A stretch of DNA of 64,000 nucleotides from Dendrobates tinctorius (Eukaryota): positions 19,096,001-19,160,000 of the forward strand of contig NW_027361795.1 of NCBI RefSeq assembly GCF_039654945.1, read 5' to 3'. Shown here piece after piece: positions 1-64,000 of the stretch. A program made the translations under genes and the position numbers. The stretch's first letter is position 1; each line of letters begins with the position of its first letter. Under the pieces are notes generated by a model. It had not been told where the DNA came from and did not search any database. It saw only the letters and a program-made list of their open reading frames with translations.

Positions 1-2736
1 CAAAAAGGATGGTTCTTTAAGGCCTTGTATTGATTATCGTGCCCTCCATAAAATTACTATTAAATATCAGTATCCGTTACCCCTGATTTCGGATCTATTC
101 TCTAGAGTTAGAGGTGCTTGCTGGTTTACCAAGCTTGACCTCAGGGGGCGTATAATCTTATCCGCATTAAGCAGGGAGAGGAATGGAAGACGGCGTTTAA
201 TACTCCGGAGGGACATTTTGAGTACCTGGTGATGCCTTTTGGGCTCATTAATGCCCCTTCTGTCTTCCAGTGCTTCATGAACGATATTTTCCGAGACTTT
301 GTCGATAAATTTTTGATTATTTACCTGGATGATATTTTGATCTTCTCCAAGGATTGGGATTCTCATGTGGAACATATTCGGACTGTGTTCCAGATCTTGA
401 GGGAGAATTCCCTGTATGTCAAAGGATCGAAATGCCTTTTTGGAGTACAGAGGATTTCATTTTTGGGATTTATTTTGTCTCCGTCAACTATTGAAATGGA
501 CCCGGCCAAGGTACAGGCCATTTATGATTGGGTTCAGCCCACTTCTTTGAAGGCCCTCCAGAAGTTTTTGGGTTTTGCTAATTTTTATCGGAAATTTATA
601 GCAAAATTTTCTAGTATTGCCAAGCCATTGACTGATCTGACTAAGAAGGGTGCTGATGTGTTGAATTGGTCTCCTGAGGCTGTTGCTTCCTTTCAGGAGC
701 TGAAGCGAAGATTTACCTCCGCCCCGGTTTTGCGGCAACCTGATGTCTCACTCCCGTTCCAGGTAGAGGTGGATGCTTCTGAGATTGGTGCAGGAGCTGT
801 TTTGTCCCAAAAGGATCCTGTAACATCTAAAATGAATCCCTGTGCTTTCTTTTCCCGAAAGTTCTCTTCATCTGAACGTAACTATGATGTGGGGAATCGG
901 GAACTGTTGGCCATGAAATGGGCATTTGAGGAGTGGAGACATTGGTTGGAGGGAGCTAAACATCAAGTTGTGGTCCTCACTGACCACAAGAATTTGATTT
1001 ACCTAGAGTCGGCTAAACGCTTGAACCGTAGACAGGCTAGGTGGGCCTTGTTTTTTACACGTTTTGATTTTGTGGTCCCTTTTCTTCCTGGAACTAAGAA
1101 TGTCAAGGCAGACGCCCTCTCTAGGAGTTTCTTTGCTGATTCTCCTGTGGTAACTAAGCCTGCTACCATCTTAGGCAAAGGGGTAGTTCTTTCTGCCATC
1201 TCGCCTGATTTGAGACTTGCTCTGCGAGTTCCAGGAGGACAAACCTGAGCGTTGTCCCAGTGGAAAGTTGTATGTTCCTGACCAGTGGAAGAAGAGAGTG
1301 ATGTCTGAAGTTCATTGCTCTGCATTGGCTGGTCATCCAGGTATTTTTGGTACTAGAGATCTGGTGAGTCGCTCTTTTTGGTGGCCCACCTTGTCTCATG
1401 ATGTCAGGAATTTTGTGCAGTCCTGTGGGACTTGCTCCCGGTCTAAATCTTGCTCTCGTTCTAGTGGGTTGTTGATGCCTTTGCCGGTCCACAGGAGGCC
1501 ATGGACCCATATTTCAATGGATTTCATCTCTGATATGCCGGTCTCTCAAAGAATGACTGTTATTTGGGTGATTTGTGATAGGTTCTCTAAGATGGTTCAT
1601 CTTGTACCACTCCCTAACTTGCCATCTTCCTCTGAGTTGGTGCCCCTGTTTTTGCAACAGGTGGTTCGCTTACACGGGATTCATGAGAACATTGTATCTG
1701 ACAGAGGAGTTCAGTTTGTGTCTAGATTTTGGAGGACTTTCTGTTCCAAGCTGGGAATTCAGTTGTCCTTCTCCTCTGCTTTTCACCCTCAGACCAATGG
1801 GCAGATGGAGAGAGAACAAACCAGACCTTGGAGTCGTATTTGAGATGTTTTACTTCCGCTGATCAGGATGATTGGGTTTCATTTTTGCCCTTGGCCGAAT
1901 TTGCTTTAAATAATAGAGCTAGTTCTGCCACTTTGATGTCACCTTTTTTTTGTAACTTTGGGTTTCATCCTCGATTTTCTTCAGGGCAGGTGGAGCCTTC
2001 TGCCTGCCCAGGTGTTGACACTGTGGTGGAGAGAATGCACCAGATCTGGGACCAAGTGGTGGATAAGTTATCTCTCTCCCAGGAAAAGGCCCAGAGGTTT
2101 TCCAATCGACATAGGACCATTGGTCCCCAGTTTAAGATTGGTGATATAGTGTGGTTATCATCAAAAAATATTGCTATGAAGGTGGCTTCTCCTAAGTTTA
2201 AGCCTAGATTTATTGGACCTTACAAGATTTTGGAGATTATTAATCCGGTCTCTTTTCGTTTGGCTCTTCCTGTCACATTTAAAATCCATAATGTGTTCCA
2301 TAAGTCCTTGTTGAAGAGGTTTGTTGAACCAGTTGTTCCTGGGGTGGCACCTCCAGACCCTGTATTGGTTGAAGGTAACATGGAATATGAGGTAGAGAAA
2401 ATACTGGATTCCCGTCTGGCTAGACGGAGACTCCAGTATTTGGTTAAGTGGAAGGGTTATGGTCAGGAGGATAATTCCTGGGTCTCTGCCTCTGATATTC
2501 ATGCCAAAAGATTGGTGCGTGCATTTCATCGGGCTCACCCTGATCGCCCTGGTGGCGTGCTTGAGAGTTCGGTGACCCCTCCTCAAGGGGGAGGTACTGT
2601 TGTGAGTTCATTTTCCCCTTCGTCACTGGATTCTGGTGAACTCCCTATTCTGGTGAAGGAAGGTAATGAGCCTGATTATCAGGCACCTGAGTCTAATGAG
2701 GATGACTGGCTGAGTGGAGTCACAGACTGGATATAA
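1..2736 (+). pseudogene. pol: Ty3/Gypsy chromovirus (Tf1/sushi group, family A) pol: RT-RNase H-integrase-chromodomain, frameshifted, 5' part outside window
   Basis: ORF 229-1248 has MPFGLINAP, YLDDILIF and RNase H VDASEIGAGAVL/RELLAMKWAF. ORF 1217-1843 has the HHCC zinc finger and the DDE core (ISMDFI, IVSDRGVQF). ORF 1729-2736 has GPY and the chromodomain YEVEKILDSR..YLVKWKGY. Two frameshifts; PPT AAGGGGGAGG at ~2585-2594. Confidence 0.95.
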
Positions 2737-3394
2737 GGCTGCCGACTCCCTTCTGCCCTGCGGGTGATTTCTCTGTGGACTCCTAGGACACCAGTCTGAT
2801 TCCTGCTCCTAAAGCTAAGTTTTCTGTTTTGGCTGTTAGCCTTTTTGTTTTGTTTTTTGTTTTCCTTGCTTTTCAGTATCCTGCCATCCCCTGCTGGGGT
2901 GAGCTGAATCTCCTTTTGCCTGTAGCTCTGTCTTCAGTATATTCCTGAGTGCTGACATAGTTTTTTGAAGCCTAGCGTCTTCAGGGCCTTTTTCACTGTC
3001 AGTTTGTTGGCTCTTATTTTCATAGGGTTTTTCACAGATTGCAGACAGCAGCCTTTCTGTCCTTTCCTATGTAGTTAGCTTGGGCCCCTCTTTGCTCTGT
3101 CTATCTTTCTGTCTGTGTTAGTATTTTCATCTTGCTTCACCGTCATTATATGTTGGGGGCTGCCTATTGCTTTGGGGTCTGCTCTGGGGCAGTTTAGATT
3201 TCCCCTTTCTTTAGGCCTATTTAATTCTCTGGCTGTGATCGAGGGGTCTAGGGCATCGTAGGAACCCCCCACAGCTACTGCTAGTTGTGTTGATAGGTTC
3301 AGGGGTCTGCAATCCGATAGCTGCCAACTTCTCTGGTTTTCTGGACTTAGCTAGCATTTCTGTTTTTGCCTCCTACGGTGACTCAATCATAACA
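2598..3394 (+). mobile_element. 3' LTR of Gypsy family A (797 bp, TGT...ACA)
   Basis: Starts TGTTGTGAG just after the PPT and ends CATAACA; colinear with the solo LTR at 58769-59572; TATAAG at ~2732. Confidence 0.92.
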
Positions 3395-3962
3395 GCAGCC
3401 CCCAACATATAATGACGGTGAAGCAAGATGAAAACACTAACACAGACAGAAAGATAGACTGAGCAAAGACGGGGCCCATGCTAACTAGATAGGAAAGGAC
3501 AGGAAGGCTGCTGTCTGCAATCCGTGAAAAACCCTATGAAAATAAGAGCCAACAGACTGACAGTGAAAAAGGCCCTGAAGATGCTAGGCTTCAAAAAGCT
3601 ATGTCAGTACTCAGAAATATTCTGAAGACAGAGCAACAGGCAAAAGGAGATTCAGCTCACCCCAGCAGGGAATGGCAGAATCCAGAAAAGCAAGGAAAGC
3701 AAAAACAAAACACAAATGCTAACAGGCAAAGCTAAAAACTTAGCTTTAGAGGAGCAGGAATCAGACTGGTGTCCTAGAAGTCCACAGAGAAATCACCCGC
3801 CAGGCAGAAGGGCGTCGGCAGCCTTATATCCAGTCCGTGACTCCACTCAGCCAGTCATCCTCATTAGGGTCAGGTGCCTGATAATCTGGCTCATTACGTT
3901 TCTTTACCAGAATAGGGAGTTCACCAGACCTCAGTGACGAAGGGGAAAATGAACTCACAACA
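3395..3962 (-). mobile_element. Truncated family A LTR in inverted orientation, interrupting the hAT transposase
   Basis: Reverse complement of LTR positions ~2598-3163; ends GAACTCACAACA at 3962. Confidence 0.9.
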
Positions 3963-6426
3963 CAGCCGTGTGCATTCCTCAAAACACTGAAGGACTTTAC
4001 AGAGGTCTTTCAGCTTCGACCACTGCACACCAGACAACTCCATGTCTGCCTGCAAACTGCCTGCCCATGTATCCTCCCACAAATGAATTACAGCCTGCCT
4101 CTGTTCGTACAGTCTCTGAACCATGTGCAGGTTGGAGTTCCACCTTGTTGCAACGTCGATAATTAGGCGATGCTAGGGAAGGTGGAGCAATCACTGCAGC
4201 TTCTGCATACGACTGGAGTGTACGGCCGAGCAAAGGATGTGCGAGCACAGTCTTCGCACCTTATGGAGCAGGGGTGGTAACTCCAGATAATTATTGAGGA
4301 AGCACTGCACCACCAGGTTCAAGGTGTGAGCCAGGCAAGGTATGTGTCTGAGTTTTGAAAGGGCTATGGCTGCCACAAAATTCCGGCCGTTATCACTAAC
4401 TAACTTGCCTGCCTCAAGATGTAGACTGCCCAGCCATGACTCAGTTTGTCACTGCAAGTAGTCGGCCAGTACCTAAGCGGTGTGTCTGTTGTCGCCCAAA
4501 CACATCATCTTCAACACAGCCTGCTGACGCTTACCACTAGCTGTTCGATAGTGGGACAACTCGTGTGCAACACTGGCAGCTGCGGATGGAGTGCTCGTGC
4601 GACTGCACTCTGTGGATGAGCTTTCGCTTCTGGAGGAGGAGGGTCGAACGCCTACAGCCAACTGTTTCCTATACCGTGGGCTAGGCAGCACTGTCCCACC
4701 ACCGCTGTCCCCTGTGGACCCTGCATCCACCACATTAACCCAGTGCGCAGTGATGGACACGTAACGGCCCTGGCCATGCCTACTGGACCATGCATCAGTT
4801 GTGAGGTGCACCTTTCCACTCACTGATTGCTTGAGTGCATGGACAATGCGGTCTTTCACATGCACGTGGAGGGCTGGGATGGCTTTTTGCGAAAAGAAGT
4901 GCCGACTGGGTAGGTCATAGCGTGGTACTGCGTAGGTCATGAGCTCGTGGAAAGCTTTGCTTTCAACCAACTGGGCATCATCTCTAACGAGATTAGTTTG
5001 GCAATGTGGGCATTCAAAGCCAGTGTACACGGATGAGAGGATGAGTACTTTCTTGCCCTACTCAGAGTCTCTGGTAGGGTGAGCTGGACTTGAGAGCTGC
5101 ATATGGTGGAACTAGCGGTGGACATGGCGGACTGAGAGAGGGTTAGTGATGGTGATGGTTGTTGGTGGTGTTGCTGATAGCCTAGATTCAGTTTTTCGTA
5201 GCAATAACATTGTGATTCCATGACTGCTTAGCCCTTGCGACGACACCTCGACATTTGCTGCTGGTGGTGTGCTAACCGGTGGGCTTAAAGTGGGGGAAGC
5301 GATGTAGCGTTGCTGACTACCTTCATTCAGAGCAGGTGCACATGTGGTACGTGACGTTTGGTAGTCCATCCACGCTTGCAAGTGCATGGTGGTTAAATGT
5401 CTAAGCATGCAACTGGTATTCAAATTTCTCAGATTTTTCCCTCGGCTAAATGTCTTTGCGCACTTCTTACAGATAACCTTTGCCTGATCATTAGGATTTA
5501 GTTAAAAAAAATACCACACTGCACTCTTCCTACTATGGATGACATTTTGAGACCTTGCACGCTGTGCTAATTTGACCGTCTGGCCAAGCTGTCCTGCAAC
5601 TCTTGATTTTTGTAACACGTTTTTGGACTGCTACGGTCATGCCAGATAACAGCTGTTACGATGTTGTTGCCTGCTGCGGATCCTCCTCCTCCTCTTCTGA
5701 GCTATTGGCAGCGGCACCCTCTTCCCCCAATCGATGCCAATCTGGGTCAACAACTGGGTCATCCATCACCTCCTCTTCAATTTCATGTGCATCTTCCTCT
5801 GTGTCACCGTGTAAGGTGGTATAGTATGCGGGAAGGGGCACCTGAGTTTCAACAGAGTCTGATTCTGCCTCAGTACACTGTGAGGACAATGTAGTGCTCT
5901 GAGTGAATGTACCAGCAGAAAAATCTAGCAGTGGCTGTGCATCAGTGCCCTCCATGTCAGATTCATCTTGGACTGGAGAATTCACGATTTGACTTGCTAA
6001 CCCAGGCATGGTATGTGAAAAGAGCTCCATGGAGTAATCGGAAGTGTGGCCTGCCACATCATTCACTTTTGGAAGGGATGAAGGACACAAGGAAAAGTGT
6101 TGTTCCTGACCAGGAGCCTCCACTGATGACTCAGTGCTTTTATTTTTTGAAACTGCAGAAGAGGAGGCGAGAGAGCTGGAGGCTGTGTCAGCAATGTAAG
6201 CCAAAACTTGTTCCTGAAGCTCCGTCTTTAAAAGTGGTTTACCTACTCCCAGAAAAGAGAGCCTTTGAGGCGTTGTGGAGCCAGACGATGACGCAGGCTC
6301 AACACCTCCTGCCTTAGGTGCAATTCTGCTTTTGCCACTACCAACAGATGCCACACCACCACCACCATCGGGACCAGCTGGCAACCCCCGCCCACTTCCA
6401 TGGCATCTTCCACCATACTTCCTCAT
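3963..6426 (-). pseudogene. hAT transposase (zf-BED, DDE), frameshifted and truncated by LTR insertion
   Basis: G/R-rich N-terminus in ORF 5656-6426; BED remnant TSCMLRHLTTMH; GKVHLTTDAWSSRHGQGRYVSITAHWVN; CxxH motif HIPCLAHTLNLVVQ; WSKLKDLCKVLQCFEECTRL. Confidence 0.9.
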
Positions 6427-6479
6427 TTTTGTGAAAATGTACCCAAAATACCACCAGCTATATGGTACTGTAAAACAAG

Positions 6480-7060
6480 GTAGAAGGTGTATCTACTATT
6501 GGTGAGAATTTGAATCTCACTATAGATTTGAGGATGCTGAACTATTGTCTCAGGCCCAGTACAGATTACACTTCAATGTAACAGGCTGTAATTGGATGGT
6601 GTATGACAAGGTGGAGGGTGTCTATAGGATTGGTGAGAATTTGAATCTCACTATAGATTTGAGGACGGAGAGCTATTGTCTCAGGCCCAGGAGAGATTAC
6701 ACCTCAATGTAACAGGCTGAAATTGGATGGTGTATGAAAAGGTGAAGGGTGTCTATAGGATTGGTGAGAATTTGAATCTCACTATAGATTTGAAGACGCT
6801 GAACTATTGTCTCAGGCCCAGTAGAGTTTACACCTCAATGTAACAGGCTGAAATTAGATGGTGTATGACAAGGTGGAGGGTGTCTATAGGATTGGTGAGA
6901 ATTTGAATCTCACTATAGATTTGAGGACGCTGAACTATTGTCTCAGGCCCAGGAGAGGTTACACCTCAATGTAACAGGCTGAAATTGGCTGGTGTATGAC
7001 AAGGTGTAGGGTGTCTATAGGATTAGTGAGAATTTGGATCTCACTAGAGATTTGAGGATG
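6480..7060. repeat. 131-bp tandem repeat (~4.3 copies) in the hAT leader
   Basis: GGTGAGAATTTGAATCTCAC recurs at 6501, 6632, 6763, 6894 and (variant) 7025. Confidence 0.95.
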
Positions 7061-10000
7061 CTGACAATGATGCTCTCAGTCCAAGTATGGACGCAGGCAG
7101 CCTAAAAAGCAGGACTGCTGCACACACAAAAGGGTGGAAAAGTGAACCCTTGGTAACTGTGCAGAAAAGAGGAAGAAAAGTATTTTTGCTTTTAAAAAAG
7201 CAGTTTGCACAGCAGTGTGCAAACAGCAATGCAGCTATCAGGGAGCCTTATAAGGCAGCCTAATAACCAACAAAGCTGATGCACAAAAATAGAGCCTCCC
7301 CTGTCACTGCACACAAAGTGTTGTGTTGTAAGTGGAAATCGCTAACAGCAAAAGCAGTTTTTTGGTTCTTCTTCCCTGCGTAACGCTCTCCCTTATTCTG
7401 AATCAGCAGCAGCAACCTCTCCCTAATGCTAAGATCGGCAGAAGTAAGATGGCGGTCGGCGTTCACGCCCTTTTATAGCCCCTGTGACGCCACACCCAGC
7501 CAGCCAATCACTTGCATGCCCTTCTCAAAGAAAGTGGTGACCGATGCCTATGTCATCGCGTTGCCCACAGTGTGTGTCCTCCATGATTGGCTGAATAAGG
7601 GCGCTGGAAGCATCTTTTGAAACGTGACTTTGGCGCTCTGGTTGCCGACCTCGTGTCTGACCTCACGCTATGGTCGGGTTTCGTTTCATGAAACCTGACT
7701 TCAGCGAAAGTCGCCGACTTTTGAATATGACCGACCCGTTTCGCTCAACTCTACCTGTTATTATTACTTAGCGAATATCAAAAAATTATATTTCATGGTA
7801 AGGAACAAATACATTTTTGGTACATGTCTACCACATTAACACTTTTTGTTAAATCTCCCTCAGATCCGTTCTGTGGAGCTACTATTAAATGACTCTTTAA
7901 AGGGTCTTTAATAAACCTTAATCAATCATAGCAAAGTCTCAAGAGCACTATTCACAAGGAGACAAGGTTAACGCAGGATGGGTAAACGTAGTGTCAGATG
8001 TGTCCAGATTCATAACCTATACATTATCTCTTTAATTAGTAACCAGTTAACTTCTGTTGACTATGAAAGTACCTACCCCAAAGAACCAGGTGACATTAAG
8101 ACATCCCACAGCTGCCATATTTCCTGTGTAATTCCCAGTTTACTTCGGTACCCCGTGTATTAATGACATAATAGATTTACCCATATCTCATTAAAATATT
8201 GAACTGAACTTACATTAAGAAAAATAAAGAGAACTTTACAAGGCTTCTGCTTTTTAATGGAAATGCTGAAGACTACAACAGTCCATGCTACAAAAATCTT
8301 CTTTTTTTTTCACTTTATGCAGGCAGAGTGCTGTCAATTACCCCACCCCACTGACTGATCTTTTCATTCATGAACACGGACACCCCTGTTAAACTGAAAA
8401 AGGCATATCATTGTAAGAGTGAGGATAATGATAATGAACTCTTTTAGACCCATTGGATCAGAATAATTGAAGATTGTATCACAGAGAGTCAGAGGAACAG
8501 CACACAAGAGCATCTAGCTAAGGTATAAACATATATATATATAATGTCAGAAAAACAGAACAAAATAAAAAATATATTAAAAATTTGCAAGAAAAAAATC
8601 ATCATTATAAACAAGCAGGCTGTAAATTACTAAATATTATTTTTTTTAGGTACCTGTTTTTACTATTATTTTTTTTTCAGTGTTTCTACATTATTGCTAG
8701 AATTATTGGATGGGTTTTTGTTTTAATATCTGTGACTTGCCAAACGTTGAATTATGTAAATGGTGTACTTTTGGTGGCTTGATGTGCCAGAATATAAAAA
8801 CACATAGCATTTATATTCATTAGAAAACATTCATTTGTACAATGAATGAGAGGAATGTTGGAAAATCCATTCTTTTCAAACTCCATTAATGATGTTGATA
8901 TGGATAATGCATTAGGTTAAATAAAATGCCAAAAATCTGCGCACTCGAACTTTTTGAAAACAAAGTATTTGTTCCATATTTGGAGGAAAGAAGGGTTTTA
9001 AAAAAAAAAAACAGAGACAGTAGCGTGAGAAAAAAAGCCCAGCAGGAGCTAGCTACACCCCCTCCTCAAATACAATCCCCATGCTGTAATTTCTGGGGGA
9101 TTGCTTCATCTTGGGTGCAGATATATTTGTGTCAAGGTGCAGCTGCACAGATAGCCGGCGCTGCCTTACTCTATGCATAGTAAGAGGCTTTCAGAGAAAG
9201 AGGTTATGCCCAGAGCAAGGCCTTATCAGAGCAAGCTGCCTGCCATTTATCTGATTCCCTATCGAATATGAAAACAGGCCTCAATCTGCTGCTTCTATTT
9301 TTCTTGGGAAAGCTATGGGCGGAATAATAATTTGCTCCATTTTTTGTTTGTTTTGAAGTAACCTTTTGTTAGTTTATGATCCTGAGACAATTCAACTAAT
9401 ATGAAAAAAAAGTTGGTCACATGCAATCCCAAAATAAATTATAAAGATCTAAACAACAAATTGCATCTATTTCTGGAAAAAAGGTTGACATTTTTTTTTA
9501 AGTGCAATTTTACGTCTCAGACAGCCTTATGCATCTTGATTTTTATTCTTGTACTCATTGCTATCTTCTTAAAATTGAAAATGCAGCGTAGATTTGAAAT
9601 AAATAGCGCCATGAATTTCAATGGTCTGACATAAATGATACTATTCCCATTCTCTTAATAACTGTCAAATAATGCACCTGCTTCGTTGACTGCACATTAC
9701 TAAACTAGTTAAAATATACAACTTCATATACAATTGGATTTCAACCAAGCCAGAAGGGGCTTCAATACTTCAAATTATTTATTTGAAGTTGCTAAGCTGA
9801 GTAATGAAGTGTCAATAGCACAGATCTAATGTGGTCACAATTAAAAATGACTTCTTTAACATTTGCAACTGAATTTAGTCTTTTTGTGTTTCATTTTTTG
9901 CATTACTTTTATATATGAGATAGATAATCTAGCTAACAGAATTTTGAAAATGAGTCCTGACTGAGAAAGAAGCACATTTCTATGATAAGATATATTACAG

Positions 10001-10183
10001 TTTCTTTTTTATGTGTATTATTGATTTATAAAGTAAAAATTTAAAAAAAAATACTCTTGAAATATGATATACAGTGCTGGAGTGCTGCCAGTTTTCCTGT
10101 GTGTATATTTAGGATATTAGTTCAGTATCCCAAAGGTTACACCATTTTCCTATATCTGTTTCATATAGTTCTGCTTTCATTGG

Positions 10184-10213
10184 ACAGACAGACAGATAGC
10201 CATATGGATAAGT

Positions 10214-10259
<46 letters not shown>

Positions 10260-10370
10260 AAGATAAATGTGAGACAGACAGATAGATAGATATGTGATAA
10301 GATAGATAGATATATGATAGAATAAAAAGTTATAGGTAGAATAGATAGATAAATAGATATGTCATACGAC

Positions 10371-10406
<36 letters not shown>

Positions 10407-10559
10407 TTCTATTAGATAGATATGTGATAGATTATTAGAAACGTGATAAGATAGATATGTGATAGATAATTAGATGGCTAGATATGTGCTAGATGGATAA
10501 TTAGATAGATATGTGATAGACAGATAGATAGATGATAGCGAGATAGATATGGGATAGAC

Positions 10560-10596
<37 letters not shown>

Positions 10597-10984
10597 TGTG
10601 ATAGATAGATAGATTTATATTGGATAGATATGTGATAGATAATTAGATAGCTATATATGTGATAAGATAGATATGTGATAAATAATTAGATGGCTAGATA
10701 TGTGCTAGATGGNNNNNNNNNNNNNNNNNNNNNNNNNNNNNNNNNNNNNNNNNNNNNNNNNNNNNNNNNNNNNNNNNNNNNNNNNNNNNNNNNNNNNNNN
10801 NNNNNNNNNNNNNNNNNNNNNNNNNNNNNNNNNNNNNNNNNNNNNNNNNNNNNNNNNNNNNNNNNNNNNNNNNNNNNNNNNNNNNNNNNNNNNNNNNNNN
10901 NNNNNNNNNNNNNNNNNNNNNNNNNNNNNNNNNNNNNNNAGATAGAAAATAGATAGATCAATAATAGATACATATGTGTTAGAC

Positions 10985-11035
<51 letters not shown>

Positions 11036-11050
11036 GATAAATCTATAGAT
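10184..11050. repeat. (GATA)n compound microsatellite containing a 227-N assembly gap (10713-10939)
   Basis: Direct reading of the sequence. Confidence 0.97.
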
Positions 11051-12888
11051 AGCACTGACATAAAAGTGTTACATTTTCTCTTCTTTGGCAATTCCCTTCT
11101 GATTAAGCCTCCCACATAGAATTTCTAGCAATTCGTTTAACATGATAGGTGATTGTAGCTTCTTATGTAATTACATTACTAGAAAGAAGCGATGTCTGGT
11201 CAGCTCCGCTCTGTCTGCTCACACCTGCAGAAGGGAATGTGCATCCACCATGACCATGTTCTGTGGGAACAATCGTTCCATCTCTGCTCTCTCAAGCAAG
11301 TATTATTTGAGCAGTGACATGGAAGCCAATGAAGCAGTGAGATATGGAACCAGGTGTACATGCCACACCAAATTCAAGGACAAATTATAATTTTTATTGC
11401 GCTCCTTTATGCATGTTGCATTGTTCCTGTAAAATGACAGTTTTAACAATATATGCAATGTAGTAGACGGTATTTTTAGAAGGATGACAACTGTCATTTT
11501 ACAAAAGGAGAGTAAGGATTAAAGAATACAGCTTACAGTAAAACGAATGGAATCGTACATTTTATTTTAGCTAAGTGAAATCACGAGAAATAAAGAAAAA
11601 TTACAAAAATATTAGGTCATTATGATTTCATAGTATGTTTTTGACAGTTTTATTGCAGAAAACGTCATTGTGGGCTTAGTTGGAGAGGGTTTTATTTCAG
11701 AGAAGAGTATTTTACCTTTAAACTATAACAGTAAAGTTGAGTAGATAGAAAGACAGATAATGTATACCTCCTGAAAGCTGGCCCTGCAACTAATGATGCC
11801 TGGCCGGCGCAGTGAGATTGGTTGCTGTCAGGAATCGTCAGCATATACTCCCAGCTATTCATTATGTGATGTAACTGCTTCTTGAGATGTTATAGCCAGG
11901 ATAGCCTGAAATAGCAGACAAATAGGCTGACAAATGCAGCAGCAGCAATGCTTTGATCAAGACTACAAGCATCTGATGTCGCTCCGTACACTTGGCCTCA
12001 GAGTTGCAATCTGCTACACCATCTGCATCTACATTTTACTATCAACATTTAAAAGGAGCTGCCTCGCAGCGTATCCGCTTCCAATTATCTCATTACTATG
12101 CAACACAAAAATGCAATTGGAACCGCTCTCCAGTGGTTCAAAGGTTACGAAAGGCCATTGCTGTTTAGGGATAAAGATTTGTTGGGTTAAGAAACAAAAA
12201 TACTTATTCAATTAACAGTCTAATGTGAAAAGTGACACTATCCAAGAGATTTTATTATTCCATACATAGTCTCCCCATCATCAGTTAGCATTTAGCTAAA
12301 ATATTGTTTAGTAAAGCCATCAGCAGGCTGAAAATGAGGGCATGTTTTGGACAACAGGACAGTACATTAGACGTTGAGATGTAGACGAGCAAATGACCGC
12401 CACCTTGCACCCCTGTTTCAACACCATCTACTTTCTAACTCCTCAGAGGGTTAAATGCAGAATGTCATTACCTGGTATCATTACACTTTACTAAACTAAT
12501 GTCCTTAGACATTTTAAACCATATTAGAAAGAATAAGGAAAGTAAATGTTTCCAGTGGGATAAGATGGTGTATAGACAGACATATTTGTATTATTTGTGT
12601 TGTATTCGGTGGGAGGATCGCAGAAAACTCAGCCCTTATTTAACAATGGGATGATAATAAAACATTTATTAAAGGTCTTTTGGGGTTTCAGTAAACTATT
12701 GTCCCCAAGTACAGTTCAATGTAACACAACAAGCTGATTGACTAACCCTCTTGGGGTCCAGAGCCATGTGTTCACTACAGTCCAGGTCTCTGTTGTTTGT
12801 CTGCACCACTGTTATGTCATAGATGCTGCAGCCAATCCCTTGACTCAGTGTCTCATATCATTTACATCGGCAGAATTGATTGTGAGGT

Positions 12889-13063
12889 GACATCAGTGCC
12901 TCACACAAACAATCAAGACTGGGGTAGCAGTGGAAACACAGTGCTGGACCAGGTACAGTTTAGTGTAAAAAGACCAACTGAATTGCTTACCCTTCTTGGG
13001 TCCAGCACTGTGTCTCCACTGCTACCCCAGTCTTGATTGTTTGTCTGAGGCACGGATGTGTCA
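12889..13063. mobile_element. Small fold-back element/MITE with ~62-bp inverted arms
   Basis: GACATCAGTGCCTCACACAAACAATCAAGACTGGGGTAGCAGTGG...GGACC is mirrored at ~12999-13063; an older partial copy lies at ~12700-12800. Confidence 0.65.
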
Positions 13064-13206
13064 GATTTTTCTTCAATAAAAAATAGATCCAAGAAAAAAA
13101 GATGGAACATGGTCCATTCAGTATTGAATGAGTCAATTCTATACAAATGATCATAATGGGATGTACAGGTTATACATTGAGTATTTCCACAGATAAAACA
13201 CATGGG

Positions 13207-14128
13207 TGTTATGAATGGGTCACCGAGGAGGATAGAAGGCCCAGGCTAAGCCACAGAAAACCAGAGAGGTTGATAACTAAGTGGATTGCATATCCCTGAT
13301 CCTATCCACACAATTAGCCGTAGCCGTGGAGCGTACCTACGATGATCCTAGACGCCTCGTCACAGCCGGAGAGCTAACTAAGCCTAAAGCAAGAAAGGGG
13401 AAATCAAAACTGCCACAGAGCAGACCCCAAAGGAATAGACAGCCCCCAAGCACATATTGTCGGTGAGACAAGATGAAAACACAAACATAGGAAGGAAAAT
13501 AGACTGTGCAAATGATGGGGCCCACACTGACTAAACAGGACAGGAAAGGATAGACACTGTCTGCAATCACGCAAAAAACCCTGCAAAAGTCCAACACATC
13601 TGATGCACAAAAACACTGAAGTCGAACGACTTCACCCCCACTATATCAGCACTCTGGTATATTCTGAAAGCAAAGCAAAAAGAGACCAATATAACAGGGA
13701 CCAAAACAAACTAGCACAAGCAGTAACATATGGGCCGTGATTCAGCACAGCCCCAGCCGGAGCTGGCCGACCCATACAAAGCAGAGATAGACAAAACCAG
13801 ATCAAATGCAAGCAGAAAAGCAAATGAACCACTTAGCTGAATCATGCAGGGACAGAGCAGGAGACATCAGACCTCTGAAGGCACAGGAAGAAAATCACCA
13901 GCAGGGATAGAGGGAGTCGGCAGTCTTAAGTCCCAATCTGAAACCCCAGATCTCCAATCGTCATCCTCATTATCAGGTGGCAAGCCTCTGTCAATCAGAT
14001 CAGCTCCAAAACCTCCAGTAACCACCAGAGGGAGCCCAGAAAGAGAACTCGCAACCCCTCTGTTAATCTGACCAGCTCCACTATCTTCAGTAATAACCAG
14101 ATGGAGGCCAGAAAGAGAATTCACAACA
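13207..14128 (-). repeat. 3' LTR, family B
   Basis: Direct repeat of 18318-19240, adjacent to the PPT. Confidence 0.95.
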
Positions 14129-17100
14129 GTACCCCCCCTTGAGGAGGGGTCACTGAACCCTCATCCACGCCACCAGGCTGGTCAGGATGGGCCCGGTGAA
14201 AAGCACAACCCAATCTTTCGGCATGAATGTCAGAAGCAGAGACCCAAGAATTATCTTCCTGGCCATAACCCTTCCATTTGACCAAGTACTGGAGTCTCCG
14301 TCTAGCCAAACGAGAATCCAATATTTTCTCTACCTCATACTCCAAATTGCCTTTATCCAATACAGGGTAAGGAGGCGCCACCATAGGAACTACTGGCTCC
14401 ACAAACCTCTTGAACAAAGATTTATGAAACACATTATGAATATTAAACGTAACTGGAAGAGCCAAACGGAAAGAAGCGGGATTAAGGATTTCCAAAATCT
14501 TATAAGGTCCAATGAATCTTGGCTTGAATTTTGGAGATGCAGCCTTCATAGGATAATTCTTTGAAGACAACCAAACCATATCACCCACTTTAAACTGGGG
14601 ACCAATGGTCCTATGCCGGTTGGAAAACCATTGGGCTTTTTCCTGAGAGTGGGACAACTTATCCACCACATGGTCCCAAATCTGCTGCATTCTCTCTACC
14701 ACAGAATCCACACTTGGGCAGGCTGAAGATTCCACCTGCCCTGAAGAAATACGAGGATGAAACCCAAAGTTACAGAAAAAGGCGACATCAATGTGGCAGA
14801 ACTAGCTCTATTATTTAGAGCGAATTCGGCCAAGGGCAAAAATGAGACCCAATCATCCTGATCAGCAGAAATAAAACATCTCAAATAGGACTCCAAAGTC
14901 TGGCTTGTTCTCTTAGTCTTCCCATTGGTCTGTGGGTGAAATGCAGAGGAGAAGGATAACTGAATTCCCAGCTTGGAACAAAAGGCTTTCCAAAATCTGG
15001 AGACAAACTGCACTCCTCTGTCCGACACAATGTTCTCAGGAATCCCATGCAACCGAACCACCTGTTGTAAAAACAAGGGCACCAACTCTGAGGAAGATGG
15101 CAGCTTTGGGAGTGGTACAAGATGGACCATCTTAGAAAATCTATCACAAATCACCCAGATAACAGTCATTCTCTGAGAGACAGGAAGATCAGAAATAAAA
15201 TACATTGAGATATGGGTCCATGGCCTCCTGGGCTCCGGCAGGGGCCTCAACAACCCACTAGAACGAGAACAGGACTTAGACCGAGAACAAGTCCCACAGG
15301 ACTGCACAAAATTCCTGACATCACGAGATAAGGCAGGCCACCAAAAAGACCGACTCACCATTCTCTGGTACCAAAAATACCTGGATGACCAGCCAAAACG
15401 GAGCAATGAATTTCAGACATTACTCTTTTCCTCCACTGGACAGGGACATACAATTTTTCCATAGGGCAACGTTCAGGTTTGTCCTTCTGAAATTCCTCCA
15501 GGGCACGTCTCAAATCAGGTGAGATGGCGGAAAGAACTACACCCTCATTTAGAATGGTAGTAGGCTCGGTCACATCAAGAGAATCCACAAAGAAACTCCT
15601 AGAAAGGGCGTCCGCCTTAACATTGTTAGTGCCCGGAAGAAAAGAGACCACAAAAGTAAAACACGTGAAAAACAAGGCCCACCTAGCCTGTCTAGGATTC
15701 AAGCATTTGGCTGATTCAAGATAAATCAAATTCTTGTGGTCGGTGAGGACCACAACATGTCTAGCTCCCTCCAACCAATGTCTCCACCCTTCAAATGCCC
15801 ATTTCATGGCCAACAATTCCCGATTCCCTAAGTCATAGTTACTTTCAGATGGGGAGAATTTTCGAGAAAAGAAGGCACAGGGATTTATCTTAGAAGTCAC
15901 CGAATCTCTTTGGGACAAAATGGCTCCTGCACCAATCTCAGAAGCATCTACCTCCACCTGAAGTGGGAGTGAGACATCAGGTTGCCGTAGAACCGGAGCA
16001 GAAGTGAATTTCCGCTTAAGCTCCTGAAATGCCAAGACTGCCTCTGGAGACCAATTCACCACATCAGCGCCCTTTTTGGTCAAATCAGTCAGTGGTTTAG
16101 CAATACCAGAAAAATTACTTATAAATTTACGGTAGAAATTAGCAAAACCCAAAAACTTCTGGAGAGCCTTCAAAGAAGTGGGCTGAACCCAATCATTAAT
16201 GGCCTGTATCTTGGCCGGGTCCATTTCAATAGCCGACAGGGACAAAATGAATCCCAAAAATGAAATCCTCTGTACACCAAAGAGGCACTTCGATCCCTTA
16301 ACATACAGAGAATTTTCCCTCAAAATCCAGAACACAGTCCAGACATGTTCCACATGAGAATCCCAATCACTGGAAAAGATCAAAATATCATCCAGATAAA
16401 TGATCAAAAACTTATCCACAACGTCCCGGAAAATATCATTCATAAAAGAATGGAAGACAGAAGGAGTATTAGTGAGCCTAAAAGTCATCACCAGGTAATC
16501 AAAATGTCCCTCCGGAGTATTAAACGCCGTCTTCCATTCATCCCCGTGCTTGATGCAAATAAGATTATACGCCCTCCTGAGGTCAAGCTTGGTAAACCAA
16601 CAGGCACTTTTAACTCTGGAAAATAAATCAGAAATCAGGGGTAACAGGTACTGATATTTAACAGTGATTTTGTTAAGGGAACGATAGTCAATACATGGCC
16701 TTAATGAACCCTCTTTCTTGGCCACAAAAAAAAAACAGCACCTAAAGGTGAAGAGGATGGTCTAATATGAGCCTTCTCCAACGACTCCTTGATATAATAT
16801 CGCATAGCATCATGTTCGGGTACCGGTAAGTTGAAAAGCCAACACTTGGGAAATTTACACCCGGGCATTAACTCAATTGCACAGTCATAACTCCTATGAG
16901 GAGGCAAAGATGCAGACTTACTCTCACTAAATACATCAGAAAAATCAGCCAAATAGTCAGGAATGTCCTGAGACTGGGGAGAGGTGGAGAAAACAGGAGT
17001 GTCACTAAGAACACATTGACAACCCCAACTCACCACAGACACAGATTTCCAATCCAAAACAGGATTATGAGTTTTCAACCAAGAAAAACCCAGAACAATA

Positions 17101-17396
17101 GTATAATGCAAATTGTGCAACACAAAAAATTTACAATTTTCTTGGTGGTCTGAGGCAACCCGCATTATCACCTGGGTCCAAAACTGGGGTTTATTCTCTG
17201 CCAAAGGAGTAGCATCAATACCCCTCAAAGGGATAGGTGTCTGCAGGGATATCATGGGAAAACCACAACGTTTAGCAAAGTCCAAATCCATCAGATTCAA
17301 AGCTGCTCCTGAATCGACAAAAGCTTTATCGGAAAATGTAGACAAGGAGCAGATCAGAGTAATTGCCAAAAGAAACTTAGGCTGTACATTGCCCAC
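14121..17396 (-). pseudogene. pol: Family B pol: protease-RT-RNase H-integrase-chromodomain, several frameshifts
   Basis: AFVDSGAALN (PR); YLDDILIF (RT); IVSDRGVQF (IN); YEVEKILDSR..YLVKWKGY (chromodomain); split over ORFs 16701-17396, 15355-16725, 14696-15406, 14121-14735. Confidence 0.93.
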
Positions 17397-17424
17397 CGCA
17401 AATGTGTGAGCAAAACGCTTTTCT

Positions 17425-18176
17425 CATTTAGGGCAGACAGAAATAGTATGGAAGGCGTCCCCACAGAAAAAACACAGCTTATTACGCCTTCTAAACTCCT
17501 GACGGTGCGCACTAGACAAAACCCTATCACATTGCATGGGTTCAGAAGTTCATTCGAAAGGTGGCAACGCCTCTCATGTAGTTTTACGTTCACGTAAGCG
17601 CCGATCAGTTTGAATGACCAATGACATAGAGTCGTCAAGACCAGAGGGAAAAGGAAATCCCACCATAACATCTTTTACGGTTTCTGCCAAACCCTTCCGA
17701 AAGAGAGCTGCTAGGGCAACATCATTCCATTTAGTAAGGACCACCCACTTTCGGAATTTTTGACAATATAACTCTGCAGAATCCTGACCCTGGTTCAATG
17801 CCAATAAGGTTTTCTCAGCTTGATCAATAGCATTAGGTTCATCATACAACAACCCCAAGGCTTGAAAAAACACATCCACATTAGCCAGAATAGAATCTCC
17901 GGGTGTCAAAGAAAAGGCCCAATCCTGGGGATCACCGCGCAGCAGGGAAATGACAATTTTAACCTGCTGCACAGAGCTCCCCGATGAGTTAGGTTTCAAA
18001 GCAAAAAATGGATTACAATTATTCTTAAAAATCAAAAATTTAGACTGATCCCTAGAAAACACATCAGGAGTAGGGATTTTTGTTTCAACAACAGATGATT
18101 GAGCGAAATAGGCAGAAATTCCCCGCACTTCAGCAGCGAGCTGCTCAACACGATCAGACAATTGCTTAGTCTCCAT
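17425..18176 (-). pseudogene. gag: Family B gag (PEG10/RTL1-like capsid plus CCHC knuckle), interrupted
   Basis: ORF 17574-18176 has KIVISLLRGDPQDWA, LLALNQGQDSAELY and FRKGL; downstream frame gives CFFCGDAFHTISVC (CX2CX4HX4C) at ~17430-17475. Confidence 0.9.
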
Positions 18177-18317
18177 TTAGACAAAAAAAAGTACCCTCCT
18201 GCAGCCCCAGAAAAAAAAAGAGGAAAAAATATATTAAAAAAATTCTGACACTTTTTTTTTTTTTAAATTCTTTCCTTCTTTAGAGTACCCTAGAGTCTAC
18301 AGTTAGGCTGGTGATTC

Positions 18318-19240
18318 TGTTATGAATGGGTCACTGAGGAGGATAGCAGGCCCAGGCTAAGCCACAGAAAACCAGAGAGGTTGGTAACTAAGGGGATTGC
18401 AGACCCCTGATCCTATCCACACAACTAGAAGTTGCCATGGAGCGTACCTATGATGATCCTAGATGCCTCGGTACAGCCGGAGAGCTAACTAAGCCTAAAG
18501 CAAGAAAGGGGAAATCAAAACTGCCACAGAGCAGACCCCAAAGGAATAGACAGTCCCCAAACACATATTGTCGGTGAGACAAGATGAAAACACAAACGCA
18601 GGTAGGAAAACAGACTGAGCAAATGATGGGGCCCACACTGACTAGACAGGACAGGAAAGGATAGACACTGTCTGCAATCACGTAAAAAACCCTGCAAAAA
18701 GTCCAACACGTCTGATGCACAAAAACACTGAAGTCACATGACTTCGCCCCCACTATATCAGCACTCTGGTATATTCTGAAAGCAAAGCAAAAAGAGACCA
18801 ATATAACAGGGGACAAAACAAACTGGCACTAGCAGTAAAATATGGGCCATGATTCAGCACAGCCCCAGCCGGAGCTGGCCGACCCGCACAAAGCAGAGAT
18901 AGACAAAACCAGATCAAATGCAAACAGAAAAGCAAATGAATCACTTAGCTGAATCATGCAGGGACAGAGCAGGAGACATCAGACCTCTGAAGGCACAGGA
19001 AGAAAATCACCAGCAGGGATAGAGGGAGTTGGCTGTCTTAAATCCCAATCTGAAACCCCAGATCTCCAATCATCATCCTCATTATCAGGTGGCAAGTCTC
19101 TATCAATCAGATCAGCTCCACTACCTCCAGTAACCACCAGAGGGAGCCCAGAAAGAGAACCCCCAACCCCTCTGTTAATCTGATCTGCTCCACTACCTTC
19201 AGTAATAACCAGAGGGAGGCCAGAAAGAGAATTCACAACA
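18318..19240 (-). repeat. 5' LTR, family B
   Basis: Direct repeat of 13207-14128; followed in element sense by the primer site GAATCACCAGCC. Confidence 0.95.
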
Positions 19241-19929
19241 CATGGGTCAATGAAAAAAACTGATTAGTGAATAGCTCTATTGACTTGCATGGTTAGTAGG
19301 CTTACAGTTTTAAAGGAGAGGACACAAGGGCAAGAAAAATGTTAGTGTGAATAAGGTCTTATCTCTTCCCTTAAGTAAAACCCACCATGAAAAGACTGAT
19401 CACTTAATCTCAGGCTTCATCCTAGTAAGAATTGGCAGCCCAGCCAAAGTGGCCAAAGAATAAAAGGAGAGAAGGTATATACTAAATCACACCATATATA
19501 CAAAATAAAGTACTTTTAGATTCCAGTCCTAAGGAGATATTGGGAGAAAATGTATGGGACATGAATGTTTCAACAGTAGTAACATCTATGTAGTCACCAA
19601 GTCACTACAACGGCTACAACTACATACGTTACAAGGTATCCTCAGGGATACATGGAGTCCCTGGGTTGAAAACAAGATAGATTCTGTAGGTTTGTTCTTA
19701 AGTTGAATTTGTATTTTGGAAGGGTTTCTTCTTAAGTTGAATTTGTATTTTGGAGTGGGTATATTTGTTAAATGGGCAATTTGTTTTACTGTTTTGCATA
19801 GCATATGGAAGGGTAACCACTAGAGGTGGGCAAAATTTTATGAGTGGAATTGAATTCTACTCAAATTTTACAAAAATCTGTATTCTCCAAAATGCAGCAT
19901 TTAGAACACTTCAACCTGTGGAATGAAGT

Positions 19930-20504
19930 GATGATGCCCCTGTGTCGCTGCCTCCTCCTGGTTTGAATTCCAGCACCTGCGCTATGACAAGAGTTCTCAG
20001 GAATGCGCAGTGCACGCTGCCCGAGAACCGACATCAGGCTATTGCACCTGCGTGTTGTGGGGGCCTCAGATCCCGCCCCGCAGTGTGTTATGATGTATTC
20101 ACACTGTGGGGCTGGGGCCTCCGCAACATGCAGGCGCAATAGCCAGATGTCGGTTCTCGGGCAGCGCGCACTGCGCATGCCCGAGAACTCTTGTCACAGC
20201 ACAGGCTCCGGCATTCAAAACAGGAGGAGGCACCGACGCACAGGGGCATCATGATGGACAGATGGTGGGCGGCGCCGAGACACCGGACAGGCATGATGGA
20301 CCGATGGTAGGCGGCTGATACAAGGGGACACACCATACCTATGGGACACATTACAGGTATGAGGAGCTAGTTAAAAAAATTGATATTTCAGCATTACTGG
20401 GGGGCAGAAAAAGAAGAGCCACCTTCACAGAGTGCAGCCTTAGTGCTGCTGAAGGTGGCTCTTTAACTGACAAACACCCTGGGGTGGTGACAGGTTCCCT
20501 TTAA
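19930..20504. mobile_element. Kolobok/T2-type MITE remnant with internal GC-rich hairpin (~130-bp arms)
   Basis: Ends GACAGGTTCCCT-TTAA; 19943-20070 mirrors 20111-20240, so ORFs 19861-20178(-) and 20003-20254(+) are near-identical. Confidence 0.6.
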
Positions 20505-20599
20505 GACTCTCTACCTCATATATAATGGTTTTTAGATTGTGAGCCCTCACGCACAGGGTCCTCTCTCCTCCTGTACCAGTCATGATTTGTATTGTTTAA

Positions 20600-23438
20600 C
20601 CCCTTTGTGACATTTGATGTACTATCCCATCCATGTGGCCTGGGCCTTAATGACCATGGACGGGATTGAACGTCATGTGCGATTAGCCGTGCTCACGGGG
20701 GGAAGCGCGGCTGATCGTGGCTGGGTGTCAACTTATTCTCACAGCTGACACCAGGCACTAAGTGCTAGAAGCGGTCACGGACCACTCCCGGCACTTTAAC
20801 CCCCGGAACACTGCGATCAAACATGATTGCAGCGTTCCGGAGCCAGCAGAGGGGCTGACAGTCCCTCTGCCTTTGGATCGGAGACCCTGCATCATGATGC
20901 GGGGTCCCAATCGCTGCCATGGAGACCCGATGTCATCATGATGACATACTGGTCTCCAGAGCTGAGAGACTTCCTGCATTTCAGGAAGTCTCTCAGGTTA
21001 GTGTTATAGAAGCTACAGCGCTGACAGCTTCTATAGCATGCAGATCTGCATGCTATAGAAGCGATCAGCCTGCACAAAATGAGTGTCCCAAAGTGAGACA
21101 CAGTGTAAAAGTTAGAATTAAATTAAAAAATTAAAATAATTGTAAAAATACTTTAAAAAATAATAATTAAAAAATCAAAATTTATTCCATCTATAAATAA
21201 ATATTTAAATAAAAAAAATCTAAACAATAAAAGTACGCAAATTTAGTATTGCCGCATCCGTAACGACCGACCTTTAAAACTGTCCCACTAGTTAACCCCT
21301 TTAGTGAACAGCATTAAAAAAAGAAGGCAAAAAAACAATGCTTTATCATCATATTGCCGAACAAAAAGTGGAATAACACACGATCAAAAAGACAGATATA
21401 AATAAACATGGCACCACTGAAAACATCATCTCGTCCTGCATAAAACAAGCCACCATATAGCTCCAACACCAGAAAAATAAAAGAACTATAGCTCTCAGAA
21501 TAAAGTGCTGCAAAAATAATTTCTTTTCAAAAAATGTCATGCGCCCGAAAATGGTACCAATAAAAACGTCAACTTGTCTCGCAAAAAACAAGACCTCACA
21601 TGACTCTCTGGGCCAAAATATGGAAAAATTATAGCTCTCAAAATGTGGTGATGCAAAAACTATTTTTTGCAATAAAAAGCGTCTTTTAGTGTGTGACAGC
21701 TGCCAAACATAAAAACCCGCTGTAAATAGTAAATCAAAATCCCCTTAGTTAGGGAAAAATATTAAATTAAAAAAATGTATTTATTTCCATTTTCCCATTA
21801 AGGTTAGGGTTAGGGATAGGGCTAGGGTTAGGGTTAGGGCTATAGTTAGGGTTGGGGCTAAAGTTTGGGTTAGGGCTGGGGCTAAAGATAGGGTTAGGGT
21901 TGGGGCTAAAGTTAGGGTTAGAGTTGGGGCTAAAGGAGTTAGAGTTGGGCCTAAATTTAGGATTACGGCTACGGTTGGGATTAGGGTTAGGGTTAGGATT
22001 TTGGTTGGGGTTGGGATTAGGATTAGGGTTAGAGTTGGGGCTAAAGGAGTTAGAGTTGGGCCTAAATTTAGGATTACGGCTACGGTTGGGATTAGGGTTA
22101 GGGTGTGTTAGGGTTAGGGTTGTGGTTAGGGTTGGGATTAGGGTTAGAGGTGTGTTGGGGTTAGGGATGGAGTTAGAATTGGGGGGGTTTCCACTGTTTA
22201 GGCACTTCAGGGACTCTTCCAAATGTGACATGGAGTCTGTTCTCAATTCCAGCCAATTTTGCATTGAAAATTCAAACGGCTCTCCGTCCCTTCCGAGCTC
22301 TGCCATGCGCCCAAACAGTGGTTTACCCCCACATATGGGGTATCAGCATTCTCAAAACAAATTGCACAACAACTTTTGGGGTCCGATTTCTCCTGATACC
22401 CTTGGGAAAATAAAAAATTGGGGGGGAAAAGATAATTTTTTTGAAAAAACATGATTTTTAATTTTTACGACTCTACATTATAAACTTCTGTGAAGCACTT
22501 GGGATTCAAAGTGCTTACCACACATCTAGATAAGTTCCTTGGGGGTCTACTTTCCAAATTGGTGTCACTTGGGGGGTTTCCACTGTTTAGGCACATCAGG
22601 GGCTCTCCAAACATGACATGGCGTCCAATCTCAATTCCAGCCAATTTTGCATTGAAAAGTCAAACGGTGCTCCTTCCTTTCCGAGCTCTGCCATGTGCCC
22701 AAACAGTAGTTTACCTGCATATATGAGGTATCAGCGTACTCAGCACAAATTGTACAACTTTTATGGTCCAATTTCTCCTTGTCCTGTTACTCTTGGTAAA
22801 ATAAAACAAATTGGATCTGAATTAAATATTTTGTGAAAAAAAGTTAAAAGTTCATTTTTTTTAAACATTCCAAAAATTCCTGTGAAGCACCTGAAGGGTT
22901 AATAAACTTCTTGAATGTGATTTGAGCACCTTGAGGGGTGCAGTTTTTAGAATGGTGTCACTCTTGGGTATTTTCTATTATATAGACCACTCAAAGTGAC
23001 ATCAAAGTTGATGTGGTCCCTAAAAAACTGGTTTTATACATTTTGTTCTAAAAATGAGAAATCGCTGGTCAACTTTTAACCCTTATAACTTGCTAACAAA
23101 TAAAATGTTCCCAAAATTGTGCTGATGTAAAGTAGACATGTGGGAAATGTTACTTAAGTATTTTGTGTGACATATCTCTGTGATTTAAGGGCATGTAAAT
23201 TCAAAGTTGGAAAATTACAAAATTTTCACCAAATTTCCATTTTTTCACAAATAAACGCAAGTCATATCAAATAAATGTAACCACTATCATGAAGTACAAT
23301 ATGTCACGAGAAAACATTGTCTGAATAACCAGGATCCATGGAACCATTCCAGAGTTATTACCTCAAAAAGAGACACTGGTCAGAATTGTAAAAATTGGAC
23401 AGGTCATAACATGCAAACTACCCTTGGGGGTAAGGCAT
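20600..23438. mobile_element. Non-autonomous TTAA-specific (piggyBac-like) element inserted in an L2-type 3' tail
   Basis: TTAA at 20596-20599 and 23439-23442; starts CCCCTT, right end degenerate; internal duplication ~22185-22400 vs ~22570-22770; flanks (20527-20595, 23443-23535) join into an L2 tail ending GGAATAAATGG..(AAT)n. Confidence 0.65.
21797..22180 (+). repeat. Degenerate telomere-like (TTAGGG/TTGGGG)n array
   Basis: Many GGGTTA and GGGTTG hexamers, with a ~120-bp higher-order duplication. Confidence 0.9.
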
Positions 23439-25049
23439 TTAAGATTTCTGGATTTGTTTTTTTATATATACCACTCCTCACATGTAAAGCACCATGGAAT
23501 AAATGGCATTTTAATAATAAATAATAATAATAATGGCTCACACAATGTATTTTCTGCCAGAAGGGTTACATACAGCTTTAGTAAATTTAAAAGATGTTTC
23601 AAGTAATAGTAATTTTTTTCACACTTTCACCACTGTCTAGTTACGGGTAAAAAGTAAATTATGACCCTATATATCTCCAGTAATTCCATATTCCCTTTTT
23701 TGTACTTTCTATACAATAATGAATAAAAAATGTGAAGTTCAATACTATGTTTTATAGTGGTGCTCACTGCATGATTGCCAAAAACCCTATCAGTTTAAGG
23801 ACATCATTTAATGTAGATTTAGTATAATTATCTACTTATCAGCTGTTTCACAGGAGTTAGCATTCCCTAAGGACATTTGTGTCACAAACAGATATACAAT
23901 GACCATATCATTCGCGTTTCCAATCCCATAATTCAGCCATTGTGTATTAAAGATATTTCAATAAAAGAGAGTGATGACTCCTTAAGACACCCCTCATCAA
24001 TTCCTCACATCATTGATATACGTCTGGCAATGTCACTCAGTTAAAAACTGGCCCATCTGCTCTCCCTATTCTATTGCTTAAATGACTATATTTTTCAGAA
24101 TGGATATAAAGCAAGCAGACCAAAACCAGAGGATATCTATAGATGGCAACCATACCAAAATGTACAAGTGCACTGTAGTATAGATAAGGGAAATATTTAG
24201 CATGGGCCAGTGTCTACACAATATGCGTTTCCTAAGCATAAAATTGTAAATTTAGATATAGGTTACCATATTTATAGGATATAAGATTGATTATATATAT
24301 ATAGGATTGAATTTCCAATTTTTATTCATTATTGCATAAAAAAGTACAAAAAAGCAATATGGAATATACATATATTAGTGAAAACACTGTGAAATAACTT
24401 TGGATGCCACACTGAGCATCCATAAGTTATTATTTTCTTTCCGAAATACAAAAGAGAATGGCAAAAGGTAATCTGCTGTCTTGAAAATATCATGTCATGA
24501 AATATCACAAGAAGAGCATTCCTGGCGGAATATGAGTTGCTAATAAGACATTAGCTTCCCATTGTGCCTCAAGTATTTACCTTCTACTAGTATCTACATA
24601 TACCTTCAACATTTTCTTCACCTCCAATCTCTCGGTTATCTTTTTTCAGCTCTGCTTTATGATTATGTGTTCATGTTTTATTTCAGCTTTGTAACGGTAG
24701 AGCTATTATTTTTCACATATGTGCAATGGGTACAATCCATTCGAAGAGTGATGAACGTGGGTCATGTTTCAATAAATTCACTGAATTATTATTTACAAGT
24801 CTTTAAAATAGTTCATGGCCTGAAAGAAGAAAAGCTATGTCAGATCATTGAACCTTCAATGGTCACCTAAGTCATCACATGAGCTTATCAGTAAAACAAC
24901 AGAAGGTCCATCTGCTGCACTGAGCAGATAGACAAGGTTTTCCCCCTAAAGACTTACTATAAATCATATTTATGCTCCATGATCAAAGTCCATGTAGAGC
25001 GTTCTATTGGTAACATGTGATCCCTGGGATGGAAGTAGCCTAGTAGCCC

Positions 25050-25453
25050 TTAAAGACCTGTTTCCGGGTGAAAAGAGGGCTGTTTTGTCCCTATTTCTTT
25101 AACACTGCTCCCCTGAAGAAACCATGTTATTCTTTTTAAATCTCCCACATGGATTCAGAAATATTGGCCTTTTTATTTAGTGCTAATTTTTAAACTTTCC
25201 CAAAGGAAAGCTGCTCAGAGGGTTTCAATGCAAAATATGCTGTTGACACCCCCCAGAGAGTTCTGTGAGCAACACCCCCTTGGTAAAGACCATAAAAATG
25301 TGTACTAAATAAAAAGAACCATGTCTCAGGAATCACATCCAGGATTTAAAAAATATTAAAAAAATAAAATAAAAAAGGTGTGCTCAGGGAATCAGTGGTA
25401 CTAAAATAAGAGCAAAACAGGCTACTTTTGGCCAAGTGATAAGTCTTCTTTAA
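25050..25453. mobile_element. Old palindromic T2/Kolobok-like MITE
   Basis: TTAA-bounded, with imperfect long inverted arms (CTGTTTTGTCCCTATTT / AAATAAGAGCAAAACAG). Confidence 0.5.
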
Positions 25454-28374
25454 GAAGCTACAGGTCAGCTGAGACATTTATTTGCATGCAAATACACTAT
25501 CAATATTAATGTGTTCGTAGATGGATAGTTGGCACAGAATAACCCAAACTCTCAGAACCTCTTGATTATAGATACCAAGTCCCTTATACTAATATGCAAC
25601 ATGGTGCCATATTGTGCTGTGTATTTCAGGTCTGAAAAGAACATGATCGTTTGAATATCCCTAATAAAGACCTGGCTCCCTATCTTTGTATGGAGCAAAT
25701 ATTGGATTTAAGCTCTACACGACCATATGGTAATGTTGGCATCAGTCACATGATCGTAAAACTTGACTGCCTTCTTGGCTGTCCATACTTATATAAAGGC
25801 GCAAAACGCAATCGTCACTTGCATAGTTCCAGGCATTAGAATCTCCTGTATATGCACAGAAATGAAGATAGTTATTGAGACAGACATTATGGACCATCTT
25901 TACCATGTGAACAAGGATATGCCTCAACCATTATTAAACAAGGCAAAGACAGTTGGCTGAGGGCATTAATTGGCATGGTGGAGCTGCGATAAGAAGATAC
26001 TTTTGTTTTTATGAGCACCACATCAAAGTTTAATGCATTTTGCCGACAACCCCTTTGCAAGTAACTCCCCTTTACCCCCCCCCCCTTGATTTTCAGACAA
26101 CCCCTTATGATCCTGGCAAATGAGTAGATGAAGTATGCATGCATAAGATTTATACTGTACCATCACATTCTCTTTATGTGTTATTGAGTAGAACATCAAA
26201 ACAACACAGGAAAAAAATCACATTTTCTTCCAAAATTTTTATTTTAGTAATGATGGTAAATACTTCTCAAAATACAATCTTTATCATTGTGTAAAATCAG
26301 AGCTATATAAATATGGATAGATAGTTATAGATAGATAGAGTAAATAGATATGCTATTATATATGCTATGAATGTGTGACTTGATCTAATGACGGGTTATG
26401 ATACGTCAGAGGACACGAGTGGACATGAATGGAAGAAATGCCAAGAGACATATGCTGCTTCTTCACACTTTAGTAAATTAATCTTTTAGTCATGTTAAAG
26501 CAAAATGCTATATCATGTTGGCACATATTGGGAATGGGTGTACAAGTGCACAAGCTGTTCCAAAAGGCACTGAGCAGCTACAGCTGCTTTCATACATTGT
26601 CCTCTGATGCAGAACTGCATCTGTCACTGAAGATAGAGTCTTTGCTGCAATGGATGAAGGCAACACAAGTGCTCTTACATAGACAGTACCAGCAAAATGG
26701 TCTGGCATGAACAGCAAGAGTTCTTGCAGCATCTAGGTTCTTATTCGTACACTACCAAAAGGTACTTGTTAATATGCAATAATTGACCTTCTGTGCATGA
26801 TGATACAACATAAATGTAGGAAATATGTGGTCCAACCCAAACATTATTTTAGTAACTCAATGTAATGATTATGTCCAAAGATTAAATACTTCAAAAACTA
26901 CCTTTCTATTCAAGGGGCTAAAACCTGATTTAGTCACATCACTGCTTAGGACAAGTCCATGATGTAAACTGGCAGTCAACAAAGTGGGCAGTCAATACAG
27001 ATTAGCTCCAAATCTCTGCTTGCGTCCATACATTGATTGCATGAGAGATATTGGCAAGAGCCAATTTGAATCAGTGGAGACATTTTAGACAATGTAGTAT
27101 ATCCAACAGAAACAAAGGTAATACGTAATATGCTTGTACATGATCTGTAAAAATATAATTTATCATGAATAATGATAGAAACTTTATAAAACTATTTAAT
27201 TTAAGGATTGGTACAAAAAGTGTACCAAGGTACAGTTCTGGCAATATATCATCCATATGGTGCACACCAACCTACCAACCTATTGTTTAAAAATAACTCA
27301 AAAAATATTAAAAAAAGATATCTTGGTGAAACAAGCCCCTTAATAAGATTTCAGAAAAAAAATAAATAAAAGTTTGGGTTGGGAAAGAAGTAATAATGAA
27401 TAGATCTCAGTTTTAGACCCCTGGAATTGCTGTTATCTGATAACCAGAAAATTCAATGTATTGAAGCCACATTCAGTGGCCAGTTACGTTTCTTCCCGAA
27501 ATCCCGCTTCACGTAGGAATACAATCTGTAAGAGACACAATAATCCAATTTATGGACAAGATGGAAATTTACGACAACTCTACATTCCTCTTTCTTCATT
27601 AACTCTCCCTTAGATTCCCTACATCCTTAGAACTTTTTTTGTGCAATTTTTATGCAAATAGGCCGCTTTGGCTTGATCAGACGTTATCGCATATCTTTAG
27701 TTGATATCCTGCTTGCTTAGCATAAGACAAAAATAGAGAAAAAAAAACTGCAAAGGAATAATAGGAAGGATTTGTAGCAGCTGAGGCTTTGCATTCAAAT
27801 GTTAGTCGGCCTCCTCCGAGCCTCAGCTTTATCATGTCTTTACAGCCAACAGCTTGTTTATGAATAAAAAATGTGGCATGAAACCAGAGGAGTGAGTTGT
27901 CTTTGTTTTGTCAAGTGTGCCGAGACAAAATGCTTGCTGCTCACAAGTCTTCACTTCATACAAGCCTTCTGGGACCTACAGGGGCAGCTGGACTCAAACT
28001 GCTACCTGCAGTCTGGTTGCTATGGCAAGGCCGCTTCACCTCCTTGATAGCTCTTGAATATTCATGAAGCCAGGGTGCCAGCAAGAAGGGGGACTCCAAG
28101 ATCTCGAATGCAAAACAGCCGGGCTTTGACAGGCAGGCACTTTATTAACTCATTAAGCTCATCTTGTTCCTTTAAATCCAATGTAATTGCAAATAAAGCT
28201 GTCACACTTTGTTTGCAGTTATATAATTTAACAAAGTACTGCATTGACCTATGAATCCAGGAGGAAGTGTAGGATATGAGATCTGGCAACAGTATTCATA
28301 CAGAATCAGTGGTTAAAACACTCACGTGTAATGCATAATGGTGCCGCTCATTACATTACAGAGCTCTAATATTA

Positions 28375-28558
28375 GGCCACGTTCACACGTTCCGTATTTG
28401 GTGAGTATTCAGTATTTGTAAGCCAAAACCAGGAGTGGAAGAATCAGAGGAAAAGTATAATAAAATCCCGTCACCACTTCTGTATTTATCACCCACTTAC
28501 TTGGCTTACAAATACTGAGGTAAAAAACGCACCAAATACTAAATGTGTGAACATGGCC
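28375..28558. mobile_element. PIF/Harbinger-type MITE (184 bp)
   Basis: TIR GGCCACGTTCACAC / GTGTGAACATGGCC; TTA on both sides. Confidence 0.75.
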
Positions 28559-29555
28559 TTAGTTACATTGTGCGTCGGGTCCCATGCACACCGGAGAGCC
28601 TGTGCATGAAGGCGCCACAGAAGCGGATGCAGTTCTTTTGATTTGGACATGGTGTGCCACTATATGATGCCCTATGCTGTATTACATCAATGAATCTAGG
28701 GAAGTAATATGAAATCTGACAGAGCGTGACACACTTTTTTCTGTGAGGTTTACATAGAAACCAACATAATAAACCTATCTGTATGTCTGTGTGAAACTGG
28801 AGCCATGTAGAGGTATAGTGTAGCCTTCCACAGGCTAAAGGTGCTGTGTTACGGCTTCATGAAGTGGTTGCACAGACCAGTAATATGCTTCTATTCATGA
28901 GCCCTTATTTTCTCTGCTCCGGCACATCACATGGCAACAAACCTTAGCATTAGTCACAATGATTTCACTGTATAAAATCTGTTTTCTACCATATCCATGT
29001 AAAATAGAAGAAGGTTAGATTTATGCTTATTACATTTTGGTCGTTTTTATCTCGACGCACTGAAACACACGTTATGGAGCCTGCAAAGAAGAAATGACAA
29101 GAGAGCAAAGTAAAACTTGCATTTTGAGGTTCAGACTATTCCATGCATTCAGATCAATAGAGTTTCCCCTGAGCCCAGTAAGGAATAGGTTACAAGAAGA
29201 AGAGCTCTGTGGTGCAAAATCTGTAGCCAAGAGATTAACTGAACGTTAGCACTGCTGTTCCTGATGGTTAATCTGAAATCATTTAATGCACAGTACTATT
29301 CATGCGGTTGGAGCCATTAACACACTGTGGAATACTTACTCGTCCTAATCACCAGAATAAGCAGTCAGTAGTAATCATAGAAAAAACACAATTTTAAAGC
29401 AATATTGTGTTTCAGTAAACCCTAAACAGAATGATCCTAATAATATTATTAACATTCCAGAATTGGCAATTTAAAAATACATGTCACCAAAAACACAGAA
29501 ATACCACAGAATCCACCGTTGATTCCAAAGCTTCTCTCTTCATGAAACAGGAAAA

Positions 29556-30655
29556 TCCCACCTAATAATGGTACCACCTAATAATAATACCACCTAATAA
29601 TATACCATCTAATAATAGTACCACCTAATAATAATACCACCTAATAATAATACCACCTAATAATGGTACCACCTAATAATAATACCACCTAATAATAAAC
29701 CATCTAATAATAGTACCACCTAATAATAATACCACCTAATAATAATACCACCTAATAATAACAACACCTAATAATAGTGCCACCTAATAATAGTACTGCC
29801 AAATAAAATGTCACCTAAGAGTACCACCTAATAATAGTACCATCTAAAAATATACCACCTACTAATAATACCACCTAATACTACCACCTAATAATGGTAC
29901 CACCTAAAAGTACCACCTAATATTAATAACACCTAATAATAGTACCACCTAATAGTACCACCTAATAATAATACCACCTAATAATATACCATCTAACAAT
30001 AGTACCACCTAATAATAATACCACCTAATAATAATACCACCTAATAATAGTACCACCGAATAATAATACCACCTAATAATAATAACACCTAATAATATAC
30101 CACTAATAATAGTGCCACCAAATAAAATGTCACCTAATAGTACCACCTAATAATAGTACCATTTAAAAATATACCACCTACTAATAATACCACCTAATAC
30201 TACCACCTAATAATAATGGCACCTAATAATGGTACCACCTAAAAGTACCACCTAATATTAATAACACCTAATAATAGTACCACCTAATAGTACCACCTAA
30301 TAATAATACCACCTAAAAATATACCAGCTAATAATAGTACCATCAAATAAATTGCCACCTAATAATACCACCTAATAATAATACCTAATAATATAACACC
30401 TAGTAATAGTACCACCTAATAAAATGCCACCTAATAATAGTATCACCTAATAAAATCTGACCTAATAGTACCATCTAATAGTACCACCTAATAAAATCCC
30501 ACCTAATAATAGTACCACCTAATAATAATACCACCTAATAATATATGGAACCTTTTTAATGGAAAAATAAAAGTTACATTTTATCCTACCATTGGACTGA
30601 TGGCTGGAGAAACAATACTATTTCCTAATAATATATTATCTAATAATAGTACCAC
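29556..30655. repeat. (TAATAATACCACC)-type minisatellite, continuing at 49406-49600 beyond the hAT insertion
   Basis: Same 13-16 bp unit on both sides of the 18.75-kb element. Confidence 0.95.
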
Positions 30656-31196
30656 TAGTGATGAGCGTGCACTAAAATGCTCAAGTGCTTGTTGCTCGGA
30701 TGGAGCAAATTGGAATACTCAGGTACTCGACCCGAGCAACAAGTCCAATGTTAGTCTATGGGAAATCCAAGCTTTTTCCCATGACCCCCCCCAGAGGTCT
30801 TTCTAGGGTATCAAAACGTCGGAAATGTATGGGGACAGTGCACAAAATACATGGGAACATCATGGGGAACACCCCTGGAAGCATTTCTAACTCCTAAGTC
30901 ACTGCTGTGACCAATGTTGTCAGAGTGTGACGCCACTTTTACAGGCACACAGTAAAACATACAAAAACAAAGCCAAAATGGATTTTACAGGGAAATATGT
31001 TAAGGGACTTCCTTTCCAGGGTAATAATTTGTGTGTAAGGCAAAAGAAATAACCCCCCCAAAAAAGTTCCCCCACCACTTTGGCTGTGTAGCATTTTTAT
31101 GCGTTTTTCAACATTACCACTGCTTTCAACCAATACTAATGCATTTACTGGGAAATGTCATTGTAGCATTTAACAACCTTAGCTGGCCATGTGGTG

Positions 31197-32440
31197 TAGA
31201 ATCATAGAATCGTAGAGTTGGAAGGGACCTCCTGGGCCATCTGGTCCAACCCCCTGCTCAAAGCAGGATTCGCTAAATCATCCCAGTCAGATGTCTGTCC
31301 AGCCTCTGTTTGAAGACTTGCATTGAAGGAAAACTCACCACTTCTCGTGGCAGCTTGTTCCACTCATTGATCACTCTAACTGTCAAAAACTTTTTTCTAA
31401 TATCTAATCTGTCTCCTCCCATTCAGTTTCATCCCATTGCTTCTAGTCTTTCCTTGTGCAAATGAGAATAAAGTTGATCCTTCTACAATGTGACAGCCCT
31501 TTAGATATTTGTAGACAACTATTAAGTCTCCTCTCAGTCTTCTCTTTTGCAAACTAAACAATCCCAAATCCTGTAACCTTTCCTCATAAGACAGGGTTTG
31601 CAGACCGGTCACCATTCTGGTTGCTCTTTTCTGAACTTGCTCCAGTTTGTTGATGTCTTTTTTAAAATGTGGTGCCCAAAACTGGACACAATATTCCAGA
31701 TGAGGTCTGACCAAAGAGGAGTTGAGGGAAATAATGACTTCACGTGATCTAGACTGTATGCTTCAGTTAATACATCCTAGAATTGCATTTGTCTTTTTTG
31801 CTGTTGCATCACACTGTTGACTAATATTCAGTCTGTGATCTAATAGTATACCCAAGTCTTTTTCACATGTGCTGTTGCTTAGGCCCTTTTCCTCCCATTC
31901 TGTATATGCTTTTTTCATTTTTATTGCCCAGATGTAGTACTTTGCATTTTTCCCTGTTAAAAACCATTCTGTTAGTTGCTGCCCACTTCTCCAGTTTATT
32001 TATATCTTTTTGAATCCTCTCTCTCTCTTCTCTAGCATTAGCTATCCCTCCTAGCTTTGTGTCATCAGCAAATTTAATCAGTTTACCCTCAATTCCTTCA
32101 TCTAAATCATTGATAAAGATGTTGAACAATACAGGGCCCAGGACAGAGCCCTGTGGTACCCCACTTGAGACATTCTTCCAACTGGATGTGCAGCCATTTA
32201 CGACCACTCTTTGGGTCCGATCACTAAGCCAGTTATGAATCCACCAAACAGTTGCCTTGTCCATTCCATACTTAGTCATTTTTTCAATAAGGATTGTATG
32301 AGATACTTTGTCAAATGCTTTGCTGAAGTCAAGATATACTATATCTACAGCATTTCCTTGATCCACCCAATCAGTGATTCCGTCATAGAAGGAAATTAAG
32401 TTAGTCTGACATGACTTATTAGTTACAAACCCATGCTGAC
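31197..32440 (-). mobile_element. 5'-truncated CR1 LINE (RT C-terminal half plus 3' tail)
   Basis: [44 protein letters not shown]; TAGAATCA tail repeats at 31197. Confidence 0.93.
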
Positions 32441-32459
32441 TTATAATATTCCAATTATA

Positions 32460-33050
32460 AGAAAGTAGGTCTCCCATAGTGTTTGCCTATGCAATAAATG
32501 CAAGGCCTGCCCTGCCACAAAGTCACATGCACCCCAATAAGCCTTTGAACCTATGACCTGGAAGGCCACAGGAAAACAAAGCTCACCTTTTTCTTTTGGT
32601 ACTGCCATACTGTTAGCCTATGCATTGAATACACGACCTTCCCTAATGCACCCTAAACAGCCTTTGAATGGCCACAGGAAAGCCAAGTTCACATTATACA
32701 TTTTGTTCTTCCATACTGTTAGCCTGTGCATTGAATGAAAGGCATGCCTTGCCACAAAGTTACACGCACCTTGATAACCCTTTGAAATGACGTACTGGTT
32801 GGCCACAGGAAAACCAAATTTACATTATTGTTTTGGTACTGCCATACTGGTAGCCTATGCATTGAATACAAGGCCCGCCTTGCCCCGAAGTTACATGCAC
32901 CACAATAAGCCTTTGAAATGACGTACTGGATGGCCACATGAAATGAAAGTTCCTATTATTACTTTTTTTTACTACCATAAAGTGTGTCCATGAAGTGAAT
33001 GCAAGGCCTAGCCCACATTTGCACGCACCACAATCTCCCTTGGAATTTAA
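32460..33050. repeat. Diverged ~131-bp tandem repeat inside the hAT
   Basis: (G/T)CCATACTG(T/G)TAGCCT.TGCATTGAAT recurs at ~32600, 32705 and 32836, degenerate at ~32968. Confidence 0.8.
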
Positions 33051-33278
33051 GTGTAGGAGGGCCTCATAAAAAAAGGTCTCATTACAAAGGAGCAGGTCTC
33101 CTATACTTGGAATGCCCACACCCTAAGTATATGGGCTGACAAACATTTCCCCCTGGGGGGTACACATCAACATAGTGTGTAAACTTTTTTTTTTTTACTG
33201 GCATCATAAACACCCTGGAAAACAGGAACGTGGTTTCCTACAGTTGCTGCTGGGAAGGTGCAGGTTTTTAGCAAAAAT

Positions 33279-34563
33279 ATGGTGGACGAGTTGTTGGATG
33301 AAGTGATCAGGAAAAGAGACATGGTGACGGCAGGAATGGGACCATACAGGATTAATAATGGCGGTGGTTATGGGAGGTATGAGATCCAGGATACAGCCTA
33401 CAATGATTAGTCATTTATTCGCCCGCCACCAATTACCAGAATGCATTTCATGCCTGTCAGAAAATCCGAGTAACAGATGCGCATCTGAAGCTCTGCATAA
33501 AATATTCCAGTAAGAAAAATGTTGTCCGTATAAAGGGCAAAGGGCAAAGTGCAACATGCTCGTGAGATGCTGAATTATACAAAGCAGATCAGCGTTTGAG
33601 GAAAACCAAACAAACTGATGGATGCTCGTGAAAAACTAAGTTTAAAGAGTAGTGCACCGGCCGAAACTATCAACACACCCGTGGCTCAAGGTTCGTCATC
33701 TTCGCCTATACATATTACCAATAATATTCAAATGTCACAGCTGATAAATATTTGTTCCAGTGTAACAAACACTGTTAAAGGAATGCCAATAAACGTAGTT
33801 AACCACAAACATAGGAAACAACTGATTTCCTCTTTACAAGATATGGACGATTTTGGTATTGATGACGACTTGGAACTTTAATACAACCCCATCAAGAAGA
33901 TGAAGATCACAGCTGCAAACAAAGTTCAAAAAAGGCCGTGATTGTCTGAAAATTCATTTTCTCTTGGGCAGAATTTACCTCTTACTAAAGTGTTACAGAA
34001 TGATGCATACACAGCTCCAAATCTACTCAGCTCGACACTTTGCCAATCGCCACCGTTATTGCACGCAAATGCAGTAACCAATGGGTCACTGACACTTGTC
34101 ACAAAGGAGGCCAGTTCATCAGTAGGGCCCCACTCATAAAGAGTCTGTCTTTAGCTCTTTAGAAGGCACAAAAATTACCATTAATAATTTGCATCCAAGA
34201 GTTACAGAGGAAGATAGCGTGGAGCTTTTCTGTGCATGCGGTGCCTTTGAAGTGCACCTGCTTGTTGCGTTCCAGAGTTGCAGAGGTTGTGTTTGTAAGA
34301 AAGGAAGATGCAATTGGTGCCTACAAAAATACAACAACAGAAACCTAGATGGACAACCAATGAAATGCAATTTTCTTTCGAATGGTAGTGTGATAACATC
34401 AGACTAGCCCATACTTCTAAGATTAATTGACACCCCATCAAAGAAGGAAAGTTATTGTCGAAGAAACACAAACTCCTCCTCCAGTGCTGCTTAAAATCCT
34501 CCAGCTAAAGTTGATCCTGATACTATCTTAAAAGCACTCTTTAAATCCTCAGGGTCATCAGCA
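33279..34563 (+). pseudogene. poldip3: Intronless POLDIP3 (SKAR/PDIP46) copy, near full-length CDS with stops and frameshifts
   Basis: Colinear peptides match recalled vertebrate POLDIP3: MVDELLDEVIRKR (MADISLDELIRKR), VQHAREMLN, DAREKLSLK, GMPINVVN, LPLTKVLQNDAYTAP, RRM LEGTKITINNLHPRVTEEDSVELFCACGA, KYNNRNLDGQPMKCN, PAKVDPDTILKALFKSSG. Confidence 0.92.
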
Positions 34564-35093
34564 ATGATTTTTAAACAGCAGACAAAAAGGCAGCAACACT
34601 TACCTGCCCTGATTTTGGAACAAATGACCTACAGAGTGCAGCCAGCCCATAAAGCAAGATGTTAGCAACACAGGTGCAAAATACCAGATCAGCAGCCACT
34701 CTCCACCTACCCATTCCTGGAGGGGGTGACTGCATAGTACACAATTGCACAATAAAGGCCTGCATAGGGTATTGTTCACATAAGGGTACTGCATAGTGTC
34801 TGGATCACAGCCCATTAGTCACGCCCCTACTTTCCGATTAGGCGGGCTGGCCAGAGAAATGCTGGGAGGACATAGATTGTGGTTTTCTATCAACTTCATC
34901 TGCATTTTAAAATTTTTACGTAATGCTGGTAATTAAACAAAAGGTACTCTAGTGTTGACAGGGCGCAGTGCCATACCACAACTATCTATTTGCTCTTCCT
35001 GTACAACCCTATAATTTTTTAATAATTGATATTTAGTTGTACTCCTCATTGAGAGGGAGGACACACAAGAAGCGATAGGTGAACTCTGCTGAG

Positions 35094-35544
35094 TATAGTT
35101 GAGCGAAACAGGTCGGCCAGATTCATAAGTCGCCAACTTATGGCAAAGTCGGGTTTCGCCGACCGAAACCCAACCACAACGTGAAGTCGGCCATGCGGTC
35201 AGCAAAACGAGCGCCAAAGTCGGATTTCCCAGAATGCTTGCATGTGACTTTTTTCAGCCACTGAGCAAGGACGTACACTGTGGGCAACGAGATGACATGT
35301 GCAGCGTTCGGGGAGAGAGAGAGATTTTGCGCACTTTAAAAAAGCGGTCTGGCATGTAGGTGTGTTTACTGTCCTCCACTCCCTGACGACTTTGCTTCCC
35401 TATTGACTTGCATTGGGTTTCGTGTTTCAGTCGGACCTTCGACTTTTCCCGATAGTCGGCCAATTTAGTTCGACTCGACTTTTGAGAAAGTCGGGTTTCA
35501 TGAAACCCGACTAGATCCTAAAAAGGCAAAGTTGCTCATCTCTT
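35094..35544 (+). mobile_element. 451-bp non-autonomous hAT (MITE) related to the element ending at 7753
   Basis: Ends TATAGTTGAGCG / GCTCATCTCTT; 6/8 TSD match CTGCTGAG/CAACTGAG; subterminal sequence resembles the reverse complement of 7620-7753. Confidence 0.8.
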
Positions 35545-36174
35545 CAACTGAGACTACAAATATCCCTTTGCAAACAATAACGTGGCTGTTGCATCACGGA
35601 ACACGTTCACCCTGGTGTTCTAGAAATGGTGTCTGAAGAGATGTGGAGGATGTGTGGTATCTCACTAAGAAGCCATTTCTATGGAATACTGTATATATTG
35701 TGTGTTTTCATATAAATGCTCTCCATTTTTATGTGGACTGGGAATTTTAAATACATTGTGAGACCTGCTGACAGGCAACACAAAAAGGGATAATCCTCTC
35801 CTCCCAGGCTTTATCAGGTAACCCAGCTCTGCTTTAAAATGCATAAAGTATCAGGCCTACATCAAATTTTTTTGGTTGTGTCTTAGCCTAGTTATTCACA
35901 CAATTTTTCTGGCCCAAAAATAACACAATACAAGTAAGATATTTGAGCGTGGCCTGTTTCCAACAGAATCCTCATCTATCTATGTGCTAAAAATTGTGGC
36001 ATTTGAGTCCTCCATTGAACTGTTTTTCCTGTCTCTTACTAAAGTTATTGACAACAGTTTTATGACAAAAAAATTTTTGGACTATAGGCCAGATATTTTA
36101 AACTGTGGGTGTCACACACAGATAACATATAAGTTCGCTAAAAATTCTGCCATTTGGAGTGAACATGGAAAATA

Positions 36175-39100
36175 ATGTAGTACATTTAAAAGGGGCAAGG
36201 CATGTGGCCAGGGACGGGGAAGTGGACATGATGGTGATGGTGCATGCAGAGGCTGAGGCTGTTGGCAAGCTGAAATTAGGCCACAACAAACACCCACATT
36301 TTCTCGTTCGACCTTCCTATCACAATTGCTAGGGGAATGCATCAGCACACCGAGTATTGAACCCACAGCAGTATCAAAAGGTTGTTGGTTGGATAATGGA
36401 TAATGATTCCAGTCACTTTGCCACCACCAGTCACTTTGCCACCACCACCAGCACCCTATCTTCCACACGGTCAAGTCTGAGTAGCCGTGGGTCTGGACCG
36501 CATATTCCTCACCCTGATCCTCCTTCCTCCCACCATGCCGATTGCCTGTAGACAACTGATCCCACACTTGGACACTACCAAGAGCTGTTCACTTTAACAT
36601 TTATAGATTTGGGACTCTCATGCGGTACACTTGAAGCTGGGCAAGATGATATCGCATAGTGCTGCCCAAATATTTGAGCAGCCACGGTCACAAAGGGCCA
36701 GTGATGGAAATGTGTCACAAGAGGTGGGCGATGATGAAGAAAGTCAGGAGGAGGACCAGGGTGCGGAAGTGGAAAATGAGGTGGTGGGTGATATTATTAT
36801 TAGTCATTTTTATAGCGCCATTTATTTTATGGCGCTTTACATGTGAAAAAGGGCAGACATAGACAAGTACACTAAACATGAGCAATATAAGGCACACGCA
36901 AGTATAGAAGGAGAGAGGACTCTTCCCACGAGGGCTCACAGTCTACAGAGAATGAGTGTGTATACAATAGGAGAGGGTAGAGCTGGTCATGTGGTTCAGT
37001 AAACTGAGAATCACTGCAGGTTGTAGGCTTGTTGGAAGATGTTGTTCTTCAGGTTTGTTTTGAATGTGTCCGTGGAAGGTGGTAGTCTGATGTGTTGGGG
37101 TAGAGAGTTACAGAATATGGGTGAAGCACGGGAGAAGTCCTGTATGCGGTTGGGGGAAGAAGAGATAAGAGGGGAGTAGAGAAGAAGATGTTGAGAGGAT
37201 CAAAGGTTGCGTGTAGGTAAGTCCAGGGAGACAATGTCACAGATTTATGTGGGAGACAGGTTGTGGATGGCTTTGTATGTCATAGTTTTAGGGTTTAGCG
37301 AGGAGAGGCTGGGGAATAAAGGGAACACAGGTGGATTAGTCAGGCAGCATAGTTTAGGATAGATTGGAGTGGTGCAAGAGTGCTATAGGGGAGGCCAGAG
37401 AGTAGAATGTTGCAATAGTCGAGGCGGGAGATGATGGGGGTGTGCAAAATCATATGTGCAGTTTCTTGATCAAGGAATGTAAGGATGTGGGAAATGTTTT
37501 TGAGTTGGAGTCGGCAGGAGGAGGCAAGGGCTTGGATATGTGACTTGAAAGAGCGGGCAGAGTAGAGGATCACCGCGAGACACTGCTTATGCGGGACTGG
37601 GGAAAGTGATCAGCCATTAACATTGACGGTTAGTTCTGGTGGAGGGGTACAGTGAGATGGTTGAAAGATGATGAATTCTATTTTGTCCATGTTCACTTTT
37701 AGAAAATGAGCAGAAAATAAGGAGGATATAGGGGACAGACATTGTGTGATTTTGGTAAGTAAGGAGGTGATGTCAGGTCGAGATAGGTAGATATGCGTGT
37801 CATCGGCGTAGAGATGATATTGCAAACCGTGGGATTCTATTAGTTGTCCCAGGCCGAAGGTGGAGATGGAGAAGCGTAGGGGGGCCTAGAACTGAGCCTT
37901 GGGGAACCCCGAAACACAGGGGGTGAGGTGAGGAGGTGGTATGGGAGAGGGCGACACTGAATGTCCCCTTAACACCAACACTACGGAAGTTGCCAGTACA
38001 ACTGCTAGGTGTTCCCAAGTCTGGTGATTTTTTAAAAACTCTACCAATAACCTCAAAAAGGCCATTTTCATCACCGGCCTTGCCAGCATCAGCAGGGGTA
38101 GAGAAAAGTCCAGCCTGTCCATCACCAGCATGATCAGGCACGTGGCAGCAAAGCACCCGACTTTGTGGGCCAAACACCAGGCTCCAGGAACAGTGTCTGT
38201 GGGTGATACCACTGTTTCTTTTGCTGTTGTGCGTGCAAGCAAATACACTATCCATGGTGCATGCAAAGATGCCTCCTGCCCTGCATCTGTCATTGCACAC
38301 AAACTCAAATAGCACCATCAACAAGCACGTCCACATCCTTGTCCAGCGCAGCGTTCAGTTGTCCATACCCCAGTCCTTGGAGCGCAAGCGGAAATATTCA
38401 GTCAAAGCCCCAAAGAACACAGTAATAAATTCACACATTTCTCTTCTGCTTGCACTCGAAATGTTGCCTTTTAGCCTCGTGAAGATGGAGCTTTCTGCAA
38501 CCTGATTTTGGCATCCATCTAAAAAAAGGACTATGTCCCCAGCTGCCACTATTTCTCCCGGTGTACCTTCACGGCATTACACAAGAACGTGTCCCACTAC
38601 ATTACTCATGCCATCAACCATGCTAATACTGGGAAAGTCCACTTAATCACAGACACGTGGACAAGTGCTTGTGGGAAGGGATGGTACATCTCGCTGATGG
38701 CACACTGGGTTAACATAGTAGAAGCCGCGACCCAGACAGACCTTGGAATGGAACACATCCTCCCGATGCTGAGAATTGCGGGCCCTATGTCAATCAGGGT
38801 TGACCCCCAAAATCTACAGCTCTTGCACCTCCTCTTCAGCCTCAATCAAGCATCAACAGGCTGTACTGAAGCTAATATGCTTAGGTGACAAACCGCACAA
38901 TGCTGAAGAATTGTGGACAGCTCTGAAAGAGCAGGTAGATCTGTGGCTGACACTGCTGAACCTATAGCCAGGCATTGTCATGTGTGACAATAGCCAGAAC
39001 CTGGTGGCGGCTCTGAGGTGAGGCGAGCTCACACACATACCATGCCTGGCCCATGTACTTAACCTGATTGTTCAACGGTTTCTCAAATGCGACCTGGAGC

Positions 39101-40197
39101 TGCCGGATCTGCTTGTGAAAGTATGCCAGCATGCGTACCCATTTTAGAAAGTCAGCTGCAGCTTCATTCACCCTTTCATTCACACCAACTGGTGTGTGAT
39201 GTGCCCAAGCTTTGGAACTCTACAGTGCACATGTTGTGAGCAGAAGAGGGCAGTTGTTGACTCATCAATGCCGTCGGTATTCAGTTCAGACTTTACAAAT
39301 AAGATCTCAGGAGTGGACATGGATGTCAGACATATGTAACATCCTCCAAAACTTTGAGGAATCCACCAAGATGGTGAGAGTCTATGACGCCATAATTAGC
39401 GTCACCATCCCTCTTCTTTGTGTTCTAATAATACTAGTAATCATTATTTATTTAGCGCAAATAATACAATAATTAAATCAAAAGATAATGACCCTGCTCA
39501 TGAGAGCTTGGAATCTACAATGAGGTGGGGGAGATACAAAGTACAGGGGTGTATTTACAATGATGTATTTACAATGATAGTGCAGAGGTTAGTCAAAAGT
39601 CGGGGATGGCATGAGGACAAGGAGGAGGAGGAGATCATGGTCAGTTGTCCTCTTGGTGAGGGCATGGAAGTCTTGCCTGTTAGCAGTCTGGCATGCATTG
39701 GTTGAGTTTATGTTACACTGCCTTTCCCGTGACCCTCGCATTCTAGAAATTTTGGCTGACAGCCAGGCAATACTGATTGGTGACACTTTTAGACACACGC
39801 TAATAGGCGAACTTGATATCTCTTATTCCAGGGGCAGACTGGTGTACAAAAATATTGCAGTAACAGAGGGCCCTTCTTGCAGAATTATTTAAAAAATTCT
39901 CATCTCAAAATGCTTGCAGCAGAGGTCATAGTTTATTGGACAACCAAAGAGTACAGGTGAGAGAGACAAAACTCCAATCCAGCATAGGCAGTGTAAGACT
40001 GTCAAAGTTATGGGAGAGTTTTCTCAGACCCTCCCATCGCCCAGGACCTGAGGCACGGGGTACTCTTATAAGGAGTGCAAAGTTTTGGAATATGCTGAGG
40101 AAATATCTTGCTAATTGTACCAATGTCCTTCGACATTACTCTGTGCCTTATAATTATTGGGTATCCACGCTGGAAATGTAGCATGAATTGGCTCTCT
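36175..40197 (+). pseudogene. Decayed hAT transposase of the large element, interrupted by L2 and truncated in the C-terminal dimerisation domain
   Basis: G/R-rich start; QKVVGWIMDN; BED remnant; LALEMLPFSLV; GKVHLITDTWTSACGKGWYISLMAHWVN; CDNSQNLVAAL; HIPCLAHVLNLIVQRFL; KLWESFLRP..PYNYWVSTLE. Confidence 0.9.
36793..37964 (-). mobile_element. 5'-truncated L2-clade LINE
   Basis: [40 protein letters not shown]; L2-type 3' tail with (AAT)n at 36793. Confidence 0.88.
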
Positions 40198-40779
40198 GTA
40201 CTGTGCACGTGCGCTGTGCTCACGGTCACGGAGCACACAGCACCTCGCTCTCTGGCGGTCACTGGGCACACAGCACCTCACTCTGGCAGTACCGCTTGCA
40301 GCGGCGGGAGCTGATGGGAACAGTCCTTCGCGGCGCCAGTGCTCTAAGGACGGAACACGCTGCTCAGCGTTCTACGCTCTTCTTGCCCCTGCAAAAAAAC
40401 TCTGCTGTCATGCCCATTTTCTCTTAGGCTTGCCCCCCTGCTTCTAGGTCACTGGGTCTGTCTGGTGCAGTCCATCGCAGTGTCGGCACTTCGGGTGCGT
40501 AATGCGCTGACAGCGGGGGACTCACTCCTGCATTGCGCTTTTTTTTCCATCAGCTTCCAGCCAGGTTCCCTGTCTAAAGATACCCCCTCTTCCTGAGTAA
40601 GAAGACCTGTCCGTTCCCCTATTCCTTCCCCCAGTAAACAGGGGATGCAGCCTTGACAGTTCCGGACCTGGCGCAGCACAGGTAACGGAGCCCGGTCTTC
40701 CTGAGTCTGTACATATTTGGCCAATCAGTTCTTTAATGCAAGCACCATAGAAGGCATGTTCTAATATTCGCAAGCAAAT

Positions 40780-41798
40780 TGTACACAAAGGAGGACAGTT
40801 TGCAACTACAGACAGATTTGAGTAAATTGGAGAATTGGTAGAAAAATGACAAATGAGGTTTAACACAGATAAGTGTAAGGTTACGTACATGGGAAGGAGA
40901 AATAGATGCTACAATTACTTACTAAATGGGAAACTGCTGGGGAAATCAGACATGGAAAAAGACTTAGGCATCTTAGTCAATAAGAAGCTAAATTGGAGTG
41001 CCCAGTGTCAGGCAGCTGCCACCAAAGCAAATAGGGTCATGGGATGCATTAGTAGAGGTCTGGGGACACGAGATGAAAACATAATTCTCCCTCTGTACAA
41101 ATCACTCGTCAGACCACACTTGGAGTATTGTGTGCAATTTTGGACACCGGTGCTCAAGAAAGACATTACTGAACTTGAAAGGGTTCAAAGGCGGGCTACT
41201 AAAATGATAAATGGAGTTGGTTCACTACAATACCCAGAAAGGGTATCAAAATTAGGTCTATTTACTCTAGAAAAGAGAAGACTTAGGGGAGACTTAATAT
41301 ATATGTACAAGTATATCAGAGGGCAATACAGAGATCTCTCCAATGAACTGTTTGTACCAAGGACTGTGACAAGAACAAGGGGGCATTCTCTTCGCTTGGA
41401 GGAAAGACAATTTCTGCACCAGCATAGAAGAGGGTTCTTCACGATAAGAGCAGTGAGGCTCTGGAATTCTCTTCCTGAGGAAGTGGTGATGGCCAACTCA
41501 CTGAATGAATTTAAGAAAGGAATGGATGCTTTTTTTGTGAATAACAGTATAGAAGGTTACGAATAACAGAATATTCTAGGTAGATGGTTGACCCAGCTTA
41601 GGGGAAGGAATTTTTTTCCCTATGGAGAAAATTGGCTTCTACTCTGTGGGTTTTTTGCCTTCCCCAGGATCAACAATGCACTAAATTGCACTAAATTGCA
41701 CTAAATGCACAGCTGCACTAAAAATAGGCTGAACTAGATGGACATAAGGTCTTCCTTCAGCCTTCAAAACTATGTTACTACGTATGTTACTATGTTAC
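40780..41798 (+). mobile_element. 5'-truncated CR1 LINE, second family
   Basis: ORF 40853-41566 [38 protein letters not shown]; 3' tail (TATGTTAC)n at 41771-41798. Confidence 0.93.
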
Positions 41799-43530
41799 GA
41801 GCAGTTTCACTTTGAAGGACTTTGTGGCTCACATCAATCCACAAGTTGATATTAGTCTCATACTTCAAAATTACGGTGGTAAATCCGTGCCACATAGCTT
41901 GTGTATGTTCTGACTTCTGTAACATCATTTGGGTGATGATTATTCATACCTATTTGCTTCATAAATAATATATTCATCATCTTCTTCAATGCTTCGGAAT
42001 ATAATGTTGTAAAAGTGAAAGCAAGTTGGCGAAGTGTGTGGCAACAATGTAATACCACGGCCACCGGGGGATAGCTGTTCCATCTCCAATATGCTGTTCA
42101 GTTGAGACTCAAATAACTGCAGACAGAGGCTGGAAGCAACTTAAACAGTTCAACTTTATTCTCTTCAGGGCACAGCACGTCCACAACGGATTCAGGACTC
42201 TTTACACGGTACCAGCAATACATCTTCATCTACAGCAGCACTCTACTTCCTCTTTTGTTACACACGGTTTGAACACACAAACAAGTGAGCACGCCACACG
42301 GAACACGGTGAGCACGGCACTTGGACCACTCTTCCTGCGACCGACTTCAGCCCACGAAGGTACCTGTCTACTCCTTTATAGCTCACCCCTTTAAGGCACT
42401 GTTGCTCCTGCACATCTCTTAGGCTTGTGGCTCACTAGACTCTTAACACAGCTCCTGCATTCCAGCTGTCACTTCCACAGGGGGCTCACCCACTGACCTC
42501 CCTGGCTTGAGCAATTCCAGACATGGGCTGGTTTCCACAGACTGACTTGGCTGTCACTTCAGCTCTCCGCTATTAGCTAACTTGACTTCAGAAGCTCTTC
42601 CCTTGGCCTCCCTAGTTCTTCAGCTCCCTGTTTCCAGGTGAAGGAACCCCAGTGATCCTGCTCACTGGCTGCTGCTGTAGGCACAACACTGCACTTCACT
42701 GCTCCGAATAGCTGAGAGACTCTACTACATTTCATGTCTCAATCAGCCACGCTTAACAGGACTTCTGCCTCCTCTCCAGTACTTGAGGCTACCCCCGGCT
42801 ACTCTGAACTAGAGCAGGAAATCTATCTAATTTTTGCTCCCGGCTAGTTATGCTTAGTGCCCCCATCTAGTGTCCATTTTCTAATACTACACTTATCTCT
42901 GAATATCTACCTAACTAATGCAATGTGGCCACAAATACACACATACACATGAAATACATACTGCACACAGGTCTTCACTATTTCTACATTGCGTGTGCGG
43001 CTAACCACCTCATTGATCTTATTTAGTTTCTTTGGCAAGAAAAGAACAGCTCCATCTAAACCACGCACTTTTCCTATTAATTCATCATGCTGGTAAAGTA
43101 GAGGTGAGATTAGGGATCTAGATAAAATCTGTGGACTGTAGTCAATATGGCACTGTGACAAGACCCACTGGGGTCTAGCTATCAATTTGACATGGTTTGT
43201 GCACAGCTGAATAGAGTTGCAAGCAAAACCAGATTTTGATTCAATAACATGTTGGATGGATTGTCTAGTGGAAACACCCATATCATAGAAGTCACATCTT
43301 CGACCACCACACTCTCCAATTGACACATCTTGAAATCCAGCTGAAATGTCAAAATCTCTAACTTCTGTTGTAGAAACTGCAGGGGCTCCTTTTTGACGTT
43401 TTTGTCCAACAAATTCAGTATTAGTAGGTGATGGATTGTCATAATCCGGCCCAGAAACAACAGGCTACGGTAGTTTTGAGTCCTGGCCCCATGCTCTTCC
43501 ATGTGCTCTTGCTCTGGATCTTACAGTCAT
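41799..43530 (-). pseudogene. piwil1: Intronless PIWIL1-like copy: RA/RG N-terminus, N domain and L1 up to the start of PAZ; split by an LTR-like insertion, 3' part lost
   Basis: ATG 43530 MTVRSRARAHGRAWGQD (cf. MTGRARARARGRARGQE); GGRRCDFYDMGVSTRQSIQHVIESKSG..TNHVKLIARPQWVLSQCHIDYSP..LLYQHDELIG..DGAVLFLPKKL..SRTRN; resumes ~42046 [52 protein letters not shown]. Confidence 0.93.
42048..42968 (-). mobile_element. LTR-like insertion within the piwi copy
   Basis: Begins TGTAATACC exactly where PIWI homology breaks; AATAAA (~42154) and TATAAA (~42374) on the minus strand; no TSD found and a few PIWI codons are missing at the junction. Confidence 0.55.
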
Positions 43531-43729
43531 AATTTAATCTAGAAGATTTCACCTTCATTATCCAAAGCCAGAGTACAACACTGCCCAAGCGTTCACCCTC
43601 TGCTTCTCAGACTTTCTATCTGCACAGTAACTTCCTCTAGGCAGAAGATGATGATGGTAGTAGTATTTGGTGCATTTAACACACAGTCATGAAGCAGCCT
43701 TAACAATTTGAAACAGAAGTATTTTTACA

Positions 43730-44830
43730 AAGATACTAAACTGTTCAATATGTGGCCTGTATTTTTGTTTTTGACAGCAAAATAGTGTTTAGAACTAGGG
43801 TAAGACACAGCAAAAACAGTTGAATGGAGCCCTAAAATGCCACATTTTGTATACCATAGATACATGAGGTGTGTCACAGAGATACCACACTGTAGAATAT
43901 GTGGCCAGTATTTATATTTTTGACAGAAAAATAGGGTATAGAAATAGGGTAACACACAGCAAACAAAAAGGTCATGGAGGCCTGAAATGCCACAATTTGT
44001 AGGCCACAGATAGATCTGGCATTTGACGGAGATACCAGACTGTTCAATATGTAGCCTGTATTTTTAAATGTTGTACCCCAAAATAGTGTATAGAAATAGA
44101 GTCACAGACAGCAAATACAGTGGAATGTAGCCCTCAAATGCCACAATTTGTAGGTCACAGATAGATCTGGCATTTGACGGAGATAACAGACTGTTCAATA
44201 TGTGGCATGTATTTTTAAATTTTGTACCCCAAAATAGTGTATAGAAATAGGGTAACAGACAGCAAATACAGTGGAATGTAGCCCTGAAATGCCACAATTT
44301 GTAGGCCACAGATAGATCTGGTGTTTGACAGAGATAGCACACTGTTAAATATGTGGTTTAAATTTTGTACCCCAAAATAGTGTATAGAAATAGGGTCACA
44401 GACAGCAAATACAGTGGAATGTAGCCCTGAAATGCCACAATTTGCAGGCCACAGATAGATCTGGCGTTTGACGGAGATACCAGACTGTTTAATATGCGGC
44501 CTGTATTTTTAAATTTTGTATCCCAAAATAGTGTATAGAAATAGGGTCACAGACAGCAAATACAGTGGAATGTAGCCCTGAAATGCCACAATTTGCATGC
44601 CACAGATAGATATGGCGTTTGACGGAGATACCAGACTGTTTAATATGCGGCCTGTATTTTTAAATTTTGTACCCCAAAATAGTGTATAGAAATAGTATCA
44701 CAGACAGCAAATACAGTGGAATGTAGCCCTGAAATGCCACAATTTGCAGGCCACAGATAGATCTGGCGTTTGACGGAGATAGCACACTATTAAATGTGTG
44801 GGCTGTATTTTTTCGCTTTTGGCCACCAAA
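43730..44830. repeat. 151-bp tandem repeat (~7 copies) upstream of the piwi copy
   Basis: AAATAGTGTATAGAAATAG at 44081, 44232, 44375, 44526 and 44677, plus diverged outer copies. Confidence 0.93.
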
Positions 44831-44941
44831 ATTGTGTCAATAAGTAGGTTATGACACTACAAAAAAAATTCTTTGGATGACTAAAATTGTAAAATATTTA
44901 GCTCAATGATATGTGATTCGGACAAAACACAGTGTTAAATA

Positions 44942-45783
44942 CCGTATATACTTGTGTATAAGCCAAGACTTTCAGCACTTTTTTGTGCTGAAAACACCCC
45001 CCTCGACTTATACACAAGTCAGACATCAATACTCACCCTCTGTCGCTGGATCTCCATCCCTGCATCTCCATTGTCCGGCGCTGGCAGCTTCTTCCTGTGC
45101 AGAGCGGTCACGTGGTACCGCTCATTAAGGTAATGAATATGCACGCATCTTCACTCCCATAGGCGTGGAGTTCATATTCATTACCATGTGACTGCACTGC
45201 ACAGGAAGAAGCTGCTAGCCCTGGACAACGGAGAAGCAAGGAAGTGCAGAGACCGTGCCAGGAGGGAGTGAGTATGACAGGGATCCGAGCTGAGCCGAGC
45301 CATGCATATAAGGGGGAGTACGGGGGAGCCATACATACACGGGGTAATACGGGGGGAGCCATGCATACATAGTAGAGAACAAGGGAGTACGAGGGACCCA
45401 TGCATACAAGGGGGAGTACGGGGGAGCCATGCATACAAGGGGGAGTACGGGGGAGCCAGGCATACACGGGAGAGTACGGGGGAGCCATGCACACACATGG
45501 AGGGCAGGGGAGCCATGCATACAAGGGGAGTACGGGGGAGTCATGCATACAAGGGGGAGGACGGGGGAGCCATGCATGCACAGGGGAGGACACCTGCCAT
45601 GCATACAAGAGGGAGGACGGGGGAGCCATGCATACAACAGGGGGAGGCACACATAGCAGGACAGGGATGAGGGGACAATGCATACCCAGCTTATACTCGA
45701 GTCAATAAGCTTACCCAGTTCTCTGTGGCAAAATTAGGTGCCTCGGCTTATACTTGGGTCGGCTTATACTCGAGTATATACGG
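44942..45783. mobile_element. TA-flanked Tc1/pogo-type MITE with internal ~29-bp GC-rich minisatellite (45300-45650)
   Basis: TIR CCGTATATACT(T/C)G.GTATAAGCC at both ends; TA flanks; unit GGGGGAGCCATGCATACAAGGGGGAGTAC. Confidence 0.85.
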
Positions 45784-45857
45784 TATATGAACTGTAGCTA
45801 AATATTTTTTGGGCAGCTAAATATTTTTTGGCCAGCTAAATATTTGTTTACCACCTA

Positions 45858-47491
<1,634 letters not shown>

Positions 47492-48350
47492 TAAATGTTT
47501 TTTTGGCAGCTAAATATTTTTGGAGCAGCTAAATATTTTTTTGGCAGATACATTTTTTTTACAGCAAAATGGTATACAAAATCTTTATAAGATACTCCAA
47601 AAAATGTTACAGTACCACAAAAAATGCCAGAATTTTCTGCGCACTCAGATGTGATGCTTGGGACAGGCAAAGCCGTTATAATTGCTGGATTTTCACGCTA
47701 TAGTATTAAAAGGATCTGGCTGTAGTCTGCAGTGTCAACAACCAAATAGAGAAAAAAAGGGGTCTGGATTGCTTTGGAATAAAATAATCGGAATTAAGGT
47801 GCCAAAAAAAATTATTTCTAGCCACTGATACCTGGAGCTAGGTATATATGTAATAGGCAGCAGCAGCAACAGACAGTATACCCTTTTGATGTATGCAATG
47901 ATGTATGCAATGATATCTATATACCCACATACAGTGCCTGCATGCCATGCACTGATGTGTATATACGCACATACACGCCCTGCCCACCTAGCACTGCAAT
48001 CTATATACCCCGTAATTAGTCCTTAGAAGGACTGTTTATTTAGCTGGATTTGTGTATTCTATGATGGTATGTCCACACTAACTAATAAAAAGGAGGATGA
48101 ATGAACTCATGGAGATCAACATCCGACACTGCGGAGACACCATCATGTGTTTCTCAACGCAGTGATTCTTGAGCACTGCCCCCATCCCTTATGGGAAATA
48201 TGTAAAACATGCAAAACAGAAGCCGCGGAGACACCATCACGTGTTTCTCAACGCAAGCAATGACCAGCCAGGTCTTTGCCCGGGAAGGAACAACCACGGG
48301 AAGGGCAGTCTCCAATGAAGGCAACCACCTATGCCAAAACATGTTATCCA

Positions 48351-48394
48351 TCCACATACAGCTGTTTCGGGGTATTGCCCCTCATCAGTGTGGA
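48351..48394 (-). ncRNA. Type I hammerhead ribozyme, intact core
   Basis: UCCACA-CUGAUGA-GGGG caaua CCCC-GAAAC-agcu-GUA-UGUGGA: stem I, conserved core, stem II, short palindromic stem III, NUH triplet GUA. Confidence 0.85.
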
Positions 48395-48702
48395 GTAGGA
48401 AACTGGCTGGTAGGAGTAATGCCTAGTAAAAAGACTATGAAGAGGAGGATGAATGAAGTCATGGAGATCAAAATCCGACACTGCGGAGACACCATCACGT
48501 GTTTCTCAACGCAGTGATTCTAGAGCACTGCCCCCATCCCTTATGGGAAATATGTAAAACATGCAAAACAGAAGCCGCGGAGACTCCATCACGTGTTTCT
48601 CAACGCAAGCAATGACCAGCCAGGTCTTTGCCCGGGAAGGAACAACCACGGGAAGGGCAGTCTCCAATGAAGGAAACCACCTATGCCAAAACATGGCATC
48701 CA

Positions 48703-48746
48703 TCCACATACAGCTGTTTCTGGGTATTGCCCCTCATCAGTGTGGA
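48703..48746 (-). ncRNA. Hammerhead ribozyme copy 2, with a C>A change at the base of stem II
   Basis: Same motif but CCCA-GAAAC. Confidence 0.72.
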
Positions 48747-48865
48747 GTAGGAAACTGGCTGGTAGGAGCAATGCCTAGTAAAAAGACTATGAAGAGGAGG
48801 ATGAATGAACTCATGGAGATCATAGTCTTTTTACTAGGCATTGCTCCTACCAGCCAGTTTCCTAC

Positions 48866-48909
48866 TCCACACTGATGAGGGGCAATACCCAGAAACAGCT
48901 GTATGTGGA
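48866..48909 (+). ncRNA. Hammerhead ribozyme copy 3 (inverted unit), with the same C>A change
   Basis: TCCACA CTGATGA GGGGCAATACCCA GAAAC AGCT GTA TGTGGA. Confidence 0.72.
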
Positions 48910-50179
48910 TGGATACCATGTTTTGGCATAGGTGGTTTCCTTCATTGGAGACTGCCCTTCCCGTGGTTGTTCCTTCCCGGGCAAAGACCTGGCTGGTCAT
49001 TGCTTGCGTTGAGAAACACGTGATGGTGTCTCCGCGGCTTCTGTTTTGCATGACTAACTAATAAAAGCACAAATCTGTCCCTATCTCAGCAACAGCTCTC
49101 CCTACACTGTCTATTTCCGGACGTGACTGTGACGAGCAGGGTGGAGGCAGGTCTCTAATAGACCTGATGTCGCTGTGCGGCCAGCCAATCACTGTAATAC
49201 CACATCAAAGATGGCTACAGCATTACAGTGCGTGGCAGACAATCCCTGCATGTTGCTTGGCGCGCTAAAGAATGCCAAAATTGCAGGGCAGAGACTGGAG
49301 CTCCCGCCGAATAATCCATGAAATGCTCGGTGCTCACCGAGTACTGCCAGTATAGCGATACTCAGGCAAGTACCGAGTAGTGGCGAGCATGTTCGCTCAT
49401 CACTAAGTACCACGTAATAAAATGCCACCTAATAATAGTACCACTTAATAATACCACCTAATAATAATACCCCCAATAATATACCACCTAATAATAATAC
49501 CACCTAATTAAATGCCATTTAATGATAATATCACCTAAAAATAGTACCACCTAATAAAATGCCACCTACTAATAGCACCACCTAATAAAATGCCATCTAA
49601 AAACAGATATAATCTGATATATTTTGGCATTTATCTTTTCATTTGTATTTCAATAAAGATTAGTAATGACATAATTGAATGATTAGTCTAACCTAAGTGG
49701 CTGAGAGTGCTTTGTTCTGTGTGATGTCTGACCATCTCCCAAAGGCCCACCATGCATCTTCTCTTTCTAGATCTTTTATGTATACAATATACTATAGAAG
49801 TGCAACTTGAGCAGAATTTATGTGTCCATATTTGTAATGGATAGCCCACTGAAACAAGATAAATAACTGTCATCTGTTTTTTCTGTGAACCATCAGTATG
49901 AATGAGGCCTCGGTGTCTCATAGAAAATATCAAATAAATTAATTAGGCCCCTTTCAGATGCTTCTATGCACCCAAAACTAAAAGTTCTGACACTCCCATT
50001 CCATTTGGTTTCCACCACATTCTCCACTTCTTTGTTTATTAACCTCGCAATGAAGAAAAACACATCCCTGTTCTGGTTTTCACCACCCATTAAAATGGCG
50101 ATAAGGCCATTTCAGAATGGATGCCTCTTTTCAGATTCCAAAATAGAAGCCACAAGGGGTAAACATGCTAGATCTTAAA

Positions 50180-50331
50180 GGGGAGCACCGTAGCTCAGTG
50201 GTTAGCGCTACAGACTTTCAACACAGGAATCATGAGTCTAGATTGTGAGCCCCAATGGGAACAGTGATGATAATGTCTGTAAAGCTCTGCGGTGTTAATG
50301 GCACTATTTGAGTAGGTCAAATAAATAAAAA
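50180..50331 (+). mobile_element. tRNA-derived SINE remnant with L2-like tail
   Basis: A-box TAGCTCAGTGG; tail CTAGATTGTGAGCCCC...TGTAAAGC..GCGG; A-rich end. Confidence 0.6.
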
Positions 50332-51743
50332 GATGTCTGGTCACAGCATCCTCTGGTGAGTTATTTTATTTGCGTATCCACAGAGGAAGTATTCAGGCAA
50401 ACAAACAGTGTTTTTGAGACTAGAAAAATTAACTTTGCTGTTTTTTTACTACTTTGATACTGATTTTCTATTTTCAAATGATTTTCACAATAATTCAATT
50501 TCGTATTGTTTCCTAAAGTTAAATACCTATGTTTGTTATATTTCGGTTCTTCGAAAATCTCAAGCATTATTAGGGAATGATTTTTATCAAGCTAAGGAAA
50601 AGATTCCATAGTAATTCTTATGGAAAAAAAAACACTCATCTAATCAGACTACTCCTGTGGTTTACGTCTTTGTGGAACTTGTACCAAAAGGTTAAATAAT
50701 GTGTTTGCATCACACCACTACTTGTAATGACCATTATGTACGACAAGAGACCTGATCCATGTAAAGTACATGCGAATTAACTGATGAATACTCTACTTTG
50801 GCCTTATATAAAAATAAGCATATTAACAATCATATGCCATAGATGAGTCTCTCAACAAGGACAGTTCAAGATCAACTGTAGAGAATTTTGAAGCATGCAT
50901 ATCAAAGAGAAAAAAATGATTGACACGCATGAAATAATAAGCATAACATTCTCATATCATCCCGTTGTGGATGATGTTGCTCGTTTACATAAATTCATGA
51001 ATAAGTCTATTATTACCCTACTTTGTGGCCGGACGCATCCTATGTTTGTATCCACATGCCGAACACAGTGAAAGTCTTTGATGGCCATAAGAAGCATATT
51101 CATAAACACAGGAGTTCAAATGATTTGCAAATAATATGCAGTTAAAAACACCTCCTATATAGGGAGTAAGTAAACATTTTTAACCTTTATATATAACTGA
51201 TATATATATATAAGTTATATGCCGTTTTAACTGCAAGGAGATTGGTGGGGGTCTAGGTCTTGAAACCCCAATCAAATCCTTCACCCCTGAAACGTACGCA
51301 CCTCAAATATTGCAGAGCAGGGCACATATTCAATAGAAAGCACTGGATCCGATTCTGTTACATTATATTGAATATGGACTTTACTCTGTGTGCGCTTGCA
51401 CTGCTGTGCAACTCTTGAAGGGCAAATAGTTTAAGTGACCACTGGGGGGTCTCAGAACTTGCGCCTCCACTGACAAAACAAAAAATATATCTCATACTTA
51501 AACTTCACACACAGCTTAAAATGTAGCAAAATTACGCAAAATATGGGTGTATAATCCACATTTGAGGATCAGTCTGCATGCACCAAAAAGCCTGATTGGG
51601 TAACACTGGCAAGTAGAGAGAGCAGGAAAGGATCTAAAACTTAATTAGCTTATTATGCAAAGTTAGCTGAAATGACAGGTGCGCTTTTAGCAAATTTTTC
51701 TACATTCTATGATCTAAACCATTTGAAAATCTTGATGTACCTG

Positions 51744-52209
51744 TGTAACAGGGTCTACCAAGCTGGGGTACCTCTTTCAGTACCACCCCGTGTTTTCGGA
51801 GGTCCGCTCTGCGTTGGCTGGAGTCTGAATGAATGACACTGGCTGGAATTCCTTGGTTACATGGGCGCATATAAAAGATCACTGCTTCTCCATGCATTTC
51901 CAGTCTGACAACACTTTACTCACAGGACACAGAATATATCACACAGATACAGAGGGCCGGCCAATAGAAAAGCGGCAGGCCAAACATACATTACAAAAAC
52001 CGCAGGTGGCCGGAGCCTGCCGATGTTTACTGTGGGAATTACAAAGTTGGGGGGAGGGCGGACAAAAGGAGAATATTGTGTCCCCTCTGCCCAGGGGTGC
52101 AGCCTATGAACTGATACATTAGGGACATGCATCTCACATGGAACCTATTATACATACATATAACTGCACAACATATTCTAGGTGCTGAGTGATTCTGTAA
52201 CACGTAACA
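51744..52209. mobile_element. Solo LTR (466 bp) with 5-bp TSD ACCTG
   Basis: TGTAAC...GTAACA flanked by ACCTG at 51739-51743 and 52210-52214. Confidence 0.75.
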
Positions 52210-53652
52210 ACCTGTGTCATTTATCTTGCCAAATGGCACAGGGAAATACAATTACATGAAGGCGATTGCTTAGGCACATAATATACAGTGGGTACGGAAA
52301 GCATTTGGGTTGCCCTCCCAGGGCTGTGGGGTACTCGGTACCGGGCCGGTGTCAGTTGGATGTGTCACAGCAGCGGTGACCCGGTCCGTGGCCCTGGGCG
52401 CCCAAGCAATGGGGGAATGTAGTTAATGGAATGGAATAGTTTGTGACGCCACCTGTGGTGCCCGGCAAGGGAGGTGCCAAGCCGACGCTGCATGCATATC
52501 CGCTGGGACCGATGGTAGGGTGCAGCAAGGGTGTAAAAGCTCCCCACAAGTGAAGCTATAGTCCCAGGGCAGTGTAGAGGTGGATGGCACGGTGATGTAG
52601 AAGTGCCGTAAGGGTAGGAAGCAGACAAGACACAGCGGGGTGCAATTTCTGTACCTTTACTTGATAACTGCTGTCCAGGGTCCTGATTACAGATGGTAAC
52701 GGAGCAGGCTAGCCTGGAAGCAACTCAGGGATTCTCTCTCAGCTGACGGGCTGTGCAGTCTCCTTCCTAACGCTTGTTTGAATGAAGCACTCCAGTCCTA
52801 AGTTACTCTGAAGTTCCTCCCGCCAGACGCCCCCAAGAACCCCACCTGTACGGCAGACAGCCGCAGCCTCCCCCGGGGACTCCTCCCCCTCTGAGTCCCG
52901 GCTCTCTATCCAAGCTGCTGTTGTGCCTCAAGTCTTAGATGGGAGTAGGGCATTTGCAGCCTCCTACTCCTCTGGTATCCGCTGCAGGACCGGCAGCATC
53001 CGTACAACCGTGGAGACCAGGCTCCAGTTCGTGCGCGCTCAAGCTGTGGGAGCTCTCCTTCCTAGCTCAACGTCCAGCTTCTCTCCCCATGTCTGCACTC
53101 TTCACCCTCCGCAGACTAACTGACCTCCCCTTCCTCCTGGCCCTCAGAGAGCACTCCTCCCCTTAATCCTGGTTCAGAGTTCCCCCTGCTGGCCTGGAGT
53201 GGAACTGTGTTGCATGTATGGATTGACTGCGAGAGAGACCCATCATTGCCTCCAAGCCTGGCATTACCCTCCCCTGGAGGAAGGCAAAGCCACTGTGGCG
53301 GCCATACTCCTGGGGGCGCCACATTCCCCCCTAGTGCAAGTCAGCACTCCTGGGCTGAACAAAAGAAAACATGAATAACATATAAACAGTTACAATAATA
53401 ATTGTACAAGATTTTAAAATGGAAAAGTTACAAAAACCAAGTTCTTCAAAAATGGTCCTATGATGATAAGTCCAGCATAATTGTCCATGGTCCATTCCTG
53501 GGCAAATGGTAAAAGTTTTTGGCCACACACAAGTCCTGTGGTTCAGTGTCCATAAAACAAATTCTAAAGGAAACTCTTACAGGTTACCTGTAGGCACAAA
53601 ACTTGAAAAACAGTTACATATTTACATACAAAATTTAAACATTTACATTTTT

Positions 53653-56600
53653 CTATATACAATATCTAAGGGGTGGTATACCTTGTGTGGTCCGGGTAGA
53701 CCTGCGTAAGACTGGTGTAGTGGCTAATGTACTGGATACACTACTGGGGGTTCTATGTAACACAGGGATACTAGACTGACTGTGACCTCTTAGACTCACC
53801 AGGGGCACAACAGGTTCACCACTGGCAGGGCGAGGGTTCTTTGGCTCCACTGCTGGTGTGGCATCTGCTACCTGATTTTCCTGATTCTCTTGAGTCACAT
53901 CTTCCTGTGCTACCAATTGGGGAAACAGCAACACTGGCACCACTATAGCATCGTTCACTTTAGTCCAATTCGCAGGGAATTCTCCAAGCACTGTGCTGAC
54001 CTTCTCTTCTTCCACCATGGGTTGGATGTTATCTGGTTCTTCTTTCCTTCCCTTCAACTGGTCAGGACACAACTTCAAATGATCTCTCGATACCGCTGCT
54101 GAGGTCTCTGCTCCATCTTTACTCACAAGGCATACCTTAGTATTATCAAAGTTCAAGGGCAGAATGGTATAAGGTTCAGCTTCCCATTGATCATCCAACT
54201 TGTGCAATCTTCTCTTCCTTTTCAGGACTGGCTCCCCCGGTGACAAAGGAACATCAGGTGCATTTTGATTGTAAAGCTTCTCCTGCTTTTGCCCTGCCTG
54301 AGCCAGACTCCTTTCCACGCATTCTTGAACTCTCCGGTACTGTTGCTTCCTCTCCGTGTCCCAATCAGCATCTGGGGACGCTACTTCAGGCATCAGGACT
54401 CCCATGTCTAAGTCAATAGGCAGTTTACCAGGTCTGGCTCTCATTAAATAGGCTGGGGTACAGTTGGTGGAGTTCACTGGGATATGGTTGTAGAGGTCCA
54501 CCAGATTGGGCAACTTCTCTGGCCACAGATTCCTCTCCTCCAAGGGCAAAGTCTTCAGGAGGTCAATCACTACCTGGTTCATCTTCTCGCACATGCCATT
54601 GGTCTGTGGGTGATACGGTGTTGTCCGGATCTTCTTACAACCATACAGGTTACAGAATTCTTGGAACACTTCTGCCTCGAAAGCTGGACCTTGATCTGTC
54701 ACCACTCTTTCAGGATACCCATGTGGTCTACAGAAGTGCTGTTGGAATGCACTGGCTGCTGTCCTTGCAGTTTGATCTTTGACAGGCACAACTACCAGGA
54801 ATCTTGAGTAGTGGTCCACAATGGTAAGTGCATAGATCTAGCCTGAGCGGCTTGGAACCAGCTTCACATGGTCCAGGGTTACCAACTCAAGGGGCTGCTT
54901 GGTGATGATTGGCTGTAGAGGAGCTCTCTGGCTGTCCTGATCCTTTCTGCGCAGGTTACATTGTCCACACTCCCGGCACCACCTCTCAATGGCTTTCCTC
55001 ATACCAGCCCAGTGGAACCTCTCTCGGAGCAATACTTCCAACTTCTTCCATCCGAAGTGTCCAGCTCCATTGTGGTATGCTTCTAGGACCATTGATGCCT
55101 CTCTCTTTGGGACTATCACCTGCCAAACCAGCTCATGAGTGCAGACATTGATACTCCTCCGACACAGCTTCCCTTCATAAATGAACAGCCGGCCTCTCTC
55201 CTTCCACAACTGCTGAGTTTCTTCAGGAGCATTCGACTCTGGACGGGAGTCAGCTCGTGTCAGCAGCTCCTTCACCAGGCGGACTGCAGGGTCACTATCT
55301 TGCGTTTCTGCCCAGTCATGATGGGGCAATGGGTTCAGGGTGACCTCCTTCAAGCCAGACTGTCTGTTTCTCACTCCTTGAGCACGCTGGGCCACAAGTG
55401 GCCGGTGGAAAGGAGGTAGTTCTATCTCTTCAAGAGCCTCAGGGTCTTCTCCGGCATCTGGTAGGTTAGGCATTCTGGACAGTGCATCAGCATTTGCATT
55501 CTTGTGCCCTGCCCGATACTTGATGGTAAACTCATATTCGATAGCCGAGCCATCCATCTCTGTTCCAGTGCACCTAGTTTTTCAGTGTCTAAATGCGTCA
55601 ACGGGTTGTTGTCCATGAAGATAGTGAACTTGGCAGAGACTAGGTAATGCTTGAACCTTTCAGTGACAGCCCAGACTGTGGCAAGGAACTCCAGCTTGAA
55701 AGAACTGTAATTGTCAGGGTTCCTTTCCGTGGGGCGCAGCTTCCTGTTGGCATAGGAGATCAGTCTTTCTTTCCCATTCTGTACCTGCGACAGTACTGCT
55801 CCTAGTCCCACGTTGCTGGCATCTGTGTACAGCACAAAGGGTTTGTCATAATCTGGGTAGGCCAGAACTTCGTCTCCTGTGAGAGCCATCTTCAATCGGG
55901 TGAAGGACGTTTCCAACTCTTCAGTCCACTCAAAGGTGGAATTTTTCTGTTTGGTCTTCTTGGACTGCCCCACCAGGAGATTTTGCATAGGGGTGGCTAT
56001 TTCAGTAAAGCCCTTGATGAATCTTCGGTAGTAGCCTACCAGTCCAAGGAATTGGCGTACTTCATGAAGGTTGCTGGGTTTTGGCCAGTCCCGGATGACT
56101 GTAACCTTGTCAGGATCTGGTGCCACACCTTCTGCACTGACCACATGACCGAGGTACTGCACCTTGGGCTTCAGGAGGTGGCACTTGGAGGGCTTCACCT
56201 TCAGGCCAAAATTGGACAAAGCTTCAAACACTTCAGCCAGGTGCTCCAGATGATCTTCATAGGTTTTGGAGAAAACAATGACATCATCCAGGTACAGCAG
56301 GACCGTCTCAAAGTTCATGTGTCCCAGGCAGCACTCCATCAGCCGTTGAAATGTTCCTGGAGCAGTGCAGAGCCCAAATGGCATATAATTGAACTCACAG
56401 AGACCCATTGGAGTGGTAAATGCTGTTTTCTCCTTGTCTGCCTCTGCCACGGGAACCTGCCAATACCCACTAGTGAGATCCAAGGTGGAAAAGTAATTAG
56501 CAGTTTTAAGTGCAGCTAATGATTCCTCAATTCTAGGTAATGGGTAGGCATCTTTATGTGTAATGCTGTTAATTTTCCTGTAATCAACACACATTCTCAT

Positions 56601-57718
56601 GGTTCCATCCTTTTTCTTTACAAACACTATTGGAGCTGCCCAGGGGCTACAACTGTCTCTGATGACCCCTGCCTCCTTCATCTCCCTCAACATACTCTTA
56701 GCACACTGGTATTGTGTTGGGGGTATAGGTCTGTACCTCTCCTTTATGGGTGGATGGTCTCCCGTGGGGATATGATGTTGAACCCCTTTTGCCTGCCTAA
56801 AATCTAGTGGGTGTTTGCTGAATACCCGCTCATACTCTTGTGTCACTCTGTAAACCCCATTATTCTGGTATGAAGGTGTAGAGTCAGTTCCCACCTGCAG
56901 TTGCTGACACCACTCCTCTGGCTGCTTCACAGAGCCATTGTCCTCCACCTGATCGGATGAGACCAAGAGCTCTGCTGCCTGCAAAGAGTTGTTATTAACG
57001 GTGAGTAGCTTAGCAACTGTGGCGTACCGAGGTATTGTGGCTTCCTCTTCTCCACAATTCAAAAGGCGTACAGGTACTCTGCCCTTTCGTACGTCAACCA
57101 CCCCTCTGGCTGTCAGGACAGGACAGTGGGCCTGCTCTCGGAGTATACTGGTTCTACCAACGCCTGGTAATCTCTCCCTCTAAGACCTATAGCTGCCCGA
57201 CACCAAACCAACATTTCACATCTGGGGGGTATTGCAATGGGAAAAGCATCACTCACTCTGACGTTGCCAATCTCTCCGCCAGAGAGTTCTACCTGTTGCC
57301 TTTGCATCAGGGCTCGGATCTCCTTCTGCAGGACTCGCTGTTCTCCGGAACCAGCAGTCTCAGCCACCTGTTGCAACAAGACAATAACCTCGGACAGACA
57401 GTTTTCAATTACATTTGTACCAAGAGTCATCATGGGATTACATTCACGTCGGTCAATATCAACAACTATTAAACCTTGAGACTTTAGCTCTACCCGCCCC
57501 ACTTTAACAGTAATTTCTTTACATCCTATCTGCGGTAAAGACTGACCATTACTAGCAACTACTGTTAGCTCATCAGTTGGGCCACGGGTAAGCTCTGAAT
57601 CAGCCCAATATCTCTTGTACAGAATGTACGGCATAGTGGTCACCTGGGAGCCAGTGTCCAGCAAAGCGTTCATGGGAATGCCGTCAATCACCACAGGAAG
57701 GATTGGTCTCCCTCCCAC
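53653..57718 (-). pseudogene. pol: Family C pol: protease-RT-RNase H-integrase, frameshifted
   Basis: ALLDTGSQVT; CSPWAAPIV..MCVDYRKIN; YLDDVIVF; YTDASNVGLGAVL; HNGAGH..CRECGQC; VVTDQGPAF..TTPYHPQTNGMCE. Confidence 0.94.
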
Positions 57719-57753
57719 ATACTTGGCTCTCCAGTTCTTTGGGCCTGGGGATC

Positions 57754-58768
57754 CTACTCCTGGGGGTTGGCCCTCTGCCCCAGGGGTTGCTCATTTAAAG
57801 GACAATATCTGGCAAGATGACCGGCCTTGTAGCAGCGACGACAGATGGGATGTCCGTCCTGGTCATAGCGATCGTTGTTCCTTCCTCGAAGTGCTGGGGT
57901 TCTCCTCCTCCGGAGCCACGGGACATCCTCTGGACTGGAAGCATGCTGGATCTTTTCTTTGGAGGACACTTGTAGAGACTGCACGGTTTTGGTAAGTGCA
58001 GCCATCCCTTTGGTCAGCTCCTGGACTTGAAGGCGCAGCTCCTCAATTGGATTTTTATCCAGAGTCTGTGCATCAGCCTCCACAGGGATGGAAGGAAAAG
58101 ATGTTGCTTCCTGATGGTAGGTGATCGCTGGGCGCCTAGGGGGCGCTGGACGGCTGTCAGTGGACTCCTGCAGTACCTGAATAGCCCTATCCTTAAAATC
58201 AGCAAAGTTTAGATCAGGGTTTTGCAGGGTTATAATACGCAACTGTCCTCTGTGGGTACTAGATAGGAGTCCTTCAATGAACTGCTCTTTTAACAGTTTA
58301 TCTTCCTCCTTTACACTGTCAGGATCAACTTGCTTAACTGCTCGCAGCACCTCCTGCAGGTTGAGAGCATAATCCCTGATACTGTCCTGCGCCTTCTGTT
58401 TACAGCCAAAGAACCCCATCTTGATTTCAGCTGCAGTGTGGGTGTCAAAAGTGCTCCTCGGCTTGGCCAGGATCTTTGCAACAGTCTCTTTATCATTGTC
58501 CTGCCAGGCTTTCACTTCTCTCTGCGCTGCACCCGTTAGATGTCCAATCAGGATATTCACTTTCTGGCTTTCAGACAGAGGGTATACTTTAAACAAACTG
58601 CACAGTCTTTCTTTAAAGTCACTCAGGGTATGCGACACACCCGTGTACTGCGGCAGCCAGGCCGCTCCCGGTTTATAGGGCATAGACCGCTGTGGCAGGC
58701 GCTCCTCTTGGCGGTGCTGCGGGGTTGGCACCGGCGCCTGCCGCTGCATCACCGTTGGGCACGGACAT
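57754..58768 (-). pseudogene. gag: Family C gag with C-terminal CCHC knuckle; native ATG at 58768 is out of frame with the body
   Basis: ORF 57754-58797 has LKEQFIEGL and CRRCYKAGHLARYC. Confidence 0.85.
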
Positions 58769-59572
58769 TGTTGTGAGTTCATTTTCCCCTTCGTCACTGA
58801 GGTCTGGTGAACTCCCTATTCTGGTAAAGGAAGGTAATGAGCCTGATTATCAAGCACCTGAGTCTAATGAGGATGACTGGCTGAGTGGAGTCATGGACTG
58901 GATATAAGGCTGCCGACGCCCTTCTGCCCTGCGGGTAATTTCTCTGTGGACTTCTAGGACACCAGTCTGATTCCTGCTCCTCTAAAGCTAAGTTTTCTGT
59001 TTTGCCTGTTAGCATTCTTGTTTTGTTTTTTGTTCTCCTTGCTTTTCTGTATTTTGCCATTCCCTTCTGGGGTGAGCTGAATCTCCTTTTGCCTGTAGCT
59101 CTGTCTTCAGAATATTCCTGAGTACTGACATAGCTTTTTGAAGCCTAGCATCTTCAGGGCCTTTTTCACTGTCAGTCTGTTGGCTCTTATTTTCATAGGG
59201 TTTTTCACGGATTGCAGACAGCAGCCTTCCTGTCCTTTTCTATCTAGTTAGCTCGGGCCCCGTCTTTGCTCAGTCTATCTTTCTGTCTGTGTTAGTATTT
59301 TCATCTTGCTTCACCGTCATTATATGTTGGGGGCTGCCTATTGCTTTGGGGTCTGCTCTGGGGCAGTTTAGATTTCCCCTTTCTTTCTTTAGGCCTATTT
59401 AATTCTCCGGCTGTGATCGAGGGGTCTAGGGCATCGTAGGAACCCCCCACGGCTACTGCTAGTTGTGTTGATAGGTTCAGGGGTCTGCAATCCGATAGCT
59501 GCCAACTTCTCTGGTTTTCTGGACTTAGCTAGCATTTCTGTTTTTGCCTCCTACGGTGACTCAATCATAACA
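58769..59572 (+). mobile_element. Solo LTR of family A inserted at the family C gag start codon; 6-bp TSD GGACAT
   Basis: Colinear with 2598-3394; GGACAT at 58763-58768 and 59573-59578. Confidence 0.95.
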
Positions 59573-59882
59573 GGACATCCTCTCTCCCCCCTAGTTAACG
59601 TTAGCCAGGCCCGGGGGTTATGGGAGCTCACTGGCGGCCGCTTCACAGGCTCGACGCTCCAGGCTGTAGGCCTCAGCTCCTCCTTCTCTAACGTGCTGTC
59701 CTCTCTTCCCGCGCGGCACTTCACTTCTTCGCGCTCTGCGGCAGGCTCTGCCCTCGAAGGCCCGCCTCTTTCTTCCCACGCGCCAAGCAGTGCAGCAATG
59801 GCAGCAACTGGCGCCAATTTCACACAGTCTTTTACACAAACACAGTCTATGGCACACAGGACTCGGGGATACCGGGCTTCGT

Positions 59883-59901
59883 AATCCTGTTTGTGACGCC
59901 A
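59883..59901 (-). promoter_or_regulatory. Primer-binding site complementary to the tRNA-Ser(CGA) 3' end
   Basis: Plus strand AATCCTGTTTGTGACGCCA matches the recalled vertebrate tRNA-Ser(CGA) 3' end AATCCTGTTCGTGACGCCA with one mismatch; 3 nt from the LTR. Confidence 0.75.
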
Positions 59902-62869
59902 AATTGGGTCGCCCTCCCAGGGCTGTGGGGTACTCGGTACCGGGCCGATGTCAGTGGGATGTGTCACAGCAGCGGTGACCCGGTCCGTGGCCCTGGGTGC
60001 CCAAGCAATGGGGGAATGTAGTTAATGGAATGGAATAGTTTGTGACGCCACCTGTGGTGCCCGGCAAAGGAGGTGCCAAGCCAATGCTGCACCCTACCAT
60101 CCGCTGTGACCGATGGTAGGGTGCAGCAAGGGTGTTAATGCTCCCCACAGGTGAAGCTATAGTCCCAGGGCAGTGTAGAGGTGGATGGCACGGTGATGTA
60201 GCAGTGCCGTAAGGGTGGGAAGCAGATAAGACACAGCGGGGTGCAATTTCTGTACCTTTACTTGATAACTGCTGTCCAGGGTCCTGATTACAGATGGTAA
60301 TGGAGCAGGCTAGCCTGGAAGCAACTCGGGGATTCTCTCTCAGCAAACAGGCTGTGCAGCCTCCTTCCTAACGCTTGTTTGAATGAAGCACTCCAGTCCT
60401 AACTTACTCTGAAGTTCCTCCCACCAGACGCCCCCAAGAACCCCACCTGCATGGCAGACAGCCGAAGCCTCCCCCGGGGACTCCCCCCTCTGAGTCCCGG
60501 CTCTCTATCCAAGCTGCTGTTGTGCCTCAAGTCTTAGATGGGAGTAGGGCATTTACAGCCTCCTACTCCTCTGGTATCCGCTGCAGGACCGCCAGCATCC
60601 GTACAACCGTGGAGACCAGGCTCCCTCGCTCAAGCTGCGGGAGCTCTCCTTCCTAGCTCAACCTCCAGCTTCTCTCTCCACGTCTGCACACTTCACCCTC
60701 CGCAGACTAACTGACCTCCCCTTCCTCCTGGCCCTCAAAGAGCACTCCTCCCCTTTATCCTGGTTCAGAGTTCCCCCTACTGGCCTGGAGTGGAACTGTG
60801 TTGCGTGTATGGATTGACTGCGAGAGAGACCCATCATTGCCTCCAAGCCTGGCATTACCCTCCCCTGGAGGAAGGCAAAGCCACTGTGGCAGCCATACTC
60901 CTGGGGGCGCCACACATTCAGACCCCTTTAAATTTTTCACTCTTTGTTTCTTTGCAGCCATTCGGTAAATTCAAAAAAGTTCATTTTTTTTCTCATTAAT
61001 GTACACTCTGCACCCCATCTTGACTGAAAAATACAGAAATGTAGAAATCTTTGCACATTTATTAAAAAAGAAAAACTGAAATATCACATGATCATAAGTA
61101 TTCAGACCCTTTGCTCAGACACTCATATTTAAGTCACATGCTATCCATTTCCTTGTGATCCTCCTTGAGAAGCTTCTACTCTTTCATTGGAGTCCAACTG
61201 TGTTTAATTAAACTGATAGGACTTATATAAGACCTCACAGCTCACAGTGCATGTCAGACCAAATGAGAATCATGATGTCAAAGGAACTGGCCAAAGAGCT
61301 CAGAGACAGAATTGTGGCAAGGCACAGATCTGGCCAACTTACAAAAGAATTTCTGTAGTACTCAAGGTTCCTAAGAGCACAGCGGCCTCCATAATCCTTA
61401 AATGGAAGAAGTTTGGGACCACCAGAAGTCTTCCTAGACCTGGTCGTCCAGCCAAACTGATCAATCGTGGGAGAAGAGCCTTGGTGAGAGAGGTAAAGAA
61501 GAACCCCAAGATCATTGTGACTGAGCTCCACAGGTGCAGTAGGGAAATGGAGAAAGTTCCACAAAGTCAACTATCACTGCAGCCCTCCACCATTTGGGTC
61601 TTTATGGCAGAGTGGCCCGATGGAAGCCTCTCCTCACTGCAAGACATATGAAAGTCCACATAGAGTTTGCTAAAAAAACACATGAAAGATTCCTAGACTA
61701 TGAGAAATAAGATTCTATGGTATGATAAGATGAAGATAGAACTTTTTGATGATAATCCTGAGCGGTATGTGTGGAGAAAACCAAGCACTGCCCATCACCT
61801 GCCCAATACAATCCCAACAGTGAAACATGGTTGTGGCAACATCATGCTATGGGGTTGTTTTTCAGCTGCAGGGACAGGATGACTGTCTGCCATTGAAAGA
61901 AACATGAATGCGGTCAAGTAGAGAGATATCCTGCATGAAAACCTCTTCCAGAGTGCTCTGGACCTCAGACTTGGCCGAAGGTTCACCTTCTAACAAGACA
62001 ATGACCCTAAGCACACAGCTAAGATAACAAATGAGTGGCTTCAGAACAACTCTGTGACCATTCTTGACTGGCCCAGCCAGAGCCCTGACCTACACCAAAT
62101 TGAGCATCTCTGGAGAGACCTGAAAATGGCTGTCCACCAAAGTTCACCATCCAACCTGACGGAACTGGAGAGGATCTGCATGGAAGAATGGCAGAGGATC
62201 CCCAAATCCAGGTGTGAAAAACTTGTTAAGGACAGAAACCAGTGATGTATATCAATCAAATATTCTGAGCATATGCCCATATAACAGATCAACCTTACTA
62301 TGCAAAGGCACTCCAAAATCATAGATCCTACAAAAAAACTCATGTAAAGGGTCCAAAACAATATAATAAAAGTAACAAAGTTTATTATAATCGAAATTAC
62401 ATATAATATCACAAAAATCACATGTATCGTCATCAATTGCCACAACAGACAAGGAACAGAGAAGGCTCAGGTGTGAAGGACACAGAAAAAACTCTGGTTA
62501 AATCACAGGCTGGGTAACATGCCAGTAATCAAGTATCCTATACCTCATATTCATCACTTAACAAAAAGTATACGCGCCCAAAGTTCATAGGGCCTATAAG
62601 GTGCAATGATTGTATAAAGAGGGAGCTTGGTCAGGTAAAGATAGATTCAAATAAATGCTGCTGTCAATCAACAATAGACCACAAAAGAGAGTCACAGCCC
62701 CCCGAGAAAGCCAACGTGAAATGCGCGTCGGGGCTGCATCGGACACGCACTGACAGGCACCTATGGGTAATCAGGATATCTCCTATCACTACCTCTCTTT
62801 TGTAGTGATAGCACAATAGCACAATGAGTATCTGTAGCCCTCTATACAGGCCCACTTAATGATTCCAAG

Positions 62870-63160
62870 ATTGTAGACACCTGTGATGCTAATTAGTGGA
62901 CACACCTTGATTTGACATGTTAGTTTCGTCACATTATTTTCAGGGGTACCATCATTTCTGTCCAGGCCTATTTCATAAGTTTCATTTTTTTTTTTAATTT
63001 TGTGGAAGCATGGTTGAAAAGCAATGTTTGACTTTCATTTGTTCATTTTCATAGCTTTTTGATCTATTATTAGTTTTGTCAGATTCAAGTTATTTCTGTG
63101 ACCATTGTGGGGTTTTTTTTATCATTAAACGAAGGGTAACAACAAATTTGACCACGTGTG
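62870..63160. mobile_element. Terminal (IR) fragment of another Tc1 family
   Basis: Ends GGGTAACAACAAATTTGACCACGTGTG-TA with an inner direct repeat GGGGTACCATCATTTCTGTCCA. Confidence 0.55.
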
Positions 63161-63581
63161 TATACAGTTCTCCATGGCTGGGTCAATTAGTCAGGGTCTT
63201 GGTCTTGCTCATTTGACACATGGTAAGGTTTTAATACTAGAGGATAGGACCGTTTTGAATAGGGTCACCTTGACGCCGTAGAATGGCTTTTCCTTTATTT
63301 TAATCAAAATGATGTTAACTAAGTACCCTATGTTATTTTCATGCATGATTGCTCTTTATTTACTGCAGGGTATTTCCACATTTTGTTTTTATCTTAGGTT
63401 TTATCTGTTTAGTGGACAGTGTGAACATGTGCCTACACATTGGATGCACACCAACTTATATTCCAGTTCATCTATTTAGGTTTTTGTTATATGTTAAATA
63501 TACAACTTTTGATCTTATTCTTTTTGCAGTTCTTGGATATACTAATTAAAAAAACAAAGCATTACATTTTTTGAGTTCATA

Positions 63582-63790
63582 CAGTGGGAAAAATTAGCGT
63601 TTGATACACTGCCAATTTTGAAAGTTTTCCCACCTACAAGGAATGGAGAGGTCTGTAATTTTTAACATAGGTACACTTCAACTATCAGAGACAGACTCTA
63701 AAAATAAAAAACAGAAAATCACATTGTATGATTTTTAAGTAATTAAATTGCATTTTGTTGCATGACATAAGTATTTGCTCACCTACCAAC
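63582..63790 (+). mobile_element. Tc1 inverted-repeat end, interrupted at 63791 by a probable LTR start (TGTTAGGG) running out of the window
   Basis: TA-CAGTGGGAAAAATTAGCGTTTGATACAC with inner repeat ATAAGTATTTG. Confidence 0.6.
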
Positions 63791-64000
63791 TGTTAGGGTT
63801 GGCGGATTGCACTAAATAAAAATAAAAAATAAAGTGTGTGTTGAAGGAGCAGCCGCTATCGTGGATATGGGGCATAATGCTCACCTCATGTCTGAGCTTG
63901 GCCTGTCCCAGAGACACCATTTTGTCTGAGTTCACAAGAATCACAGGCAGCTAACTGCTCCTACCCCCCATGGCCTGTAAGCATATTGAAGAAAACAAGA

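Follow-up and report, generated by a model that had tools for sequence, protein, structure and literature searches.

In Dendrobates tinctorius, host-derived sequence lies between the terminal inverted repeats (TIRs) of a hAT DNA transposon. Pieces of both PIWIL1 and POLDIP3 are found within positions 30656-49405 of the window, that is, of the whole stretch of 64,000 nt analysed here (assembly GCF_039654945.1, contig NW_027361795.1, 19,096,001-19,160,000, forward strand). Probably, a large hAT subfamily took up intronless pieces of host genes and spread them as passengers, a process known as transduplication. Passive transduplicated cargo is the best reading of these pieces. The hAT would have been the vehicle of their spread, and small RNAs antisense to PIWIL1 are a plausible by-product of the element.

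The transposon is 18.75 kb long and is sited within a 16-bp minisatellite. On its left, the minisatellite (29554-30655) ends with an 8-bp target site duplication (TSD), AGTACCAC, at 30648-30655, which is followed by a 12-bp TIR, TAGTGATGAGCG, at 30656-30667 on the plus strand. On its right, TAGTGATGAGCG is at 49394-49405 on the minus strand and AGTACCAC at 49406-49413. The TIR pair is perfect, and TAGTGATGAGCG has exactly two matches in the 64 kb, both of them the TIRs, against 0.14 expected by chance. A subterminal motif, GTACTCG...CCGAGCA, is also shared by the left and right ends. The TSD sequence recurs in the host minisatellite, with 16 matches in 1,104 bp on the left and 3 in 215 bp on the right; because this 8-mer belongs to the minisatellite, the chance of a fortuitous TSD match is about 1.4% and not 1/65,536. 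When the element and one TSD copy are taken out, the minisatellite becomes continuous again and the empty site is restored. Thus, the TIRs and the 8-bp TSD do bound one 18.75-kb insertion in a minisatellite, as the initial annotation had proposed.

Members of the hAT superfamily have an 8-bp TSD, short TIRs starting with 5'-YARNG and a transposase with BED, RNase H-like DDE and hATC parts, and they form dispersed multi-copy families. The TIRs described here start with 5'-TAGTG, in agreement with the YARNG pattern. Between them, a decayed hAT-like transposase with many stops and frameshifts extends over 36126-40430 on the plus strand. Its parts were recognised by reading the translation: a BED-like piece at 38028-38309, ...LITDTWTS... 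at 38523-38885, ...CLAHVLNL... at 39022-39144 and the start of an hATC region near 40150. Searches of the transposase pieces against Pfam, PDB and for homologues gave no match. In the Atlas, their features matched ZBED1 RNase-like and DUF659 clusters at 0.92-0.93, with the ten best named hits in concordance. The putative assignment as hAT-like is drawn from this feature match and from the motifs read, not from an E-value. Over the transposase region, contigs of three frog species reach a summed depth of 7,500-116,000 with about 100 contig variants per site, as is characteristic of a dispersed multi-copy family. To the right of the transposase, a 151-bp tandem array of 7.2-7.6 units occupies 43723-44869 on the minus strand (summed depth 12,000-60,000). 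About 1.7 units of the same repeat are at 35851-36108 on the plus strand, inverted relative to that array; because inverted units also precede the transposase, the array is considered part of the hAT backbone. Other repeats within the element are 131-bp tandem repeats at 32470-33120, followed by a T13 run at 33185-33198, and 352-bp repeats arranged as a near-perfect palindrome at 48085-49052, whose 233-nt arms are 98-99% complementary.

The copy in the window is old, roughly 5-6% diverged since insertion, and was later filled with CR1, Tc1, MITE and other insertions. A CR1-like LINE fragment is at 31195-32470 on the minus strand (RVT_1 match at 31863-32477, E=5.9e-27) and a MITE-like element, 75% similar to 7539-7754, at 35060-35540. 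The transposase contains a reverse transcriptase (RT) fragment on the minus strand at about 36850-38000 (match near 37340-37950). Further to the right, a Tc1/mariner element occupies 45856-47493 on the minus strand, with 138-nt TIRs that are 96% complementary and a match to HTH_Tnp_Tc3_2 (E=2.5e-13). Two more insertions interrupt the PIWIL1 fragment, namely a CR1-like LINE at 40787-41801 on the plus strand and an insert of about 820 bp at 42140-42960. This CR1 is missing in other copies, as indicated by contig joints 40748>41802 and 40765>41805, and the letters bridging the CR1-free joints encode ILDVMYNL, which corresponds to VLDFMYTL of PIWIL1. The 820-bp insert is found in two of the frogs compared (organisms A and B) and is missing in organism C (joint 42037>42996; depth 20-116 in run X6). 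The initial annotation had described younger elements nested in the hAT and a copy that is no longer functional. The first CR1 with its RVT_1 match, the RT fragment, the second CR1 and the Tc1 are all confirmed, and all three coding regions are dead.

The PIWIL1 fragment itself extends over 40711-43530 on the minus strand, with an ATG at 43530 and with stops and frameshifts along its length. It covers approximately residues 1-313, that is, the RG-rich N-terminus, the N domain, the L1 linker and the first residues of PAZ. Its matches include Pfam Piwi_N (E=1.1e-07) and residues 83-204 of PIWIL1 in PDB (9s0z_B, E=1.2e-35). By tblastn, residues 5-200 of Vipera PIWIL1 are placed at 43524-42964, residues 206-224 at 42044-41988, residues 247-283 at 41913-41803 and, by a weak match, residues 288-313 at 40788-40711. 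The PIWIL1 copy announced on the minus strand is therefore correct in identity but not in extent, as only the N-terminal third is there: the 5' end is complete and the 3' two-thirds are missing. A 5'UTR-like leader (43531-43722, minus strand) precedes the ATG, and a flank at 40501-40710 on the minus strand, with an A8 run at 40541-40548, lies 3' of the fragment; both show a depth equal to that of the coding fragment. Residues 5-200 are uninterrupted within 561 bp of the window, whereas in real PIWIL1 genes, represented by Logan contigs, residues 68-112, 110-183, 183-228 and 214-252 are on separate exons. The fragment is intronless, as exon boundaries of the real genes fall at about residues 111 and 183.

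Intronless copies of germline-expressed host genes are reminiscent of LINE-mediated processed pseudogenes, for which such genes are typical sources, and the initial annotation had two retrocopies landing in the element. Nevertheless, it is highly improbable that PIWIL1 and POLDIP3 are two ordinary LINE-mediated retrocopies that both happened to insert into the same dead hAT copy, at a single locus. Unlike processed pseudogenes, neither ends in a poly(A) tail or is flanked by a TSD of its own. No poly(A) tail, own TSD or TIRs are present at the edges of the PIWIL1 unit, where the only A run noted is the A8 about 160 bp beyond the PIWIL1 end, and none of the poly(A) tail and own TSD looked for at the edges of the POLDIP3 copy was seen. 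In addition, the PIWIL1 fragment is 5'-complete and 3'-truncated, the opposite of what target-primed reverse transcription produces, and its flanks are shared among copies instead of marking a new site for each. For PIWIL1, this explanation is contradicted by at least three species having many copies, with flanks in common.

These copies were seen when contigs of the three frog species (organisms A, B and C) were compared with positions 38301-44300 of the window. Over 42901-43700, the summed depth of the PIWIL1 unit was 3,088-4,233 in run X1, 5,062-7,699 in X5 and 5,359-10,264 in X6, a depth sum not being a copy number; single contigs listed over the unit have a depth of 4-10, and each site is represented by 30-60 distinct contig variants. 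At 85-92% identity to the window, the listed contigs align full-length over the exon junctions and are therefore not the host gene. For instance, a contig of organism B (43660-43825, 90% identical) bridges the junction between the 5'UTR-like leader and the 151-bp array, and a contig of organism C (40606-40762) spans the 3' truncation point of PIWIL1. The PIWIL1 junctions are thus not confined to one locus, both flanks being common to non-identical contigs of other species, and the fragment is supported as real transposon cargo and not a lone retrocopy. The majority letters of the other copies restore PIWIL1-like residues (L>F at 43057, V>A at 43067, H>Y at 43194 and H>Y at 41938, all towards PIWIL1), so the window copy has decayed privately. 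Every copy seen is broken or decayed, and the copies differ by about 8-15% among themselves, which indicates that the amplification burst is old.

Depth is even across 40501-43700, dips to 870-1,936 at 40301-40500 and is, in the PIWIL1 unit, 3-30x below that of most of the transposase region. Therefore, many transposase copies lack the PIWIL1 unit. These steps in depth at both edges of the unit, together with the dip, would also suit a separate repeat (approximately 40500-43722) inserted in one hAT copy, either as another non-autonomous element or as a locally duplicated block, with POLDIP3 as an unrelated single retrocopy. The reliance of POLDIP3 family membership on k-mer shares leans the same way. 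Such an arrangement is unlikely, however, as the edges of the unit have none of the TIRs, TSD or poly(A) tail of an independent insertion, its junction with the 151-bp array of the hAT backbone recurs in a 90%-identical contig of another species, and two independent rare events would be required within 10 kb.

The POLDIP3 copy, whose presence on the plus strand had already been annotated and is borne out here, is intronless and comprises the full coding sequence (33199-34569, plus strand). It has a putative 5'UTR, a Met near 33261 and several frameshifts, and it ends with ...DPDTILKALFKSSG near 34563, so that the whole coding sequence is contained in 1.3 kb. Positions 34126-34404 match PDIP3/POLDIP3 proteins (E=1.3e-22), and tblastn with residues 3-141 of P0001 aligns to 34147-34569 with 65% identity; the N-terminal part, from the Met near 33261, was recognised from reading alone. 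It is probable that this copy belongs to the same hAT family unit as the PIWIL1 piece. The share of its 31-mers in heterospecific runs is 0.12-0.18, which could in principle derive from orthologous loci or host POLDIP3 exons, and that of the PIWIL1 stretch in the same runs is 0.09-0.19. As about 45% of the PIWIL1 stretch is missing from organism C, both shares agree once normalised to what is present there. Moreover, two POLDIP3-like gene models of Ranitomeya imitator, on separate contigs, are decayed and have essentially no introns. The earlier proposal that the family carried both genes as cargo is consequently supported for PIWIL1, with its many copies and shared flanks, and is probable for POLDIP3, given the k-mer shares and the R. 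imitator models.

A more active role has a precedent in Drosophila, where the telomeric non-LTR retrotransposon TART-A carries a fragment of nxf2 and has been shown both to give antisense piRNAs and to affect nxf2 expression (Ellison, Kagda & Cao 2020, PMC7785250). As in TART-A, part of a gene of the piRNA pathway (PIWIL1, E=1.2e-35) is here located in a transposable element (TE), and element piRNAs could be antisense to the host transcript. Unlike TART-A, the frog vehicle is a DNA transposon, and its copies are old and dead. By analogy, the PIWIL1 fragment might have been retained because it weakens piRNA silencing, with POLDIP3 as an aid to mRNA export, but this is quite unlikely. Sense-strand TE transcripts or piRNAs antisense to piwil1 mRNA could direct its slicing, or a truncated RG-rich N-terminal PIWI peptide could titrate Tudor partners. 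The source gene is indeed a core piRNA effector, the fragment is family-wide in several species, and both the start codon and the 5' end of the mRNA are retained in it. As the fragment and the transposase lie on opposite strands in convergent orientation, transcription reading through would yield RNA antisense to piwil1. However, there is a stop 21 codons past the ATG in the window copy, and in the model P0020 of R. imitator the RG motifs are degenerate and internal stretches are deleted; thus, selection at the protein level is not visible. Contigs of the RNA-labelled run X16 (organism E) also cover the fragment, but runs of this type can contain DNA, and the region-to-region depth ratios of X16 mirror those of DNA runs. 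The age of the burst speaks against the idea as well. Furthermore, POLDIP3 is not a silencing gene and, to our knowledge, is not established as a factor that silences TEs, so the common theme of two RNA-silencing/export genes that had been proposed is not supported. It is a distinctly long shot that, from hundreds of copies in large-genome frogs, the cargo provides piRNAs directed at piwil1 mRNA or an N-terminal PIWI peptide acting as a decoy, or did so in the past. If so, the cargo would parallel TART-A/nxf2 in a vertebrate, and it might have had a part in the expansion of TEs in these genomes.

Under passive transduplication, the hAT subfamily would have acquired cDNA-like host-gene pieces ahead of its amplification. 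One piece would be the PIWIL1 5'UTR with about the first 313 codons, placed in antisense just downstream of the transposase and just inside the right 151-bp array; the other, very probably, would be POLDIP3, present in the left arm with its entire coding sequence. Capture may have occurred by template switching or by filler-DNA synthesis during gap repair, with a transcript or an existing retrocopy as the template. Cut-and-paste spread of the subfamily with its passengers would then have produced many copies, on the order of hundreds, in several related frog species, presumably with no selected role for the cargo other than contributing PIWIL1-antisense sequence to the pools of small RNAs made from TEs. 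Plant Pack elements usually pick up genomic DNA, introns included, whereas the frog cargo is cDNA-like and the frog element retains transposase remnants. Nevertheless, Pack-MULE and Pack-TYPE transposons (e.g. PMC8903248), which are non-autonomous or composite DNA transposons, resemble the frog hAT in enclosing pieces of host genes within their TIRs and in spreading them. In Pseudocercospora fijiensis and related fungi, hundreds of decayed copies of an intronless histone H3 go back to capture and amplification of this sequence by a hAT (Dhillon et al. 2019, PMC6710886). Similarly, the frog element is a hAT whose host coding sequence lacks introns, stems from a transcript or a retrocopy and is found in many decayed copies in several related genomes. 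The fungal case concerns a housekeeping histone in fungi with RIP (PMC6710886), whereas the frog cargo is the 5' third of PIWIL1 and, probably, POLDIP3 in a vertebrate, where decay has proceeded by ordinary mutation and nested insertions.

The interval 30656-49405 is accepted here as one hAT-type insertion of 18,750 bp. Its ends carry the 12-mer TAGTGATGAGCG as a terminal inverted repeat (TIR), located by sequence match on the + strand at 30656-30667 and on the - strand at 49394-49405; exactly two occurrences are found in the 64-kb window, against 0.14 expected by chance. The subterminal motif GTACTCG...CCGAGCA is also present at both ends, and a blastn search of the window for arm similarity past the TIRs, of the kind seen in a composite of two 5′ ends, found none. 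The element sits within a host 16-bp minisatellite (29554-30655 and 49406-49620) and is flanked on either side by the 8 bases AGTACCAC, the target site duplication (TSD). Since this 8-mer is part of the minisatellite unit (16 occurrences within the 1,104 bp to the left and 3 within the 215 bp to the right), the chance of a TSD match is about 1.4%, so that the match carries less weight than it would in unique DNA, yet remains informative. Thus, the single insertion delimited by TIRs and TSD that was proposed in the initial annotation is borne out by the matching ends, the flanking 8-mer and the empty site, as the minisatellite register is regained once the element and one duplicate copy are deleted in silico.

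Between these ends lies a heavily broken hAT-like transposase frame (36126-40430, + strand), in the translation of which a BED-like piece, LITDTWTS, CLAHVLNL and the start of the hATC region could be read. Comparison of the transposase pieces with Pfam, PDB and protein homologues gave no significant match, the word index and length range of the homologue search being such that fragments of transposable elements (TEs) are missed; the one tool to support the reading was a language model, whose feature match to ZBED1 RNase-like and DUF659 clusters scored 0.92-0.93. A 151-bp repeat is found directly upstream of the transposase (1.7 units, 35851-36108) and again as a 7-unit array at 43723-44869, which is inverted relative to the upstream units. 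Within the transposase remnant, the bin 39501-39700 reaches a depth of 116,000-315,000 in DNA sequencing runs and 15,000 in an RNA-labelled run, far above its neighbours, and reads are apparently cut at 39608-39635. A highly abundant short repeat or a low-complexity tract might account for this bin.

The PIWIL1 remnant on the - strand was recovered as annotated, with a Pfam Piwi_N match and a PDB match to PIWIL1 (E=1.2e-35), and its extent is the N-terminal third only, ending at the first PAZ residues. Mapping by tblastn with snake PIWIL1 (P0013) and frog Hyperolius PIWIL1 (P0012) placed residues 5-200 at 43524-42964, residues 206-224 at 42044-41988 and residues 247-283 at 41913-41803, with a weak continuation (residues 288-313) at 40788-40711, all on the - strand. 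The ATG is at 43530, and about 190 bp of 5′ UTR-like sequence separate it from the 151-bp array. The copy is intronless, whereas real PIWIL1 genes on Logan contigs are split at approximately residues 111, 183 and 228. Five such loci (L001-L005), considered as TE copies, proved to be intron-containing PIWIL1 genes from other taxa and serve as a control for exon structure. With a stop 21 codons past the ATG and several frameshifts, the window copy is dead; together with the frameshifts in POLDIP3 and the broken transposase, this agrees with the earlier description of the element as non-functional. A search for protein homologues of the PIWI ORF, with a length range and word index that miss TE fragments, returned none, and among metagenome contigs searched for related loci, 159 pattern matches yielded 0 confirmed. 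In addition, most of the 252 short Piwi_N matches from a representative library resemble genuine PIWIL1 more than they do the window copy, and were not attributable to this family.

Other copies of the PIWIL1 piece were sought in contigs from frog organisms A, B and C and from one RNA-labelled run of organism E, aligned to 38301-44300 at an identity of at least 85%. Over the PIWIL1 segments at 42901-43700, the summed word depth, which is not equivalent to copy number, was 3,088-4,233 in organism A (run X1), 5,062-7,699 in organism B (X5) and 5,359-10,264 in organism C (X6), while the depth per single contig was 4-10 among the contigs listed. Per individual site, 30-59 distinct contigs bear a letter other than that of the window, and the unit exists as dozens of distinct variants and probably hundreds of copies. 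The contigs listed are 85-92% identical to the window and full-length over the exon junctions; thus, they represent other processed PIWIL1 copies and not the host gene. The majority letters make the residues of the window more PIWIL1-like (L>F at 43057, V>A at 43067, H>Y at 43194 and H>Y at 41938); the window copy has therefore undergone its own private decay from a shared ancestor derived from PIWIL1. Other copies also lack the CR1-like LINE nested in the piece (~40787-41801), with joints at 40748>41802 and 40765>41805; the bridging letters of the latter encode ILDVMYNL, corresponding to PIWIL1 VLDFMYTL. An insert of about 820 bp (42140-42960) that splits the piece is multi-copy as well in organisms A and B, with a depth of 500-7,400, and is nearly missing from organism C, where a contig shows the joint 42037>42996. 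It appears to be a younger repeat restricted by lineage.

The flanks of the unit are shared as well. A contig from organism B (43660-43825, 90% identity) spans the junction between the 5′ UTR and the 151-bp array, one from organism C (40606-40762) spans the 3′ truncation point, and depth is even over 40501-43700. In organism C, an apparent loose end at 40684 was rejected as a junction, being a diverged homologous continuation. A truncation point and flanks common to the copies are unlike the products of independent retropositions, and indicate that the unit was amplified at the DNA level within something larger. The possibility that the junctions occur only at this locus is therefore excluded for PIWIL1, as both flanks recur in contigs from other species. 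The transposase region has a summed depth of 7,500-116,000, that is, 3-30 times that of the PIWIL1 unit, from which it follows that the unit is confined to a subset of the related elements. At 40301-40500, depth falls to 870-1,936, and the transposase-side junction is putative.

For the second piece of cargo, the annotated POLDIP3 remnant on the + strand, window 34126-34404 matches PDIP3/POLDIP3 proteins (E=1.3e-22), and the C-terminal 140 residues are contiguous at 34147-34569. Frame reading places a Met near 33261 and the end near 34563, with frameshifts, so the whole coding sequence would lie within 1.3 kb; the N-terminal assignment at ~33261 was made by reading, in line with the human protein. 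Copy number was gauged with a k-mer index, as the share of sampled 31-mers held per run, for POLDIP3 (33150-34900) and PIWIL1 (41700-43800). The respective shares were 0.33-0.39 and 0.36-0.45 in organism A, 0.15 and 0.19 in B, 0.15-0.18 and 0.10 in C, and 0.14-0.16 and 0.09 in D; organism F held 0.12-0.13 of the POLDIP3 31-mers, with no PIWIL1 value listed. Organism C lacks about 45% of the PIWIL1 stretch, and the shares of the two stretches agree after normalisation to the remainder. A share of ~0.17 equals (1-d)^31 at a d of ~5.5%, which would be compatible with the two stretches as consensus-like sequence of the family, each seen through the private divergence that this copy has accumulated. 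On these shares and the two POLDIP3-like gene models of Ranitomeya imitator described below, POLDIP3 seems fairly likely to belong to the hAT cargo family. In effect, the initial proposal of a family-wide cargo stands for PIWIL1, which is real, multi-copy and flanked alike in other copies, and is only probable for POLDIP3.

How the cargo was acquired may be deduced from its ends. Neither copy has a detectable poly(A) tail or TSD of its own, and the intact 5′ end, truncated 3′ end and common flanks of PIWIL1 likewise speak against LINE-mediated insertion into this copy. We infer from the arrangement that the hAT was the vehicle, because the cargo lies between the TIRs, shares a common junction with the backbone repeat and lacks ends of its own. 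The ends and flanks of the cargo agree with capture of a transcript or a pre-existing retrocopy by an ancestral element, for instance, by template switching in gap repair, a route established for Ac/Ds filler DNA. The system would be a case of transduplication by a hAT, a process already known. In fungi there is a direct precedent, a hAT that took up an intronless histone H3 sequence and multiplied it to hundreds of copies; the cargo is intronless there, as here (PMC6710886).

For plants and fungi, DNA transposons that capture genes are well documented. In our full-text literature search, which included poison-frog genome papers, no report of gene capture by vertebrate hATs, none of a PIWI gene fragment carried as cargo and no description of vertebrate transposons with POLDIP3 cargo were found. 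Such a cargo could act in counter-silencing: the PIWIL1 piece is antisense and convergent, and element-sense transcripts or piRNAs would consequently be antisense to piwil1 mRNA. This would resemble TART-A/nxf2, with element-derived RNA antisense to a host mRNA (PMC7785250). Nevertheless, every copy seen is broken, the copies are ~8-15% apart, which indicates an old burst, and in the RNA-labelled run the depth ratios between regions are the same as in the DNA runs, so that a counter-silencing role appears quite improbable. A multi-copy PIWIL1 fragment in a transposon family would still place PIWIL1-homologous sequence within loci that feed piRNA production, and small-RNA data from the gonads of these frogs would allow a direct test of whether TEs can turn the piRNA pathway on its own effector. 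Were the cargo inert, the family would still be a marker to date hAT activity and a source of spurious "piwi-like" and "POLDIP3-like" gene models.

Such models are found in the Ranitomeya imitator annotation. Two of them (P0007 and P0009), on different contigs, are decayed, essentially intronless and POLDIP3-like. A third (P0020, GCA_958301615.1) is a PIWIL1-N-like Piwi_N model of 202 aa spanning 672 bp, with two Piwi-domain ORFs of intronless size 6.7 kb downstream. This arrangement resembles a more complete processed copy of PIWIL1. The locus shares the variant CFHFYNIIF with the window copy, where Hyperolius PIWIL1 has CFQFYNIIF.

The younger nested elements reported initially were likewise identified. 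In addition to the LINE within PIWIL1, these are a CR1-like LINE (~31195-32470; RVT_1, E=5.9e-27), a MITE-like element (35060-35540), an RT fragment (~36850-38000), a small inverted-repeat element of ~850 bp (44939-45786; 26-nt inverted repeats, 92% complementary) and a Tc1/mariner element (45856-47493). The inverted-repeat element, probably another nested non-autonomous element, holds a G-rich 29-bp tandem array (45297-45637) and long overlapping ORFs on both strands. The 64-kb window is dense in TEs; no ordinary host genes were recognised in it, and an Rfam search across it gave no match, 18S rRNA included. Sets of long ORFs at 229-2736 (+), 14121-18176 (-) and 53653-58797 (-), with RVT_1, RNase H, integrase, chromo and gag, are Ty3/Gypsy-type LTR retrotransposons. 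A run of 227 N at 10713-10939 is an assembly gap or masked sequence. Finally, the right hAT arm (48085-49052) holds 352-bp repeats that form a near-perfect palindrome, with 233-nt arms that are 98-99% complementary around a 27-nt spacer; the repeats bear three nearly identical ORFs of 102-104 aa.
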